Position numbers and translations under genes: made by a program | Notes under the pieces: model-generated | What the model was told of the DNA's origin: nothing | Databases searched by the model: none | The model's input: only the letters and a program-made list of their open reading frames with translations | Assembly (NCBI GenBank): GCA_017654855.1 | Contig: CM030334.1 | Location: forward strand, 3,534,001-3,598,000 | Direction of reading: 5' to 3' | Origin: Podospora anserina | Lineage: Eukaryota | DNA length: 64,000 bases | Shown: one piece after another, positions 1-64,000 of the stretch | Layout: every line of letters starts with the position of its first letter | How positions within the stretch are numbered: position 1 is the first letter of the stretch

Positions 1-594
1 CCAAAATGTCTAACCTTTGCGCGTGCCATTTCCAAGGTCTTCCGCCGGGAGCCGAACAACGCAACCGCCGACACCACCGCCCCAACAGTGGCATGGCTCT
101 TGGCTCACCGAGATGAACGCAAGGGGCAACCAGCACACAGCAAAGGCAAGACCCCTACAGCATCCCTGTACCGCATGTACGAGTATCTGGTCACCGGGTA
201 CATCACCGGCCTGCGATCTGAAATCGAGTACTTCTATAACCAACCATCGTGGGCTGTTTCCAACATTCCGGACCCTATCGACCCAGACCCGGAGCGGTAC
301 GCCATCCTCGCTGTCTTGCCATCATATCTAATAACGGCATTTAACCGTCTGATCGAGCGCGGACTGCTGCGCGGCAGTCCCGCTATTATCACTGGCGCCG
401 CAGCGGAGAATGCGTTGAAAGCCCGGGAGATTGTCCTGGAAACGGAACCGGCCTGGGTGGCAAAGGTGCCGGCGTTGCGGCAGACTTTGATTATACCAGA
501 TAAGTCCGGTAAGCAGCCGGGGGAGGAGAGCAGGAGCAAGCGTTTTTTGGACATGAATATCATTGCGGAGGAGCCTCACGTACTTTTTGTATAA
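1..594 (+). CDS. Conserved-looking fungal hypothetical protein, 5'-truncated by the window edge
   Basis: Frame is open from base 1 (PKCLTFARAISKVF...) to TAA at 592-594. Contains TPTASLYRMYE / EIEYFY / IPDPxDPDPERYAILA, which I recall from uncharacterised ascomycete proteins. Confidence 0.7.
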   Translation, partial: PKCLTFARAISKVFRREPNNATADTTAPTVAWLLAHRDERKGQPAHSKGKTPTASLYRMYEYLVTGYITGLRSEIEYFYNQPSWAVSNIPDPIDPDPERYAILAVLPSYLITAFNRLIERGLLRGSPAIITGAAAENALKAREIVLETEPAWVAKVPALRQTLIIPDKSGKQPGEESRSKRFLDMNIIAEEPHVLFV

Positions 595-653
595 AAGTAG
601 TACATAGATACCCCCCGTGTCGTTTCTTCGCCCGTCTATATGTACATACAATG

Positions 654-1559
654 CTATATCATCACCTTGACCGGTCGCCTTCGCTCGTCATCCCGTAGGC
701 CGCCTACCATGGCTGCATTAACAAGCAGGTGTTTCGCCTCGGCAGCAGTGCCGAAAAGTGTGAGTAAAAACGCCTTCAGCGTCCATAAAAGATTCCAGAA
801 CCCACCGCCGGTAATTACAGTATCTTCATATGCTCTCTGCAACCCATCAAACTGCAGCCACTCCGTACCCGCACCCTCATGAACATGTCCAAACACATGC
901 AGCTTGGGGCGAACTCGCCATAGTTCCCGCAGCAGGTAGTCACAACCTAGTCTTTGCAGATCGAGATGTGCACGCGGAGGCCCATGGGTAATCAGTATAT
1001 CGACACCTTTTGGTGTCGCTCCCGTCCAGACGTCTTTTCTGCGGGGATACTGGAAGGCCCAGTTCCCATGGCGAGGGGAGCGAGGACTGCCGTAAACGCG
1101 TAGTTGGCGACCGTTGGCGCAGGTAACGGTCGTCTCACTGTTCTCGAGATAGATGATATCGCCCCAGTTGATCATCTTGCCAGCCGCCTTTCCTGCATTG
1201 AAGTTATCGCCGCGATCGCCTGTATAGGATTCGTCGAGGAGTAAGTCGTGGTTTCCTGCAACGACGATCTTGACAGGGTGTGACTGGGCGCGCAGCCATG
1301 TAACTGCAGTCTGCAGTTCCTGTAAGGATCCCGACTGCGTAAGGTCGCCGGCGTGGATGAGGATGTCACCGTCCGGCAGCGCGGGTTGGCTGTTGTGGGT
1401 GTCGGAAATACAAACAACTGAGACGGGGTGTATCGGCTGTATGGGAATAATTTGTCTCCACGTGTAGAGCTTGTGCGCGAGGAAAATGCATGGCTGTTGA
1501 ACAAATCGCTGCCAGGCGCTGGGACGTGGCCGGTTGAGCAGCGCATCGAGACCTGACAT
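654..1559 (-). CDS. Calcineurin-like metallophosphoesterase (MPPED1/2-like)
   Basis: Complete metal-binding motif set: ISDTH, HAGDLT, VAGNHD, LITHGPP, VFGHVHEG. Start placed at MSGLDALL (1559); the ORF is open upstream to 1820. Confidence 0.9.
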   Translation of the reverse strand: MSGLDALLNRPRPSAWQRFVQQPCIFLAHKLYTWRQIIPIQPIHPVSVVCISDTHNSQPALPDGDILIHAGDLTQSGSLQELQTAVTWLRAQSHPVKIVVAGNHDLLLDESYTGDRGDNFNAGKAAGKMINWGDIIYLENSETTVTCANGRQLRVYGSPRSPRHGNWAFQYPRRKDVWTGATPKGVDILITHGPPRAHLDLQRLGCDYLLRELWRVRPKLHVFGHVHEGAGTEWLQFDGLQRAYEDTVITGGGFWNLLWTLKAFLLTLFGTAAEAKHLLVNAAMVGGLRDDERRRPVKVMI

Positions 1560-2030
1560 GAGGGAAAGTGGAGACCCGCTCGCTGGGAATTCCGATGTGA
1601 CTTGAGGGAGTCGTCGCGGGAAGACTAAGGTAGAGAAATTCTGAATGTAAACCGAATATTCCCTCGCAAGGCACCAGAAAAATGGGGGAAAATAGCTGGG
1701 ATATACAGCAGACCCAAAGCACTCTGATTGAAACGAACCTGGAATAGCATTTTGGTTTGTTGTGATAGTGGACAGCGCACGGGCCACTACCAACCGCGCC
1801 GTGCCTCCCAGTGATGGCATATGGAGGTGGCTGTGTTATAGGATAGGGCCAACAGCCTGGTTGTATGCTTCGAGGCTGCAGAATACACAGTGCAAAGAGT
1901 TTTCAGGTACTCCGCCTCAATATCAGGGCCACCGATGGGCGATCTGGTCAGCGCGTCCAAAGTCCGCCTGAAGTAATCAGCCCCTTGTGATGACTACCTT
2001 TTGAGACAAGTACTTACCGTTAGAAATAGG

Positions 2031-2150
2031 TAACGTACATGATAAGCGAGTGCACCAGATAAGCGAGTGCACCACTTTTTACCACCCCATCAACACTATC
2101 CTCAATTACAATATATTAATATAAGGAATTAACTATAATTACATCAGAAA
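2031..2150 (+). mobile_element. Terminal inverted repeat relic of a Fot1/pogo-like DNA transposon with RIP-eroded flank
   Basis: TA + ACGT start (2031-2036), then a perfect 17-bp direct repeat GATAAGCGAGTGCACCA x2 (2041-2057, 2058-2074), as in Fot1/Pot/Aft-type TIRs. A very TpA-rich tract follows (2100-2150). No partner TIR was seen. Confidence 0.7.
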
Positions 2151-2349
2151 GAGCTAAATCGGATGCTTCTGCAGCCTCCTGGCAAGTGCGCGCATTATGG
2201 CCCGGCTTACCGCATACACTACAGCACCGAACCTTCGTACGAGCCCCCCCTATATTACTACTATCCGGCTACGTTTTTTGCACTCCCTCCCCATCCACAG
2301 CCTTCTAATCCAGTAAATCCTGTGCCTCTTGTACAGCAAGTGACCCTCT

Positions 2350-2680
2350 AAGACTCACACGTATTTTCTTTTAGCTCTCCGGCATTTCTCATGGCCGTGA
2401 TGAAGGCTCGATCTTTGAACCTGTCAAAACCCTCCAATACCAGCGTAAATCCTCCCATTTGAGCTTCCGAGCGATAAGGTCGTCATTGAGGGCGCGAGAA
2501 ATTCGGTCTTTTTCGGCGGCGGTGAACTCGGTGGGCCTACGCCCTCGACGGCCGGTACGCGGAGTCAACGGCGAATTGCAGGCGAGTTCAACTTACCTAA
2601 GGGACGCGCCAGTAGCCTAGGAAATGGCTTCGTAAGTGAATTTTGCGTCCTGGCGCAGGGTTCGTATTCGAAGCTATAGT
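2350..2680 (-). pseudogene. Degenerate Tc1/mariner-like transposase N-terminal (HTH) fragment
   Basis: Manual translation gives LRIRTLRQDAKFTYEAIS*ATGASLR*VELACNSPLTPRTGRRGRRPTEFT..., then a frameshift near 2440. The TAG/TAA stops fit CAG/CAA C>T RIP mutations. Confidence 0.7.
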
Positions 2681-2777
2681 CGGTCGGTCGGTCAGTCAGT
2701 CAGTTGAGCCGTTGAGGGTTAGGGATAATATATGGCTACCTTTTGGTCACGCGTGAGATCTGGGTGTCTGTATGGCT

Positions 2778-3119
2778 TTAGGTGCCAGTGTGGCCGGTAT
2801 TGCCTTGCCAATTAAAGCCGGTAAAATCGCTCGGCCGAAGGTGAGGTGTAGGTGTTGATGTGTTTAACCGAAAGATGCCCTCCAGTGTCATGTCGTTCTG
2901 CTTGGATACCAATGCAAACCCGAGACGTGTACCATCCATGATGAAGAGGAGACCGAGTTTCTTGGCGTCTAGACAGCAAAAGCTGGCATTGTGATTGTGC
3001 TGGATCGGTTGATCCCTGGTGGTTCGGCATGAGAGAGCGTCGAGAACGTCTGGATGTGCTCCATCGCCGTAGTCGTTGAGGAACGTGCTGCGCTGTTCGT
3101 CTCGCGGGCACCATTTCAT
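2778..3119 (-). CDS. Small hypothetical protein (113 aa), uncertain
   Basis: ATG-initiated ORF in an otherwise gene-free gap, with globular-looking composition but no recognisable motif. Confidence 0.3.
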   Translation of the reverse strand: MKWCPRDEQRSTFLNDYGDGAHPDVLDALSCRTTRDQPIQHNHNASFCCLDAKKLGLLFIMDGTRLGFALVSKQNDMTLEGIFRLNTSTPTPHLRPSDFTGFNWQGNTGHTGT

Positions 3120-3420
3120 AATTGCTGTTGATCGTGGGAATACGCCGGACTCATCACGGAAGGATGAGTTGGTGGAAAGGTAGATGGTTAAAGGGCAGAA
3201 TGGAAGTAGTAGCTAATTAAATAGGTAAGGTAGCTGGATCAAGCTACGTCTGGCAGGTATTTTGATTTGCAGTAGGCCCACAGAACGGGGACCTTGCAAA
3301 ATCTGATAATCTTGATTACTCCTTCCCCTTCCTCTTATCCTAGGTAGGTATATTACAAATCGGCCAGACGCCTGAACGCCAAATTTTGATGCCACGTCAT
3401 GTCGAGCCTGGCTCAACGGT

Positions 3421-5491
3421 TTATTCCGCCCCGACAGCAATGCCCTGGTCAACCTCACCACCCTTGTCCATCGGCGACAGGTTCGCCTTCGCAGGTCCAG
3501 TCACACAGATGCCCTCCTTGGAGAAGCGACTGCCATGCACCGGGCAGTCAAAGCTCTTCTCAGCAGAGTTCCAGCAAACGACGCCCTTGAGATGAGGGCA
3601 GAGAGCACTGTATGTATGCACCTGACCGTTCTCGTCCTTGTAGACAGCCATGGGCTTCTTGGTTTTCTAATGCTCTGTTAGTCACCGGACTCACACGTTA
3701 CAAAGTCTGACTAAACTTACCGGATTCAACACACCGCCGCAGCCAGGCGCGAGATCCTCAATATCGGTGATGTCGCTCTGCAGAAAGCGCTTGTACTGGG
3801 CATTGATCTGCAAGTCGTGCGAGATCAAGCTCGGCAAGCTTTTGAGGATACTCGCGAGCCGGTTCGGCGCATACAGCGTGGCCCAATCGTTGGTCACTGT
3901 GTTGCCCTCGATCTCGTCCGCAATGAGCTTCCCAGCAAGCGTCCCGTGTGTCAGTCCATCGCCAGAGTCTCCCGTCACGATGTAAATCTTATCACAGCCC
4001 TGATTCTTGCCGATGAATCCCAAGAAGTCGACTGGCTCAAAGATCTGCCCGCTCCACTGGTAATCGATCTTGCCAGCCTGAGGAAACCGCTCACGAGTCC
4101 ACTGCTCCAGCTCAGCATACCGCGGTGTTGTCTCCTCCTGGCCAACTTTGTGATCGCAGCCGCCAACAACCAAGTAGTCATCCTTGTCGTCGCAAGCTGT
4201 CAGGCGTACGTACTTGTACTCCTCGGCATTGTCATACAGTAGGCAGTCCTCGATGCTGCCTTTGGGTACGCGGATGGCAATGCAGTAACTCCGGTAGAAC
4301 TCCAACTCGGTAATGACCGACAGCTTCTGCAGCGGCACGCACGTCGCCTCCACGGCATTCTCGGCCTTCACCGTGTGCCCATTCTCCGTCTGAATCTCGA
4401 CCCTCTTGTGGCCGAGGCCAAGAACTTCGACACCCTTTTCCGCGACCGACATGACCCGAGTGCGCGTGTAGCACTGGAAATTGGGCTGCTGCTTCAGCCA
4501 GTTGAGCACACCAACGAGATACTGGGTTGGATGAAAGGTCGCCTGATTGTCAACCACCATACCACCTCGCTGGTCGATGTTGCCACTCCAACCTTTGACC
4601 TTCAGATTGGGCTGTTTTTCGGGCCAGATTGGTTAGCAAATATTCGAATCATGTTTCCACTTGAAGACATTATAATCAACTCACATCAAACCTGGTGTGC
4701 ATGCCGATCTTCTTCTGCATTTCGGTCTCCTGTTTCAGCTCATCGATCTCCTGGTCATGCTTCTCATGCCCAACAGGAAACTGGCTAATGTCGTAAGCAG
4801 GCAAACGACGGTATTCGCACTCAATCCCAAGCTCTTGGGCGATCTGCCCAATCCTGTCCCTCGCCCAGGCATGACTCTCGGCGGCAATCTTGGCACCACC
4901 CTCCCCGTGCTTCTTTGCAATCTCAACGAAACCATCGTCCAAGTCGTTGGTCAGATGGCCGGATGTGCGACCTGTCTCACCAGAAAGCACATCACGTGCC
5001 TCAAGCATGACAACATTCTTGCCGCGGCGGACGAGCTCGTAGGCGGTCGTGATGCCAGAGATGCCGGCACCGATGACGGCTACATCTGTCTCGAGATTGC
5101 GGTCGAGGGTGTGAAACTTGGGGTATTGATCGTAGGGGACCTTGTGGACCCAAACCGAGTCGGCGGCCCCCGAGGTCTGCATCGTGTGCTGAGGGTTTGA
5201 GCTGGCAATAGTGGCCATGGTTGCGGCGAGGGGAAACTTGTTGACTTGAGAGTAGCGAGGGAAGAATTGGAGTCTTGCTGAGGTGTTGCGGGAGGAGGAC
5301 GGGGAGGTATTTGTTCGAGATGAAACAGCTGTGTGCATATAGGCGGTTGCGAAGGGTGCTGCTAATGGTCTGGTGACGTCACCACATACGGGCAATGACA
5401 GGCGCGAAGCTGTTGGTTGTTTGGTTATGAAATTTCTTTGAATGGCCCTAGCCGTCGTTCGGGTGGAAAGAGAAAGGGTTGAGAGTGCCAT
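3421..5491 (-). CDS. FAD-dependent oxidoreductase (DAO family) with C-terminal Rieske [2Fe-2S] domain (YhfW-like), 3 exons
   Basis: VAVIGAGISG Rossmann motif, GETGRTSGHL, GDSGDGLTHG; Rieske ligands CPHLKG and CPVHGSRF. GT-AG introns at about 4685-4611 and 3720-3667. An alternative start lies at 5218 (MATIASS). Confidence 0.9.
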
Positions 5492-6400
5492 ATTTGCCGG
5501 CTGCAATTGGGGTAATGAGCAGACTATAAGTGCGACTTGGAGGACCGGAAAGCATGCTATGGCTGCCTGGGCAAGATGGGAAGATCAGGAAGTTTCCTAC
5601 ACGGCTTGGGAACACAAATTGTCTCATTGGCAGGCATGAGAGAGTTGTTACAGGTTCTCTTAACATTGGTGGTGGTCATGAGGGTTCGATGTGCAAGGTG
5701 TATGACGACACCACTTCTTCGGGGCGGAGGAAATCACCCGGCTGCCGGGACCTGCAGATGCGGATAAAAGTGGGGGCTGCGAGGTTAAGCTTGGCACACC
5801 ACCTCACCATTCTTGACCTTTGGTTGCACCGCCAAGCATCGCCAACCTGGCCGTCGTCGGGATTGATCCTGCCCGGTTCCTGCCGGTTTTTTTGTGGTGT
5901 TTTGGCCCTCCCTCTCGGTGGCCTAATATTTGGCCGTGCCAGCTATGCATCCCTGTCCACACGTTTGCGGTCTCAATATGGGGGTCGCAGATGTTGAATC
6001 CCAGCCCCATAGATCGCCCCTTATTCAGTATCCAAACTGGGTTATAAGTCTCGACATTGCTACCTACAACCTCTACCAACGAGATTGTTGTTAGTGCGGC
6101 CAGGGCTATTTGCACCAAAAGACCCCTGTCACGCTAACAACAATAACCGTGGCAGAGGTGTAGAACCAACAGCCGCCACGGCAAGCGAAACGAGCCAATG
6201 ATACCTTGAACATCACGGCCGCCATCAGCTTGCACCATCTACCAGCATGAAGTGGACTAAGCGGTTACACAGGGGTCGAAGGTCGCATTCTTATCGACTG
6301 CGCCCCTTCGCCTGAGCCTTACAAGGTACGACTCTTTTCCAGTTTTCTTCCTCGGTCCTGTTCTTGTTCAACATCGCACAGCAGAGATCGGCCTGCAAGG

Positions 6401-7393
6401 ATGGCATCCCTCACATTCCTCCTATTCTTCCTCGCGATACTCACAAACCACCGCGTGCTCTCGCAGCAAGCTGTCAGCAAATGCTTCTACCCCAACGGCG
6501 ACGAAGCCCCCGGCGACTTCCCGTGCAACCAAGACGCGAATGGCGCGTCAGTCTGCTGCAATGGCGATAAAGGGTACACATGCATGACAAACAAATACTG
6601 CCGTGGCCCAAGACAGGAACTCGTCAGGGGCTCATGCACCGATTCATCCTTTCCTTTCGCCGACTGCCCGAAACCATGCGGAAACGGAACCCCGGGGGAC
6701 ATCGTCTCATGCTCCAACGTCACCAATACCGACACTGCCTTTTGCTGCCCAGGAGACGCCGGCTGTTGCGACAGTGGGAACGGCCAGTTTGACGTCTTTC
6801 CCTCGCGGCCAAAAGTCTGGGCGGAGTGGTCAAAGTCTTCGAAGAAGTTCGTCGTTTTGGAGGCCCTTGCCACATCAACGACAAGCAGGTCTTCGTCAAG
6901 GCGGGTTTCGACATCGACAACACCAATCGAGACAGTCTCGGACACAAAGACAGACTCTACATCAGACCGGGAAACTGCCTCCCCATCCCCATCTTCAACG
7001 CCCGACTTTCCCGTCCCACCCGAATCCAACACCTCGGCTTCACCAGTCCCGCCAGCATCAGAAGGTCTCACCACCGGCGCCAAAGCCGGTATTGCTGTTG
7101 GAGCTGTGGCCAGTACGATACTGCTCATCGCGGTGGTGTTTATGGCTTACAAGCTCAAAAAGTACAAGCAAGGGCAGGGTGGCAGTTATGAGCATCACAC
7201 ACCGCAGAGCAACTGGAGCACTGCTATCACCGAGGTAAACGGCAACAACGATACCGGCTACGTCTACGGGACTGCGCCAAAGGAGCTGCCTTCTGCGTGG
7301 GAGAGGCCGGTGAATGCGCAGGAGATGGACGACGGTACGAATCAGAGGTACAACAACCGACCGGCGGAGATGGACGGGCAGGGGTATAGGTAA
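6401..7393 (+). CDS. Single-pass membrane protein with Cys-rich ectodomain and Ser/Thr stalk (Mid2/WSC-like sensor architecture)
   Basis: Signal peptide, CFYPNG...CC...C...RGSCTD Cys domain, S/T/P-rich stalk, GLTTGAKAGIAVGAV transmembrane helix followed by KLKKYK, and an acidic tail with ELP/EMD motifs. Confidence 0.85.
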   Translation: MASLTFLLFFLAILTNHRVLSQQAVSKCFYPNGDEAPGDFPCNQDANGASVCCNGDKGYTCMTNKYCRGPRQELVRGSCTDSSFPFADCPKPCGNGTPGDIVSCSNVTNTDTAFCCPGDAGCCDSGNGQFDVFPSRPKVWAEWSKSSKKFVVLEALATSTTSRSSSRRVSTSTTPIETVSDTKTDSTSDRETASPSPSSTPDFPVPPESNTSASPVPPASEGLTTGAKAGIAVGAVASTILLIAVVFMAYKLKKYKQGQGGSYEHHTPQSNWSTAITEVNGNNDTGYVYGTAPKELPSAWERPVNAQEMDDGTNQRYNNRPAEMDGQGYR

Positions 7394-7804
7394 TTTATTC
7401 AGAATTGATACTGTGGGAACGGGTGGGGAGCCTGGTGCTTGCTACATTATGGAGTGTAATCGTGTGCAGAGAGAATTGAGGTAGTAGATAGATTGTCGGT
7501 GTAATGCATCATTGAAGTAGTAGGTAGATTGTAGATGTAATATCTCCTTGATGAATGATAGATGATAAACGCAGAATACCTATGTTATGAAACACCCTCA
7601 GCAAAACGCCCCGAAGCCGGATATCCAAACCAGTCCCATGCATGTGATCCCATCTACGCCCCCCAAAAGAAAACCCAAATATAAAAATCACCTGTCCAGA
7701 TACCCATCAAGATAATCAATGATTTCCAAAATACAAAGCAAAAAAGCCCGCCATATCCGGAACGCAAAGGACCACAACGCTGGCCCTTTGATGAGCCCCG
7801 TAAT

Positions 7805-9394
7805 TCAAGACGGGTACCCCGTCGCGCCCAAAACCTCAACCTTCCTCGCAAACCTAACCTCCACCCGCTCCTTCACCACCTCCAGTCCCAACTTGACCAC
7901 AAGCGTATACCCCCTCTGGATATTAAACGTCGTAAAATCCGGAACCAGATCCCCCTGGTCCCCCCAACTCCATGTCCCGCCTCGATACTGCTCAATTGAA
8001 TACCTCTTCCCGCAAATCTCAAGCCACTTCATACTGAACCTTATCCCCAGCGAAGCGCCCAAATCCATCATTTTCCCACTGTCGGAATACGCCGGTGGCG
8101 GTGCGTCTTCAGTTTGAGGCAGCCGTTGCTCGTACCGGGTCTCTTCGCTGATAAAAGGGATTTCAATCCCTTTTCCATCACCACCCGGCAAGCCCAGAGC
8201 GGGCGTACTAAGTTCAAGTCTGGCAATGTCGGTTTCCTTCGTCATGTCATATTTATCGAGCACGCTCCCCTTCACCGAAACAGACGTGGTGGCCTTGATC
8301 TTGATTTTGAGGCTGACGAGACGGATTTTGATGTCGTTTTCTGAGGCGGCGTGCGGTTGCTCATGGAAAGGCCGTGCTGCTCGGATAGTAGAGCTCTCAC
8401 CTTGCTCATAACCCGGAAGTCTCTCTCCTTCCGCTTCTTCCGTCTTCGTCACCTTCCCCTTGTTTTTCTCCTCGCGGTGTCTCTCATCCTCCTCCTCACT
8501 GTCATCCCCCAGCCCAGCAGTAAGCTCATGCAACTTCCACACCCCGACCCTCAACCCCCCAAGCAGCTCCCCCAACTGTATCCCCGCAGGTAAATCAACC
8601 AAAACCCTGAACCCCAACCTCGGCACTCTCGAACTCCTCACCATCTTGAGCATCTTCTCCTTAACACTCAGCTTATCCCCCTCCCGTCCAGCCAGCAACC
8701 GCTGCGATCGTATCACTTGGTTCGCCGACCAAAACCTGAGCATCTTCACCGTCTGCACACCCGCCAACGGCATCGAATACACCGCCACCGGCAACCTAGA
8801 CTTGGCCACATGCTTAACATTACTATTGTGAAACGGCGCCTTGTCATATAAAAACGCCTCAAGCCAATACTCCACCCACGTCGCCTGCTTGCTCGATCCA
8901 TGCCCTTGGTGCGACATCACCGAGCAGGGCAGGGGAATTTGCGGAGTCTGAAGTGGGACAAACGCCATTTCTGGATCCTGCTTGTTGCGCGCCCACCAGC
9001 CGTCCTCCTTTGTCGCGTTTGCCAACTTCGGGTTGAGGCAATGGGGAGGGATCTGCACCTGAAAATTCCACACTTGCCCTTCAGGGCTGTTTGGGGGAAT
9101 ATGCACCGGGCTTCCGTTGATGCATGTTACTTGCTGGCGAGGGAAGAGGGTGTATTCCGTGTTGTAGTGGTGCGTTGTTTGGCTTTCGCCCGAACCGGTG
9201 GTCTTCTCGATGCGTGCGACGGACCGGCCGTGGAGGAAGAGGATGAGCCATACTTCTGGGCGGACAATGTGCTCTTGTCTTCGGATCTGACCCGTGATTT
9301 TTTCGCCGGGGAAGAAGACAGTTCTGTCCGGGGTGGGCGCATGGAGGTGGATGGAGAGGTCTGGCGAGGATTTTGCTTTGTTTGGACGGATCAT
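7805..9394 (-). CDS. Alpha-arrestin-like protein
   Basis: FFPGEKITGQI, LHGRS, WNFQVQIP, LPCS, VEYWLEA arrestin-N pattern; PDFTTFNIQRGYTL C-terminus; PY motifs LPGY and PPAY. Confidence 0.8.
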   Translation of the reverse strand: MIRPNKAKSSPDLSIHLHAPTPDRTVFFPGEKITGQIRRQEHIVRPEVWLILFLHGRSVARIEKTTGSGESQTTHHYNTEYTLFPRQQVTCINGSPVHIPPNSPEGQVWNFQVQIPPHCLNPKLANATKEDGWWARNKQDPEMAFVPLQTPQIPLPCSVMSHQGHGSSKQATWVEYWLEAFLYDKAPFHNSNVKHVAKSRLPVAVYSMPLAGVQTVKMLRFWSANQVIRSQRLLAGREGDKLSVKEKMLKMVRSSRVPRLGFRVLVDLPAGIQLGELLGGLRVGVWKLHELTAGLGDDSEEEDERHREEKNKGKVTKTEEAEGERLPGYEQGESSTIRAARPFHEQPHAASENDIKIRLVSLKIKIKATTSVSVKGSVLDKYDMTKETDIARLELSTPALGLPGGDGKGIEIPFISEETRYEQRLPQTEDAPPPAYSDSGKMMDLGASLGIRFSMKWLEICGKRYSIEQYRGGTWSWGDQGDLVPDFTTFNIQRGYTLVVKLGLEVVKERVEVRFARKVEVLGATGYPS

Positions 9395-10096
9395 AATAAA
9401 ATGTAACGCTGATGAAGAAAGATGCCGGTGTTAAAATTAATATAGACGGAAAGTAGGCGTGAGGTTGTTATAAAGTTTAGGGCAGTCTCGGCAGTGCTTG
9501 TTTGAGGGTGTCATGTGGGCCGTGGCCATGGTCGGCTTCGCCACGTTCCATTGCACTGTCCGTATTCCTCGCGTTCGGTGAGGCTCACCCGTGTCACCAT
9601 CGGCTTTTTGCACTGCGACGCCGATCCGTCCTCCGTTTGACATCCGGGAATAGTGGGACTTTCCGAGCCGGAGGGCGGCAACAGCCAGACGGACTGAAAA
9701 CTCCGAGCAACAGTGACCTGTTGTCCCAACCACGCGGTTCAATGCAGCCGCCCCCCGGAAATTGTTGTTGTGTGCCCCATCCACTATTGGCAGCAGCCCC
9801 GGTTTTGGTTAGCGTGCACAGCTGTAATGTCCGCTGATGAGCTGAACCCCTGGATGACCCCCTGTCTATTGACTTACAGAGTCCAGACCGCGATAAATGT
9901 TTAGCCAAGCAATCTCTGTATGAGAGACAACAGCAAACCGGTCTGAGGACTATAAACACCATGGCCAGCCCCAATGCAAGCTGCTCTCTTCTCTCTCAGG
10001 CCAGGCAACTGTCATTCATTCTTTGAACCCAGGACACTTTCTGTCCGTTCCACTCTTTCCCAGCCTGCCCCAGTCATTCATTGATACCACTTCACC

Positions 10097-12557
10097 ATGC
10101 CTTCCTCCAAACTCTTGTCGCTCCTCGCCCTCCTTCCGGCTGCGGCTCTTGCAACCGACAATGCCTCGGTTCAGCCATCTGGGCTAGTCCGTCACTCTCT
10201 GACTGCTCAAGAGGGTGGTTCGCTTTTCAGCAGACACTCGAAGAGACAACTGGTCACTGAATCCTCGGCAAAGCGGGCCGGTACATTCTACACCATCAAC
10301 GTCAAGTTCGGGACGCCTGGCCAAAATGTCCCTGTACAAATCGATACCACGCAACCCGAACTCTTCGCGAACCCTAGATGTTCCACGTCATCGAACCCAT
10401 CCTTCTGCCAGAGCCAGCAGAGGTTCACCATGTCGAGCTCCCTCATCGATCTTGGGGTGCAAGGTTCGATGTCTCTGCGCAATGGTGGCTATGTCAACTG
10501 GCAATACGTGTCCGATTACATCGGTATCGGATGTAAGTTTGTGCATCATGGATGTTGTTTTAAACCGAGTTGGCTGACCTATATCCGTAGCCTCTAGGAT
10601 TACCCAACAGATCTTTGGGGTTGCCTACGACAGTTCCGGACCGACGAACGCCATTCTTGGTCTCGGCCCATCCCTTCAAGGCTGGACCAATGGGTATCCC
10701 CTAGTTCTCGACAGTCTCAAGACACAGGGACACATCAACAGCCGGGCCTGGACTTTGGATTTGAAGGGACTTACAAGCCAGAGCGGTTCGGTGATTTTCG
10801 GTGGCATCGACACCAACAAGTTCATTGGGGACCTGGTTAAACTCCCCATTGTCCCTGCCGCGCAATCTCCTGATGGGTATACCAGATACTGGATCCGCCT
10901 CGATGGTCTCTCGGTCAGACAGGCCGACGGCTCAGTTGTGGATGCCTGGGCTAAGCCGGAGGGTGCAGCGGGTCAGCCATTCGTGATCGACAGCGGCGCG
11001 AGTCTCACTGCCCTTCCCACGTCCATCTACAGCCAGTTTGTTGCGGCGTTCCCTTCGGCCACGGCTAACGCTGACGGGACTTTGGTTGTTGATTGCCCTA
11101 CTGAGGGTGAGGGTGGATCTGTCAACTTCAACTTCGATGGCAAGGACATCAGCGTTCCTTTCGGCGACTTTGTGTCTCGTGTGCCCGACACAGACACCTG
11201 TCTTTTGGGAGTTTATGAGGACAGCTTCCCTGTCCTTGGTACCAACTTCCTCAGGGCTGCCTACGTCGTGTTCGACCAAGACAACCGCAACATCCATCTC
11301 GCTCAGTCCGCAGATTGCGGTGCTGAGGCTCTTGTGGCTATTGGTACGGGTGTCGATGCTGTCCCATCGGTTACCGGCGCCTGCCCAGCTCCAGTGACCT
11401 CGACCACTACCACCGAGTCCGCTACGATCACAGAGGAGGTGACCTCCACCACTACCGAAGAGTCTGCCACCACGACTGAGGAGGCTACTACCACGACTGA
11501 GGAAGCTACTGCCACCACTGAGGAGTCTACCACCATCACAGAGTCCGCCACCATCACTGAATCTGCCACCGAGTCTGCCACCGAGAGTGCTACCGAGGCC
11601 GAAGAGAGCGAGTGCGAGACAGAGTATGAGTCGGCTACTGAGACTGCTACCGAATCGGCCACCGAGACTGCTACCGAGTCGGCCACCGAGACTGTTACTG
11701 AGTCTGCCACCGAGACCGCTACCGAGACCGCTACCGAATCCGTTGCCGAGACCTCAGTTGCTGAGCCCTCCATCACTGCGACCCAGACCTCTGCCGCCGA
11801 GACCTCGGTCGTGGAGACCAGTTCATTCCCCATCACCACCACTGCTGCTCCCCTCCTGACCATCACATACACCGAGACTTCGACCTCGACCATCACCTCA
11901 TGCCCTCCTTCAGTTCCCAAGTGTCCTGTCGGCTCCGTCACCGTTGTTACCCAGGTCATCACAGCTACCACCTCCGTCTGCCCTCAGACCTCGGCCACCT
12001 ACACCTTCCCTGCTGCCAACCCATCCGAGGCGCCTGTCGTCGTCACCCTCACCCCAGTCAAGCCGCTGCCCACTCCCGTCACCGTTCCTGGATGCAGCTG
12101 CACCGCTTCTCCATTCCCTACCGGACTCGCCCCCGGTCAGCCTACAACTTTGGCTACTGTGCCTCACATCGTCGCCACTGGTGTGCCCCAGGCCCCAGGC
12201 GCTGGTGTCCCCAACGTTCCGGGCACTGATGTTCCTCACGTTCCGGGCACTGGTGCTCCCCACGTCCCCGGTTCTGGCGCTCCTCATGTTCCTGGCTCCG
12301 GTGCTCCCCACGTTCCGGGCTCCGGTGCTCCCCATCTTCCCGGCACTGGCCTTCCCCATGTTCCTGGCACTGGCCTCGCCCCTGCCCCTACCCAGCCAGC
12401 CCATGGTGGCCACAATGGTACCAACCCGGTCCCCACCTTTGTTCCTCCTCAGGCTCAGCCCTCTGAGCCCGTGACGGCTGGATCCGCCAAGCTGTCCAGC
12501 GTGATGAACTGGGGCGCGGCGGCTGTAGTCGGTGGTGTCATTGCTGCCATGTTTTAA
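10097..12557 (+). CDS. Secreted, probably GPI-anchored yapsin-like aspartic protease (atypical first catalytic motif), 2 exons
   Basis: Signal peptide, YTINVKFGTPGQ, QIDTT and VIDSG, IFGGIDTNKF, VLGTNFLRAAYVVFD. Intron 10533-10590 joins the two ORFs in frame. T/E/S-rich stalk and hydrophobic C-terminus. Confidence 0.9.
11400..11760 (+). repeat. Coding tandem repeats (TTTEE(S/A) and 12-nt TESA/TETA units)
   Basis: Repeated ACCGAGTCTGCC / ACCGAGACTGCT-like units encoding ATES/ATET. Confidence 0.85.
12205..12376 (+). repeat. Coding 24-nt tandem repeat, about 7 copies of P(H/N)(V/L)PG(S/T)(G/D)x
   Basis: Translation VPNVPGTD-VPHVPGTG-APHVPGSG-APHVPGSG-APHVPGSG-APHLPGTG-LPHVPGTG. Confidence 0.9.
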
Positions 12558-13346
12558 TCGGAGTGTGAAGTTGTTGTGTATACTTCTTTTTGCGGCTGAC
12601 GGTTGTTGGATCCGATTTCTGGTTGATTTTTCGGTTTATGTTCGATGGTGTTTGGTGCTTGGAAGTTAGAGGTAGACAATACAAATAATTTTTATTGGTT
12701 GGTGCTCTGAAAGATTTGTCCCCCACCTTCCCTGTGTTGTATCAATTCTTGAGGGAAGGTACGACCATGTGGTTTGTCTGATTGATTAGATAAGATCTCA
12801 TTGTGGCTATTGACTGATATCACTGACATCGACTGAATCAATACTCCCGGAGCCGCAAGCCAGCATCACTTGGCTGCTGGAGGTAAACAAGGGACGGAAA
12901 TTAACGAAGAACAACATTGACAACGCATGCAGAAACCCTAAGGACGCCATCGAGAACCTTCAGCTGGTGGGGCGACGTGCCAAACTTCCCAAAAGAGACG
13001 TGAAATCTCGGAAACTGTCCTATACTGCAGGGATTCAGATCGCTAGCGGCGAATCTGGCGATCCTTGCCCCCTGCATCTCTCCAGGTTTTCACGCCAACA
13101 CACCAATCATGGATCATCGTGAGAGCCCCGGTTCTGCAGGATCCAGACCGTTCGGTGCCGCTGGCAACCATGTCATCGCATTCTAGGCCAAACTTCAAGC
13201 TCCACGCCGAGGTGGACAAGGTGACAAGCAGATATTACCCATTATCATTTCGTATCGTATTCCTTGACCTCCCTTCCTCACACTTTGCTTTGTGGTCACC
13301 TCACACTCGTTTTCCAGCCTACACTCACTTCAGTCACTCATTCGCC

Positions 13347-14721
13347 ATGAAGCAGGGCCCCATCTTGCTGTCAGGTCTCACCTGGCTCCAAGTCGCAGCA
13401 GCGGCATGCTGTCGCAGCAACAAGTGTCTCAAGGGTGAGCTAGCCAGCAGATATTGGAGAAGTAGACGCTAACCTGTCCGTCTGCGCTGCAGCCGTCGTC
13501 TCCTCGGGTCTTGATGGACTCCAAGATTGCTCTACCAACTTGGCTGTGACCGTCACGCCAGCCCAGAGCACCGTTACCGAGACCGTCACTCAGTTGCCCA
13601 CTGAGCACAACACCTTTGTCCACACGGCCTTCTTCACCGAGACTGTCACCACGACCGCCGAGACTAAAACTGAACTTTTCACCCTTCAGACCACCGTCAC
13701 AGATGCTACTTACACTCAGCTCATCACCAACACTGAGACTGTGGTTGTTACCGAGACAGCCCAACAGACCGTCACGGCAACGAACACCGGTGCTGCCTAT
13801 CCAGTCAAGGCACGAGGCGACACCCTCCTGGCCCCCGAGCCCGAGCCTACTTCTTCATTGTCGGGTTCTGAGCCATCCGCCATCCCAGAGTACGCCTCGG
13901 AACAATGCCCATCTTGGGAGGCCTACGTGAAGGCTTGCAGCTGTGCCGGTGTAGAACCCACAACCGTCACGGCTGAAGCTCCATCCGCGGCCACGGAGAC
14001 AGTGTCATACACAGCGGACCCCATCACCGTCTCTGTGCCAACCACACTGTCTGTCACCGACACCGTCTACGTCTCTTTGACCGAAACCACTGCCGCCACC
14101 GATGTCGAGACAGTCTTTGAAACGGCCACAACCCAAGTCACTCAGACAGTTTCTGCCCACACCACCGTTACAGTCACGCAGACCACAACCACAGTGCTCC
14201 CCGCTGCAACATGCTTACCGCCTTCCCAGGTAAAGGCATTTAGAGGGTTGGCCACTGACTACGGTGGACAGACCCTCGCTATGTATGCTAACATGCTCAA
14301 CGCCTTGTCGGGCGGGATGATTTGGCAACCCCCTTCCACATCCACGTCAACGTCGGTACAATACAAATACTTTTTCAAGCTCGACGACCAAGGACGCGTG
14401 GTTCTGGCCAAGGGAATTCCGCCCTACTCCTACACGTATGCTCTCTATGTAGCAACAAACTCGAATGGGGGTCTTTGGCCACAAGTCAACACAAAGGATG
14501 CCATCCAGAACTCGATCAACGCCGGGGGTTCGGTCGCATTCGTCAAGGGGTGCGTCAACTCTGTGACAGGAGAACTAACTTTGGACGCTGCGGGACGCAA
14601 GAATATTCTCTGGTGCGGACAGCAGATGTGGATGTCTACTGGGAATGGGGAGGAGATCAACCGCGGCACATGTACCGTCATGCATCCCAAGGCCACGGAA
14701 ATCGAGGCTTCCTGGGGATAA
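13347..14721 (+). CDS. Secreted Thr-rich cell-wall protein with small Cys motifs, 2 exons
   Basis: MKQGPILLSGLTWLQVAAA signal; intron 13435-13492; NKCLKA...DCS and IPEYASEQC...YVKACSC motifs separated by T/V-rich tracts; globular C-terminal domain. Confidence 0.85.
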
Positions 14722-14858
14722 GCCTTCGTCTTGCACATTTGAGGAGGGCAGTTGTTTTGCCATGCATTCTCGTGGCTCTCTGATCTCTGGAACTTTGTTT
14801 ACTTTCTCAGGGGTAATCTTGGGAATGTTTATCTGACATAAATATCCATCTTGGTACA

Positions 14859-16871
14859 TCACTGTAGCCATACCCTTTGTCCCCTTGCATTCAGGTCCGC
14901 GAGCGTGACAGGAAACCCGCTAATCGCAAATCGTTTCCCTCTGCCACGTTCATTTTCCTGCTGGTTGATGCTCCTTGCGTCACTCTCGTCGTCGGCCTGG
15001 AATTCAACCACAATGGCCTGCAAAGCTGCCTTGTCTCTGACACGCAACTCAAAGTCAAGCCTGAACTGTTCTATCCCCGTTCCGTCTGGATTGCACTCCC
15101 TCACTCTGACCATATCCCTCGGATTGACGGACCCGCTGGTGATGTCAGTCAGAGTCCTCCATTGTCTGTCCGCCGATGCCAAGCTCTTTTCCTCCTCGGC
15201 TGCTTCCTCAGTCGTCAGCTCTGTGTGATAAAACCTTGTCACCTTCCTCAGCAGCTCGCCCACAGCTGGCGCCTGATGCCTCAACCGACACCGCACCGCT
15301 CCCCGAAGCAACCTCCCATCCGGTCCGCCTGACGCCTGCTGATGAGACAAAGTAGACCTTGGAGAATAAGAGTCTGGTACCTCGAAAAAGAACATGCCCG
15401 CCATCAACACCCTCGCCACATTCTTGATCTTGTCCCTCCCCTGCCCACCAACCCCCGCCCACTCCCCTGTTTCCTTCAACAACCTCGGCACCTCCTCACA
15501 CTGATACAGCTGCACATACTTTGGCTTCAATTCCGGGTTCAGCCTCATCAACCTCCCCCTTTGCGACCGCTCCGCGCCCTCCACCACCCCCTCCCATAAT
15601 CTCTCCGTGTCCAGCTGCCGTTTTATCATTTTTTGCAAGGCAGTAAACCCCCTGAAGTTGCTCGCAAAAGGCATCTTGTCCGATTTTGGGCCTTGTTTCC
15701 CCGTCCCGAGCGACACAAGCGCATCAAGCACCACCCCGTTCCCCTCCCCACTCTCCCGAGACCAAATCTTTGTCTTTTCATCCATCGCCACTCGTGCCGG
15801 ACAGTTGGCGTAAACCGCCCCGTCAATGTACTCCTGCCCCCCCACCCCCCATTCTCTTTTGAACACTGGCAAATAAAACGGCGCGGCCGCGGTGGCCATA
15901 GCCGCCTCCCAGATTTTGAAATCCTTCTCCAAATCATCTTCCCTTTCAAAACCAGATCTGCTGCTACCACCACCAACACTGTCAGTGGCAGAGGTAGTCA
16001 AAGGCCTGTTATAATTCCCAATCACAACCTCCGTATCCCCATCATCCCTCGTGCTCGTCACCGCAACCCTCACCCCCGACCCAAGCGCACCAGAAGCCAG
16101 CACCCTCTCGCTGTTGAACGTTGGCGCAAAAAGGCTCGTCTTGTCCCCAAAATACTGCTCCAACCCCGACCGCAAGGGCCGATCGCTATACACACTCTCC
16201 ACCCTCCTGAAAACCATCGCCCCCCTCGTCAGCGCCCGCCACCCAAGTCGCGAGTTCTCAAACGTCGCGGTGGAGATCTTGCTGAAAAAGGCGATCATGT
16301 CCTGCATCCTGGTATCGATCCCGCTACCCCGCCTCGCCAACGGGGAAGAAGCGACGGCGGCAGGGTCGGAAGGGAGCTTCCCCGGAAAGGTCAGCGCGAG
16401 AGCAACGATCCCTCCTGTGCTGGTCCCCACGATGAGGTCAAACATCTCGGCCAGTCGGACGTTTGTCAGGCCGATTTCTTGCTCGAGCGCCTGGACGAGG
16501 GCGAGCTCGACGATGCCGCGGACGCCGCCGCCGTCGAGGGTGAGGATGCGGACGCCGGAGCAGCGGGGTCTGAGCTGGATGGTTTGGTGCCCGTCCTGGC
16601 CGTCGCAGAGGATGCAAGAGTCTAATTCGAAGGCGGCGGCTTTCCAGCGGGAGGGGGTGGAGAGCTCTTGGATGCAGCGGGGGCAAAAGGCGTGGCCGCA
16701 CGATAAGGCGTGGTCGGGGGAGGAGAGGAGGCAGGAGAGGCAGGTTTTGGTAGAGAGGAGTTGGGTGAAGAGGGGTTTGTTCTGGGGGGTGAGTTCGCGG
16801 CGGAGTTTGAGGATGGAGGTGTCGACTTGTTGGTTGCCGTGATGGTTGAACTCGCGGTCTCGGAGCTGGAG

Positions 16872-16903
<32 letters not shown>

Positions 16904-18908
16904 GGAACTGTCCGGCGGGTTGGGGTTCGTAGCTGTCTTGGTGGGGAGGAAGGGGGGAGCGGTACACTTTGCGGTATAACTCGCAGAACCGAGCTCGTAT
17001 GCGCTGGCGCCAGACGTCTCTGTTCCAGTCGTGACCGGGGACAAAGTCGCCCGGTACCGGCTGGAGGTTGTGTTTGTGGCCGGGACCGGACGGGGGAGGG
17101 ACGTGCTGTTGGTGTTTGCCTCGCTTGCCACCGTGCCCCCGGACTTGACAGCTATATGGAGTCAGAGCGCCTTGTGAGTTCAGAAAGGTGTAAGAGCACT
17201 GCTCATGCAAGAGCTGGTACAAGGCCAGCCCGCCATCCCAGTACTTCCTCAAGTCCTGATCGAATTTGATCTCGGGGGTAAAAGTGGCAGAGTCCCGTCT
17301 CCGAGCGAGGATCAAGAGAGACAAAGCGATGACATTCTCAATCATGCGGTCCATACCAGCAAGCTGGGTGTTGTTCACCCTGTTTTCACGGTCATACGCC
17401 AGCCGCAGAAAGTTGGCAATATGTTCCCTGAGATTGGTGGGTGTGTGATTGTCGCGACAGGTGGCCTTGTAAAAGTCGAGAGGTGTGCTCGACTCGGAAA
17501 AATGTCGAAATGTGTTGGACAGAAAGAGAGAAAGCCCAGCGACGTTGTAGCGGGTCAAGCTCTCCGCTCTGATATCCCGCTCCTCGACAACCGCACGATC
17601 AAGAATACGCTTGAGGTTTCCGAAATGCTCAAGAAGCTTCTCTGGCTTGCCATGGTTGTCGACATGGTTGTTATCAGGGATGTAGCAAAGGTGAATGCTG
17701 CGGAAGAGCTGACGATACAAATCGTTATTACTCCTGATCATCAACCCTAAGCTCGTGGACGCGTTGAAGCGCTCGACAAAAGTGGCAATCACTCCGGTCC
17801 TCTTCCACAGGGCTGGGCTCTGCGACTCCAGAAACTCTTGTTTCAGCATCTCCGGCGTGCTGTCCTTTTTGTCTGGGGTGTACTTGTTGCGAACAACGAT
17901 CAATGTCTTGCCAGACGGTTGGTTGAAAGTCTTGAGCATTGCTCCGGCAGCCCACTCGAGGATCCGAGGAAAGTCGTGTCCTTTGGTTTTGGGATTCTGC
18001 GTGACAAACACAACAACGTCACTGACAGCGTAGAGAAACCGGGCGTAAAACAGGTCAATCCCTGCTTTGCCTCTGCCGTAGTCGTCGGCCTTGATGGTTC
18101 TCGTTTCCACCTGCTCGTCAGGATCTTCTGTGTCCGGGACGGCCTTCTCAGCGTTGGTGAGAGCAAAATCGGCTGTGAACCCTTCACAGTCAGCTAAAAG
18201 TAGGGGGTATTGAGGATCTGGCGACGGCTCTGGTTGAGTGGTGATGTTGTTGCGATAAAGGTGGACTCCAAAGGTAGCGGGATCGTCGCCGCCCTGTGAG
18301 ACTGGCAACTCGTGCTTCTCAGGGCGGTCCAAGACGCTTTGTAACAGGTTGTACAACGCGTTCTCTCGACCCAAAGCGCCCGAGGAGTCTCCTGCTCTCT
18401 GCTCGGCTAGTCCGAGTAGAAGCATTGCCCTAGCGACTGTGGACTTCCCAGCATATGTATTTCCAATGAACGACACGATGCTCGGATAATGGTTCCCCGT
18501 GATCCTGTTTCCAGTTTGGTGAGGGTCGCAAAGACGTCGAAACCGGTCGTACAGCCAGAGTTCCGGCTTGTCATCTTCTTCTTTTCCCTTCTTGACGCTA
18601 AACCAGCGCGCAAGCTTATCGTGGCCGTGGAGTGCCTTGATTTGAGCATCATCAAGGTCGGAACAGGTGATGGCCTTGATGAACATTTCTGCTGTCGGGT
18701 TGGCTGGTTGATGAAGAGCTTTGAGCTTCTCATTTGTGAATTGCTCGATGTGCTCGTTCCAACATGAGTGATGCTCAGAACAGGGAATGTTTCGGCAATC
18801 GTCAATAGTGCAAGAAATACAATAGGAGTCGTTGCATTTGATGCACCGCCGACCTATGGGCTTCCCATGATGGGGGCTGGAGGGCTTTTCGCACAGAAAA
18901 CATTGCAT
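14859..18908 (-). CDS. Multidomain protein: Cys/His ZnF - GBP/atlastin-like P-loop GTPase - RING finger - patatin-like phospholipase
   Basis: Uninterrupted 1349-aa ORF. N-terminal CxxC clusters; Walker A GNTYAGKS, ATFGVHLY, LLADCEG, LYAVSDVVVFV; RING CLSC...CGHAFCPRC...CILC; patatin DGGGVRG, GTSTG, IDGA. Confidence 0.9.
16872..16904 (-). repeat. (CAA)11 microsatellite encoding polyQ
   Basis: Pure TTG x11 on the + strand, between the GTPase region and the RING finger. Confidence 0.95.
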
Positions 18909-19628
18909 TTTGAGTACCTTGCTGATGGGTGGTAATTGTAGTAAGCTGAAATGTTTGGGAATAAATTGGGTTTGTGAATGGTCTTCTTGGATTCAAGACA
19001 AGCGAAGCACACTGATATAACAGTACTAAGATATGACAAGGCCTCAATTTATACTACGGTAGATCATAAGGTACCCCCCCTCTGGAACTGACCTGGTAGC
19101 CAAGATCATCCCGAAGAGGGGTGCATACCTACGACCGTGAAGACGATAAGAGAGAAACATAACCGGCGTGTCGAAGTGGATCTTGATTCGTGGGAACTGT
19201 GGTGATGTACTTACCTTAGGTACTATTGATAGCTGAGCCGCCACTGTGGTTCGCGGTCAACGCAGCCGGACATCGACGCCTTGCGCCAACTTTGGCTTGA
19301 TACGGTTTTGTGGCTTGTTTCCACGGGAGTCATCACGCATTCATGTTCGATTTAGGGGGTTGGAGTGGCGGCCGCTCTGCCAAAATTCCAATTTCCCGAA
19401 AAGAACATGAGTCAGCGATATACAGGGACTAATTACACGAGGGATCTAAAGTCCGTCTCAAAATGATGCTCAGATCGTGGTCGTCTCTCGTGAGTCATTC
19501 AAGAATTTTGATTCAAACAATGACCTCCATTTCTAATTATACATTAAACGCCTTTATCTGCTTAGAATCATCATTCGCCGAACCAATTTCTGCACTCTGC
19601 CCAATCTCCAACTTTCGGCTCACTCCAT

Positions 19629-21692
19629 TCAGTTCCACAGCCTTGGTGATGGGCCACGATCGTTGTCAAGTGTACTGAGGGGAATGCCACCTTCTATCGT
19701 ATCATCTTCCCATGTGTGACGCTCCCGTGCCCGCAGGCGGTCTTGGATTGCCGGATTTCCATCCTTTCCAAACTTGAAGATGTTAGCCTGGCTCCAAGCT
19801 TTAGCAGCCCGTTTCTCTGTCTCATCTGATCGCATCCATTTCACTGCGAACATGATAGATCTGCCGATCATTAGAATTATAATGGTGCCGGAGAAGCTGT
19901 AGCCAAGCCCGGCGAAGGCATCCTTCATTTGATTTCTAGTAACTGTCAGTAGCTGTGTCGTCTCTACGCTGGCCATAAAGCTTACCCGAGACGTTCAGAC
20001 ACCGATGCTGTCGTCAATACGGAGAAGCCGTCCGATTCAACAACCTCTTGACTGCATAGCTGTCAGATACAAGTCTTATCCGGTGTAGGTGACTGATTCT
20101 TCTCCTACCTCGCAAAACACCCAGTCAGAAACATTCCGATGAAACCACTAACGGTGTGTATGAGAAACACTTTGAGCTCGTCATCCGGGAGATATTCAGA
20201 AGTGAGGGGTTTCAACATGTACACGACAGCACTTGAGACAATGCCGAATATGGCCGACGTAGAAGCAGGAACCTGGCATTGTTAGCTTAATACAAGATTG
20301 TCAAAGCCTTAAGATTCGCCACTAACATAACCGCTTCCTGGCGTGATGGCTACAAGCCCAGCGATAGCCCCATCGCAGAAGTGCACGGCAGTGAGCCTCC
20401 TAAACTCGCGCGGCTCATAATCGGCGCTCCTCATGTATATCTGTTTTAGAACCCAGTGAAGGAACACAGTGGTAGTACCGCCAGCGCAAGCTGCCACGTG
20501 CGTGGCCAAGCATGCAGATACGGCTCGGCTGTTTGCCCCAAGTGCTGAACCCCCATTGAAACCGAACCTGTTGAGTGTATCAGATAGGGTCTGACGAGGG
20601 GAAGCTTTGGACTCCGCAAAGAAGAGCTCTGGGGGACAACTACATACCAGCCAAACCAAAGTAACCCGGTCCCAAAGATTGCTTGGTTGACGTCGTATAC
20701 TTCGTAACTCCTTCCTGGAATGATGTCGGCCTGTTTGTACTTTGGGAGCCATGGTGAGGTGTTGAACAACCAGCTTTTGACCCACATGGCCGCTGCCCAT
20801 GGGAGGTTTTCATTGATACGTTTTTTCGTAACACTTGATAGGTGCAAGTAGGCCCTTTGCCACCCATTGGACTCAAAGAAGTAAAAAATAGACATGGCGG
20901 CAACAGCGGCGCCGCTCGCTATGTGCACTGGGGTGCCGCCAGCAAAGTCCATACTGCCCAGTTGGTGAGACCAGCCCTCGCTGTACCAAGACCACCGAGC
21001 AATTGGACTGTAGATTACAGCTGACCATACACTGACGAAAAGTAGGTACCTTGCTGAGTGCATCTTTTGCATTGTGCCTGCGCAGATGAGAGCAGCACTG
21101 GTTTAGGGTTAGCAAGTATCAGGTCATGAACGGGCGATGGCGAGGGCCTACGTAAAAGCTGCAAACATGCCCTGAAAGAGGGCAAAGGCTAGCTCTGGAA
21201 GATGCTGGACGGGTGGCCCTTCACTGGTCGTGACTGATGACCCTTGGTTGGTTGAGTAGACATCGCTCGGCGACATCTGTAGACCATTTGCCGTTGACAG
21301 GCTGCCGAACCAAATGTTTCCAGGAGTAAATGTCAAGGCGTAACCCCATAAGTACCACTGAATGTGTCGAGGTCAGACGCCCTGTGAGGTGGGGAACAAA
21401 TTGGAATTGCCGTACCTGGAAAGATATCATAGCACCAGTGAGCAGGGGCTGTTTGAACAAGGTGATGGCGAACAACCGGCTTCCAAGCCCAGAGTAAACC
21501 ATAGAGATCGATATAACCATAAGAAAAACAAGAGCTGAGCATACCATCAGCCAAGCGATGTCAGCTTTCTGTTTGAGTCGATTCGATATCCTGATCAGCT
21601 TCCAGTCTCAAGGCGGTTTATGCTCTGGCACAGCAACTTACATCAAAAGTGACATCGGCACGCGTCAAGATTGGAGCTGTCATCCTTTCCAT
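19629..21692 (-). CDS. Divergent ammonium transporter (Amt/Mep/Rh family), about 8 exons
   Basis: Spliced by hand: ADIAWLMVCSALVFLM, WYLWGYALTF, FQGMFAAFT, DFAGGTPVH, LLWFGWFGFNGGS, GAIAGLVAITPGSGY, DDELKVFLIH. All introns have GT..AG ends with branch-like CTAAC/CTGAC sites. Confidence 0.9.
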
Positions 21693-22448
21693 GTGAATCA
21701 GGTCGCTGCCCGTCTAGAATGTCAGCGCATATGAACAACAGCAAACGAGGGTAAGAAGAGGGCCGCAATTTAATGGGATTTGGACATGATGACAGTCCGA
21801 GTCAAGCAAACCGGCCAGAGCAAAGATGTCACCCTTCTCAGAAACCCAGTGACGCGGCAGACGAGAGCACAGCCAGCTCGAGCCTTGTGCAAAAGTCTTC
21901 CCAACCCCGGATCGGGACCCGGGGTGTGAAGGCGTCAAAATACGATGCAGCGGGCGGCAAAGCGGTGGCTTGAGGTGTGATAGTTGCGATAAGGGATTGA
22001 TTGGCCAGGAGACGGAGGCTTCATGACAATATTAGCACAGCCGGCAACCAAACCGGTCCAGCTTTGACCAATTTCCGTTTCCACGAGGTGGATGGGTGTC
22101 TCCTTTCAACCGAGTTTAAGGCGACCACTGCTTGCCCGCATTTCCCTCCTTGAAGAGCTCCGGATCAGAACGGGATGAAGAAGGCGGGGGCTGGTGCCGC
22201 TGCCCACACCGAGAAAGGAACCCCCACCAAAACCAAATATGCACGGTATCGGAGGGAGGGGGAGTCCTCTGGACTTTGGTCTGCTCTGGCCCTTCCAAGC
22301 TGTGAGGCACATAGGTACCTACTTAGGTAGTGTGGGTGAACAAAAAGCATCGATTCGACCCCCTGGAATCCTGTAATGACCAACAGATAACACATCATGT
22401 CGCTCTGGCCATTTTCTCGCGATCGTTTTGACAGTGTCATAGATAGAA

Positions 22449-23824
22449 ATGACCGCTCCCGTATGCAGCAGACTCCTCTTCCGACATGACGACAACCATA
22501 CCGAGCGCCTCATCTTCTGGTCTCCCGATGAGGTCACGCGCGTCAAGAAACGCAGCGCTTTCCTCAAGCGGCGCATAGTTTATCTCGAAGTCGACCTCGG
22601 GCGGAGACCAGAAGAGATAAGCTTCCAGAGACAGGGCGAACTTCCCCATCCAACATCCCTGACACCAGGTGTTAGTCTCAGCGACTTCAGGGGCTTTCTC
22701 CGTGATCTTGCTTCAACAGGGAATATTCCCAGCACGTTTGAACATCTAGTTCCCTTTTGCAAGTGCGCTTGGGTGTGCGAATGCCCTCCCGACCCCGCCA
22801 CCCTGCCCTTACAGATCTTCAGCCGCAAGCGTGGACCAGATGAACGTCGCGATGTCATAGCTTGCAAGTTTGACCCGATTTCGAGAGACGGTCGGCCTTG
22901 GGGTCTCACTCGGGAGTGCGAGGTCTACGATGGCGACACCTGCGTGTGCAGCGCTGAGCTTGCCAACATGTTCCTTTGGTTTGGCTGGGAGCATCATTTC
23001 AGAAAGCATCTGAAGTTGGCCATATGGACAGGAAGTAAAGAAAGCGTTGCTATCCTGACGCCCGTTGCGCAGCTCCAGAACCTTCAAGGTAAATACTTTG
23101 GGATTCATCTGCCAAAGACATACAGCGTTATCTAACGACTCGATATGTAGATATCAGGGATCGTGAGATTCAGTCCATGAGAAGCGATCTTCGTCGATAT
23201 TTGGACAGCAACCAAAGCGACTACAGGCACTGTGTCAAAGACTCCACCAAAGACGCCATTGAAAGATACCTCGCCAACATGGAGGATTTGCCCGCAAGAG
23301 TAGGGCGCACTTTGGAGAAGCTATTCACGGGGAGCAGCGAGGTAAACGGCGCCGCTTCGACATCACCGACACGACCCTTCAACGAACACAGGGTTTCGCT
23401 CAGCCCTAGTGTGCCAACATCACTGAGTTCCGGGGGCAGTGGCGCCGAAAGTTCTGGACCTGAATCGGCAAGCGGCTCTCAACCGGATCGTACAAGCTTC
23501 TACAACCCAGAGCTCCACGGCTTCTACCATCCACATGCTGCCGGCGTTTACTATTCACAACCGGCCAGTGTCAATCTTCCTGACCCATCCCCACCAACGA
23601 AGAGCCCCGCGAGGGCTGGATCGTTTATCGAGATCTTTGGTTTTGCTGGTAAAATATACAAAAATATAGAAAAGAAGGAAGGGAAATCTGATGAATTTGC
23701 CTCCAAAGTACTGGCTCATCTTGCCAAGGGGATTGAGGTGAGACAGAAGGAGCTTGAGGACTCAATATGGGCTATGCGAGAGGGGAAGATACGTGCGTGG
23801 AAATATGAGCTCGGGATAGAATAA
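22449..23824 (+). CDS. Hypothetical protein (about 437 aa), 2 exons; possible highly divergent BTB/POZ-like N-terminus
   Basis: Intron 23089-23150 (GTAAAT..CTAAC..TAG) joins ORFs 22449-23135 and 23177-23824 in frame (NLQ/DIRDREIQSMRS). The BTB resemblance is weak and by eye only. Confidence 0.75.
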
Positions 23825-24240
23825 TGGTGGCGTAGCGAGCAGGCGTAAACATGTAAAAGTTTAATCTGCATCAACATATCATATCTCGTGACCCCTTTTG
23901 ATGGTGGGTCCTGAAGTGTTGGTGAGTGAGACAACAAGTAGGAACCCTAACCCCAAAGCTCCATCAGTTCCATCACCTGTTCCGTTGCCACCAGCTCCAA
24001 GATCGTTCATCGATTGACATCCAAAGAAGACGTCAAATATATTTTGTTTATCTCGAATCGCTTCGTCCATCTCTTCACTGTTCCTCGGTGTCCTTTTTTT
24101 GTCAAAGAGAGTTAGCGACGAAAAAGAAACGCGTGATGTCTGGCACCGCCTGTCCATCTCGGTGTGTTGGTCGCGACACGCTCGGCCTTGGAACTCATCT
24201 TCTCACTTAAACATCAGCACGCGTCACACCAGAGGTTGCC

Positions 24241-25101
24241 ATGGAGTCGAAACCAATCAACGACACGGCTTACAATCGATTTATCACGCTCTTTTTATTT
24301 CGACTGAATTCTATCGGATGGATGCGCCGTCTGCGAAAATCGCCCTGGGGCATTGTTTGCGTGTCATCAAAGCGGTGCATCAAGGCGGGGGCGTTCACGA
24401 CGCTGGCTGAGGCCAACGCGATGCGCTTTGTGGCCGAAAACACATCGATTCCAGTCCCCAAGGTCTACTGCAGTTTTGAGCACGGCGAGAGGGTGTATAT
24501 TTTGATGGAAAGAGTACCAGGACGCATCCTCTCAGAGGACTGGAGCGAGCGGTCGGAAGAATCTAGGACTCGCATTCTTGATCAGTTGCGAACCATGGCT
24601 AGCGAGCTTCGACGGCTATCGCCTCCAGAGAATATCACGGGGGTTGCGAACGTGGATGGTGGTCCTATCTGCGATGGTCGCCTTCCTGACGGTCCGTACT
24701 GGGGGCCTTTTAAGACTATTGAAGATTTCCATCGAAAGCTCTGTGGTGGTATTGGCAGCGCTGATGAAATTGACGATGACCTCGAGGGAAAACTCCCCGG
24801 CTTGAGGGAGCTAGTTGCTCAGTATAACAGCTCATCAGAGTCGCAGAAACCGGTCTTTACACACAACGATTTGAGCCCCAACAACATCATGGCCGAAGGA
24901 GACACCCTCACGGCGATTATCGACTGGGAAATGGCGGGATGGATGCCGCCTTACTGGGAGTACACATCAACTTGGCACATCACCCCACGGCTGGCTTTCT
25001 GGAGAGATTATGTTGACCAATTCTTGGAACCGTTTCCGCACGAGTTGGAGATGGAAAAGCAGCGCCGGCGCTACTTTGGCGAGTTCGGAGTTGACATCTA
25101 G
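24241..25101 (+). CDS. Aminoglycoside phosphotransferase / choline kinase-like protein kinase
   Basis: EANAMRFVAENTSIPVPKV, ILMERVPG, FTHNDLSPNNIM (Brenner motif), IIDWEMAGWMPPYWEY. Confidence 0.9.
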   Translation: MESKPINDTAYNRFITLFLFRLNSIGWMRRLRKSPWGIVCVSSKRCIKAGAFTTLAEANAMRFVAENTSIPVPKVYCSFEHGERVYILMERVPGRILSEDWSERSEESRTRILDQLRTMASELRRLSPPENITGVANVDGGPICDGRLPDGPYWGPFKTIEDFHRKLCGGIGSADEIDDDLEGKLPGLRELVAQYNSSSESQKPVFTHNDLSPNNIMAEGDTLTAIIDWEMAGWMPPYWEYTSTWHITPRLAFWRDYVDQFLEPFPHELEMEKQRRRYFGEFGVDI

Positions 25102-25109
25102 TCTACACA

Positions 25110-25702
25110 TTACTGGATCACCTCCCTTCCGGCCAACAGGTCAAAAGTCGGCACCACCCGGGGATTGAACTGGCCTGGCCTGGCTCTGCCATCAAACCGG
25201 TGCTCAGCTGCCTTTTGCCGCACATACCGCATCGCCGTGACCCGCACAGTCTGCCAGTCAATCCTGGAAGTCCCGAGGGCCTTCCCGTCTCCGGCCAGCG
25301 CCGACAACGCCTCTCGGACCCACTCCACGCAGTTCCAACCCGGCTGCCCAACCCTAATGGGTACACTCCGCAGTACCTGTTCGAGCCGGACCATGTTCTT
25401 GACTTTGGCGGTACGGATACGGACCAGGATCATGAGGGTGGATGCGGTGCCAGTGTTTTGTTCGCTGTACTCCCACACTCCTGGTCGTGGCTCTTTGGCA
25501 TGGTATCGTTTCCCGCGAGAAGCATCGGCTTCTCGCTTGGGGCCGGTGATCAGGGCCCAGTGATATCTGGAGGCATTACACTGTTAGCACGAGACCTCCC
25601 GAGCGTGGGATAGGCAACTCACCTGTCTTCGCCTCCTGGCATCCTGGCAGCACCTCCTCTGGCATACAATGCTACATGCAGACGGGGTTTATTCCGGGCC
25701 AT
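25110..25702 (-). CDS. Conserved fungal hypothetical protein (possibly DUF6914-like), 2 exons
   Basis: MARNKPRLHVALYARG... spliced (intron about 25623-25567) to YHWALITGPK...RYHAKE...WNCVEWVREAL. The His and NC motifs suggest a permuted papain-like fold (inference). Confidence 0.75.
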
Positions 25703-26453
25703 TTTCTTGGATGATTTACAAATAAAATTACTGAGCACAGGAGGCAATGCTGAGAACAATAATGGATATCATCACGGAAACAGAGGTCCGGTGCCTGATC
25801 AATCTATACGCTTCAATCATGGTAAAATGTGTCCATTTCTAGCCCCCTAGGGCTTTTCTTTTGGGCTGGTTTCGAACTTGCAACATGTTGGGCCCTCCAG
25901 ATCAGCGGTTCGCTGCATATTGTGAAGCCCTTAGCGATGCCCGTTGGGGGCGGAGGCAGCATTGGCTGACCCGGCAGTCTGGAAGCGAAAATCACCAACA
26001 CAGCTGCGGCTGTTGACTGGCCGCGGGTGTTTGAGTTGGCGCTGCTGCTCTTTGTATAGGGGTGCCCTTGTGGTCACATTTCTCTACGGTGCTCATTCGT
26101 TGGGCGTGTGAATATGAGTAGGTGGACAGCCAATCTGGACAGGACAGCACATGATCCGCCCAGTGAAAGGCAGCCAGATCATGTTGCGGGCGATAGTATG
26201 CCTCTTTGCGAGGCTCAAAACGTTGGGATTGGAGGCTTTTGCTGCGGTAGGCCTCGGGCGGGGTAAAATCCGGCTGTTGACGTCGTGGTGCAGCTGTCCG
26301 ACAAACTTCAGATTATAATTCTGGACGACAAGCAAAACAAATGTTCTTCTTCCTTTCTTGTCCCTGAACTTGTCACTTCGACTTCATATTGACCATTTTG
26401 ATCGCGAGTTAAACTGCACCAGACGTGCTGCTTCGGCGCCCCTCAACGCAGCC

Positions 26454-27447
26454 ATGGTCCTCCTCCTCGCCCTCTACGTCCTGGTATGCCACCACCCTGA
26501 CCTTTAATCACCCCAATGCTAACCCTTTTCCCAGCTAATCATCACCCTAACCGGCCTCGCCATGTCTGTCCCCCCGTTTCCCCTTTCCCCTCGCCATCAC
26601 TAACCTTTATCCCAGCTACCAACACCACACAAGCACCACCCTCTCCCTCCCCCTCTCCCCCACCCTCACAATCCTCACCATCCTCCTCCCCCTCCTCTCC
26701 CTTCTCACCACCTCCCTAACCTTCTTCTCCTCCTCCCACCCCCGCAAACCCCTCCCCCCCCTTTTATCCAACGCTCTCCAACTCCTCCTCACCATCATCT
26801 TGTCCACCCTGTTCGGCGCCACCCTCACATCCCCCTATCTCCCCTGCGCCCTCCAAACAACCTGGCGATCCCTCTGGACATCCCACTCCGCCACCCCCAT
26901 CCGCACGATTCAAGACTCCCTCTCCTGCTGCGGCTTCAAATCAACCAAGGACATGGCCTGGCCTTTTCCCTCGAGCGGCAACAACGGCGATGTTTCCAGC
27001 TGCGAGAAGCAGTTCAACCGGCACACACCCTGCGCTGGACCGTGGGAAGACGCCCTGAACAAAACGACCGGGGTGGAGCTGGGTGTTGTTGTGGTAGCGG
27101 GGGTTGTTCAGCTTCTTTCACTGGTGGTGTTTAAAACACAGCGGAGGGGGGGGCAAGGGAAAAAGGTGTGGTTGGGGAGGGTGGTGGAGATTTTTACTGG
27201 ACAGGACGATGAAGGGCAGGGGAGACGGCCGCTTTTGACGGGGGGGAGGGGTCACAGTGAGGAAGGGAGGTATATTGACGGGGGAGTGGAGGAGGAGGAG
27301 CAGGGTGGTCACGAAAATGGCAATGGCTATGGAGGGACCTCAAGCTCAGCCCAGACGCAAACACAACCAGACGACAATAACAGCCGTGGTGGACCAAGGG
27401 TCGAAGTCTCCCATCATGACCCCTGGGCCGGGGCGGAGAGGGTCTAA
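26454..27447 (+). CDS. Tetraspanin (Tsp3-like), 3 exons
   Basis: Two short 5' introns; four hydrophobic helices; large extracellular loop with IQDSLSCCGF plus further Cys; long C-terminal tail. Confidence 0.8.
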
Positions 27448-27630
27448 TTCACCAATCCTCAACATCAAAACATCAAAAAGCATGTAAAGATCTAGCTCGA
27501 TTTGTCCATCTGTACACATTCAACATTTATACATGTCTTCTTTGCAATTCGCACCTCCCAGCCAAAACTCCATCCATCCATGTAAACCCCCAAAACAACT
27601 GAATGATGCATATATTTTTGACGCCCTCCT

Positions 27631-30600
27631 CTATAGTTCATCATGTCCCCCCTCCTCCTTCTTTTCCACTGGATCCTCAAAGACTGGTTCCTTGGCCTCC
27701 TGCTGATTCTCATTCTCCAACTGCTGCTTGTCCAAGAACTCCTTGAGCATCTCGTTCAGCTCCTCCTGGCTCGGCATCTTCCCGTCCTTACCGGGCTGCA
27801 GCTTGAGAGTCGGCGCCGCCGGCTTCCCGTTCTTCTGCGTCGACGTCGACTTGGCCTTGGCCGTCTTGGTCTTGCTCTTCGTCTTGGCCTTCTTGGCCTT
27901 CTCACGCTTCTCGAAGTTGCGGACGCCCTTCATGGCGAGATCCATGCCCGCCTTGTCGAGCTTCTCTCTCCGGTCGACGAGGTCCTTGACCAACAGGACG
28001 GGGTCGTCCGTCTCGCCGAGCTTCTCCTGGGCGATGAGCTTCTCCTCGAGCCAGGCAGAGATGGTGATATAAAGCTCCTCGCTTTCCTTCAGGTCCGCCA
28101 GTTCATAGACAGGGGGAACAGGACCGCGGTCCTTGTTGAGGTCCTCCATGCTCGTGGCAGTCTTGGTAGAGCTGCTGGGTTCATCCTCAAGGCCGTCAAA
28201 GTCGTCGGCAGACGAGGCAGGGGCTTCGGTGACGGTCGAGCTCTCGGTGCTGGTGGTGGATGAGGAGGCGGAGGCTGAAGCCTGGGCAGAAAGGAACGCC
28301 TCGTGGTCAGCAATCTGCTTCTTGATGTCAGCAACAAAGTGCTGGGTGCTGTTGAGGGCGTCCTTGAGATCCTTGATAAGCTCAGGTCTCTTGGCCAACT
28401 CTTCGATCCTCTGCTGAACAGGCGTGACAAGCTTCTGGAGGTTGGTCAGGCGCTGCTTGAGCACCTTCTCGGTGGCATCGGCACCATCGCCATACAGCCA
28501 GTCACTATCCTCGCTGTTTTGCTTCTCAATCTTGGCCCGCTCCTCGGCGGTCGAGACGCGGACAAAGTCCTCATTCTCAACAATGTCCCGGACCTTGTAG
28601 GTGTACGACTCGAGCTGGTTCAGCGCCTCCTCGCGCTGTCTCCGAGCGCGATCAGACGCCTGGAAAGCCTTGAGACGGTCCTTGATGGCAGTAAGATCCG
28701 CCTTGGAGAGCTGGGGAATGCCAGACTTCTCAAGAGTAAATTTGACTGGGATAACAATTAGTTCCCTTTTCGGTTCGGCAGGCTTTCCGTCGGCAGAAGC
28801 AGAGGCAGAGGCAGAGGCAGAGGCAGAAGAGGCGGCAGAAGAGGCGGCAGAAGACGAGGCAGTGGTGCTCGAGGATGAATCGGTCGGGGACGACGACGCG
28901 TCCGCAGACTCGCTCTCGGAATCACCTTCCAGTGGCTTCTGTTCCTTCTTTCCGAAACCAAACAGGTTCTTGACGCCATCGACGATACCGGCCTTCTCGG
29001 CGGTCTCGGTCTCGCACTCGACAGTGACCTTGGTCACGTCCACCTCACCGTCCTCGTTGGTGAGACGGACGCCGACCTTGACCTTGACGTCGGCCTTGTC
29101 GCACTTGTGCTTTTCAACAAGCTCGGCGACAGTGGCAGTCAAGTTCTGAGTGGCCAAGACCTTGGTGTCAGCCTCGGCAGACTCAAGAGCCTGGTAAAAG
29201 TTGACGGAAAAGTCCTCCTTGTTGGTAAAGGTGAGCTCCTTGGCAGGGGCGCCAAAGTACGAGCTGGCGGTCCAAAGGCGCTGGTGCTTGGGCTTGCCCT
29301 CGTCAGTTTTCCACCTCATGCCGGCAGGGTACACAGCAGCCTCGGAGATGCGAATCTCCTTGACACGGAAGCTGGGGCTGATCTCGGCAGCTCTGAAGCC
29401 AGCACCGAAAACAGCAGCCTCATCAGAGTTGACGTTGGTGCGGAGCTTGTCCGAACCGCCAAGGGCCTTCTCGAGCTGCTTCTGAACAAAAGGAGTGCGG
29501 GTAGCACCGCCGTGAAGAATGACAGAGTCAAGATCCTTGACCTCAAGTCCGGCAGCAGTAAGCGCGTTCTGAACGGCGATGCTGACTCTTTCAATCTGAG
29601 ACGAAGCCATCTCCTCGAAATCGGCGCGGGTAAGCTTGTACTTGAAGTCGATATCATCGTAGAGACCCTCGAAGCTGGTACCGGTAACCTGGTTGGCACT
29701 GAGAACGTGCCTGACCTTTTCGGCAGACGTGGTCAGCTTGGCGATGGCGCGGCCGTGGGCAATGACGCCCTCAGCCGTCACGGAAGCCTTCTGAGCCTTG
29801 GGAGACTCGACAAACTTGGAGATCATGTCATCAACAATCAAGTAGTTGAGCGCATCACCACCAAGGGTGCGGTCCCAACCACTGCCAAGAACCTGGACTT
29901 CCTGAACAGTCTTGTTAAACTTGCCAATGTCCTTGACCGTCCTGCTCTGGAACTTGAGCACAGTAGCTGTGGTGGAGCCAGCACCCATATCGAATACCAT
30001 GTGGTGCTCGGGCTTTCCTCCCTCGTTGACATTGGGGAACTGTCTGCTGGTGGCATAGTTGAGACCCACAGCCAGACCCTCGGTGATGAGCGACAGGACC
30101 TTGAGACCAGCGAGGTCAGCGGCCAACTCGATGGCGCGCTTCTCCTCGATGGTATAGAAGGGGGGAATGCTGAAGACGACAGAGCGGACAGAGCTTCCCT
30201 TTCCAGCGAGTTCCTCAGCGTTGGCGCGGATAGCCTGGAGCTCCATAGCCAGCAGTTCCTCCACTAGCCATGCCTCCTCTTCCTGTGTAAATGCGCCGGC
30301 GCTCTTGAAGGCGGCGGTTCCCTTGACCTTGTGGGCAACCAATTGAAGAGCTGGGTGGCGCTTTGCATATTCCTTCACCTGGGCGGCATCGACGGGGAGA
30401 CCGAGGAGGGGCTTGAGGTTTGGGAACGAATCGCCAGGGAATCGCGGGGCAAGGGCCATGGCATCAGAGCCATAGGCGCGCTCGGGGTAGGTGCCCTTCT
30501 TGGGGCCATTTTGAGAGGGCTTGAAGGTGACGGCCGAGATTTCTTTTCTTCTCGAGTCTTTTGTCAGGACAATCTCGAGGGGAATACCCGGCTTTACCAG

Positions 30601-30726
30601 GGCGGCCTTGATGTATTCTGTGCCCAGATCGACGCCCAGGACAGCGGAAACGGCAAAGACATGGGAGGAGAAGAGGAAGATGGCAGATAATAATATTGAC
30701 AACGGCGATAATGTTGGCCGCGCCAT
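27631..30726 (-). CDS. LHS1: ER lumenal Hsp70-family nucleotide exchange factor (Lhs1/Grp170/HYOU1)
   Basis: Signal peptide, VLGVDLGTEYIK, FDMGAGST, LHGGATRTPFVQ, NSDEAA, C-terminal HDEL. Confidence 0.95.
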   Translation of the reverse strand: MARPTLSPLSILLSAIFLFSSHVFAVSAVLGVDLGTEYIKAALVKPGIPLEIVLTKDSRRKEISAVTFKPSQNGPKKGTYPERAYGSDAMALAPRFPGDSFPNLKPLLGLPVDAAQVKEYAKRHPALQLVAHKVKGTAAFKSAGAFTQEEEAWLVEELLAMELQAIRANAEELAGKGSSVRSVVFSIPPFYTIEEKRAIELAADLAGLKVLSLITEGLAVGLNYATSRQFPNVNEGGKPEHHMVFDMGAGSTTATVLKFQSRTVKDIGKFNKTVQEVQVLGSGWDRTLGGDALNYLIVDDMISKFVESPKAQKASVTAEGVIAHGRAIAKLTTSAEKVRHVLSANQVTGTSFEGLYDDIDFKYKLTRADFEEMASSQIERVSIAVQNALTAAGLEVKDLDSVILHGGATRTPFVQKQLEKALGGSDKLRTNVNSDEAAVFGAGFRAAEISPSFRVKEIRISEAAVYPAGMRWKTDEGKPKHQRLWTASSYFGAPAKELTFTNKEDFSVNFYQALESAEADTKVLATQNLTATVAELVEKHKCDKADVKVKVGVRLTNEDGEVDVTKVTVECETETAEKAGIVDGVKNLFGFGKKEQKPLEGDSESESADASSSPTDSSSSTTASSSAASSAASSASASASASASADGKPAEPKRELIVIPVKFTLEKSGIPQLSKADLTAIKDRLKAFQASDRARRQREEALNQLESYTYKVRDIVENEDFVRVSTAEERAKIEKQNSEDSDWLYGDGADATEKVLKQRLTNLQKLVTPVQQRIEELAKRPELIKDLKDALNSTQHFVADIKKQIADHEAFLSAQASASASSSTTSTESSTVTEAPASSADDFDGLEDEPSSSTKTATSMEDLNKDRGPVPPVYELADLKESEELYITISAWLEEKLIAQEKLGETDDPVLLVKDLVDRREKLDKAGMDLAMKGVRNFEKREKAKKAKTKSKTKTAKAKSTSTQKNGKPAAPTLKLQPGKDGKMPSQEELNEMLKEFLDKQQLENENQQEAKEPVFEDPVEKKEEGGHDEL

Positions 30727-31696
30727 GGTGGGCGAGTGTGTGCGTGTGTGTGTCGCCGAAACAACAATCGAGTCGGTGTTGTTATGTTGGTGTTGGTGTT
30801 GGTGGTGCTGGTGTTAGGTGGGAAAGTAGAGCTCCAGCCAGCTGTCACCCAAAAGGTACTTGTTCGAGTTCCCCGCCAATTTGGAGCTTGCTGTGGATGA
30901 ATAGGTAGAATGAATGCACCGCTACGCAAGAGTCAATGGCAAGCAAGCGGCAGGCGACAGGAGATATCGCAAAGAAAATGGAGCAAAAGTTATAGATGTG
31001 GCCTCAACTGAGGAAGAGTCTGATGACCTTCCTTCTTCGTTTCTGGGATCTGGTGTTTCTTGTTCTATCAATCTGTTCCAAAATCCAAAGTGGCTACGCT
31101 GTTCACATCTTCTTGACAGCGCCCACAGACCCCTGTCCACTGATGCGACGCCCGAGCTTGGGCGAGCTTTGGCCAATCAGATCATCTCCGCTCACAAGAC
31201 CAGATCGGTATCTGATTAGCTAATTGCCAAGAGGGTGTCTTGGCATCAAAGAGCAAAGCCTGAAATTCATTGTTCGAGATTAGCAGAAGGCTGCGTGCAG
31301 CATAAAACTAGCATATCTGAGACCGGAGAATCTTCATTCACTCATACTGCTCCTTGACCCCATGTCCCTTTTCAGCGCTTGACCGGAGGGTTTGTCGGGC
31401 CGGCGCCGTGAAGTGGGGCCGTTGAGCCGGCGAATGCGGCAGATGTCCCGGGACGTCTCATTACGTACAGATACCACAATGTTACGTTTCGGTCGTTTCG
31501 TCGACCACCGGTCGTCCTTCCATGATTGGAATGCTCTAGAATCTAGACTTATCATCTATGTACAACCATTGCAACTACCCTCCAAGGCTTTGGACAGTGC
31601 AGAATTAGGTTTGTACAAGTTATGCAAGGCTGGCATTAGATCTTCTTTCACCCATTGCTGCCGTTGACAGCCCATCACGATATACTTCAACTAATG

Positions 31697-34276
31697 TCAC
31701 CTCCCCTCCTTCCTCATCTTCTTCCCCCTCGAAAACGTAGCCTCCTGCTGCAACTGCGCCAAAGCCCTCTCATAAGCCTGCACCCTCTCCTCACTGAAAT
31801 CCTCCACCTTGGCACCCTCCTCCTTCTCCCCAACCCCCTTCTCCTCCTTTTTGTCCAGACGGACCCTCTCAACCGGCGTGGTGCGCAAGATATTCGTGGA
31901 AGCCCCCTCTCCTTCACCAGCAAAATCCCTCCAGAACCGTCTAGCCTCGGAATGCTCCAACAATGTCCAAGCCGCACCTGCCCTGCCAGCACGGGCCGTC
32001 CTACCCACGCGGTGGACGTAGGCTGTTTCGCTGATGGGGAGGTCGTAGTTGATGACGTGCTCCAGGTTTGGTAGATCGAGACCACGCGAGGCGATGTCGG
32101 AGGCGACAAGAATGCGGAGCTTGGCCTGCGTGAAGGCTCGTAAGGTGTGCGTGCGACGGATGGTTTTGGTGGTTGAGGTGAGGGTGCCAATGAGATGCGC
32201 CAATCCAGGTACCAAAATGGCCAAGAGGCGAGAAAGCCGGAGAGCGGCTTCGTTGGATTTGGTGAAGATGAGGGCAGAGCTGGCGAATTTGCCCTTGGTA
32301 GCCGGTACCTTGGCTTTTGGTTTTGGCTCATCAGCTTCAGACTCCGAGGATGAATCAGAGTCGGAAGAGCTGGAACCAGAGTCAGAACCAGAGTCAGAGC
32401 CAGAGTTGGAATCAGAATCAGAATCAGACTCAGAATCAGAGTCTGAGTCTGAGCCTGAAGAGGAATCTGATTCCGAAGAAGAATCCGAGTCACTGCTCTC
32501 AGATGCAGATGCTGTCTCTTCCTCCGCAACTTTCTCAACCAGGGGCACAGCGGCCAAAAGCTCGCTCTGAAGCAAGTCGACCAAGTACAGCGGCTTAAGA
32601 CTTGGCTCGCGGACCTTGATGGCATACTCCTTGAGCAGAGGCGGCAACGACTGATCGCCAGCCTTGGTGCCTTCCAGCACAACCAGTTTTGGCCTTGAAA
32701 GCTTCAGCAAATTCAACATGCTGATATCGTGCGTCATGGTGGCACTCAGTATGACCTTTCGCACACCCTTCTTGTTGGACTTTGGGAACACCCGCCGTGA
32801 TGGTCTTCGTTCCACGCTCAGCTTGTCCAATACCAAATTCAGCCACTGCTGAAAGTCCTGCGCCAGCAGCTTGTCGGCTTCATCGACCACTAACCAACGA
32901 ACGTAGTCCAGTGTAAATCCCGGTGTCTGCTTGATATGCTCCACCAGACGACCAGGCGTGCAGATAAGCACATCAACCTTGGAGGCATAGTCCTCAGGGT
33001 TGATATTTTCGCTAGCAGTCCAACTTGACAACGCCTCCATCGAGTGGGAATCTTCCGCCGTGCCATATCTCGCCTTCTTTTCCACAATCGCCGATTGCTC
33101 CTCCTTGAACACCTTGTTACCCACAGCTGTCCCAATCTTGACTCGTTTCCCGCCATTTGAAGCAAAAGCAGCAGCGCATGCCTCACACGTTTGCTGTACC
33201 TGCTGAACAAGATCTCTAGTCGGCAGCACAATCAACGCTCTGAGATTCGTGATCCGGCCATAGCTAATGTCCTGAATCATCGGCAAAACATATGACAACG
33301 TCTTTCCAGAACCAGTAGGAGCAGCCACCACCACATCTCCTTGTCTGTCGGGATTTGGCAACAGTAACGGCAACACGGCAGTCTGCACCGCGAAAGCCTC
33401 CTTGAACCCCTTGGACTGAAGAACCTTGGCTGGCTCGGCAGCAATCTTCAACTCCTCAAACGATTTCGTCGTACTTTCTGTAACTCGAATTGGCGAGGCA
33501 ATCCATTGCGGCAATGTTTCGTACGTCAATTTCGACTCGTCAAAAGCGACTGGTGCTGGCTGAGGGATCGGCTCGAGGCCGTGCTCCACGACTGGCTCCT
33601 CCTCTTGCTCTTGCTCGGCACCATCGACATCCATCTTGTCCTCGTCATCTTCAGGAGCCTGCGCCTGGAGAGCTTTTGCGACCTTCTCAAACACGGATTT
33701 ATGCCTGCTCCGAACCGCATCATCGTCTTCTTCTGGTTCCTCGGCTTTTGGCTTCTTCTTCTTTTCTCGTTTTGGTTTCCGCTTGTCTTGTTGTTCTTCG
33801 TTGGCGATATTCTCGGTTGACTCCGCTTCCTCGGCGACACCTGGAGTGTCCTCCTCTTTGTCTTCTTGCTCTTCCTCCTCTACCCTCCTCCGCTTCTTGG
33901 GCTTTTCCTCTACCCCCCCCTCGTCGCCCTTGGACTTTTTGTTCTTTTTGCTCTTTGACTTCTTGGGTGTCTTTTCCTCCTCTTCGGTAGCTACTTTGGG
34001 TATGTCGTCTACTGGGCCCGAGCTTGGCGCGCTGGGAGCTGGGGGCTCGTCATCGCCGAATACAATCTTGGTTGGCTGTGCTGTAGCGTCGATGCGCTTG
34101 GCGTATGGTTGAAGCCATGACGACGTCTGTACTGGCACAGGGGCAGGCTCTGCATATTCCGACCATTGCGGCAGTGGCTCTGGCTCTGGATCTCGGTAGA
34201 CGGGCGGTGGTCGCACAGGTATGTCAGATGGGCGCGACGCCTTTGCTTTTGGTGGGGGAATGTATCTGTTGTACAT
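31697..34276 (-). CDS. DBP6: ATP-dependent DEAD-box RNA helicase Dbp6/DDX51
   Basis: FAVQTAVLP, APTGSGKTL, LPTRDL, DEADKLL, LSAT, SRGLD, YVHRVGRTARAG; charged N-terminus. Start placed at MYNRYIPP. Confidence 0.92.
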   Translation of the reverse strand: MYNRYIPPPKAKASRPSDIPVRPPPVYRDPEPEPLPQWSEYAEPAPVPVQTSSWLQPYAKRIDATAQPTKIVFGDDEPPAPSAPSSGPVDDIPKVATEEEEKTPKKSKSKKNKKSKGDEGGVEEKPKKRRRVEEEEQEDKEEDTPGVAEEAESTENIANEEQQDKRKPKREKKKKPKAEEPEEDDDAVRSRHKSVFEKVAKALQAQAPEDDEDKMDVDGAEQEQEEEPVVEHGLEPIPQPAPVAFDESKLTYETLPQWIASPIRVTESTTKSFEELKIAAEPAKVLQSKGFKEAFAVQTAVLPLLLPNPDRQGDVVVAAPTGSGKTLSYVLPMIQDISYGRITNLRALIVLPTRDLVQQVQQTCEACAAAFASNGGKRVKIGTAVGNKVFKEEQSAIVEKKARYGTAEDSHSMEALSSWTASENINPEDYASKVDVLICTPGRLVEHIKQTPGFTLDYVRWLVVDEADKLLAQDFQQWLNLVLDKLSVERRPSRRVFPKSNKKGVRKVILSATMTHDISMLNLLKLSRPKLVVLEGTKAGDQSLPPLLKEYAIKVREPSLKPLYLVDLLQSELLAAVPLVEKVAEEETASASESSDSDSSSESDSSSGSDSDSDSESDSDSDSNSGSDSGSDSGSSSSDSDSSSESEADEPKPKAKVPATKGKFASSALIFTKSNEAALRLSRLLAILVPGLAHLIGTLTSTTKTIRRTHTLRAFTQAKLRILVASDIASRGLDLPNLEHVINYDLPISETAYVHRVGRTARAGRAGAAWTLLEHSEARRFWRDFAGEGEGASTNILRTTPVERVRLDKKEEKGVGEKEEGAKVEDFSEERVQAYERALAQLQQEATFSRGKKMRKEGR

Positions 34277-34723
34277 GCTGGAGTATTCAAAATCCCAAAT
34301 GTCATTAAAATGGTTCGCGATGTCAGAAAAGAGCTGGAGAATCAGACTCTTGTTTGGCTGCAAATCGGAGACGGGCGCAAAGAAAGTCGACATCCAGGCT
34401 CTCAGTCGAGCTCTGCGCAATTGGCAGTGGGGTCCCAACTTTTTTCTGGGGCTCGTCCAATTGCCAGCATTGACCGCTCTCGCTATCCCTGCTTATCGCT
34501 TATCGAGCCGTTCGAGGGTGGATCTACCCGTTCTTGGCAGCCCTCCCAAACACCGTCGCAGGCCAACGCGTGCGCCATCCAATCACTGGTGTCCCCTGAA
34601 GGGGCATTGGATGAAGCCATCTCACCCTCACTCACGACACTCACTCTTGTCTTCATGACAGCTCCATAACACTATCCTCAACTCACAAAAAATGAGAGGG
34701 ATCTCACACTCCCCCCATCGAAA

Positions 34724-36217
34724 ATGGCGCCCACATACAACATCGCCATGGTCAGCGACTTCTTCTACCCGCAACCAGGCGGCGTAGAGAGCCACATCTA
34801 CCAGCTCTCAACCAAGCTCATGGACAGGGGCCACAAAGTCATCATCATCACCCACGCCTACGAAGGCCGCACCGGAGTCCGCTACCTCACCAACGGCCTC
34901 AAGGTCTACCACGTTCCCTTCCTCGTCATCTTCCGCTCTGCCACCTTCCCGACCGTCTTCTCCTTCTTCCCCATCTTCCGCAACATCGTGCTCCGCGAGC
35001 GCATCGACATTGTCCACGGTCACGCCAGTCTAAGCAACTTTTGCCATGAAGCCATCCTCCACGCTAGAACCATGGGTCTTCGGACTGTGTTTACCGATCA
35101 TTCACTGTTTGGCTTTGCGGACGCAGCCAGTATCCTCACCAACAAGTTGCTAAAATTCACCCTGAGTGATGTAGATCATGTCATTTGCGTGAGCCACACC
35201 TGGTAAACCCCCCTTTTCACCCCTTTTCCCACCCTCACGACTTACCCCCCAAACAGCAAAGAAAACACCGTCCTTCGCGCCTCCCTCGACCCCCTAATGG
35301 TCTCGGTCATCCCCAACGCCGTTGTAGCCGAAAACTTCAAACCCCTCTCCCCCTCTGAAAACCCCTCCTACCCACCCCCGGCCCGCCCTTTAGGTCCCCA
35401 CGACATCATCACCATCGTGGTCATCTCCCGCCTCTTTTACAACAAGGGCACCGACCTCCTCACCGCCGCCATCCCCCGCATCCTCGAAAACCATCCCAAC
35501 ACCCGCTTCATCATCGCCGGCTCCGGGCCCAAATCTATTGATCTAGAGCAAATGATTGAGCAGAATGTCCTCCAGGACAGGGTGGAGATGCTCGGTCCGA
35601 TTCGTCATGAAGAGGTGAGGGACGTGATGGTACGAGGACACATCTATCTCCATCCGTCACTTACGGAGGCGTTTGGGACGGTGATTGTGGAAGCGGCAAG
35701 TTGCGGGTTGTATGTAGTCTGCACGCAGGTCGGTGGGATCCCGGAGGTCTTGCCCAGTCATATGACGGTGTTTGCCAAGCCGGAGGAGGACGACCTGGTG
35801 GCTGCCACGGGGAGGGCGATCGCCTCGATGAGGGCGAACAAAGTCCGCACAGAGTTGTTTCATGCGCAGGTGAGGGAGATGTACAGCTGGGAGAATGTCG
35901 CGGTGAGGACGGAGAGGGTGTATAACGGTATCTGCGGCGCGATTTCGGAGGGGGAGTTTTATGGGTATTATGAGGGGGATAATGCGAATAATAGCTGGAG
36001 CGCGACGAGGGGGCGGTCAGGGGTGCAGAGTTTTGCGTTGATTGATCGGCTGAAGCGGTATTACGGGTGCGGGATCTGGGCGGGGAAGCTGTTTTGCTTG
36101 TGTGTGATTGTGGATTATTTGCTGTTTTTGTTTTTGGAGCTGTGGTTTCCGAGGGAGGTGATTGATGTTTGTCCGGATTGGCCGAGGAAGAAGAGGAATG
36201 ATTTGAGTAGGGAGTAG
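34724..36217 (+). CDS. GPI3: Phosphatidylinositol N-acetylglucosaminyltransferase catalytic subunit (PIG-A/Spt14), 2 exons
   Basis: [44 protein letters not shown]. Intron 35203-35256. Confidence 0.96.
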
Positions 36218-36494
36218 GGGAGTTTTTTGTTTTGTTTTTTTCTGGTCAAGCAGGTGTTTTGGTGGGATGGGTTTGTAATTTTATGTGGAATTTGGTATAG
36301 AATAGTAACACCCCAGTAGGAGTAGGATTCTCGTCATGTTTGCCGACTAGGTATGCAAGGCAAGTATGAATCCCCCTTCTTTGCACCAACACTATCGTGT
36401 ATGCTAACATTTTCTCCAGATGGTCAAGAAGGAAGGGAGAGAAAAAAAAACACCATGGGCATCATCTTCACTCTTCCCACCTCAACCACTCCCC

Positions 36495-37553
36495 CTATTG
36501 CTGCCTAAACCCATGCCCGCCCCCCATCCCGTACGGCCTCAACATACTCAGGCTCTGCATAATCACGCTCAGCTCCGCCCTCTCCTCCTCGTCCCAGTAC
36601 ATCTGCCCCTTTGCGATGCTGTTCTGCCAGTCCCCGACCATGTTCTGGATATCCCTCAGCAAATCGTCCGCCTGTGCCATGTTCTCAATCGTCTTTGGGT
36701 GCGTCGACCAGTGGGACTCCTGCGCGGACCAGATCTTCATCCGGAGCTTGAACAAGGCGCGGAGGAGCTTGATGCACCGCTGGACCTCGACGGGAGAAGC
36801 TTTGGCCTGCTTGGAGAAGTCGCTCGGTTTGGGGAGCGGGTTGTTGACGGGTTGGGGCTGGGATTGGGGTTTCCTGAGGGTAAATGGGCGGGGCGGTGGT
36901 GGTTTGGAGTCTTGTTGTTGTTGCGGAGGCTGTGGGGGGAAGTTGTTGTAGCCGCGGTTGGAGGCGCCGAGGCTGTCGCTGCTGTATCTGGTGTCGGGGG
37001 TGCTCACGCCTCCGCCGTAGGAGCTGGGGTTGCTGCTGCCGCTGGTGTAGATGTTGGTCAGGCTGTTGTGTTGACTGTTTGGTGTCGGGGGGGTTCCGGG
37101 GGGGATCGGGTGGTTCTGGTATTGGTTTGGCCCGAGATGCTGATTGAAGCTTTGCGTTGGGGGAGCATACGAAGATGGGGCAGGCTGGTACTGAACGGGG
37201 ACCGGAGGAGCAGAGTATTGCACCGGTGTCGGTGCCGGGCGGCCGTATCCCAGGTCGTATTGCGATGCTGCTGGAGGAGCGGGATTTTGAGGGGGAGGGC
37301 GATATGGCAGGAACCCGCCGTTGTTGTCTTCCTCGATGGGACCGAGGTTATTGCGCCCGGGAAGAGCCCCTGAGTATCGAGATGAGACAGACATGGAAGA
37401 ATACCTCTGCGAATTCATGCCTGCGTTTCTCGGAGCCGATTTGTTGTAGTCCGCCCCATAAGGGTTATCATTGTTCGGGGCCGCTTGGGAGGATGCTTTG
37501 AGAGAGCTCATGCTCTTTCGGCGATCAAGCCATCCTTTGACACGGCTGGCCAT
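36495..37553 (-). CDS. Hypothetical protein: N/Q/P/Y/S-rich low-complexity region plus C-terminal helical domain
   Basis: 352-aa ORF with a good start context. C-terminal amphipathic block KLLRALFKLRMKIWS...QADDLLRDIQNMVGDW...WDEEE. Confidence 0.8.
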   Translation of the reverse strand: MASRVKGWLDRRKSMSSLKASSQAAPNNDNPYGADYNKSAPRNAGMNSQRYSSMSVSSRYSGALPGRNNLGPIEEDNNGGFLPYRPPPQNPAPPAASQYDLGYGRPAPTPVQYSAPPVPVQYQPAPSSYAPPTQSFNQHLGPNQYQNHPIPPGTPPTPNSQHNSLTNIYTSGSSNPSSYGGGVSTPDTRYSSDSLGASNRGYNNFPPQPPQQQQDSKPPPPRPFTLRKPQSQPQPVNNPLPKPSDFSKQAKASPVEVQRCIKLLRALFKLRMKIWSAQESHWSTHPKTIENMAQADDLLRDIQNMVGDWQNSIAKGQMYWDEEERAELSVIMQSLSMLRPYGMGGGHGFRQQ

Positions 37554-38317
37554 GGTTGATAATCTTTACAGATGGTACAGAAAAGAATAGTAAAATACAG
37601 CAAAGGCAATGACTGAGGTCTGTCCAAAGGGGCAGCAAGGAGGAGGTTATGCAAGATTGTATTTCTGACTCTGAGTTCAAGTTCCAGCCAGAGGAGCCAA
37701 AGAGTAAAGAGGATACTGGGGGCAAGTGCAAGGTGAGGGTAAGACGAGGACTTGATGGCCGCCGAGGCACACCAGGGGACTTTTGGTGGCCAAGCAGCCC
37801 ATCCGGTCCCCCTTGACAGGTATTTGTGTATCTCGACAGCCCGCACTGTGTACAAGTTGAGCGTGTAGGCCGTGTGCAAGAACAGCCGCTCTAGAACCCC
37901 TGCACGTAGAGCTGAGGCTTGCATTAGGTCGCCTGCAGCTAGGGTAGCTTTGGGCGCGCCAAACGACAGTCGGATTGGGCATTGGCACAAGGCTCTCAAG
38001 GGAGCCTTTGTATTGGCAGACTCGTAGTTCTAGCCCCCAAGGTAGACTCAAGATGGCTTAGAAATGGGGATGGTTCGCAGTTCGAGATCTCCACGGAAAG
38101 GGATCGATATCGGTGTCGTCTTTTGCCGGAGCTGGCTGACATTCACTGCCTAATCCAGCTGCCCCCTTCTCACTTTCGGGTATGGCTCTCTTCCGCTGGA
38201 TACCTATTCTCACGACCCCCGACTCAAAGCTGTTGCAACAAGTAAGAGCACTATGGATGGGTTTTCTCTTGGGTCTGCGAAACAGAACTCAACATTTCCA
38301 GTGATCCGGGGCTACCC

Positions 38318-41180
38318 CTATTCCAAGGCTATCTTCCTCGACGCCAATGTAGTCTCCCCACTCTTGATGCTTACAGTCACCTCGTCAAACACCTGAATCT
38401 CAACCACGACATGGAACTGCAACTGCCTCCCTTGTTGTTTGTTTCCCGTCTCCACGGGAACAATATGTGCCTGCGGAACATCGGTCAAATTGACCTTCAA
38501 TGTATACATCTGTTCAGACTCTAGGTTGGATATTAGCAAAGGGTTAATCATCATCAACATTTGCCATGACCTGTGCGTACCCTCTTTGACCATGCTCATC
38601 GCTGTCGGTGCCTTGTCTCTTGACGAGGACAAAAATACAACATCCCGAAAGACGGCCGCCGGCTGTTGTGGTACTCCGCGCCCACCTCGTTTGTTCTGCA
38701 ACTGTGTGCCAGGGAATTCGCTTGCGTTCATCGAGAAGTGTAATTCGTATCTTGCCACTGTGGGTTTGTTGGGGAGAATCGCGTCGCCTTTTTGGATAAA
38801 CCAACGGATTTGGTCCGTTGCCCATTGGATGCCTTGGGCATCGACATCGATGTCGCTGCGGGCGTGGTTCTCGTACGAAGCGAATGGCCTGCGCACCTTG
38901 ATGCCGTAATATCGTGGGCAGCTTATAACATGCTTGGGCTTCTCAGTGTAGACACCCAGAGACTTGATGATGGCACCTCTGGCGACGGCAGCCCACGAGC
39001 CGTTTCCTTCTTCAAGCTCAATCTTTTGCTTGGTGCAAAACTCCTTGACCCTTTGGATCAGGTATTTGTTCTGCGCAAACCCGCCAGAAAGGAAGACGGT
39101 CTGTGGAGGTTTAGCGTGTGCTCACAGCCATCAGGCGTGGGAGGGCGGATTGCTTACCTTGACCGTAAGCTCTTCTCCCAGCTTGATTTGAGTTACAGCT
39201 TGCTGAATAAGATAGACAGTCTTGTTGACCGATCGGTCAAACATCTTTTTCAGGTCGGCCCTGGTAGATGGCATGTAAGAATACGCCATCAGCACATTGG
39301 TCACAATGACTTACGGTGTTATACTCAGCGCTCCGTTCGAGACACCTTTCATTTCCTCAGAGATGCGGAAGCTCTTGGGCAAATAGATAGGAGCTGTTAA
39401 TCCGCTTTCCTTTCCGTCGTAACTGTGCTTGATGACCTGGAACTTCTCTTGTATGCCACGAAGTGTAGGCCTCATGATAGTATGCCCTCCAGCAGCATGC
39501 TTGACACCTTCCGTGGTGAGCTGCTGCCAGGCCTTGTCGCCTAACTGGTACGCTGCGAAAGCCTCGAAGTCATCGTCGACGCAAGTCGACCCACAAGTAG
39601 CGCCTGGGAAAAGTTAGCGAACCCAGTCAGGCAACAATAATCAGCAAGCTTACCCAAAGGATTTCCGACTTGGTCCAGCTTCATCTCCTTCTTCTCGTAG
39701 TCAATGTCCACAACTTTGTAACAAGCAAGATCCTATCACAGCATGTCTGATTAGACTTGGTCTTTGTCATGAATGCTAGGGAAAGACTCACAACGGTCCC
39801 ACCGCCAGCATCGACCACAATGAAACAATCATTCTGTTTTGCCTTATCAGTCAAGTTCAACACTGGCCAAGGTAGCCATAAACTGCGGGCTCGTACCTTT
39901 CTGAACCGCACCCGGTTGTTCTTCCATGCCTCACGAAGCGTAAAGTGAGCACAGGCAACCGGCTCAGAGACAAATGAAATGTTCTCCAGCTTGGGGAAGA
40001 GGTCATGATTAAAGGCTGCCCGAACGGCACGGTACGTAGAGTTGAGGGCTCGGTCTGACCAAATCTACTTGATGAGTTAGCCACATACAGTACAAGGCAT
40101 GGGAAAATAAGCACTTACTGCTGGATGAGTGACAGCCAAGTCTATGGCAACATTTGACAGCACATGTCTGCCAAGCTCAGTGGTGATGATCTTTTCTGTC
40201 TTCTCTGCAACCTCGTTTAAGTAGTCCTTGACAATCTCCTCGGGTTCTTTGGCAAGATGCTCGGGAATGCCGTTCTCGATCACTTCCTCCTCGCTGAGGT
40301 CCAGATCGCGAAGTTCCTTGAGCAACTCGCTCAGGGTCCGCAGCTCGTCGAGGCGAGTGCCCATTGCCTCGAGCTGAATCTTTGTCTTCTTCAACACCAG
40401 GGAGTTATCGTCAATGTCGTAGCCATACTGTGCACAGCCTTTAGGCGTGACGGAGTAGGAGAGTTGGGATGGGACTTTTTCCTGCTCTTCCTTTGGTGGC
40501 CAAGCTGTGATTACTTTGATGTCTTCTGTGAATTCCTCCAACCCGCGATGTTTCAAGTTGTTGGCAGATACGGGCAAATAAGCAACACCTGGTTTTGCCC
40601 GCAACATCAGCGTGACATCTACCTAATGGGCAATCAATGAGCTGAACATACCGGTGTAGGTGGTGCCATAGTCAAGAGCAATCTGCAGACGTGTTTCTCC
40701 TGTTGGTACAGCGGCCGGCTGTGCTGGTGGAGGAGGTTTTGGCATGACATCGGGCGTTCGTTGGCCTTCAAATTGCAGTTGGACTGATCGCTGTCCCTGG
40801 CCACCCTGGGTTTTCACATTGACCTGACCTCCAAATGATGGGGCTGTCAGAGGCGGCATAGGGCTACTGAAGCTTGCCGGGCCCGGGGGTTGCCATTGGG
40901 ATGGCGGAGCTGAAGCTGGGGGACGGGGATTTTTTTGAGAGCCATATGCTGATGCCGAGAGCTTGTATGAAGACGGGGATGTCGTCGACGCCGGGGCATC
41001 GTTCGTGCTCTGGGCAGCGGGAGAGGACGTTCGTTGCGGAGCTGTGTGCTTGTTTGAGAACAGTCCAGGAGGTAACCCCGTGAACGTGAATTGCCCAAAT
41101 GCTTCAGATGTTGAGCCTGATTGTAAGGGGGGAGGTGGCGGCGGTTTAGCGGTAGGAGGGGGTGGTGTCGAGGAAGCCAT
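38318..41180 (-). CDS. Atypical Hsp70 (HSPA12-like actin-fold ATPase) with Pro/Ser-rich N-terminal extension, about 9 exons
   Basis: Spliced motifs IALDYGTTYTGV, VTHPAIWSD, VSEPVACA, VVDAGGGTVD, CGSTCVD, FLSGGFAQNKYL, WAAVARGA, YYGI, WFIQKGD. No EEVD tail. Canonical GT-AG introns. Confidence 0.9.
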
Positions 41181-41844
41181 GATGCCAATAATGCCAATGG
41201 GTTGAAGCGAGGTGATTCAGAGCATCAGAAAGAAAGACTTGAAGCAAGATGCATGTATCTGTAAAGTAAAGAGGTGAGAAGATATGGAAGTTCCTGTCCA
41301 GTCACACAGAACAAAGAGATGATGCCCCTCCAAGGGGGTTTGCCTTGGGCCTTGCGCCCCCGGCCTGAACAATTGGATGATCCATGTCGGTTACGGATAC
41401 ACTCGAAGCGCTCGCATGGTGAGGCTGGATTGATGGGACTGGTGAGAGGAAGTGTGAGTTGGTTGCGCCGCGCATCACCCCGCTGCATGTGGCGCCTACT
41501 AGCGCAATATGCTGCGCCTTCCTTGAGCTTGGGCTGGGAGCTATGAGGGGGGAGGGGCAGTAATCAGTTACCACTCCGTTTTGTGCACTGTGTGCAATGA
41601 CAACAACTGCATGGACACAAGCCTGAGGTGTTGATGGAAAGGCACCATTTTTCAGCTCCGGCGGGGGGTCGGCAGCACAGAGACGAGATAACCCGATGGG
41701 TGATCAGGCTACGGAGGAGGCGATGCACCTTCTTGGTGCTCATCTCTGTCTTGCTACTTCGTGCGATGCCATCACCACCCTTCGCGGTTCAGTTCCTTTC
41801 TTTTGAACTTGACTCTCTAGGTATTTCACCTCCTCGTCGTCAGC

Positions 41845-44800
41845 ATGGCGAACATACCCAACAACTTCGCGACGCCGGCATATCCGGATTTACGGCCTGA
41901 TGTTCCTCCTCGCGGATCGTCTACTGCTCGAAACATCTTTGACAAAACCAAGAAAAAGGTCTCCAACTTTGGAAGGAAAGACAGGCCAACAGAGAAGCCC
42001 AAGCAAAAGAACGATCCAGATGTCCTCAACAAACTATCACGAGAGCGCCAGGACCAGTTGCCTGTTGAATTGCTGAACGAAATTGACGTCGACAGGCTTG
42101 CTCATCTCCACTCACACATTCTCAAGAGAGTTTCGGAAAACAGGATATGTGAAATTCCTGAAGATCGGGTTCGGTATATAGCCAACCACCATCCGCACAG
42201 ACTGGCTGTCGTGTTGACAAAAGCACCTGGGCTTATGGGCTATCTCAACAACAAGGAGGTCGGAATATTATCAGAGCTCGATGCAGCGACATTTCTGAAA
42301 CTGCCCGATGTGGTCAAGGAACGGCTCTCCCAAGCATGTCCAGAGTACTACCAACGGATGATGTCCCAGCCCCAGCATGCTCTTCCACACCAGCCAGCAC
42401 CAAACACACATTCTGGTGATCCTCAAGTTCGCGCTCAGCAACCTGTGCGGTCCGCGTCGGTTCAGCCATCACCTTCTGACGCCCCGGTTCTTCCTCCTGT
42501 AAATTTTACCACAGGTCCTCGAATGGATGCGACTCCGGACGCCTATTCACCGGTGAATGCCACTCTTCAAGCGCCGTTCAGCGGTTCCCACCCCGAACAT
42601 GTAACACAATTCCCGCCACCATCAACCACGATCAGTCCCCGCACCTATTCACTTCCACACAACACCTACCACTCACAATTTTCACGATATCCCTTGTCTT
42701 CTTCCAGCCCTCCCCCTTCCTCTAGCTCCCCTATTAACGGACTGCCTGTCAGTCAGACGTCTTTCGGTACGCCCGCTGCAACTCTCGTCACTCCTTCAAT
42801 GTCCTTGGGGCTCTCAAGGTCCTCCAGTCCAACGGGATACTTCAAGCCAAACCCTCAGTCTTATTCAGGTCTCCAAGGTCCCTTGAACCAAAATGGCAAC
42901 AGATCAACACTACAAGATTCTGCAGGACCACCCCCAGCCGTCCCACCTAAAAGCATCACCCATCACAGCTTTGAGATGGCCCTTCCAAGCACCCAGGCTC
43001 AAGGAGAACTGAGCTTGCCTATCCAAAACCCAGACCCTCAGAGCTTCCGGGCACGCCAACAATCCCAAATTCAAGGAGAGCCTGCTGATCAACTTACCAA
43101 GGATGAGAGAATCCGCGACCTGGAGGCTCAGGCCGAGGCCTGGAAGATTGAGAAAACCACCTTGACCCAGAAGGTAGCAAGCTTGACGGAGAGTTTGGAA
43201 AGCGAAAGAGAACGTTTGGAGAGCGAAAGGAAGAGCACAGGTACTCTCCACCAGAGCATCGGTTCCCTGAAAAACGAGAAGGAGCGACTGGAAAATGAGA
43301 AGAAACTGGTCGAGGACGAGAAACAGCGAGTGGAACACGAGAGGGACGCGCTTGAGAGGGAACAGATCAAGTTGGAAGGAGGGATCAAGAAATACTTGGC
43401 TGCTAAGAAGTGGAAAGGCCTGGAGCAACAAAAGACCGCTTTTGACATGATCATTGACTACTGTAACGAACAGCTCGCCTCAGTCGCAGATTGGGAAGAC
43501 TACAACAAAGAGCAAACGGCACGGGTGGAGAAAATCAAGTTGGAGAATGAACGCTTGGTGCAGAGTTTGAAGGACCAAGACGAACTCATTGCAGAACGCA
43601 ACAAATGGTGGGGCGAATTTGAGGCCTTGGACAACCGTCTCAAGCAACTAAACCCGGAGCACGAACGAAGACTTCAGGAAGAGAAAAACAGACACCAGCA
43701 CCAGCTCCAGGAGGAGAGGAAGCGGCATCAGCACAGGTTTAATGCGGAGATCGGCAAGCTCAATACGGAGATAGAGGCCTTGAAAAGGAAACTCGACAGT
43801 CATAAGGCCGATCAACTTGCTGCGACGGAGAAGGTCCGAACAACGCTTCAAGCCGAGATCGACACACTGCGACAGGAGAAGAACATAATGCAGACACAGT
43901 ACCAATCGTACAAGGATGCACACGACCAAAAACTCAAGAGGCTGACGGAGGAGCATGAGGTGGCTTTGAGCCAGCAAAAGATCGATCACGAACAGAAGAT
44001 GCAAGCATTCCACGCTCAATGTCAAGACCTCATCAACCAAGTCGGTATACAGTGGGAACTCAACAAACAACAAGCTGTCAAGGATCTCGAGAACAAGGTC
44101 CGCTTGCTGGAGAGCAGCCTGGTCGACAACTCGGACGACTATCGGCCGGCAACCGATGATCACCTTCAAGTCGACTTTGACCAGCTCAATCTCGACATCA
44201 GCAAAATAACGCATAACTTGCCTGCGGTTGACTTTTTCCAGGTCAACCAGCTAGACCCTGGCGGGTTTTTGGAGAGGGAAGGGAGGGATCAGCTGAGGTT
44301 CCTGTTGCAGGGCATCTTCTGGGAGCACATGATGTATGGCTTCTTTTCTGCTCCTTTCGGGCTCGGTGCCTTGGGTCCCCAGCAGGGGAAGCAGAGGCTT
44401 CTTGAAGTCTGGATCGCCTACCGCAAATTACTTGGGACGGAGAAGTCTGAGGGTATGTGTCTAGATCACGACTACGCAATTTTTCCAATGTTAACAAACT
44501 CGCTCGTTAATATAGTTCGCTTGCCCATTGGGGAGTATGACATGGCAACGATTGAAGAAGACTACGTCAATTTCCTCCGGAATGACAAGGAGACCAACAA
44601 ATGGAGATCGTCCACCTTCCAGGCCGTCATGGCGGCCTTGCTACCGAAGAAGGACAAAGCTCACTCGTCTTTGTCCGACTACCTGAGCTCGCCATTCTTC
44701 CAGAACCGCAACAATGTCCGCGAAAATATACTAACAGAACTTCGCCGCATATGCGTTGGTGGAATCCCGCAAGCCATCGAACAGACGGTTGAGAAGATGG

Positions 44801-45057
44801 TGTTCAAGGCCAGCGAACTTGCTCTCCAATTCGGGATGCAACGGTCAGAGCTTGGCCTTATGTTTCCTCAAAGGAACACCTTGGTTCTGCTAGGTCAAGA
44901 TTTTGTGCTTTGCTATGACAATGATGCCGAGCATGGGATGCAGAAGCCCGTGTTCCTCAGCGTATCTCCGATGTGCTACAAGACAGGTGATGGGAGGAAG
45001 GATACCACAACTACGAAGGTGATATCGCCTGGACAGATATATCCACACGCCCAGTAG
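41845..45057 (+). CDS. Large coiled-coil protein with conserved-looking C-terminal globular domain
   Basis: 1070-aa ORF: helical N-domain, P/S-rich linker, E/K/Q heptad coiled coil (about 43100-44120), and C-domain ending VFLSVSPMCYKTGDG...KVISPGQI. Likely in-frame intron at 44453-44515. Confidence 0.85.
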   Translation: MANIPNNFATPAYPDLRPDVPPRGSSTARNIFDKTKKKVSNFGRKDRPTEKPKQKNDPDVLNKLSRERQDQLPVELLNEIDVDRLAHLHSHILKRVSENRICEIPEDRVRYIANHHPHRLAVVLTKAPGLMGYLNNKEVGILSELDAATFLKLPDVVKERLSQACPEYYQRMMSQPQHALPHQPAPNTHSGDPQVRAQQPVRSASVQPSPSDAPVLPPVNFTTGPRMDATPDAYSPVNATLQAPFSGSHPEHVTQFPPPSTTISPRTYSLPHNTYHSQFSRYPLSSSSPPPSSSSPINGLPVSQTSFGTPAATLVTPSMSLGLSRSSSPTGYFKPNPQSYSGLQGPLNQNGNRSTLQDSAGPPPAVPPKSITHHSFEMALPSTQAQGELSLPIQNPDPQSFRARQQSQIQGEPADQLTKDERIRDLEAQAEAWKIEKTTLTQKVASLTESLESERERLESERKSTGTLHQSIGSLKNEKERLENEKKLVEDEKQRVEHERDALEREQIKLEGGIKKYLAAKKWKGLEQQKTAFDMIIDYCNEQLASVADWEDYNKEQTARVEKIKLENERLVQSLKDQDELIAERNKWWGEFEALDNRLKQLNPEHERRLQEEKNRHQHQLQEERKRHQHRFNAEIGKLNTEIEALKRKLDSHKADQLAATEKVRTTLQAEIDTLRQEKNIMQTQYQSYKDAHDQKLKRLTEEHEVALSQQKIDHEQKMQAFHAQCQDLINQVGIQWELNKQQAVKDLENKVRLLESSLVDNSDDYRPATDDHLQVDFDQLNLDISKITHNLPAVDFFQVNQLDPGGFLEREGRDQLRFLLQGIFWEHMMYGFFSAPFGLGALGPQQGKQRLLEVWIAYRKLLGTEKSEGMCLDHDYAIFPMLTNSLVNIVRLPIGEYDMATIEEDYVNFLRNDKETNKWRSSTFQAVMAALLPKKDKAHSSLSDYLSSPFFQNRNNVRENILTELRRICVGGIPQAIEQTVEKMVFKASELALQFGMQRSELGLMFPQRNTLVLLGQDFVLCYDNDAEHGMQKPVFLSVSPMCYKTGDGRKDTTTTKVISPGQIYPHAQ

Positions 45058-46459
45058 AAGGTTGGGATCCCGTTCAAATCAAGTAAGAGTTGCAAGTCGG
45101 GTCGTCGGGTTCATGGGTGGTTGGTTGGCGACTAGATCCTCAACGCAGATTGCTGCCTTAATTCACGTCGCCTAGTTAGACAGGTGCTTGGATTATTGTC
45201 TCGAAGTCCAACATCTTTCATCATTGAATCTTGACCATCTTTACGTGGTCTCATATTTCACACGAAAGACTCAGGGTTAATGGTGTGGCCTTAAGAACCC
45301 TTCATGTTAAATTCATAACCCCAACAGCAAGATCCACACCAACTCCAAACGCATCGTCAATCCATGAAGAAAAAAGACAGGAATAGGATGTCTGTGAAAC
45401 CGCAGTCTTTATGAGAGCAATGATATTAGGCGTTGCTTAACAAGCTAACAGATTTGCTGTTGATTCTGCCGGGAACCTGTTAGCACACAGGGTTAGACCA
45501 CAGGGAATTAGCCCCACCGCGGTCCACTCTGTGCGACGGGAGCGTGGAATCACTTCAACTTCTCAAGTCTTGCTCGGCAGGTATGGGGCAAGGTTGAGAA
45601 AGATGGGCCTCTCGACCTCGTCCAATATATCTCCTCCAGCCGCAGAAATGAAGCACCAGATTGTCCGCTGTTTCCCAGACTGCTCTCATTCTTCTGGTCG
45701 ACTCCAAGTAGCCGACCCCTCACTTTGTGGCGTCTAGCCGCATATTTCACGTCGCTCTGGGCGGTTCTCGAGACGAGGCTCTGACCATCGATAACACCAG
45801 TCCAGAACAAGCTTACACCTCATGGCCGCACAGTGCGCGTGCTACAGGCCCCCAGCATGGGGACTTTGAATCCAAGTCTTCCCTCTCTTATCACGGCACA
45901 GCAGCTCGAGTGCAGTCGAGACCTAAGCAAGTTGTCGGACCTGAACGAGCCTCCCATTGGCCGTCCGTCTTGTCATCCTGCCAAGAAGGATGAAGCCGCA
46001 TTTCCTCTTACAGACGCGCCTGCAATAGCGTGGGCCAAGCTGAATAGTTCGCTCAGCCAGAGTAACCGATCAAACACCACATTGTTGAGGAGGCCGATGG
46101 CACCTTGACCCAAGGCAGACTCCCCTACGGATGGGGTCTGCCAGAGAACATGGCTCAACCAGGTACCCGGGCTGCGGCTTGTGAGCATCCCGATGCCACC
46201 TTTCGAGGAGCCTTGTGGCTGTCCATTGACATGAGACACACTGACCACACCAAGTAGATGGACTCATGGCACAAGAAAACTTCACCAGGTGATGGCAATC
46301 CTTGTGGAATCAGACATCGACGCCCTCTACTCGACAAGATAACGCTTTTCACACCATTGGGTCATCCACTCTCCTCAACTTACCACCTCATGGGGCTGGC
46401 AGCCTATTACAAGATGAGCTAGGACTCTACGACCGGTTTACAGGCAAAATCATCTCGCG

Positions 46460-49400
46460 ATGGCTCATTTTCTACGCTCACCACGTGAAATATGGCATCG
46501 ACAAATCATCGACACTGGTGCCAGGCTCCAGCTGGGCTCTTCCGATTATTTTCCCTTTGATGCTCTCAGGCATGCCACAGATGCCTTTATTAACCGGCAA
46601 GGGCTTGTTCAAGGTTCATCACAATGCGATTCATTACTTCGAGAGTTGGTCTTGGAACATGCTGCGCGGGAAAACGGTTCGGAAAGAGTCGGTTTGGTCG
46701 CCTGTCTTCACGCCCTTTCCCACTCCGTTGGTACGACACTGCTGGTAGCAATGAGAGAGAAATGCCAGCTAGAAGCTGCCAGCCCGAAATTCTTGAGCTG
46801 CTTGACGCTTGGTGCACGCGCAAACCCGTTGCTCATCAGCAGAACAGACAGCCAAGTTGCGGATATCCTCTTGAGCCTGCTGGCGGGCACCGACTTTCTC
46901 CCAGCCATCAAACAGCTTTTCCAGACCCTGGAGGAAGGCCCTGATGCATACATCCTTCCACCTTCCTACATCATCGACTTTTTGAACGCGACAGACTTTT
47001 CCACGGCTTTCAGGACCCACTTGGACATGCTGCAACAAGAACGAAAATACATGAGTCTCTGTACTGCAGTTTCCTGGATTCGATCAGTATCTAATCAGCC
47101 CGAGACCTCCACAGCAAAGATAGTAGCGTCCGCTTTAGTGCCAGACAGGATATTTTGGGCCAACTGGAGACCAGACCAGGAACGGCTAAGGAACTGGGAA
47201 GAAGGGACCTTTTCAGAAACCCAGAGACAAAAGCTGTGCTATGTGTTTGATCTCGAAGGACCAGACATCACCGGCTCAGGGTATCCGTGTCTGAAAGACT
47301 CGGTTCCTGGATGTTTCAACGTCGTACCGGTCGTCAACCGAGACGTTCTATTGCTCCACCGCCTCCTAGCCAATCTGGACAACGCACAGCGTATTCCTGG
47401 CCCACACGCCATCAATCTCGTCATACACCTCTGTATCAACAGCTCGAGGCCTCTGGACAATGATCTCCTTTCCCTCACCGAAGCAGTGCTGGAGACCGAC
47501 GATGACGAGTCCATCCACTCGATCCTCATGTGGCTACAAACCTACGACGCCGGCTTTGACATTCGAATGACAGCTCTGACGAGGACACTTCCCATCTTGG
47601 AAGTCTATCCAAACCTTCAGCGGTTACTCTCTGGATATGTCAGCTTAGACGTGGCTCGAGTCATGCAGTTGGCCAGGGAAGAATACAACTCTATACTAGA
47701 GACGGACGTTGCAGAGAATCTTGCCATGAGGATACACGACTTTGGGGCGGCTATAGTGAACGCCAACTGGCTGCACGGATCTCTGCCCCTGAATCTATGG
47801 CAAAGCCTACAGCAACTCCCACCCAAAGAGACCTTGGATGAGATCTTCGAGGCCCTCGGGACATCTCACATCATGAACGAAGACATCAGGGCATACCTGA
47901 GGGTGGTGATTGGAGGAGAAACCCATGGCGACTCCCCTCCAGCCGAAGCGTTGCTAGCAATCGTCCGTCAGACCATCCGATTTTACGCAAGAGGTGTTGA
48001 GCCCGAAAGAGCAAAGCTTGCCACCGAGATAGAGCCACTACGCCATCATGACCCCAAAGTATATGACGCCTGTATCGAGCGAATCTTGAACGAGGACATC
48101 GTCCTCATCAAGGATATGTTGCCACTGGTCCGGTCAGAAAGCCATTCCTCGTGTGTCGAATTTGCGCGCCTCTTGGCCCAGCGTCAACAGCTGCGCTGTT
48201 ACACTCATGAATGCTGGCATCATCTGTTGTTCTTCCGGTTACTCCAACGGAGGCGAGACTTGCTGGCGTGGTCAGCCGCGGAGCTTCCTTTGCAGAACTT
48301 CGTCCAGTGGGTGCATGATCTCAGGGCTCTGTTCTCTCAACAAAGAGTTGGTGGTAGCAGTGGCATCTCGAGGATGTCGTTGTCGGATCTTGGTTTTACG
48401 CCGGAAAGGTATCAATGGTGGGATGTGCTCCAGCACCAGTATGGAAGAGCAGTTGGTATATTGGCATATCTACACCAGGAGGGCAACGGAGATTTAAAAT
48501 GGCTGTGGCTGCAAGAGATACCAGATACAACTGTGTTATTGGACATTCTGCAAGACGAAAACAAAGTGTTGCCGCAGGACTCGGTGCTGATGTCGCTTTT
48601 TCAGCCGAAACCAGACACGCTGAGTCTCATCTGTTTGGCTTTGGCTGGCTTACGTCGCGCTGCCCCTCAAGGGAAGGTGGCCCTTGAGAGTATCTGCGCT
48701 CGGGAAAAACAGCTGGATGCTGGGAAGTGGAATCGTCAGGCCACGCAGGTGCTGAGTTACTGCTGGAGACGCTCGCCAGACATCAACACCGATGACATGA
48801 GTCGCAATGCCCTTTGGGCTTTCACGGCTTTGTTGGGGTTAGGGGATGATGTTGACGACCAAGGTCTGCAGGTTGCCGGAGAATGTCTCATGGCCGACTA
48901 CGCAAACCTGGTTCTCGCGGCCAATAACCTTCTCGATATGCAAGTTCTACTTCAAAGTTCGGATGCGGCCCGAACAGCTATGCTCATGGAGGAGCTCGGC
49001 GTAGAAGATGCCCCTCCTGTTGAACCCTTCACTCCAGCTGCGGCCATGATTCCTACACACCTCACCAGCTTCATCGAACCAGTCGGTGAAATGCAATGGG
49101 AGCTTTGCTTCCCTCTCAAAAAAATCTCCGCCCAGAAGAGACAAGCCATCGGCATCGATCCCTCCCCACGCTTGCTCCTCGTGAGGATATCCCTTCTAGA
49201 CCAGCAACCAGCTTTTTGCATCCACTACCACCCCAGCACCACCGACGACAGCAACACCCGTCCTCACGGCTTGTGGCACGTAAGCGGCCTCAACATGCCA
49301 GACGGCACCAACTGCTTCGCCAAACCATCCCTATTCGCCTACCTCCTAAGCCGCAGACTCTCCGCCTTCCTCTCCTCGCTGTCTCAAGATAACCACATCA

Positions 49401-50296
49401 GCGGCACCATCCAAGAGCAACTCCAACTGGACAGAACCTACACCTTCATCTCATCCATCCTCGCCTCTCCCCTGTCCCACTGCCTGGCATGCCTCGAACA
49501 ACTCGCTCGCCCCGGTCCAATTCCTTCAACTTGCGGATCTCAGTTCTGTGACGAGACCTTCTTGTTTGCTCCATTAGAAGTCAGAGCACACCACCTCTTG
49601 TCCGACCCCCCGGCGTTGGACTTCTTACTATCATGTGTCTATTCAGCCAATGTCTCTGTTCCAGAACTGAGAAATGGGCTCAGAGCGGTCATTGACTCTT
49701 TTCCTGTCCTGGCGGGAGTTAGCTCCTCGCCAGGGGAGACGTTATCCCGGATTTTAAGTCGGGAAAACCCAGGGTCAGATGATGGCCTCTCAGCAGATAG
49801 AGAGACTTTACTCTCTTGGATGAGCGGGCAGTTTGGGGGCAGTAGTAGTCTGATTTCTGCGCCGGGTGGGTCGAGATTACCGGCTATGCAGGGGGTTGTG
49901 CAGTTTATACTGAGAACTGGCGACTTTATTGGCGGTGCGGGGGGCTCTGGGAATATCAAGTTTATTGGGTCGGGATTGGGGACTAGGAGCATGTGGGAGA
50001 TTTTGTGCAAGGGGTTGGTTGTGGGCGGTGACGGGGAAGCGGAGGAGAGAGGAGAAGATGAGCCGCCGATGGATTTGAGGACTTGCCGGAAGACAAAGAC
50101 TACGTGGAAGAGCAGCCTGCTGATGGACAGGAGGGTGTTTGTTGCGTGTGAGGATTTTGGGGGTGTGAAGGGGGTGGTGGTGAGGTATGTGTTGTTGTGT
50201 CCAGAGGGGTTTGTGCCACCGAGGATGAGGGTTATTGGGGATGCGCTGAGGCAGAGTTTTGGTGCTTTGAGGGCTGGGAGGTTGGTCAAGGAGTAG
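46460..50296 (+). CDS. Large helical protein with C-terminal degenerate PARP-like (ADP-ribosyltransferase-fold) domain
   Basis: 1278-aa ORF. The C-terminal third has HCLAC...PSTC...C, LEVR...DPPALDFLL, IDSFP, LPAMQGVVQFIL, ILCKGL, WKSS...VFVACE, VVVRYVLL, matching my recollection of fungal PARP6/8/16-like proteins. Confidence 0.75.
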   Translation: MAHFLRSPREIWHRQIIDTGARLQLGSSDYFPFDALRHATDAFINRQGLVQGSSQCDSLLRELVLEHAARENGSERVGLVACLHALSHSVGTTLLVAMREKCQLEAASPKFLSCLTLGARANPLLISRTDSQVADILLSLLAGTDFLPAIKQLFQTLEEGPDAYILPPSYIIDFLNATDFSTAFRTHLDMLQQERKYMSLCTAVSWIRSVSNQPETSTAKIVASALVPDRIFWANWRPDQERLRNWEEGTFSETQRQKLCYVFDLEGPDITGSGYPCLKDSVPGCFNVVPVVNRDVLLLHRLLANLDNAQRIPGPHAINLVIHLCINSSRPLDNDLLSLTEAVLETDDDESIHSILMWLQTYDAGFDIRMTALTRTLPILEVYPNLQRLLSGYVSLDVARVMQLAREEYNSILETDVAENLAMRIHDFGAAIVNANWLHGSLPLNLWQSLQQLPPKETLDEIFEALGTSHIMNEDIRAYLRVVIGGETHGDSPPAEALLAIVRQTIRFYARGVEPERAKLATEIEPLRHHDPKVYDACIERILNEDIVLIKDMLPLVRSESHSSCVEFARLLAQRQQLRCYTHECWHHLLFFRLLQRRRDLLAWSAAELPLQNFVQWVHDLRALFSQQRVGGSSGISRMSLSDLGFTPERYQWWDVLQHQYGRAVGILAYLHQEGNGDLKWLWLQEIPDTTVLLDILQDENKVLPQDSVLMSLFQPKPDTLSLICLALAGLRRAAPQGKVALESICAREKQLDAGKWNRQATQVLSYCWRRSPDINTDDMSRNALWAFTALLGLGDDVDDQGLQVAGECLMADYANLVLAANNLLDMQVLLQSSDAARTAMLMEELGVEDAPPVEPFTPAAAMIPTHLTSFIEPVGEMQWELCFPLKKISAQKRQAIGIDPSPRLLLVRISLLDQQPAFCIHYHPSTTDDSNTRPHGLWHVSGLNMPDGTNCFAKPSLFAYLLSRRLSAFLSSLSQDNHISGTIQEQLQLDRTYTFISSILASPLSHCLACLEQLARPGPIPSTCGSQFCDETFLFAPLEVRAHHLLSDPPALDFLLSCVYSANVSVPELRNGLRAVIDSFPVLAGVSSSPGETLSRILSRENPGSDDGLSADRETLLSWMSGQFGGSSSLISAPGGSRLPAMQGVVQFILRTGDFIGGAGGSGNIKFIGSGLGTRSMWEILCKGLVVGGDGEAEERGEDEPPMDLRTCRKTKTTWKSSLLMDRRVFVACEDFGGVKGVVVRYVLLCPEGFVPPRMRVIGDALRQSFGALRAGRLVKE

Positions 50297-50635
50297 TATC
50301 AGGTAGGGTTGCAATCATCACCTATACTGAAATAGAAGACTTTCTTCGAACCACACACCAGACACAAGCACACATGACACCTGTGACATGGACTCTATTG
50401 AGAAGCGCCTCTGTAACCGCTCAGTCGAGACAGCTGAGTTAGCAGTTCAGCTCCCCTTGGCAGACACTTACACCCCAGGTAGGCAGACTGACAGCCTGAT
50501 CCAATGTGGCGCGCACTAACGAGCTGCTGCATAGGTGTACATGAGGCTGCCCCCCCTCTCTTTATGATTTTTCATCTTCATGTTTGTCTTCTTCACCTGT
50601 CCACATCATTTATCGAAGCAACATAATAACACAAA

Positions 50636-52024
50636 ATGGCCTCCCTCTTCACGCAGCGCAGCGCGCGTCGCTCCAACCAAACACTACCCCAACCAACACC
50701 CTCATCAGCCAACACCAACCTCTCCCGTCACACCTCTCTCCAATCCCACTCATCCTGGTCCCCCGGCGGTCTTCCCCAGCGCTTCCTCCCTCCCCAGAAC
50801 CCCCGACCGCAAATAGTAACCCCAGAACAATTCACCTCCCTCTCGCAGCAATTTTCAGCCCTCCACGCAGACCTCACCACCCAAGCAAGTCTTTTGCTAG
50901 GAGAAATCCTCGCCCTCCAGCAAACCCTTCCCGGCGTCCGCCTCTCAGAAACCTCAACCAACCTAGACATAACCGCATTCCTCCAAGCCCTACTTCACGG
51001 GAAGCTCTCCTCCGCCCTCACCCCACCAGTCCTTTCCCAACATGAGGAAACCCCCAAACCCCCCCGCCCCATCAGAGCCCTCTCCAGAGAAATCCAAGCC
51101 TGCCTCTCCAAAAACGACTACTTTGCTGCAATCGGCACAGCAATCGACGACCTGCGCCCCTCTGCCAAAGGTGACTCCCCCGACGCCGAGCAAGAAGCCA
51201 GGGATCGAATGGACTTGCTCCGATCTGCAATGCCAGAAGGGGAGACATACGAACAATTCTGGGCCGATGTTGCTATGCATCTTGATCACGAGTTTTCTGT
51301 TTCTGCTGAGGCTGGGTATGTTAATTCGACAACGTTCAAATCTGGGGTGGGGGTGGGAGAGATACCGAGAGAAAGGTTTTTGGCGACGAGTGATGGGTTT
51401 GCTTGGGATGTGGAGGAGTTGGTTGAGGAGATTGTGAGGGGAAAGGGGGAGTTTAAGAATCCGGTTACGGGGAGGGTGTTTGTTGGGGGGGATGTCGAGT
51501 TGATTAGACGGCATCCATTGGGGAGAGGGGTTGATGAGGCTGTGCTTGCTCTGCAGAGAGAGCAGGGGCAGATGGAAGGAAAGGCGGAGATGGATGGGCA
51601 AGAGAAGGCCGGGATGGATGGGCTTGGGAAAGGGGAGGAGAGGTGGGAGGCAAAGTTGTCGGCTCAGTGGGCGAGGCAGATGCATGAGAACATAAGGGAG
51701 AAGGCGGAGAAGGAGAGGAAATTGTCGGGGTTGATGTCGGGGTTTGGGAGGTTGAAGCTGGAGGTGACATCGCCAACGACAGCTGCTGTTGAACTGCCAG
51801 CAACAACGGCAGTGAGATCAGACGATGTGCCCTCAAAGACAGCTAGTCCATTCATTCCCGGGGCGTTCCCTGACTACACGACCCTTGCGGAACTGCCAGG
51901 CTCCAACGAGCATGACAACATCAAGAAGGAGGAAGAGGGCAACAAGGCGAATGCTGGAGAGCCAGATTCCAAGTCTTTTGCATGGTACAATAAGTACTTT
52001 CACTCCATGTACGGTCAACATTAG
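50636..52024 (+). CDS. Hypothetical protein with TSDGxAWD...NPxT domain (possibly U-box/RING-like)
   Basis: 462-aa ORF. Motif YVNSTT...IPRERFLATSDGFAWDVEELVEEI...FKNPVTGRVF...DVELIRRHPLG. Confidence 0.75.
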   Translation: MASLFTQRSARRSNQTLPQPTPSSANTNLSRHTSLQSHSSWSPGGLPQRFLPPQNPRPQIVTPEQFTSLSQQFSALHADLTTQASLLLGEILALQQTLPGVRLSETSTNLDITAFLQALLHGKLSSALTPPVLSQHEETPKPPRPIRALSREIQACLSKNDYFAAIGTAIDDLRPSAKGDSPDAEQEARDRMDLLRSAMPEGETYEQFWADVAMHLDHEFSVSAEAGYVNSTTFKSGVGVGEIPRERFLATSDGFAWDVEELVEEIVRGKGEFKNPVTGRVFVGGDVELIRRHPLGRGVDEAVLALQREQGQMEGKAEMDGQEKAGMDGLGKGEERWEAKLSAQWARQMHENIREKAEKERKLSGLMSGFGRLKLEVTSPTTAAVELPATTAVRSDDVPSKTASPFIPGAFPDYTTLAELPGSNEHDNIKKEEEGNKANAGEPDSKSFAWYNKYFHSMYGQH

Positions 52025-52757
52025 AGCATTGATACCGCCAGAAGGCAAACAAACAAATCTTCAAAGTCTTTTGATCGGCCCCTTCCCGGGAGTGATCAGA
52101 TATTTGTGGCCATCTGAACTGTGAGCATTGCGACATCGGCCTCGGTTGAGGCATTGGGTAATCTTAAGTTTCCAATAAGGACATCTGCAAACAATGGCGT
52201 GATTCTGCCAGGCACCATCATCAGAGGGAACGTGCTTCCATCACCCTCCCGGAACGTGACTCCACTATTCCGGCCAATCCGGTGCTCACAGCCGGAAGTC
52301 ACCCTCTCGATATTCACACTGTGCCGAAAATTGGTCCGCTCTTTCCGAAAATGTGGTCCGTGCACGCCGAAAATGCGGCTTTGGGAAGGTACGGAGCACG
52401 GAGTCCAGAAGGAAAGAACCATGCCAACACTAACTCACCCCTCTCGACTTTCCCTGTAATAGTGAGTCAGATAAGCTCTCCATCTTCCTTTAAATTTTCT
52501 CACCCTCATCATCTTTTCAGGTCTAAACCCTCCAAGCGACACACGAGAGGGGTAGCCGGGCAGACTTCATCTTGACATCGTCCCAGTCATTGTACTGTTG
52601 GCCGTGTGAGGTTGTTAGTCACCTCACTCCCTCAACAGAACGGCCAGTTTCAGCTGTCACTCATTCAACAACTGTGTGCCCTTCGTCTCTTCCCTTTTCA
52701 AAGCCAGTTCCTACACCTCACTCGCCACCTTTACTTTGAACAACCAGCTCAGACATC

Positions 52758-53772
52758 ATGACAAGAGTGACCATGGACACGAGCTCTTTCAGCTCATTCA
52801 CTCCCCGGGAGCTTCAAACCGACCGCCCTCCAAGAGAGCCGGCCCCTCCCACTCCCTTTATCTCTTTCATCAAGCCTCAAGGCCAGCTCTGGAACTACAA
52901 CCGGCACAAGACCCACGAAGACCAGCCAGGCAACATCCCCAAGGCTTTCCTCGATGCCATGAGCGTCAGAGAGAAGGTCTACGTCGAAGAACAGGGCGTT
53001 GCCTTGGAGAACGAATTCGACAGTGACGACCACCGTAGCTGGTATCGTCTCCCCCCGTTTACCCTTTTTGAATTCATAACTAACACCCTGCTCTAAAAGC
53101 CACTGGGTAATCTACGCCTCTGTCCTCACCACCATCCTTCCAGCCATCCTAGACCCCCGAACCGGCAAGCTTGTCCGCCCCCGCGTCACCAGGACCACCT
53201 CCCTCCCTATCGGCACCCTCCGCCTAGTCCCCTTCCCCCACTCAGCCCACCCCCGCGACGGCGGCATCTACTTAAACGGCCTCCTCACCAACGTCGGCGA
53301 CCCCGTCCGCCCTAGAAGCAGCGAGACGGTCCAGGCTCTCCAGCCCCAAGAGATCCAAGGAGGCAACCGTCGCAACTCCCTCTACATCCGCGACTTCCCC
53401 ACCACCTTCCACAACGGTCAGGAGCCGTACGTGAAGCTCGGTCGTCTGGCTGTCCTCAAGGAGTACCGTAACAAGGGAATCGCGGGCCAGCTTGTGCGCG
53501 CCGCAATTACCTGGATGCAGACGAATTACACCATCTTCAACCCTAGCCCTTCCGTGTTGGGCTTTGACAGACTGGGCATGGACGTGACGGGCCAGCTGCC
53601 TAAGTGGCGGGGCCTGTTTTGCATTCATGCGCAGGAGGAGGCGGTCAAGGTCTGGGAGAGGTATGGGTTCAAGGTAGACGAGAAGATGGGAAAGTGGTGG
53701 GAGGAGGGGATCCCGCATGTGGGCATGTGGTTGAGGGTTCCGGTTGGCAAGGGGGGTCATACTGTTGCCTGA
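52758..53772 (+). CDS. GNAT-family acetyltransferase (YjcF/ElaA-like), 2 exons
   Basis: VREKVYVEEQGV..ENEFDSDD; intron 53042-53099; PIGTLRL; KLGRLAVLKEYRNKGIA; IHAQ...WERYGF...EEGIPHVGM. Confidence 0.9.
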
Positions 53773-54446
53773 GCTGAGGAGATGGAGGACTGGTGTGGTT
53801 TTTATTTCTTTTTAAGAATGGCGAGTACAAGTGTCTCTCGTCCAGGCTTGATGCCTTTTCCCTGTATTCTGCTGGCCAGGCATGCTTTTATTCCAAAACA
53901 GAGAAACTCTTCATGGCTATGGCGTTTTTTTGGGAGCAAGAGGACAAGGAAAAGCATCTGCTGGCTCGGCTGGCTTATGATAATCCCCTGGCAAATGGGT
54001 CATTTACCAAGCACCTCTCTGTTCATCTGTCTGAGATCGAGGTCATCTTTGCAATGTGTATGATAGCAAGCGTTGGAGCACCGGGGCACTGGAGGTTCTT
54101 TGCTTTTTACTTCGTAGATTTATGGGGAAACGGTCTCCAATCACTGAGACACAGATTATAGCCCCCCATCTCTATGGTAAAAAAAGACAGAAAAATACAA
54201 AGAGATGTAGAGGAGGCCACACACACAAGAAAAGACATGTGCACATGTGGCATGGTATTTTTGACACCGATGACGCCTTTCGGAAATTGACGATTTGCTC
54301 CCTTTTTATGAGAGACCCCTATTTGTGCCTGTTTAACAAGAGTGCCGTGCAGCCATCCCAGACCGTAATGGGCAAATGCATCCCTGCAAAACAAGTCGTA
54401 AAATCCGTTCCACGCCGAACCACATGCCTTCCACCAGAGACACCAT

Positions 54447-55436
54447 TTACCGGTTGCTCTTGGCGACACGCTCCAACTCATCCTTCTTCTTGATGGCATA
54501 AGAGTTGCTGGAACCCTTGGCGGCGTTGATGAGCTCCTCAGCAAGGCACTCAGCAATCGACTTGACGTTGCGGAAAGAGGCCTCGCGGGCACCGGTGGTG
54601 AGGAGAGAGATGGCCTGGTTGACGCGGCGGAGGGGAGAGACATCGACGGCCTGTCTGCGGACGGTACCAGCCGAGCCGATACGGGTGCTGTCTTCGCGGG
54701 GACCGCAGTTGACAATGGCGTCAACGGCAATCTGGATGGGGTTCTGGTCGGTCATCAGGTGGATCTGTGCGTGATGGTGTCAGTTCTCTCAGATCCTCCA
54801 ACTTCCTTGGGTGCTCGGTGATGCTCACGATCTCGAAGGCATGGGCGACGATGCGGACGGCCATCATCTTCTTGCCGTTGTTGCGGCCGTGCATCATGAG
54901 GGAGTTGGTGAGACGCTCAATGATGGGGCAGTTGGCCTTGCGGAAACGCTTGGCGGCATAGCGACCGGCAGAGTGAGGGAGGTAGACGGGAGCCCGGATC
55001 TGGATGTAGTCGCTGAAGCACACAAATTCCCGTTAGCCTCCAATTCCCCAGCCAGAGAGAGAGCAAGAGCCACCATGTGAAGCCTGCGTTCCGAATCTCG
55101 AATATCTTTCGGTGGTTCGATCGGCGCGCGTAACTTCGCAATCGGGCTTCCTGCTCGGGTTCTGATCTTGCGACAAAGGTAGAGGGCTCTTACGTTAAGG
55201 AGATATCCCGGATCTCGACATCATCGTAGCTCCAGCGGTCTGTAATTGACACCAGTCAGCGTCTGAGTTCCCCATCTTCGAGTTTTGACGGTTTTTGAAG
55301 TCGTCCCGCAGTCGAAATGGGGGGTCTGCTGCATGGGGCAAAATAACGTACTGAAGAGCTTGATGCTGCCAACCTCAGCGGCAACCTCCTTGGGGAGGAC
55401 CTCGTAGGCCTGAACTTCAACGCCGGCGTCAGACAT
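54447..55436 (-). CDS. RPS5: 40S ribosomal protein S5 (uS7), multi-exon
   Basis: [59 protein letters not shown]. Confidence 0.98.
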
Positions 55437-55597
55437 GATTGCTGGTGGTTGGCTGTCGTGGTGGATGGATTGATCGAAGTTGGCGTTGGGGCGGGCTGCA
55501 CAGCAAGTCTTCTGAGTTCGGGAGTCGTGAATTTTTTGGTGGCCCCGCTTGAGGTGGTCAGGGCGGCCCACCAGCCACTCACGGGGCCGCATTCACC

Positions 55598-55605
55598 TTA
55601 GGGCT
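55598..55605. promoter_or_regulatory. TTAGGGCT / AGCCCTAA motif in the RPS5-RPS25 bidirectional promoter
   Basis: Lies near the middle of the 295-bp head-to-head intergenic region. GCCCTAA-type motifs are known upstream of ribosomal protein genes in filamentous ascomycetes. Confidence 0.5.
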
Positions 55606-55731
55606 CGGTTGACCTAAGCTTTGCCAGAGAGCAGCGAACCTCTGTCAGAAAAAACTCCCCGCCTTTGACATTGCGACCGCTGGACCTCGACCTCTGACCC
55701 GTTCACCAAACCACCAGAACAGACATCCAAA

Positions 55732-56195
55732 ATGGCTCCCGCGGCAACTGGTGCGAAGAAGCAGAAGAAGAAGTGGTCCAAGGGAAAGGGTAAGCTTCAT
55801 TCATGTCGAAAATTTGATGCCCTGATGCCTCTGCAATTGGGGTTGGGGCGATGGCGATAGGCACGGTCGCAGACGCAGATGGCTAACCTTTGGCAAAAAC
55901 AACAGTCAAGGACAAGGCCCAGCACGCCGTCATCCTCGACAAGACCACTTCCGACAAGCTCTATAAGGATGTCCAGTCCTACCGCCTCGTGACTGTCGCC
56001 ACCCTCGTCGACAGACTCAAGATCAACGGCTCCCTCGCCCGGAGGTGCCTTGCCGACTTGGAGGAGAAGGGCCAGATCAAGCAGGTCGTCAGCCACAGCA
56101 AGATGAAGATCTACAGTATGTTTGGTTGATGGTTCGCGACAGTAGCGGAATTGTGCTGACACGCTCTAGCTCGCGCCGTTACCGCCGCCGAGTAA
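55732..56195 (+). CDS. RPS25: 40S ribosomal protein S25 (eS25), 3 exons
   Basis: MAPAATGAKKQKKKWSKGK / VKDKAQHAVILDK...LVDRLKINGSLARRCL...HSKMKIY / TRAVTAAE. Confidence 0.97.
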
Positions 56196-58138
56196 ATATT
56201 TCCCACCAAAGACTTCATTTCAACGGACCTGACGGGCAGGACAAATAACGACTTTTGTTAACGGCGGTTCGCTTGGGGTTTACGGTTTCATCGGGTTATT
56301 TACGGCTACATCACTGGGAAAGGGGTTCTTTTTTCAGCACGGTGTAGCATAGGGATCGGAAGCGCTCCAGGATTCCTTAGATCGGAATTGCATCAAGATA
56401 CGAACAGAAAACGCCGCTCCGCCCGGCAGCCCGGAGCATGGAGATGTGATACCACACAATAAAGTCAGCATGCCCAAAAACTGATGACGTGACGAGAACT
56501 TTCTTTGGGATTGGAAGCGGAATGTGATGTATGCCGCGGAGGGCGCAGGAACCACGCAGCTCAAGACAGAAATCGAGACTGATTCCCAGTCCAACTGTGC
56601 CAGTGTCTCTTCGTGTGCTTGTGCTCGTGCTGGCCGAGACGCCCCCCGAGTTGATGACATCACTTGAAGACTACGCGATCACGCGTTAAGTGCAATAGAC
56701 TGGCCATTGAGGTGTCGACGACGAGGAAAAGATATGCAAAGTGTGTCGGTGGAGTGTGTCGATGCCTTCTCCAATCCATATGGTATATTGCTGCTGACTC
56801 TTTGCCGCGCCGAGCCTCTCTTTGTCCTGGTCTTCTTCGATTGTTCGAGGGTTGTTCGAGCAAGCTGTTTGTTGGAAATCTTATCTCAGTCCAACATGTA
56901 GGTCTCCAAGCAAGCCCGTCATGCCGTAATTATCGCCAGTATATCAATAAGGCAGTTGGGTAATATTCATGCAGCTGCTGGTTCCAAGACACCGGATCAT
57001 TCCGGAGGTTGGAGGTCTCGGCCCTGAGATGAGTTGGCAAAGAACCACAACATTCTATTCGTCCACCCAAACAGACGTTGGAAGGCACAAATAACAACCA
57101 AAATCCACCACAACCTCAGGGGTTTGCCGCATCTCAGAATCGTTGATGCCTTTCCATGTCTCCGTATCTCAAAAGAAAAGCTGAGGATCGTTGCCCTGTC
57201 CGGCAAGTGCCGTTTGACTCTTGCCACTGGTATCTTGACGCTGCCAAGGCCGGGAAGCCTGGGGAAAGTGTGGGATGCCGACAGGCCGGGAGGTCAGGAC
57301 ATGGGAGGATGATGCCATCTGGATATCAAAATCGAGGGTTCACCTTGCTTATAACCTGTCAACTTGTCAGTTCTTCAGGGTCCTTTCCCAACTCCAATTC
57401 GAACAGACATAGCAATTGGATCCGGCCGATTGGTTGCTGTCGGCGGCGTTGATCGGAAACTTTTTATTAGCCTCGTGGAACCTTTACAGCCGAACGGGGC
57501 TAGAAGAGTTGGCAGCGATCCTTGTGAATTTTTTACCATGATCGAAACCCGGCCCGGCGATAAAGCACTTTGCACTTTTCAAGGGGGAGAGGGGGGCTTG
57601 AAACTTCGGTTGAGAATCGGTCTATGAAAGTTTACACTTTGAAGGCGGCGGGCTGGACTTGCGGTGACAGCTGCTGCATGTGAGAAGCTGGAAGGAAGCC
57701 CACACACAACGCACCCCGGGCGGCCGTTGATGCAATTCCAGGCAAAATCCTGCCACAGAAAAATGGCTCCCCTTCGGCCGCTCACTACCAGAGAAAGAAA
57801 AAGACTGGAGCCTCGGGCTTAACCGGCAACTGCGTTGCTGTTAGCGCTACTGTGCCGGCCAGTGATAAGGCTGGAAATTGAGCAGAAAGGCAGTGGATGG
57901 CTGGCGATGGCCCGTGCCCGCACTGACAGGGGCGCCGGGAAGACTCGCAAAGCTCAAAAGCTGGTCTCTTCCAAGGCCCACTTGTCGAATTTTTTTCCCT
58001 CTCCCCCCCCAAACCCTCTCGTCCGCAGAATTTAATTCTCGCGACCTCCCCATCTCTTCCCGTTTCCAATCTCTCACCGCAGAGATCTCTCCACTCATTC
58101 TTTTCTAATCGAGGCCGACTTGATCAGAAATCTTCAAA

Positions 58139-59740
58139 ATGTCTGACGTTAAGCCTCACGTTTTGGGCATGCCCGTAAGTTCAACCTCTCTGCCGCCGTC
58201 ATCTCCGTTAATTCCCTCGGATCCGTCCACGCCGACGCCCACGAAACCCCTCGGAGCCCTGTCGTCATGACTGCCATCACCAATTGACCCCGACGACTCG
58301 GAACAATGGTCTCTTGGATGATGGCCTTCAAGATGGCATCCTCACGAGTGCTGTTGGGCACCGGCTGTAGCGGTTACCCCTCCAAACGGACGATATCAGA
58401 ATTGTGCGCAGTTTAACTAACATGTTTTGCAATAGCCCTTCGTGGTGGACTTCTTGAGTACGTAGAACCCGAAATCAACGACCGGACGAACATTCACATT
58501 CTCTTCTCTTTTCCTTGAGAATGCTGGGTGTCGGATATCCCTCGCTGCGCCGCAGTTGGTTGGGCCTCGCAATTCACAACAGCATGCTGACAACATACAA
58601 CAGTGGGTGGTGTCTCCGCCGCCGTCTCGAAGACCGCTGCTGCTCCCATCGAGCGCATCAAGCTTCTCGTTCAGAACCAGGTACGTTGTTACCGGGCACA
58701 CATCTGCCCTCCCTGACTGCTCTCTTGTGGGCGGGGCAGCTGGAATTGCTGCATATGCTACGGTGGATCAATCTGATCTCCGCTGTCACGTGCCAGCAGC
58801 TACAGTCCTCCCTGGAGAGCGGCAGGTCCCGCAACCACACATTTCTGACGGATCACTAACAACCCTCCAGGATGAGATGATCAAGGCCGGCCGCCTCGAC
58901 CGCCGCTATGCTGGTATCACCGACTGCTTCAAGCGCGTCACCGCCGACGAGGGTGTCATGTCCCTCTGGCGTGGCAACACTGCCAACGTCATCCGTTACT
59001 TCCCCACCCAGGCCTTGAACTTCGCTTTCCGTGACAAGTTCAAGAAGATGTTCGGCTACAAGAAGGACAAGGATGGCTACGCCAAGTGGATGGCTGGTAA
59101 CCTTGCCTCCGGTGGTGTAAGTTTTGCTCTGGATCTACTATTCGCCCGAGGCCTGTGCTGACATTGATATCTCTAGGCCGCTGGTGCCACTTCCCTCCTC
59201 TTCGTCTACTCCCTTGACTACGCCCGTACCCGTCTGGCCAACGACTCCAAGTCTGCCAAGGGTGGCGGTGCCCGTCAGTTCAACGGTCTCATCGACGTCT
59301 ACAGAAAGACTCTCGCCGCTGACGGCATCCGCGGTCTCTACCGTGGCTTCGGTCCTTCCGTTGCCGGTATTGTCGTCTACCGTGGTCTCTACTTCGGCAT
59401 GTACGACTCCATCAAGCCCGTCCTCCTTGTCGGTGACCTCCAGAACAACTTCCTTGCCTCTTTCGCCCTTGGTTGGTGCGTCACCACCGGTGCCGGTATC
59501 GCCTCTTACCCCCTTGATACCGTCCGTCGTCGCATGATGATGACCTCCGGTGAGGCTGTCAAGTACAAGTCCTCTTTCGATGCCTTCCAGCAGATCGTCC
59601 GCAAGGAGGGTGTCAAGTCTCTCTTCAAGGGTGCCGGTGCCAACATCCTCCGTGGTGTCGCCGGTGCTGGTGTCTTGTCCATCTATGACCAGCTCCAGGT
59701 CCTCATGTTCGGCAAGGCCTTCAAGGGTGGTTCCGGCTAA
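58139..59740 (+). CDS. AAC: Mitochondrial ADP/ATP carrier (adenine nucleotide translocator), 5 exons
   Basis: [47 protein letters not shown] signature. Introns 58175-58435, 58458-58603, 58681-58870, 59117-59176. Confidence 0.98.
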
Positions 59741-60372
59741 ATGCACTTAGCCATTGTACAAACACAACAATGACAGGGGAAGGATGGTGGCGGTTTTGGG
59801 GAAGAAGAGATGGGTAGACAGGGTGGATCCGTTCGTGGCCGCATGGACGTGCTGGGACGGTGGAAAAACACTTGCGGGTTAAAATTGGGCATGTCTGGCG
59901 TTATGGGACGCGGATGGGCCGAGGGTTACTCGCTGTAATTTATACTCTTTCAGCCATTCCTGGTGTATTCCTCGTCACGATGGGATTGCTTTGCCACTCC
60001 TGGCTATTTCCTTTGGTTGCATGCGAATCATAGATCCTTGACAGTACTGAATTTGCGGTTTAGAGTGATTTTTCTCGTCCTTGCCTACTTTGTGAGATGT
60101 CATTTTGTAAAAGATATACCTCCTTCCATATATCAACACCAAGGTTGCCGGTGATATGGATGGAAGACCAGAATGGTGATGCTTCACCTGACAAACGGTC
60201 ACGTTACGTAATTGGCCAGTTGCGTCACGCTTTCCAATTTCAATCTTTCAACTCCAACCTTGTTCAATTAATTAAACGAACCCCAACCGCCCCAGATTCC
60301 TACCTAACGTCGAAATCACCTTTCATCTCAAGTCTTAGCAGAACAACTATTCGACTTGCTAGATATATCAGC

Positions 60373-60846
60373 ATGCCACCAAAACAGTCTACCGGTGCGG
60401 GCGACCGCGATCGACCAGCCGGGAGTGTTAACAAGTCCAGCGCTGCTGCAAAAACGGCAGCCAACTCGAGTAAACGCCCCACAGCCAATACCACTACTGG
60501 TGCCAACAAGAAGAAGAGAAAAGCCACACTCTCCGACGAAGAGAACGACTCTGGCAGACGACGAACCCAGCCAGAAGTGGAGGAGGAGGAAGAAGACGAA
60601 GAGGACGAAGAGGACGAAGACGACGAGAGGGAGTCGATCCCGCCTGAGCTACTCTCAAAGATCGTTCACGAGCTGTTTGAGCACAAGGAAACCAAGATCA
60701 CCAAGGACGCCAACAATGCTCTGTCGGGGTATATGGATGTTTTTGTGAGGGAGGCGATCGCGCGAGCGGCTGCGGAGAGGAAGGGGGCTTTTTTGGAGGT
60801 GGAAGATTTGGAGAAGGTGGCGGCGCAGTTGGTTTTGGATCTTTGA
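60373..60846 (+). CDS. MHF2: CENP-X / MHF2 histone-fold protein
   Basis: IPPELLSKIVHELF...TKITKDA...YMDVFVREAIARA...LEVEDLEKVAAQLVLDL, preceded by a basic/acidic N-terminal extension. Confidence 0.88.
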   Translation: MPPKQSTGAGDRDRPAGSVNKSSAAAKTAANSSKRPTANTTTGANKKKRKATLSDEENDSGRRRTQPEVEEEEEDEEDEEDEDDERESIPPELLSKIVHELFEHKETKITKDANNALSGYMDVFVREAIARAAAERKGAFLEVEDLEKVAAQLVLDL

Positions 60847-62982
60847 GGTTATGGAGGAGTGGGGACAGTCAGCATATGGGCAAGAGCCAGGACGGTGGTC
60901 ACCGACGACAAGGCTGAATGGACAGTGGGGCTTTGGTTGTGAGGCTATTTGTACGGCATCTTCAGGGCAAAGGCAGGGTGGATGGCCGCCGTTGAGTTGG
61001 TTTATGGCGGATGGGTAGCGGATAGTGTTATGGAAAGGAAGAGAGGGGGTTTACCAACACGCAACATCCGGCCGATCATCTTTCAGATGCCGGCCAGGAG
61101 ACGGAACGGAACAGGTTCGTTGTTTAAGTCGGGCCAGTACCGATGCAGGAGGGTGATGTTTCTTGGCCCTGTGCTTTGTTGTTCCTGCTTTTATGGGGTT
61201 GGGGGCGTGGGATGGAATAGAATACAAGGCGTCTAGGAAAAGGCAGATGGAGTCGGACTAAGTCTACTGAGGGGATTGATGAAGGGAGTCCTCCTCTAGG
61301 AAGGCCTTCTAATACAAACAAGTCTTTAGACATGACTCTGATGTTGGCACATGACATAAAACGACAAGAGAACATGAATCGAAGCGTCAGTTCGGACGAT
61401 GAGTTAGGAAGATGCTGCGAATCCGCCACCACCCCCATCAGCTTCTCCAAAAGTTGGTGCGTATGCATGTTTTGGTAGATCGGGCTGTTGAATCTTGGAA
61501 AGCTATCAATGAGAAACAAAAGCGACGCTACGAATAATAGTCCTCCTTGCGTTTGCCGTGGATGTTTCGACAGGGTGAATGCTTGTTACGGGACCTGCAC
61601 TCCGTAGGGGAAAAGCCAAGATATGGATGACAGAAAATAAAAAACCCCAAGCAGCAAGCGCCGACCAGAAGATGTCGCTGTGTGAGCCGAGGCGCTTGGG
61701 GGAGAAGGCTGAAACCGAGAGCTGTTTGACATGCGTCACAGAACCCGCACTCTGTGGCAGAAGAAGCCCGTGCATAGGTCTGGTGGGCGGCCCCCTGCCA
61801 ACCCCTGTTTTTTCTGGAGAGCCTCCACGGTCACCCGCTCTTCCAGCGGCGCGAACTGGACAACAGCAAACCTTATTTCGGCTCCATCTGTGTCCGAATC
61901 CACTCAATTCGACGTCAACCTCGACTTCTTCTCCATGCTGGCCACAGCCGCCCCAGGGCCACGAGGGCAGCAACCGCTGTGGCTTGCTCCCCGGGGCTGT
62001 GGCCGGCGATGGCACTGGATCAGAGGCTTCATCGTCAGCCGGCACTTGCAGCGCTTCCTGTCAGCTCTCTTCCACTAGGACTTGGCCACGCAAGAGAAGC
62101 AAGCCCAAGACCTTCAAAGCCACACGGAAGACACAGACATCCGGGCGGCTGCTACGAATATATACTACATTGACAAGGTGCTAACAAAGTGCCATAGGTA
62201 TTGGTGCAGCCAAGCGAGGGGTAGTTGTTAGTGAAACGCCGCATCGAGGCGGGAGAGAGATGGCTTGTTCCCAGCAGTCTGGGACCAGTGAGATTCTCAT
62301 CCATGTCCCCCAAAACACCATCTCAGGATAGCTTGCCACCACACAGACGAACCCATGATGCGTTCGCAACAACATCAATTGCCAGCTGCAAACACGAGCA
62401 GGACCTCTTTCAGCATTGATCCTTGATATAAACCAATTTCCTTTGGTTTTTCTTGGTGGCATCGCAGCTTTCCTAGCCTAGCGCCGAGAGGTTGCGGTCA
62501 AAACGTCGAGACGTTTCAAAGACCTCACCTTGGACCCCCCGGCCCTTGCAAGCACCCCCTGTCCCCCCTACCATTCGGATGTCTCGAGATGCGCTGCAGG
62601 TGGATGCGTGCGAGTGCACCTTCAGACGATCCTTCACTTTCCCGCCGGGACCATATTCATGCTTTAAATCACGGCACGTCCCAGACCTCCTGGCCTGGCC
62701 TTCTCTTTTTTCCTCTTCATCTGTCCATAGTCTTCAGTTCAGGTGTCGTCCTGTTTTCTTAATCTTTTTCCTCTCTCTTCTCTTCTTCGCCGTCAACCAT
62801 TCTTTTGACCCTTTACCAACTACCAGGCTAGACCTGTAATATTCACACAGCGCCAGTCGCTTTATTATCAGAAAACAACTTAACAAACACTCTCTTTTTC
62901 GACGAGCCGGACACTCGCTTCAAACCTCCCCTTTTTATTTTATCACCAAACAACACAAAACCACATACACATATACCTCAAA

Positions 62983-63702
62983 ATGCAGTTCAAGACACTT
63001 GCCCTTGCCGCTCTCGCGAGCTTGGCCTCCGCTCAAAGAACCTGGGTTGTCACCGTTGCGCAGAACGGCAGCCTCACCTTTTCCCCCGACAACATCAAGG
63101 CCGCCCCAGGCGAGTTTGTCCAGTTCCAGTTCCTCGCTGGCAACCACACCGTCACTCAGTCCACCTTCGACAAGCCATGCCAGCCCATCGCCATGCACAG
63201 CAACGCTACCGGCTTCCACTCCGGCTTCCAGCCCGTGGCCGCCTCTGCCTCGATGGGCATGATCCCCACCTACACCATCCAGATCAACAACACCAACCCC
63301 CTCTGGCTCTACTGCGCTCAGGGCCGTCACTGCGAGAACGGCATGTCCATGGTCATTAACGAGCCGTACGTTTTTTTCCCCTCTACCTCTTCAGACTGAA
63401 GATATGACAAACTAACACATCAAAACAGAGCAACCAACCCCAACCGCACCCTCGCCAACTACAAGGCCCTTGCCGCCCAGGCTCAGACCATTCTCCCCGG
63501 CGGCAGCGCCTCGGGCGGCCAGACCGGCAGCACCGACTCCCCCACCACTCCCCCCACCGGCACCACCCCCGATGGCGAGACCGCCCCCGGCACCGAGACC
63601 TCCGAGAGCGCCTCCCCAAGCGTCACGGCCGGTGCTGGCATGCTCGCCGCGCCAGGAGCCTTTGTGCTCTTTGCCGCCGGTGCCGTTGCCATGCTTCTTT
63701 AA
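62983..63702 (+). CDS. Secreted, probably GPI-anchored cupredoxin-domain protein (extracellular serine-rich protein family), 2 exons
   Basis: Signal peptide, LTFSPDNIKA, NHTVTQSTFDKPC, YCAQGRHCENGM (His/Cys/His/Met ligands). Intron 63366-63428. Hydrophobic tail. Confidence 0.92.
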
Positions 63703-64000
63703 TGTCCATTTTTACCACCTGGGTATTAGAGTGATGTCTTTTTCAATTTCAAAAAGCAGGAGGAGGAATTTAATATTTTTTGGGACTTGTTTCAAAGGGA
63801 TAAACAGGAGGCTACCTATCTAGCCCTCGGGTTTTGGGGCTGGGTGAGTGGGGATGATGATACCAAAGAGAGAAAGAGCCTGGTGAATGGAGTCGTTTTA
63901 TGTTGTTCAATTCTAGGGGGAGATATCTTGGTGTACATAATTCTTTGTTGTGGTTGCATGATATCGCCCCGGTGTTCTTTTTTGTTTTTTTGACTTGGGG

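Follow-up and report, generated by a model that had tools for sequence, protein, structure and literature searches.

A conserved fungal gene joining a predicted GBP/atlastin-type G domain, a RING finger and a patatin-like phospholipase in one polypeptide

In animals, cell-autonomous immunity depends centrally on GTPases of the GBP type, as does membrane fusion at the ER, and patatin lipases act as the death executioners of bacterial CBASS and of fungal NLRs. Among bacterial patatin effectors, VipD of Legionella is activated by Rab5 and ExoU of Pseudomonas by ubiquitin. RNF112 (ZNF179/neurolastin) pairs an atlastin-like G domain with a RING and dimerises in the transition state (PMC12012479), and death caused by the patatin NLR PLP-1 is reported to need both patatin activity and the nucleotide-binding motif (PMC12881547). 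Here we describe a Podospora anserina gene whose product carries a G domain, a RING and a patatin in one chain. The initial annotation knew of no functional study of this architecture, and our literature searches agree: we found no paper describing it and nothing relevant on its P. anserina orthologue Pa_3_10000 or, in main-text searches, on the Pfam family PF28431. The words GBP, guanylate and dynamin are absent from two reviews, both recent, on immunity and cell death in fungi, and databases label the family only as PNPLA or lysophospholipase-like. With these labels, and with a G domain that Pfam misses, the link to GBPs has gone unrecognised, and the architecture is a conserved but unstudied fungal design.

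The gene lies on the minus strand of the window, a stretch of 64,000 nucleotides of contig CM030334.1 (positions 3,534,001 to 3,598,000), as a complete intron-free coding sequence of 1349 codons plus TGA (14859..18908). The ATG lies at 18906-18908 and the TGA at 14859-14861, giving a product of 1349 amino acids. The product is a large soluble multidomain protein of about 150 kDa, in which we saw no hydrophobic stretch resembling a membrane span and no CaaX box or transmembrane anchor. Its orthologues are Pa_3_10000 of P. anserina and QC762_310000 of P. pseudocomata, the former assigned by synteny with Pa_3_9980, Pa_3_9990 and Pa_3_10010, and it is 98% identical to P0002. As had been claimed, a single frame holds all of the quoted motifs; each was located at definite residues, far beyond chance. 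The domain order is a B-box/ZZ-like finger, the G domain, a helical middle domain with a Cys/His knuckle, the RING, the patatin and a probable DUF8392 domain.

The gene is transcribed, with contigs in four RNA runs from four studies. The approximate transcript spans 14784..19138 on the minus strand; its 5' end is the contig limit, and its 3' end is marked by a loose end of 12 T, equivalent to poly(A) for a minus-strand gene. Contigs on the gene include those of X1 (15852-16858 and 16913-19138) and X2 (14784-15417, with the T12 loose end). Uncovered stretches, in parts of 15442-15851 and, at the poly-Q repeat, in 16859-16912, carry no meaning. There were no splice joints inside the gene, while the same runs spliced seven introns of the neighbouring ammonium transporter gene; the RNA nature of the four runs was judged from such spliced introns in neighbouring genes. 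Since these data are contigs, their depth gives no ranking of expression.

The large G domain of GB1/RHD3 type occupies residues 95-480 (17469..18626, minus strand), as placed by fold comparison and motifs. It contains the P-loop GNTYAGKS (residues 149-156; 18441-18464), the switch I motif TFGVHLY (TFGVH at 212-216; 18255-18275), DCEG (residues 240-243; 18180-18191) and, at the G4 position, VVRNKY (17880-17897), all read on the minus strand. All of 36 sequences share D240, C241, E242, G243, P202, V203, V215, L217 and Y218, and conservation reaches at least 90% at G154, K155, S156 and T211. When an AlphaFold2 model (pLDDT 78.5) was compared with solved structures, the best Foldseek matches to the domain were atlastin-1, GBP1/2/5, RNF112, Sey1p and SMG9. 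A second structural comparison (VIA) gave atlastin-1 (4idn_B) at Z 22.2 and the hGBP1 LG domain (2b8w_A) at Z 21.4 (rmsd 3.5, 259 aligned), and the nearest GTPases outside the clade, MFN2 and Ski7, stood at Z 11.2. In a Foldseek-independent search of 48,161 chains, ranks 1 to 10 all belonged to the GBP/atlastin/Sey1/RNF112/SMG9 clade (Z 15.7-19.9) and rank 11 was EngB (Z 11.2). Language-model features, which we treat as leads only, also pointed to the GBP, RHD3 and SMG9 clusters. The sequence searches behaved differently. Neither Pfam GBP (PF02263) nor RHD3_GTPase (PF05879) matched the window protein at E ≤1 or residues 95-480 at E ≤10, neither matched any of 21 and any of 24 homologues at E 0.01 or better, and in the PDB no GBP or atlastin was found by phmmer, nor by a family profile in its 45 sequence matches at E ≤10. 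Clade membership therefore rests on predicted structure. By that predicted fold, residues 95-650 belong to the GBP/atlastin/Sey1/RNF112/SMG9 clade, and the suggestion that the P-loop domain is GBP-like held up in the structural comparisons, with Z 19-22 for the clade and at most 11.2 for other GTPases.

The nucleotide site departs from that of GBPs at two positions. At G4, 144 family G domains have N in 134, H in 9, Q in 1 and D in none; the family reads [LR]-N where the GBP counterpart is RD with the guanine-specifying Asp. The window residue is Asn341, which we equate with D184 of GBP1 from the strand order in the model and not from a residue-level superposition. The P-loop finger position, residue 152, is Tyr in the window protein; in 144 sequences its six commonest residues are G (92), S (25), N (11), C (6), T (3) and Y (2), which together account for 139, and Arg is not one of them. 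GBP1, ATL1 and Xenopus RNF112 (R195) carry an arginine finger in the P-loop, and loss of this Arg from RNF112 is reported nearly to abolish GTP turnover (PMC12012479). With an Asn at G4 and the arginine finger missing, the G domain may be a slow hydrolase or favour a nucleotide other than GTP; neither its specificity for GTP nor rapid turnover is thus secure, nor is the earlier label of a GTP-switched protein. A homodimer prediction for two copies of residues 95-480 with GTP and Mg scored 0.00, but it was run with neither an alignment nor controls and speaks neither way.

These departures also suit a different role for the domain, that of a non-switching SMG9-like scaffold that binds a nucleotide (possibly not GTP) constitutively or never, with the lipase controlled from elsewhere, for example by the zinc fingers, DUF8392 or ubiquitin. 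SMG9 matches the window G domain at Z 19.9, structurally as close as the active GTPases; the change of the G4 Asp to Asn and the missing arginine finger are family-wide; and the human and mouse forms of RNF112, in which that Arg is missing, are described as weak GTPases (PMC12012479). Nevertheless, the P-loop Lys and Ser, the switch I Thr and DxEG are invariant or almost so across deep paralogous clades, where one would expect drift if the site were dead, and the conservation of the Asn341 position (134/144) suggests a selected base contact. We consider a scaffold of this kind unlikely. If the domain does switch, its conserved G4 Asn could point to some nucleotide other than GTP as the one that it reads.

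The helical middle domain follows at residues 481-650 (16959..17468, minus strand), as judged from the secondary structure of the model and from the atlastin-1 and RNF112T alignments, which cover model residues 95-648 with 359 and 355 aligned residues, respectively. Conservation within it marks a Cys/His knuckle (C571, C587, H599 and H602; 17103-17198, minus strand), of which C571, H599 and H602 are invariant across alignments. A second Cys/His-rich element, the N-terminal finger (residues 1-56; 18741..18908, minus strand), was recognised from its conserved pattern of C3, C6, C22, C25, C30, C33, C38, C43, H46/47, C49 and H53. It appears weakly B-box/ZZ-like: Pfam has no match for the finger of the window protein itself, and the fingers of 21 paralogues gave sub-threshold matches to zf-B_box (2), ANCHR-like BBOX (3) and CEBP_ZZ (2). 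We rejected membership in the TRIM proteins, whose domain order differs. A poly-Q tract of 11 Q (16872..16904, minus strand) lies inside a low-confidence linker that is poorly conserved, with a median identity of 19% across homologues and a poly-Q length unlike that of P. pseudocomata.

Past this linker, residues 723-768 (16605..16742, minus strand) form a C3HC4 RING, as had been proposed, with eight ligands in the exact canonical cross-brace spacing C-x2-C-x10-C-x-H-x2-C-x2-C-x19-C-x2-C. The ligands C723, C726, C737, H739, C742, C745, C765 and C768 are invariant or at least 90% conserved. A family profile matched the solved RINGs of TRIM21, TRIM5 and RNF8 (E 5e-4 to 1.3e-3), and six RING Pfam models matched below their cut-offs, the best being zf-RING_5 (E 3.2e-4, 21.1 bits against 27.9). 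The earlier term "ubiquitin-coupled" draws only on this fold and spacing, from which we infer a candidate E3 activity. Autoubiquitination by RNF112 is reported to be independent of its GTPase cycle (PMC12012479), so that coupling of RING and GTPase cannot be assumed here.

The patatin-like phospholipase covers residues 784-1165 (15414..16559, minus strand) and was identified both by Pfam (PF01734, E 2.2e-24, 87.2 bits against a cut-off of 27.7) and by fold comparison. Its nearest structures include CapV (9jeh_A, Z 30.4, rmsd 3.1, 312 aligned), patatin (1oxw, Z 29.7), iPLA2-beta (6aun, Z 29.3), which at 28% is the nearest solved patatin by identity, and CapE (Z 27.7). Its three motifs had been noted as intact, and all are indeed present: the oxyanion GGGVRG (residues 793-798; 16515-16532), the nucleophile GTSTG (residues 828-832, with Ser830; 16413-16427) and the catalytic Asp in IDGAV (DGA at 1029-1031, with Asp1029; 15813-15827), each on the minus strand. 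GGGxRG, GTSTG and DG never vary across the 24-40 sequences aligned, and they match the CapV motifs in position. The chain ends in a beta-sandwich modelled at residues 1166-1349 (14862..15413, minus strand) that contains an ISGFP motif (14910-14924, minus strand) nearly invariant in homologues. Searched within a 660-residue model, this domain gave weak structure matches of about Z 5, to beta-sandwiches, and we claim no new fold for it. It is probably Pfam DUF8392 (PF28431, the name coming from the Atlas), which is precomputed on P0002 and on 28 of the 38 homologues listed; we place DUF8392 at the C terminus because homologues truncated there lack PF28431. The RING, patatin and DUF8392 were modelled as a single compact body (pTM 0.91, pLDDT 84.3).

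Based on these results, we give about an even chance to the protein being a nucleotide-gated membrane lipase that conditionally attacks an intracellular membrane. On binding a nucleotide, the G domain would pair with another G domain or enter a larger assembly, and the helical domain would swing, as experiments have shown for atlastin, GBP1 and RNF112. That movement would gather or unmask the compact RING-patatin-DUF8392 module at a target membrane, whose phospholipids the patatin dyad would hydrolyse. The RING might ubiquitinate the protein itself or a substrate and so limit or mark the assembly. We would place its role in cell-autonomous defence, in regulated death or in the clearance of organelles, and not in the bulk metabolism of lipids. 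Such a union of GBP-type G domain, RING and patatin would be a compact system in which nucleotide-driven assembly switches a membrane-destroying enzyme, and the naturally occurring Asn in place of Asp at G4 makes the family interesting for work on nucleotide specificity in the dynamin superfamily. The genetic tractability of P. anserina opens the hypothesis to direct testing.

This architecture is shared by a large family whose named matches are all from Pezizomycotina, and in alignments of 24-36 homologues its motifs vary little or not at all. Coupling of the G domain to the patatin is family-wide: 36 long homologues were retrieved by the G domain alone, and 33 of them carry Patatin at E 1e-4 or better, as do 13 of 16 further homologues; no enzymatic effector domain other than Patatin was present in the 36. 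Ascobolus immersus has at least five paralogues among the matches listed and several genomes have two, while a second Podospora paralogue was not among the 38 and 120 matches listed. Some paralogues carry C-terminal additions (Ank plus SPRY, SH3 or Ank) and some have lost the nucleophile Ser. The family looks accessory and expanding in pattern.

At the level of the orthologue, the locus order is kept in Sordariales, including gene models fused to Amt in other Sordariales. The window protein differs from that of P. pseudocomata at 23 of 1349 residues, spread evenly with no variable domain; the patatin, at 0.5 per 100, and the G domain, at 1.3 per 100, differ least. The initial annotation had named a low-diversity, single-copy lipid-housekeeping orthologue as a finding that would count against an immune role; the orthologue fits part of that description, being syntenic and low in diversity. 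This conservation of sequence and position speaks for a nucleotide-gated lipase of another kind, one that serves the routine turnover or shaping of organelle membranes (ER, lipid droplets, peroxisomes, mitochondria or septal pores) in the manner of Sey1/atlastin and iPLA2-type enzymes, with no part in defence or death. Homeostatic work would also fit transcription in four separate studies, the nearness of the patatin to iPLA2-beta, the homeostatic character of atlastin and Sey1, and a published bacterial-confrontation expression table, in which Pa_3_10000 has no differential-expression entry and is empty in the four Serratia columns and a fifth, unnamed column. These empty cells, the kept locus order and the low diversity also weigh against a defence role for this orthologue. 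However, the named matches are confined to Pezizomycotina, copy number varies and some members bear sensor-like extra domains or dead lipases, a pattern unlike that of core organelle GTPases; the window protein, too, has no membrane anchor. We regard routine membrane remodelling as possible but doubt it.

The even spread of differences and the 98% identity between species also weigh heavily against the gene being a polymorphic het-like allorecognition determinant, whose allelic differences would trigger incompatibility death as in PLP-1/SEC-9 or het-z. Patatin domains are reported to bring about cell death in the NLRs PLP-1 and HET-Z (PMC12881547; 10.1101/2025.09.29.679196), but all nine P. 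anserina het loci are described as already characterised (10.1101/2025.09.29.679196). Moreover, the window protein has no Pfam match to NB-ARC, NACHT or a repeat domain, as had been claimed; matches to nSTAND6 or AAA_16 at the P-loop level (E ~0.003) occurred in 2 of 24 orthologues. An allorecognition role is thus very improbable.

For the conditional membrane lipase that we favor, an immune or cell-death reading is plausible, and we tentatively extend it to the family, which could give fungi an arm of cell-autonomous immunity outside the NLRs, the equivalent in one chain of animal GBP/TRIM defences and bacterial CBASS lipases. A danger signal, or a membrane that is foreign or damaged, would be detected by the zinc fingers, DUF8392 or the Ank, SPRY and SH3 additions of paralogues. 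The GBP-like domain would then assemble there, and the patatin would destroy the membrane or kill the cell. The RING would ubiquitinate the target, and paralogues with dead lipases may be regulators or decoys.

Among known systems, the vertebrate RNF112 likewise has a C3HC4 RING, a GB1/RHD3-type G domain and a short helical middle domain in one chain; it matches structurally at Z 19.8, with 355 residues aligned over the G and middle domains, at about 12% identity. Some RNF112 orthologues, like the window family, lack the P-loop arginine finger (PMC12012479). However, RNF112 is an animal brain protein with an N-terminal RING and no lipase, whereas the RING of the window protein follows the middle domain and is packed against the patatin. 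GBP1/2/5, atlastin-1/3 and Sey1p/RHD3 share the G-domain fold (Z 19-22, rmsd 3.4-3.9 over 250-280 residues), the P-loop, a T-x-G-[VI] switch I, a D-x-E-G switch II and a helical domain behind them. Unlike these proteins, the window protein escapes Pfam, has Asn at G4, lacks an arginine finger, anchor or CaaX, and carries its effector in cis. CapV, CapE and iPLA2-beta share the Ser/Asp dyad and oxyanion loop of the window patatin, and the ligand-bound filaments of CapV and CapE (cGAMP or cUA, by the titles of their structure entries) set a precedent for activation by assembly. However, CapV is bacterial, has a single domain and is switched by a cyclic dinucleotide that another protein makes, iPLA2-beta uses N-terminal ankyrin repeats, and both lack a G domain and a RING. 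The fungal patatin NLRs (PLP-1 of N. crassa and HET-Z/PaPLP1 of P. anserina) likewise fuse an NTP-binding module to a patatin in Pezizomycotina, but the NTPase of the window protein is a TRAFAC GBP-like GTPase by predicted fold, its patatin is C-terminal and it has no repeats. Finally, VipD and ExoU have the same patatin fold (Z 16.6 and 11.8), and a structure of VipD with Rab5 is on record by its entry title. Their partners, a GTPase and ubiquitin, are separate host proteins that act in trans on secreted effectors, whereas the window protein, as known here from its sequence and model, has a G domain and a RING built in.

The lipase gene lies at positions 14859 to 18908 on the minus strand as a single unbroken reading frame of 1,349 codons, from ATG to TGA. 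All of the motifs listed in the initial annotation were found in its product: GNTYAGKS (residues 149 to 156), TFGVH (212 to 216), and DCEG (240 to 243), and, in the C-terminal half, a C3HC4 RING with exact spacing (723 to 768), GGGVRG (793 to 798), GTSTG (828 to 832), and DGA (1029 to 1031). Four public runs contain spliced RNA, since their contigs skip seven CT..AC introns in the neighboring ammonium-transporter gene, as well as one GT..AG intron of the neighbor on the opposite side. Contigs of the same runs cover the lipase gene without any joint, and therefore the gene is real, transcribed, and intron-free within the covered parts. One run (X1) gave contigs at 15852 to 16858 and 16913 to 19138; a contig from another (X2) begins at 14784, just after 12 loose T residues that, for a transcript on the minus strand, read as a poly(A) tail. 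These contigs report the presence of a transcript and not its expression level. The interval between the first two contigs (16859 to 16912) was skipped as a repeat when contigs were placed, and it surrounds an 11-residue poly-Q tract (16872 to 16904) that in the P. pseudocomata ortholog is two residues shorter and carries a Q-to-L change. Overall, the protein is 98% identical to this ortholog, QC762_310000.

The gene order in the window is aspartyl protease (Pa_3_9980; 10578 to 12557, plus strand), Thr/Ser-rich ORF (Pa_3_9990; 13444 to 14721, plus strand), lipase gene (Pa_3_10000 by synteny), and ammonium transporter (Pa_3_10010; 19495 to 22160, minus strand). The transporter gene has seven short introns, which RNA contigs from three or four runs support, and Pa_3_9990 has no Pfam match and one 58-base GT..AG intron (13434 to 13491). 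The lipase transcript appears to end at 14784 and the contigs of the convergent Pa_3_9990 end near 14855 to 14870, so the 3' ends of the two genes would overlap by about 70 to 90 bases; one X1 contig (13253 to 15441) spans both. Pa_3_9990 and Pa_3_9980 are both strongly down in the published Serratia confrontation table (log-ratios of about -2 to -5). Three gene models in other Sordariales (homologs P0006, P0009, and P0051) fuse the ammonium transporter to the lipase gene, which looks like an annotation artifact and shows that the adjacency is conserved.

Sequence profiles did not identify the P-loop domain. Pfam searches of the entire protein matched Patatin only, those of residues 95 to 480 alone gave no match at E values up to 10, and GBP or atlastin was absent from the 45 PDB matches of a 24-ortholog profile. 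An AlphaFold2 model of residues 1 to 700, built with 36 homologs (pLDDT of 78.5, pTM of 0.68), had as its best Foldseek matches atlastin-1, GBP1/2/5, RNF112, Sey1p, and SMG9 (E values from 5e-7). A second look gave Z scores of 22.2 for atlastin-1, 21.4 for the hGBP1 large G domain (259 residues, root mean square deviation [rmsd] of 3.5 Å), 20.1 for Sey1p, 19.9 for SMG9, and 19.8 for RNF112, with unrelated GTPases (MFN2, Ski7) starting at 11.2. A search of 48,161 representative chains, independent of Foldseek, placed members of the GBP/atlastin clade at ranks 1 to 10 (Z, 15.7 to 19.9) and EngB at rank 11 (Z, 11.2). Language-model features, taken as leads only, point to GBP, RHD3, and SMG9 clusters. 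We consider the model decisive: the P-loop domain as predicted belongs to the GBP/atlastin/Sey1/RNF112/SMG9 clade. The initial annotation had called the domain GBP-like, and the structure searches bear this out rather than pointing to another kind of domain. The structural alignments to atlastin-1 (359 residues aligned) and truncated RNF112 (355 residues) cover residues 95 to about 648, and the helical region that follows the G domain therefore corresponds to the middle domain of these proteins.

The G domain departs from GBPs at two sites, which we examined in 144 family G domains picked for the P-loop and D-x-E-G, a set in which invariance of these motifs is circular; the same invariance was also seen in homolog alignments made independently. 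Whereas GBPs, atlastins, and Sey1 carry an R-D motif at the end of strand beta-5, the residue closing this strand in the lipase family is mostly Asn and never Asp (Asn in 134, His in 9, Gln in 1), and an Arg precedes it in only 49 of 144. N341 would be the counterpart of GBP1 Asp184, as judged from strand order rather than residue-level superposition. In 139 of the 144 domains, the P-loop arginine-finger position is occupied by one of six other residues (Gly, Ser, Asn, Cys, Thr, or Tyr). According to the available text of one study (PMC12012479), mutating this arginine leaves GTP turnover by RNF112 negligible, and human and mouse RNF112, which naturally have no arginine there, are weak GTPases. 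Since the Lys, Ser, Thr, and DxEG residues are conserved, the G domain very likely binds nucleotide, but Asn at G4 and the missing arginine finger leave the putative GTP specificity and fast hydrolysis in doubt.

Residues 690 to 1349 are modeled as a single compact body (pLDDT of 84.3, pTM of 0.91). The patatin domain within it (residues 784 to 1174) matched apo CapV (Z of 30.4, rmsd of 3.1, 312 residues aligned), potato patatin (Z of 29.7), iPLA2-beta (Z of 29.3, 28% identity), VipD (Z of 16.6), and ExoU (Z of 11.8). All eight RING ligands are conserved in homolog alignments, and the family profile matches the TRIM21, TRIM5, and RNF8 RINGs (E values of 5e-4 to 1.3e-3); six Pfam RING models match the protein, all under their cutoffs. 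The RING is a putative E3. The final 185 residues, modeled as a beta-sandwich with weak structure matches (Z of about 5) and carrying a conserved ISGFP motif, probably correspond to Pfam DUF8392 (PF28431). There is also a conserved Cys/His knuckle in the middle region (C571, C587, H599, H602), and the N-terminal finger shows a weak B-box/ZZ likeness that is seen in paralogs. No 19-residue Kyte-Doolittle window averages above 1.6, and the highest-scoring ones fall in domain cores; we read the protein as soluble.

Searched alone against 1.84 billion representatives, the G domain gave 270 matches at an E value of 1e-3 or better. Patatin was present in 33 of the 36 long matches scanned, none of which carried another enzymatic effector domain, and in 13 of 16 further long matches. 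A profile built from 21 distant members had 248 protein matches with an E value of 1e-20 or better; organism names were attached to 93 of the best 120, all of which we take to be Pezizomycotina genera. Among the matches listed, Ascobolus immersus has at least five paralogs and several other genomes have two each. Two of the A. immersus paralogs, P0091 and P0163, have locus tags 417003 and 417000, near-adjacent on one contig, whose length is 238,226 bases for both, which suggests a near-tandem duplication. Some paralogs have C-terminal additions: Ank and SPRY in P0283 (Chaetomium), SH3 in P0204 (Cladosporium), and long Ank arrays in Fusarium P0037 to P0039, with the added domains placed after the patatin/DUF8392 module. 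In at least seven distant representatives, all outside the window, the nucleophile Ser of GTSTGG is absent, giving GTGTGG (P0097, P0102, P0115, P0116, P0135, P0136) or GTNTGG (P0107), while the G domain and GGGxRG loop are retained. These paralogs are probably catalytically dead lipases and could act as regulators or decoys. In the orthologous clade, patatin and RING are best conserved (median identities of 47% and 45%) and the poly-Q linker least (19%).

The initial annotation had proposed an immune or cell-death effector. The family's lineage restriction, variable copy number, sensor-like additions, dead-enzyme paralogs, and patatin effector, the last also described for PLP-1 and HET-Z in the accessible parts of two reports (PMC12881547; 10.1101/2025.09.29.679196), support such a role, which we hold only as a tentative hypothesis. 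We rate a housekeeping role at membranes about equally probable. The ortholog in the window, as distinct from the family, has traits that argue against defense. It is syntenic, as the transporter-fused models in other Sordariales also indicate, and it differs from the P. pseudocomata protein at 23 of 1,349 positions with no variable domain. The cells for Pa_3_10000 are empty in all four Serratia columns and a fifth, unnamed column, where its neighbors have values; the main-text table of that paper counts nine non-NLR patatin genes, five of them up with bacteria, so Pa_3_10000 is apparently not among the five. However, constitutive expression and conservation are compatible with a sensor-executor role.

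The best-supported reading of the protein is a nucleotide-gated lipase, in which the gating itself is inferred. Nucleotide would make the G domains pair and the middle domain swing, as in the solved structures of atlastin, GBP1, and RNF112, and these movements would control the fused RING-patatin-DUF8392 module. Patatin enzymes under the control of assembly or a partner have precedents: titles of structure entries name filaments of CapV and of CapE, each with its cyclic nucleotide, and a complex of VipD with Rab5. VipD is activated by Rab5, and ExoU is activated by ubiquitin.

Source names of the homologs ("hypothetical," "PNPLA domain-containing," "FabD/lysophospholipase-like," "RING-type domain-containing") never mention a GBP-type G domain. 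Full-text literature outside subscription journals yielded nothing on the architecture, gene identifier, or Pfam accession, and the words GBP, guanylate, and dynamin do not occur in two recent reviews on immunity and cell death in fungi. We rate the family as a new branch within the GBP/atlastin clade, one whose lipase effector is fused in cis. Paralogs that combine the RING and B-box-like finger with added Ank and SPRY, SH3, or Ank arrays have TRIM-like parts but in a different order. The nearest architectural relative of the family is RNF112, whose autoubiquitination, in the available text of PMC12012479, does not depend on the GTPase cycle.

What the first reader, a model, noticed from the sequence alone, without database searches (positions are those of the whole stretch)
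14859..23824. Putative three-gene module: patatin-GTPase + divergent Amt channel + divergently transcribed orphan
Seen: the atypical Amt lies about 720 bp upstream of, and co-oriented with, the patatin fusion. It shares a roughly 760-bp head-to-head region with an orphan that has a weak BTB-like pattern. Inference: three non-housekeeping genes that could form a membrane sensor / switch-effector / adaptor unit. An Amt repurposed in such a cluster would be new to my knowledge.
Basis: inference. Interest (0 to 1): 0.7.

Follow-up and report, generated by a model that had tools for sequence, protein, structure and literature searches.

The report
Conserved fungal ammonium-channel, lipase, adaptor cluster
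Three neighbouring genes of a Podospora-type mould (a remodelled ammonium channel, a large GTPase-RING-phospholipase enzyme and a small fast-evolving protein) sit side by side in the same order in distantly related fungi, which suggests that they work as one unit whose function is not yet known.

Summary
The window is fungal (Podospora anserina species complex). It holds three genes:
- a single-exon gene for a 1349-aa protein, with a GBP/atlastin/RNF112-like GTPase, a RING, a patatin phospholipase and a beta-sandwich end domain;
- 720 bp upstream on the same strand, an 8-exon divergent Mep/Amt gene (545 aa);
- head-to-head with the Amt gene, a 2-exon gene (437 aa).

Contigs from four sequencing runs carry all 8 predicted splice joints.

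The Amt and the patatin gene are neighbours in 15 of 16 gene pairs checked in annotated genomes of four Pezizomycotina classes; in the 16th they lie two genes apart. The Amt lies directly upstream on the same strand in 9 of 9 testable metagenomic loci. Paralogues of the patatin protein lack the Amt. The trees of the two families agree.

The "orphan" is not an orphan. Profile comparison finds fast-evolving homologues, in the same place and orientation, in 7 of 7 testable loci.

The Amt keeps every pore residue. Its cytosolic loops and tail are remodelled.

Shown: a conserved, co-inherited three-gene cluster. Inferred: a membrane sensor or anchor, an effector and an adaptor working together. Six literature searches found nothing on it. 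Function and binding are untested.

The parts
14859..18908 (-). Single-exon gene for the 1349-aa GTPase-RING-patatin protein (orthologue of Podospora QC762_310000)
   Evidence: ORF. 98% identical to P0001. No joints inside it in the RNA contigs; contigs cover 15852-19138 in run X1. No TM-like segment: highest Kyte-Doolittle 19-residue mean is 1.6.
17649..18731 (-). GBP/atlastin/RNF112-like large GTPase domain (about residues 60-420)
   Evidence: Model with pLDDT 77.8 and pTM 0.72. Foldseek: RNF112 9jjx at E 1.3e-5, prob 1.00; also atlastin-1, Sey1p, GBP1 and mitofusin. Invariant G149/G154-K155-S156 P-loop and D240-C-E-G243; nearly invariant T211/T212. No Pfam hit for residues 1-603 at E up to 1.
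16809..17648 (-). Helical middle domain (about residues 421-700), including a poly-Q tract at about 16859-16912
   Evidence: Helices 422-689 in the model. The repeat was skipped by read laying at 16859-16912. Translation.
16599..16754 (-). RING-type C3HC4 motif (about residues 719-770)
   Evidence: Invariant in 15 orthologues: C723, C726, C737, H739, C742, C745, C765, C768. No Pfam RING hit.
15783..16544 (-). Patatin-like phospholipase domain (residues 789-1042)
   Evidence: Pfam PF01734 at 2.2e-24. Invariant D792-G-G-G795...G798 (R797 nearly invariant), G828-T-S830-T-G832 and D1029-G-A1031. VIA Z 31.2 to iPLA2-beta, 30.7 to patatin, 30.6 to CapV. Foldseek E 1.3e-16.
14862..15401 (-). C-terminal beta-sandwich domain (about residues 1170-1349), no known family
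   Evidence: Strands in the model, pLDDT 83.4 and pTM 0.90 for residues 700-1349. Only weak matches, Z 5.3-5.8. Invariant S-G-F-P at 1330-1333.
18909..19628 (.). 720-bp spacer between the Amt stop and the patatin ATG (same strand); holds the Amt 3' UTR and the patatin 5' UTR
   Evidence: Amt contig reaches down to 19495 in X10. Patatin contig reaches up to 19138 in X1. Three HGATAR sites.
19629..21692 (-). Divergent Mep/Amt gene, 8 exons, 545 aa (orthologue of Podospora QC763_310010)
   Evidence: Pfam Ammonium_transp on the exons and on P0096 at 3.2e-65. Introns at 19936-19985, 20052-20108, 20270-20323, 20566-20645, 21098-21151, 21358-21415 and 21569-21641. Open frame after splicing. Nearest solved relative is C. 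albicans Mep2 at about 1e-61.
21693..22448 (.). Head-to-head region between the Amt and the third gene; mostly transcribed as the Amt 5' UTR
   Evidence: Amt-depth contigs reach about 22147 in two runs (a third covers at least to 22072); third-gene contigs start at 22305-22371. Four HGATAR sites, against a 95th percentile of 3 for 757-bp windows of this window.
22449..23824 (+). Third gene, 2 exons (22449-23088, 23151-23824), 437 aa: fast-evolving family with possible BTB/POZ-like N-terminal domain
   Evidence: Intron joint in 4 of 4 runs. Open frame. Five homologues among 1.84 billion representatives. hhalign to ORFs in the same position in distant loci: 97.4% at E 1.3e-11, and transitively 95.5% at E 1.6e-8. 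Atlas leads to BTB. No Pfam hit.

Best explanation
SHOWN. These three genes form a conserved, co-inherited gene cluster of Pezizomycotina. The order is third gene (divergent), then Amt, then GTPase-RING-patatin (tandem).

INFERRED. They work together at a membrane in three roles.
- The Amt-like protein is the membrane-bound part. It keeps every residue needed to recruit and conduct ammonium. Its three clade-specific changes lie in the TM5-6 loop, the TM7-8 loop and the C-terminal tail. These are cytosolic in AmtB and Mep2 structures (topology recalled, not tested here). The clade has lost the canonical acidic ExxGxD tail motif and gained its own tail motif. It therefore most likely acts as a substrate-coupled sensor or anchor.
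- The large protein has no transmembrane segment. It would be recruited to, or controlled by, the channel and would be the effector. GTP-dependent dimerisation of its GBP/atlastin-like domain would switch on a RING E3 activity and a patatin phospholipase A activity on the membrane or on the channel itself.
- The small, fast-evolving, possibly BTB/POZ-like protein would be an adaptor or regulator.

The likely output is local lipid hydrolysis and/or ubiquitin signalling. This could mean regulation of the channel, or membrane remodelling up to cell death.
For: Linkage in annotated genomes. Of 16 orthologous Amt/patatin pairs checked, 15 have consecutive GenBank accessions or locus tags on one contig, and 1 (P. 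australis) is two apart with the third-gene homologue between them. The genomes span Sordariomycetes, Leotiomycetes, Dothideomycetes and Eurotiomycetes.

Linkage in raw DNA. In 9 of 9 metagenomic loci of the orthologous clade with enough upstream flank (8 organisms), an Amt lies 0.7-1.3 kb upstream on the same strand.

Controls. Loci of the paralogous patatin clade with 2-10 kb of upstream flank (L014, L015, L017, L019, L025/26, L035) have no Amt. The P. didyma paralogue lies 672 accessions from its Amt. Across the window and the 9 loci, no ORF family other than the cluster genes and their shadow frames is shared by all; the only other shared families are the third-gene ORFs.

Co-inheritance. 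The patatin orthologues form one clade (SH-aLRT 100, branch 1.11). Its group-level topology mirrors that of the Amt clade, including the same departures from the species tree.

Third gene. Homologues sit in the same position and orientation in 7 of 7 testable loci (6 organisms). HMM hits fall in those 7 of 72 loci only.

Amt. D187, H195, H406, F133, F290, W172/W174 and S294 are invariant in 18 sequences. The insertions and the tail change are clade-specific. The divergent clade sits on a branch of length 1.71.

Effector. The GTPase, RING and patatin motifs are invariant, the folds match, and there is no TM-like segment. Segments conserved only in the Amt-linked clade lie mostly in the N-terminal GTPase half, 8 of 9 flagged windows.

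Expression. All three genes are covered by contigs spliced as predicted.
Against: No experiment or computation here shows binding, co-regulation or a shared phenotype.

The clade-specific Amt tail motif also occurs in Amt paralogues that are not known to be next to a patatin gene. It is therefore not specific to the pair.

Amt-clade paralogues exist apart from any orthologous patatin gene, for example the second copies in T. setosa, T. verruculosa and P. australis, which lie on other contigs.

Adjacency in annotated genomes is read from accession or locus-tag order, not from coordinates.

The third gene could be tested only in Podosporaceae and in 6 metagenomic organisms whose cluster proteins score closest to Cadophora and Coniochaeta. 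Its presence in the Dothideomycete and Eurotiomycete clusters is unknown.

The G4 'RD' motif of GBP/atlastin is 'RN' here, so GTP specificity is not assured.
Confidence: 0.4

Rival explanations
1. Co-regulated but not physically coupled. The three genes are held together because they share regulatory DNA: a compact divergent promoter, and a tandem terminator/promoter spacer. They serve one physiological programme, for example nitrogen scavenging or ammonium handling with membrane-lipid turnover, without the proteins touching.
For: Orientation and spacing are conserved in the window and in all 9 loci: tandem, 0.7-1.3 kb apart, with a divergent neighbour. The untranscribed part of the head-to-head region is only about 150 bp by contig cover. 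HGATAR sites are mildly enriched, 4 in 757 bp against a 95th percentile of 3. The Amt pore is intact, so the protein may simply transport.
Against: Shared regulation alone rarely keeps unrelated genes adjacent across four fungal classes while every other neighbour is replaced. The Amt's cytosolic face is specifically remodelled. No metabolic step links a phospholipase A, a RING and ammonium. The GATA enrichment is weak.
Confidence: 0.25
2. Surveillance or cell-death module. The GTPase-RING-patatin protein is an immune-type executioner that monitors the neighbouring membrane protein, which acts as guardee or decoy. The analogy is the adjacent fungal pair SEC-9 / PLP-1 (patatin NLR; het-Z, vic2). 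The fast-evolving third protein would be the specificity or regulatory factor.
For: The patatin domains of CBASS effectors CapV and CapE are among the nearest structures. GBP-type GTPases are among the nearest folds. More distant sequence relatives of the patatin protein are patatin proteins with NB-ARC or NACHT domains, and one paralogue carries ankyrin and SPRY domains. The third gene evolves faster than both neighbours in 5 of 5 locus pairs that gave a value; a sixth pair gave no third-gene match. Distribution is patchy, and the same non-species-tree topology appears in both trees. The role of patatin in fungal NLR-mediated cell death is recalled, not tested here.
Against: A pure decoy would not need every pore residue kept invariant. 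iPLA2-beta and plant patatin are equally close structurally, and atlastin, Sey1 and RNF112 are not immune proteins. The protein has no NB-ARC/NACHT domain and no repeat sensor domain. Allelic polymorphism was not examined; the window proteins are 96-98% identical to sister-species orthologues.
Confidence: 0.15
3. No functional link. The adjacency is inherited by chance, or the genes travel together only because the segment was transferred or duplicated as a block.
For: Within Podosporaceae, general synteny would explain the arrangement. Both trees depart from the species tree in the same way, which block transfer could produce.
Against: Adjacency persists in at least 16 annotated assemblies of four classes and in 8 further organisms, while none of the other neighbours is shared by the window and all 9 loci. 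Order and strand are kept in 10 of 10 DNA-level cases. Paralogues lack the arrangement. Even after block transfer, persistence for this long needs selection.
Confidence: 0.05

Closest known systems
glnK-amtB conserved gene pair of prokaryotes (Amt channel plus PII regulator); cited in the reference list of PMC6837285 (passages seen); mechanism recalled
   Same: An Amt-family channel gene is kept next to the gene of a soluble cytosolic partner over very long evolutionary distances. The cytosolic face and tail of the channel are the expected docking surface.
   Different: This case is eukaryotic and has separate transcripts. The partner is not a PII protein but a 1349-aa GTPase-RING-patatin enzyme, and there is a third gene. 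No binding is shown here.
Fungal Mep2-type ammonium transceptors (S. cerevisiae and C. albicans Mep2)
   Same: Same family, and C. albicans Mep2 is the closest solved relative at about 1e-61. The twin-His, Phe gate and Asp are kept. The idea that conductance is coupled to signalling comes from this group (PMC6837285, passages seen).
   Different: A separate, long-branch clade: branch length 1.71, SH-aLRT 100. It has a 50-150-aa insertion in the TM5-6 loop, an insertion in the TM7-8 loop, and a different C-terminal tail that lacks the acidic E-x-x-G-x-D stretch seen in the canonical fungal rows of the alignment. It has dedicated genomic neighbours, which Mep2 is not known to have.
Amt sensor fusions of bacteria (for example the Amt-histidine kinase whose Amt domain is PDB 6eu6)
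   Same: Precedent for an Amt used as a signal input for a cytosolic output domain. 6eu6 appears among the sequence matches at E 3.2e-13. Its sensor role is recalled.
   Different: There the output is fused in one polypeptide and is a kinase. Here the output is a separate neighbouring gene with GTPase, RING and lipase domains.
RNF112 / atlastin / GBP large GTPases
   Same: Best fold matches of residues about 60-560: Foldseek prob 1.00, E 1.3e-5 to 6.7e-5 for the RNF112, atlastin-1, Sey1p and GBP1 chains. RNF112 also combines a RING with this GTPase type (recalled). P-loop, switch-I Thr and DxxG are present.
   Different: No Pfam GBP or dynamin match. The G4 motif is RN, not RD. The RING lies after the GTPase, and patatin and beta-sandwich domains are added. 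There is no transmembrane anchor.
SEC-9 / PLP-1 (het-Z, vic2) adjacent allorecognition pair of filamentous fungi (recalled; not read here)
   Same: A patatin-containing nucleotide-switch protein is encoded next to a membrane-associated protein in Sordariales and beyond.
   Different: PLP-1 is an NLR (patatin, NB-ARC, TPR). This protein has a GBP-like GTPase and a RING, and no NB-ARC or repeats. Polymorphism was not tested.

Membership tests
Amt/Mep/Rh ammonium transporter family (PF00909) | Profile match above the curated cut-off | tested here: met
   P0096 (96% identical to the window protein): 220.9 bits against 23.2. Window exons: 58.7 and 47.1 bits.
Amt/Mep/Rh ammonium transporter family (PF00909) | Pore and recruitment residues: Asp (EcAmtB D160), twin His, Phe gate, Trp/Ser site (E. 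coli numbering recalled) | tested here: met
   D187, H195, H406, F133, F290, W172/W174 and S294 are invariant in 18 aligned divergent and canonical sequences. The motifs are present in the window's spliced product.
Amt/Mep/Rh ammonium transporter family (PF00909) | Canonical C-terminal regulatory stretch (acidic E-x-x-G-x-D type) as in the canonical fungal rows | tested here: not met
   Present in the 4 canonical rows (for example EEEEIGLDD) and absent from all divergent-clade rows. Most of those with an intact tail carry an L/F-x-A-x3-Q/H-x-W type motif instead.
Amt/Mep/Rh ammonium transporter family (PF00909) | Ammonium or methylammonium transport | not testable with these tools
   Needs complementation of a yeast mep1-3 mutant, or electrophysiology.
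Patatin-like phospholipase (PF01734) | Profile match, Gly-rich oxyanion motif, GxSxG serine, DGA/G aspartate | tested here: met
   87.2 bits against 27.7. D792-G-G-G795, G798, G828-T-S830-T-G832 and D1029-G-A1031 are invariant in 15 orthologues; R797 is nearly invariant.
Patatin-like phospholipase (PF01734) | Patatin fold | tested here: met
   VIA Z 31.2 (iPLA2-beta, rmsd 3.2, 301 aligned), 30.7 (patatin), 30.6 (CapV). Foldseek E 1.3e-16.
GBP/atlastin-type large GTPases (dynamin superfamily) | Fold of GTPase plus helical middle domain | tested here: met
   Foldseek prob 1.00 to RNF112, atlastin-1, Sey1p and GBP1. TM by target 0.32-0.47 for those rows, E about 1e-5. Model pLDDT 77.8.
GBP/atlastin-type large GTPases (dynamin superfamily) | G1 P-loop, G2 Thr, G3 DxxG | tested here: met
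   G149/G154-K155-S156 and D240-C-E-G243 invariant; T157 and T211/T212 nearly invariant. Assignment of the Thr to switch I is by position only.
GBP/atlastin-type large GTPases (dynamin superfamily) | G4 'RD' guanine-specificity motif (recalled) | tested here: not met
   The equivalent stretch reads V-R-N (N341 nearly invariant in 38 sequences).
GBP/atlastin-type large GTPases (dynamin superfamily) | Sequence-profile membership (Pfam GBP or Dynamin_N) | tested here: not met
   No Pfam family for residues 1-603 at E up to 1. Homologues carry a precomputed PF28431. That family is not reported by the tool's Pfam copy and I could not identify it.
RING finger (C3HC4) | Eight zinc ligands in RING spacing | tested here: inconclusive
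   C723, C726, C737, H739, C742, C745, C765 and C768 are invariant. There is no Pfam RING hit, and the fold of this small part was not searched alone.
BTB/POZ domain (PF00651), for the third gene | Profile match or fold match | tested here: inconclusive
   No Pfam hit at E up to 10 for 6 family members. PDB profile searches gave nothing. Atlas feature scores were 0.93-0.94, with BTB in 14-17% of members of the neighbouring clusters. Seven of 10 structure rows were BTB families and one was Skp1-POZ, all with TM under 0.5 and from a model of pLDDT 0.40.
glnK-amtB type conserved channel-partner pair | Adjacency conserved over wide taxonomic range | tested here: met
   15 of 16 pairs consecutive, and 9 of 9 loci.
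glnK-amtB type conserved channel-partner pair | Partner is a PII protein that plugs the channel | tested here: not met
   The partner is a GTPase-RING-patatin protein. Binding is unknown.
Fungal patatin NLR / target pair (PLP-1/SEC-9 type) | NB-ARC or NACHT plus repeat domain in the patatin protein | tested here: not met
   Pfam finds only Patatin. The nucleotide-binding domain has a GBP/atlastin fold.
Fungal patatin NLR / target pair (PLP-1/SEC-9 type) | High allelic polymorphism or allorecognition | not tested
   No population data were examined.

The most novel reading that the evidence does not exclude
A eukaryotic counterpart of the Amt-partner principle. A dedicated, pore-intact but cytosol-remodelled Mep/Amt channel acts as an ammonium-conductance-coupled receptor. 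Through a fast-evolving BTB-like adaptor, it directly recruits and switches a GBP/atlastin-like GTPase-RING-patatin enzyme. The nitrogen signal is thereby converted into ubiquitin and phospholipid signalling, or membrane destruction. If true, this would be the first defined downstream machinery of a fungal ammonium transceptor, inherited or transferred as a three-gene cassette.
Probability: 0.25. Interest if true: 0.9.

Novelty: new variant of a known kind. Interest (0 to 1): 0.78.

Why it matters
How ammonium 'transceptors' pass a signal into the fungal cell is an open question. The review PMC6837285 (passages seen) states that signalling depends on conductance through the protein.

This locus is a natural lead. 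One Amt clade has kept the same two partner genes beside it across four classes of filamentous ascomycetes. All the usual neighbours changed, and only the channel's cytosolic face was rebuilt.

P. anserina is a harmless, genetically tractable model, so the idea can be tested directly. The locus also defines three things:
- a new domain architecture: GBP/atlastin-like GTPase, RING, patatin and beta-sandwich;
- a fast-evolving protein family that sequence searches treat as an orphan;
- a rare case of deep microsynteny in fungi outside metabolic clusters.

If the link proves to be only regulatory, it is still a useful marker of a conserved co-expression unit.

Tried and rejected
1. Whole genome of the window: none is held. 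Paralogues within the genome could not be surveyed.

2. Complex prediction with Amt (P0096) plus residues 60-510 of the patatin protein: score 0.00, no verdict, and the alignments were not used by the tool. This is no evidence either way. Other domain combinations could not be tried because the cap is one job.

3. RNA runs: no RNA holder is listed. The four runs laid are contigs of guessed kind. They carry the spliced forms, but they cannot give levels, strands or ends. No joint was listed, and no listed piece bridges from the Amt gene to the patatin gene (37 records were not shown). A read-through or fused transcript is therefore neither seen nor excluded. The merged 1620-aa model of Cercophora samala (P0004) skips Amt exons and looks like an annotation merge.

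4. Third gene: Pfam at E up to 10 and PDB profile searches gave nothing usable. hhalign of the Podosporaceae family directly against the Coniochaeta-like ORFs was not significant (prob 5.7%). The link between them is transitive, through the Cadophora-like family.

5. N-terminal 603 residues against Pfam: nothing.

6. C-terminal domain: only Z 5-6 matches, in a search dominated by the patatin domain. It was not folded alone.

7. GATA-site count: weak enrichment only.

8. Earlier findings of this scan: nothing by place, sequence or words.

9. Literature: six searches returned nothing on this pair, on Pa_3_10000/10010/10020, or on a GTPase-RING-patatin protein of fungi. Only listings were seen, plus passages of PMC6652019 and PMC6837285. 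Subscription journals and supplements were not covered.

10. Considered and rejected: that the divergent Amt is the archaeal-derived MEP class kept by lichen fungi (PMC6652019, passages). Its best non-clade hits are canonical fungal Amts at 256-265 bits, with no prokaryote among the top 120. Fungal Mep2 scores far above AmtB and archaeal Amt-1.

Full report
WHAT THE WINDOW IS. The region is fungal. The 1349-aa frame at 14859..18908 (minus strand) is 98% identical to a Podospora pseudocomata protein with locus tag QC762_310000. The largest Amt exon is 98% identical to P. pseudopauciseta QC763_310010. Genes here have short introns with GT..AG ends.

GENE MODELS AND CHECK OF THE OBSERVATION.
- Gene 1 is a single open frame of 1349 aa.
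- Gene 2, the Amt, lies on the same strand. Its stop codon is 720 bp upstream of the ATG of gene 1.
- Contigs of four runs from four studies carry seven joints inside the Amt gene, each with minus-strand GT..AG ends. The seventh joint is seen in three of the four runs.
- The same contigs carry one joint in gene 3, at 23089-23150.
- Splicing the window by these joints gives an open 545-aa Amt frame starting at 21692. Of its 545 residues, 521 are identical to P0096.
- Splicing gene 3 gives an open 437-aa frame, 22449..23824 on the plus strand.
- The head-to-head ATG distance is 756 bp.

The run kind is only guessed as RNA. The spliced forms are what the contigs show, and contigs give no levels or ends. 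Amt-depth contigs extend to about 22147 in two runs and at least to 22072 in a third, and gene-3 contigs begin at 22305-22371. Most of the 'intergenic' 756 bp is therefore probably Amt 5' UTR.

THE LARGE PROTEIN. Pfam sees only Patatin, residues 789-1042. An alignment of 15 orthologues is conserved end to end. The conserved features are:
- a variable Cys-rich N-terminus;
- a P-loop, G149...G154-K155-S156 invariant with T157 nearly invariant;
- nearly invariant T211/T212;
- an invariant D240-C-E-G243;
- eight invariant RING-type ligands, C723 to C768;
- the patatin motifs DGGG..G (R797 nearly invariant), GTSTG (S830) and DGA (D1029);
- an invariant SGFP near the C-terminus.

An AlphaFold model of residues 1-700 has pLDDT 77.8 and pTM 0.72. 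Foldseek matches it to RNF112, atlastin-1, Sey1p, GBP1 and mitofusin, with prob 0.94-1.00 and best E 1.3e-5. This is a large GTPase of the GBP/atlastin type followed by a helical middle domain. The G4 'RD' of that group (recalled) reads 'RN' here.

A model of residues 700-1349 has pLDDT 83.4 and pTM 0.90. Its patatin core matches iPLA2-beta (Z 31.2), plant patatin (30.7) and CBASS CapV (30.6) (Foldseek). It is followed by a beta-sandwich that has only weak matches. The protein has no transmembrane-like segment.

THE AMT. P0096 matches Pfam Ammonium_transp at 3.2e-65. Its closest solved relative is C. albicans Mep2 at about 1e-61. E. coli AmtB and archaeal Amt-1 score near 1e-34 to 1e-35.

In a tree of 81 fungal Amts, 67 divergent sequences sit on a branch of length 1.71 (SH-aLRT 100), apart from canonical Mep/Amt1 proteins. 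All patatin-linked Amts fall in a 61-row subclade (quick method, one long row flagged).

In an 18-row alignment, the Asp, both pore His, both gate Phe and the Trp/Ser site are invariant across divergent and canonical rows. Three things differ in the divergent clade:
- an insertion of about 50 to 150 residues between TM5 and TM6;
- a shorter insertion between TM7 and TM8;
- a C-terminal tail that lacks the acidic E-x-x-G-x-D stretch of the canonical rows and carries an L/F-x-A-x3-Q/H-x-W type motif instead.

By the known N-out topology of AmtB and Mep2 (recalled), all three changes lie on the cytosolic face. The tail motif also occurs in clade members not known to be linked to a patatin gene.

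LINKAGE OF AMT AND PATATIN GENE.

Annotated genomes. Sixteen orthologous pairs were checked through accession numbers or locus tags on the same contig.
- Fifteen are directly consecutive: Triangularia setosa, T. verruculosa, Apiosordaria backusii, two Cadophora species, Coniochaeta ligniaria, Stipitochalara longipes, two Hyaloscypha variabilis assemblies, Phaeosphaeriaceae sp. PMI808, Zopfia rhizophila, Fonsecaea erecta, Cladophialophora yegresii and two C. carrionii assemblies.
- One, Podospora australis, is two apart with the gene-3 homologue between.
- Cercophora samala has a single merged gene model.
- That consecutive accessions mean adjacent genes is an inference from how genome submissions are numbered.

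Raw DNA. A scan of metagenome contigs with the orthologue alignment returned 72 loci.
- By tblastn score, 19 of 25 loci checked belong to the orthologous clade (L007 was not in that check and is placed there because it is 99.3% identical to L006).
- Nine of these have enough upstream sequence, and all nine have an Amt on the same strand, ending 0.7-1.3 kb before the patatin gene.
- L006 and L007 are one organism (99.3% identical). The other loci are only 67-76% identical over short parts. That makes eight organisms.

Controls.
- Paralogue-clade loci with 2-10 kb of upstream flank (L014, L015, L017, L019, L025/26, L035) have no Amt.
- The P. didyma paralogue and its Amt lie on one contig but 672 accessions apart.
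- Among six-frame ORFs of the window (4859-30000) and the nine loci, only the Amt and patatin families, plus shadow frames inside them, are shared by all.

TREES. The patatin proteins next to an Amt form one clade of 20 rows (SH-aLRT 100, branch 1.11).
- Fourteen of the 20 have adjacency evidence, one is near-adjacent, and five are untested. None was found unlinked.
- A 26-row sister clade holds the paralogues (quick method, LG+G4, with a long-branch warning for one outlying row).
- Inside the linked clade the grouping is: Dothideomycetes with Chaetothyriales; Coniochaeta with Hyaloscypha and Stipitochalara; Cadophora with Podosporaceae.
- The Amt tree shows the first two groupings, and places Podosporaceae and Cadophora together in one starred clade that also holds Sordariales paralogues.

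The two genes have therefore been inherited together, either through an old duplication with losses or by transfer of the block. I did not test which.

THE THIRD GENE. phmmer with exon 1 against 1.84 billion representatives found five proteins.
- One is T. verruculosa KAK4197064, next to its Amt KAK4197063.
- One is P. australis KAK4185798, between its Amt and its patatin gene.
- By ordinary search the gene therefore looks like a lineage orphan.

However, a divergently oriented ORF upstream of the Amt in L001, L002, L003 and L005 forms a family (A7). It matches the Podosporaceae family (A5) by hhalign at 97.4% probability, E 1.3e-11, over 177 columns. The corresponding ORFs of L007 and L009 (A8) match A7 at 95.5%, E 1.6e-8. 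A5 against A8 directly is not significant.

HMMs of A5 and A7, run over 5,326 ORFs of all 72 loci, hit only L001, L002, L003, L005, L006, L007 and L009. These are exactly the seven loci that have the pair and enough flank, representing six organisms. The N-terminal and C-terminal parts lie on adjacent minus-strand ORFs, as in the window's two exons.

The family evolves faster than its neighbours. Across five locus pairs, identity is 26-49% for gene 3, against 45-69% for the Amt and 42-69% for the patatin protein. A sixth pair gave no gene-3 match at all (rough ORF-based figures).

Pfam (E up to 10) and PDB profile searches find nothing for this family. The protein atlas places two distant members next to the same Ascomycota cluster and next to clusters with 14-17% BTB. 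Seven of ten structure neighbours are BTB/POZ families and one is Skp1-POZ, but every value is below the tool's bar and the underlying model is poor. BTB-like remains a lead, not a result.

HOW IT MOST LIKELY WORKS. What is shown is a three-gene cluster that selection has kept in one order and orientation while all surrounding genes changed. The rest is inference from three observations:
- The channel keeps its conduction machinery but has a rebuilt cytosolic face.
- The large enzyme is soluble, yet must act on membranes. Its clade-specific conserved segments lie mostly in the N-terminal GTPase half (8 of 9 flagged windows), and an insertion at 165-200 is absent from the paralogues.
- The third protein is small and fast-evolving.

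The simplest reading is that the channel is a substrate-coupled sensor or anchor, the GTPase-RING-patatin protein is a switchable effector, and the third protein is an adaptor or regulator. I give this reading 0.4. The rivals are shared regulation without contact (0.25), a surveillance or cell-death module with the Amt as guarded target (0.15), and no functional link (0.05). The single complex prediction allowed gave no verdict.

COMPARISON AND NOVELTY.
- The closest principle is the prokaryotic glnK-amtB pair. The closest relatives of the channel are Mep2 transceptors. The closest architecture for the N-terminal half is RNF112/atlastin/GBP. The closest fungal gene-pair analogy is SEC-9/PLP-1 (recalled).
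- The cluster is not a member of any of these systems: the partner is not PII, there is no NB-ARC, and the Amt lacks the canonical tail.
- Six full-text searches found no description of the pair, of the Podospora gene names, or of this architecture. Supplements and subscription journals were not covered.
- I rate it a new variant of a known kind: an Amt channel with dedicated, genomically coupled partners.

LIMITS.
- Adjacency in annotated genomes rests on numbering.
- The metagenomic organisms are unnamed.
- The third gene is untested in the Dothideomycete and Eurotiomycete clusters.
- The trees are quick-search trees.
- Nothing here measures binding, activity or co-expression.

Noticed in passing
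window 21693-22150 (minus strand): Contigs with the depth of the Amt transcript run about 450 nt upstream of the Amt ATG in two runs (a third covers at least to 22072; X10 does not). This suggests a long 5' UTR that overlaps most of the 'intergenic' region. One A>G difference at 22092 appears in two runs.
   Followed up: partly
protein P0245 (Logan contig, 183 aa): This homologue of the third gene is 65% identical to the window's. It differs mostly by changes such as P to F/L, R to C/W and A to V, and looks like a copy hit by C-to-T (RIP-like) mutation in another strain or species.
   Followed up: no
L005:1174-2697 (minus strand): A second, longer member of the third-gene family (508-aa ORF, HMM E 4e-31) lies about 3 kb beyond the first copy in this metagenomic locus. 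This is a local duplication of the fast-evolving gene.
   Followed up: no
(trees): Both the Amt and the patatin trees place Coniochaeta (Sordariomycetes) with Hyaloscypha and Stipitochalara (Leotiomycetes), and Podosporaceae with Cadophora. This indicates either an old duplication of the whole cluster with differential loss, or transfer of the cassette between classes.
   Followed up: partly
protein P0004 (Cercophora samala, 1620 aa): The public gene model merges a partial Amt with the patatin protein into one product, skipping Amt exons and the N-terminal Cys-rich part. It is probably an annotation merge of tandem genes. Likewise, the C. carrionii patatin gene is split into two models (853 and 318 aa).
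   Followed up: partly
window 16859-16912 (minus strand; residues about 666-683 of the large protein): A poly-glutamine run sits in the linker between the middle domain and the RING. It is absent or much shorter in orthologues outside the P. anserina complex. Read laying skipped it as a repeat.
   Followed up: no
window 24241-25101 (+), 26551-27447 (+), 27631-30813 (-), 31697-34492 (-), 10578-12557 (+): The neighbours of the cluster are ordinary and unrelated: an APH-type phosphotransferase, a tetraspanin-like protein, an Hsp70-family protein, a DEAD-box helicase and an aspartyl protease. None is shared with the distant loci.
   Followed up: partly
proteins P0031 and P0089-P0095: One paralogue of the large protein carries ankyrin and SPRY domains. 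The most distant hits are patatin proteins with NB-ARC or NACHT domains. The patatin module therefore recurs in fungal sensor-like architectures.
   Followed up: no
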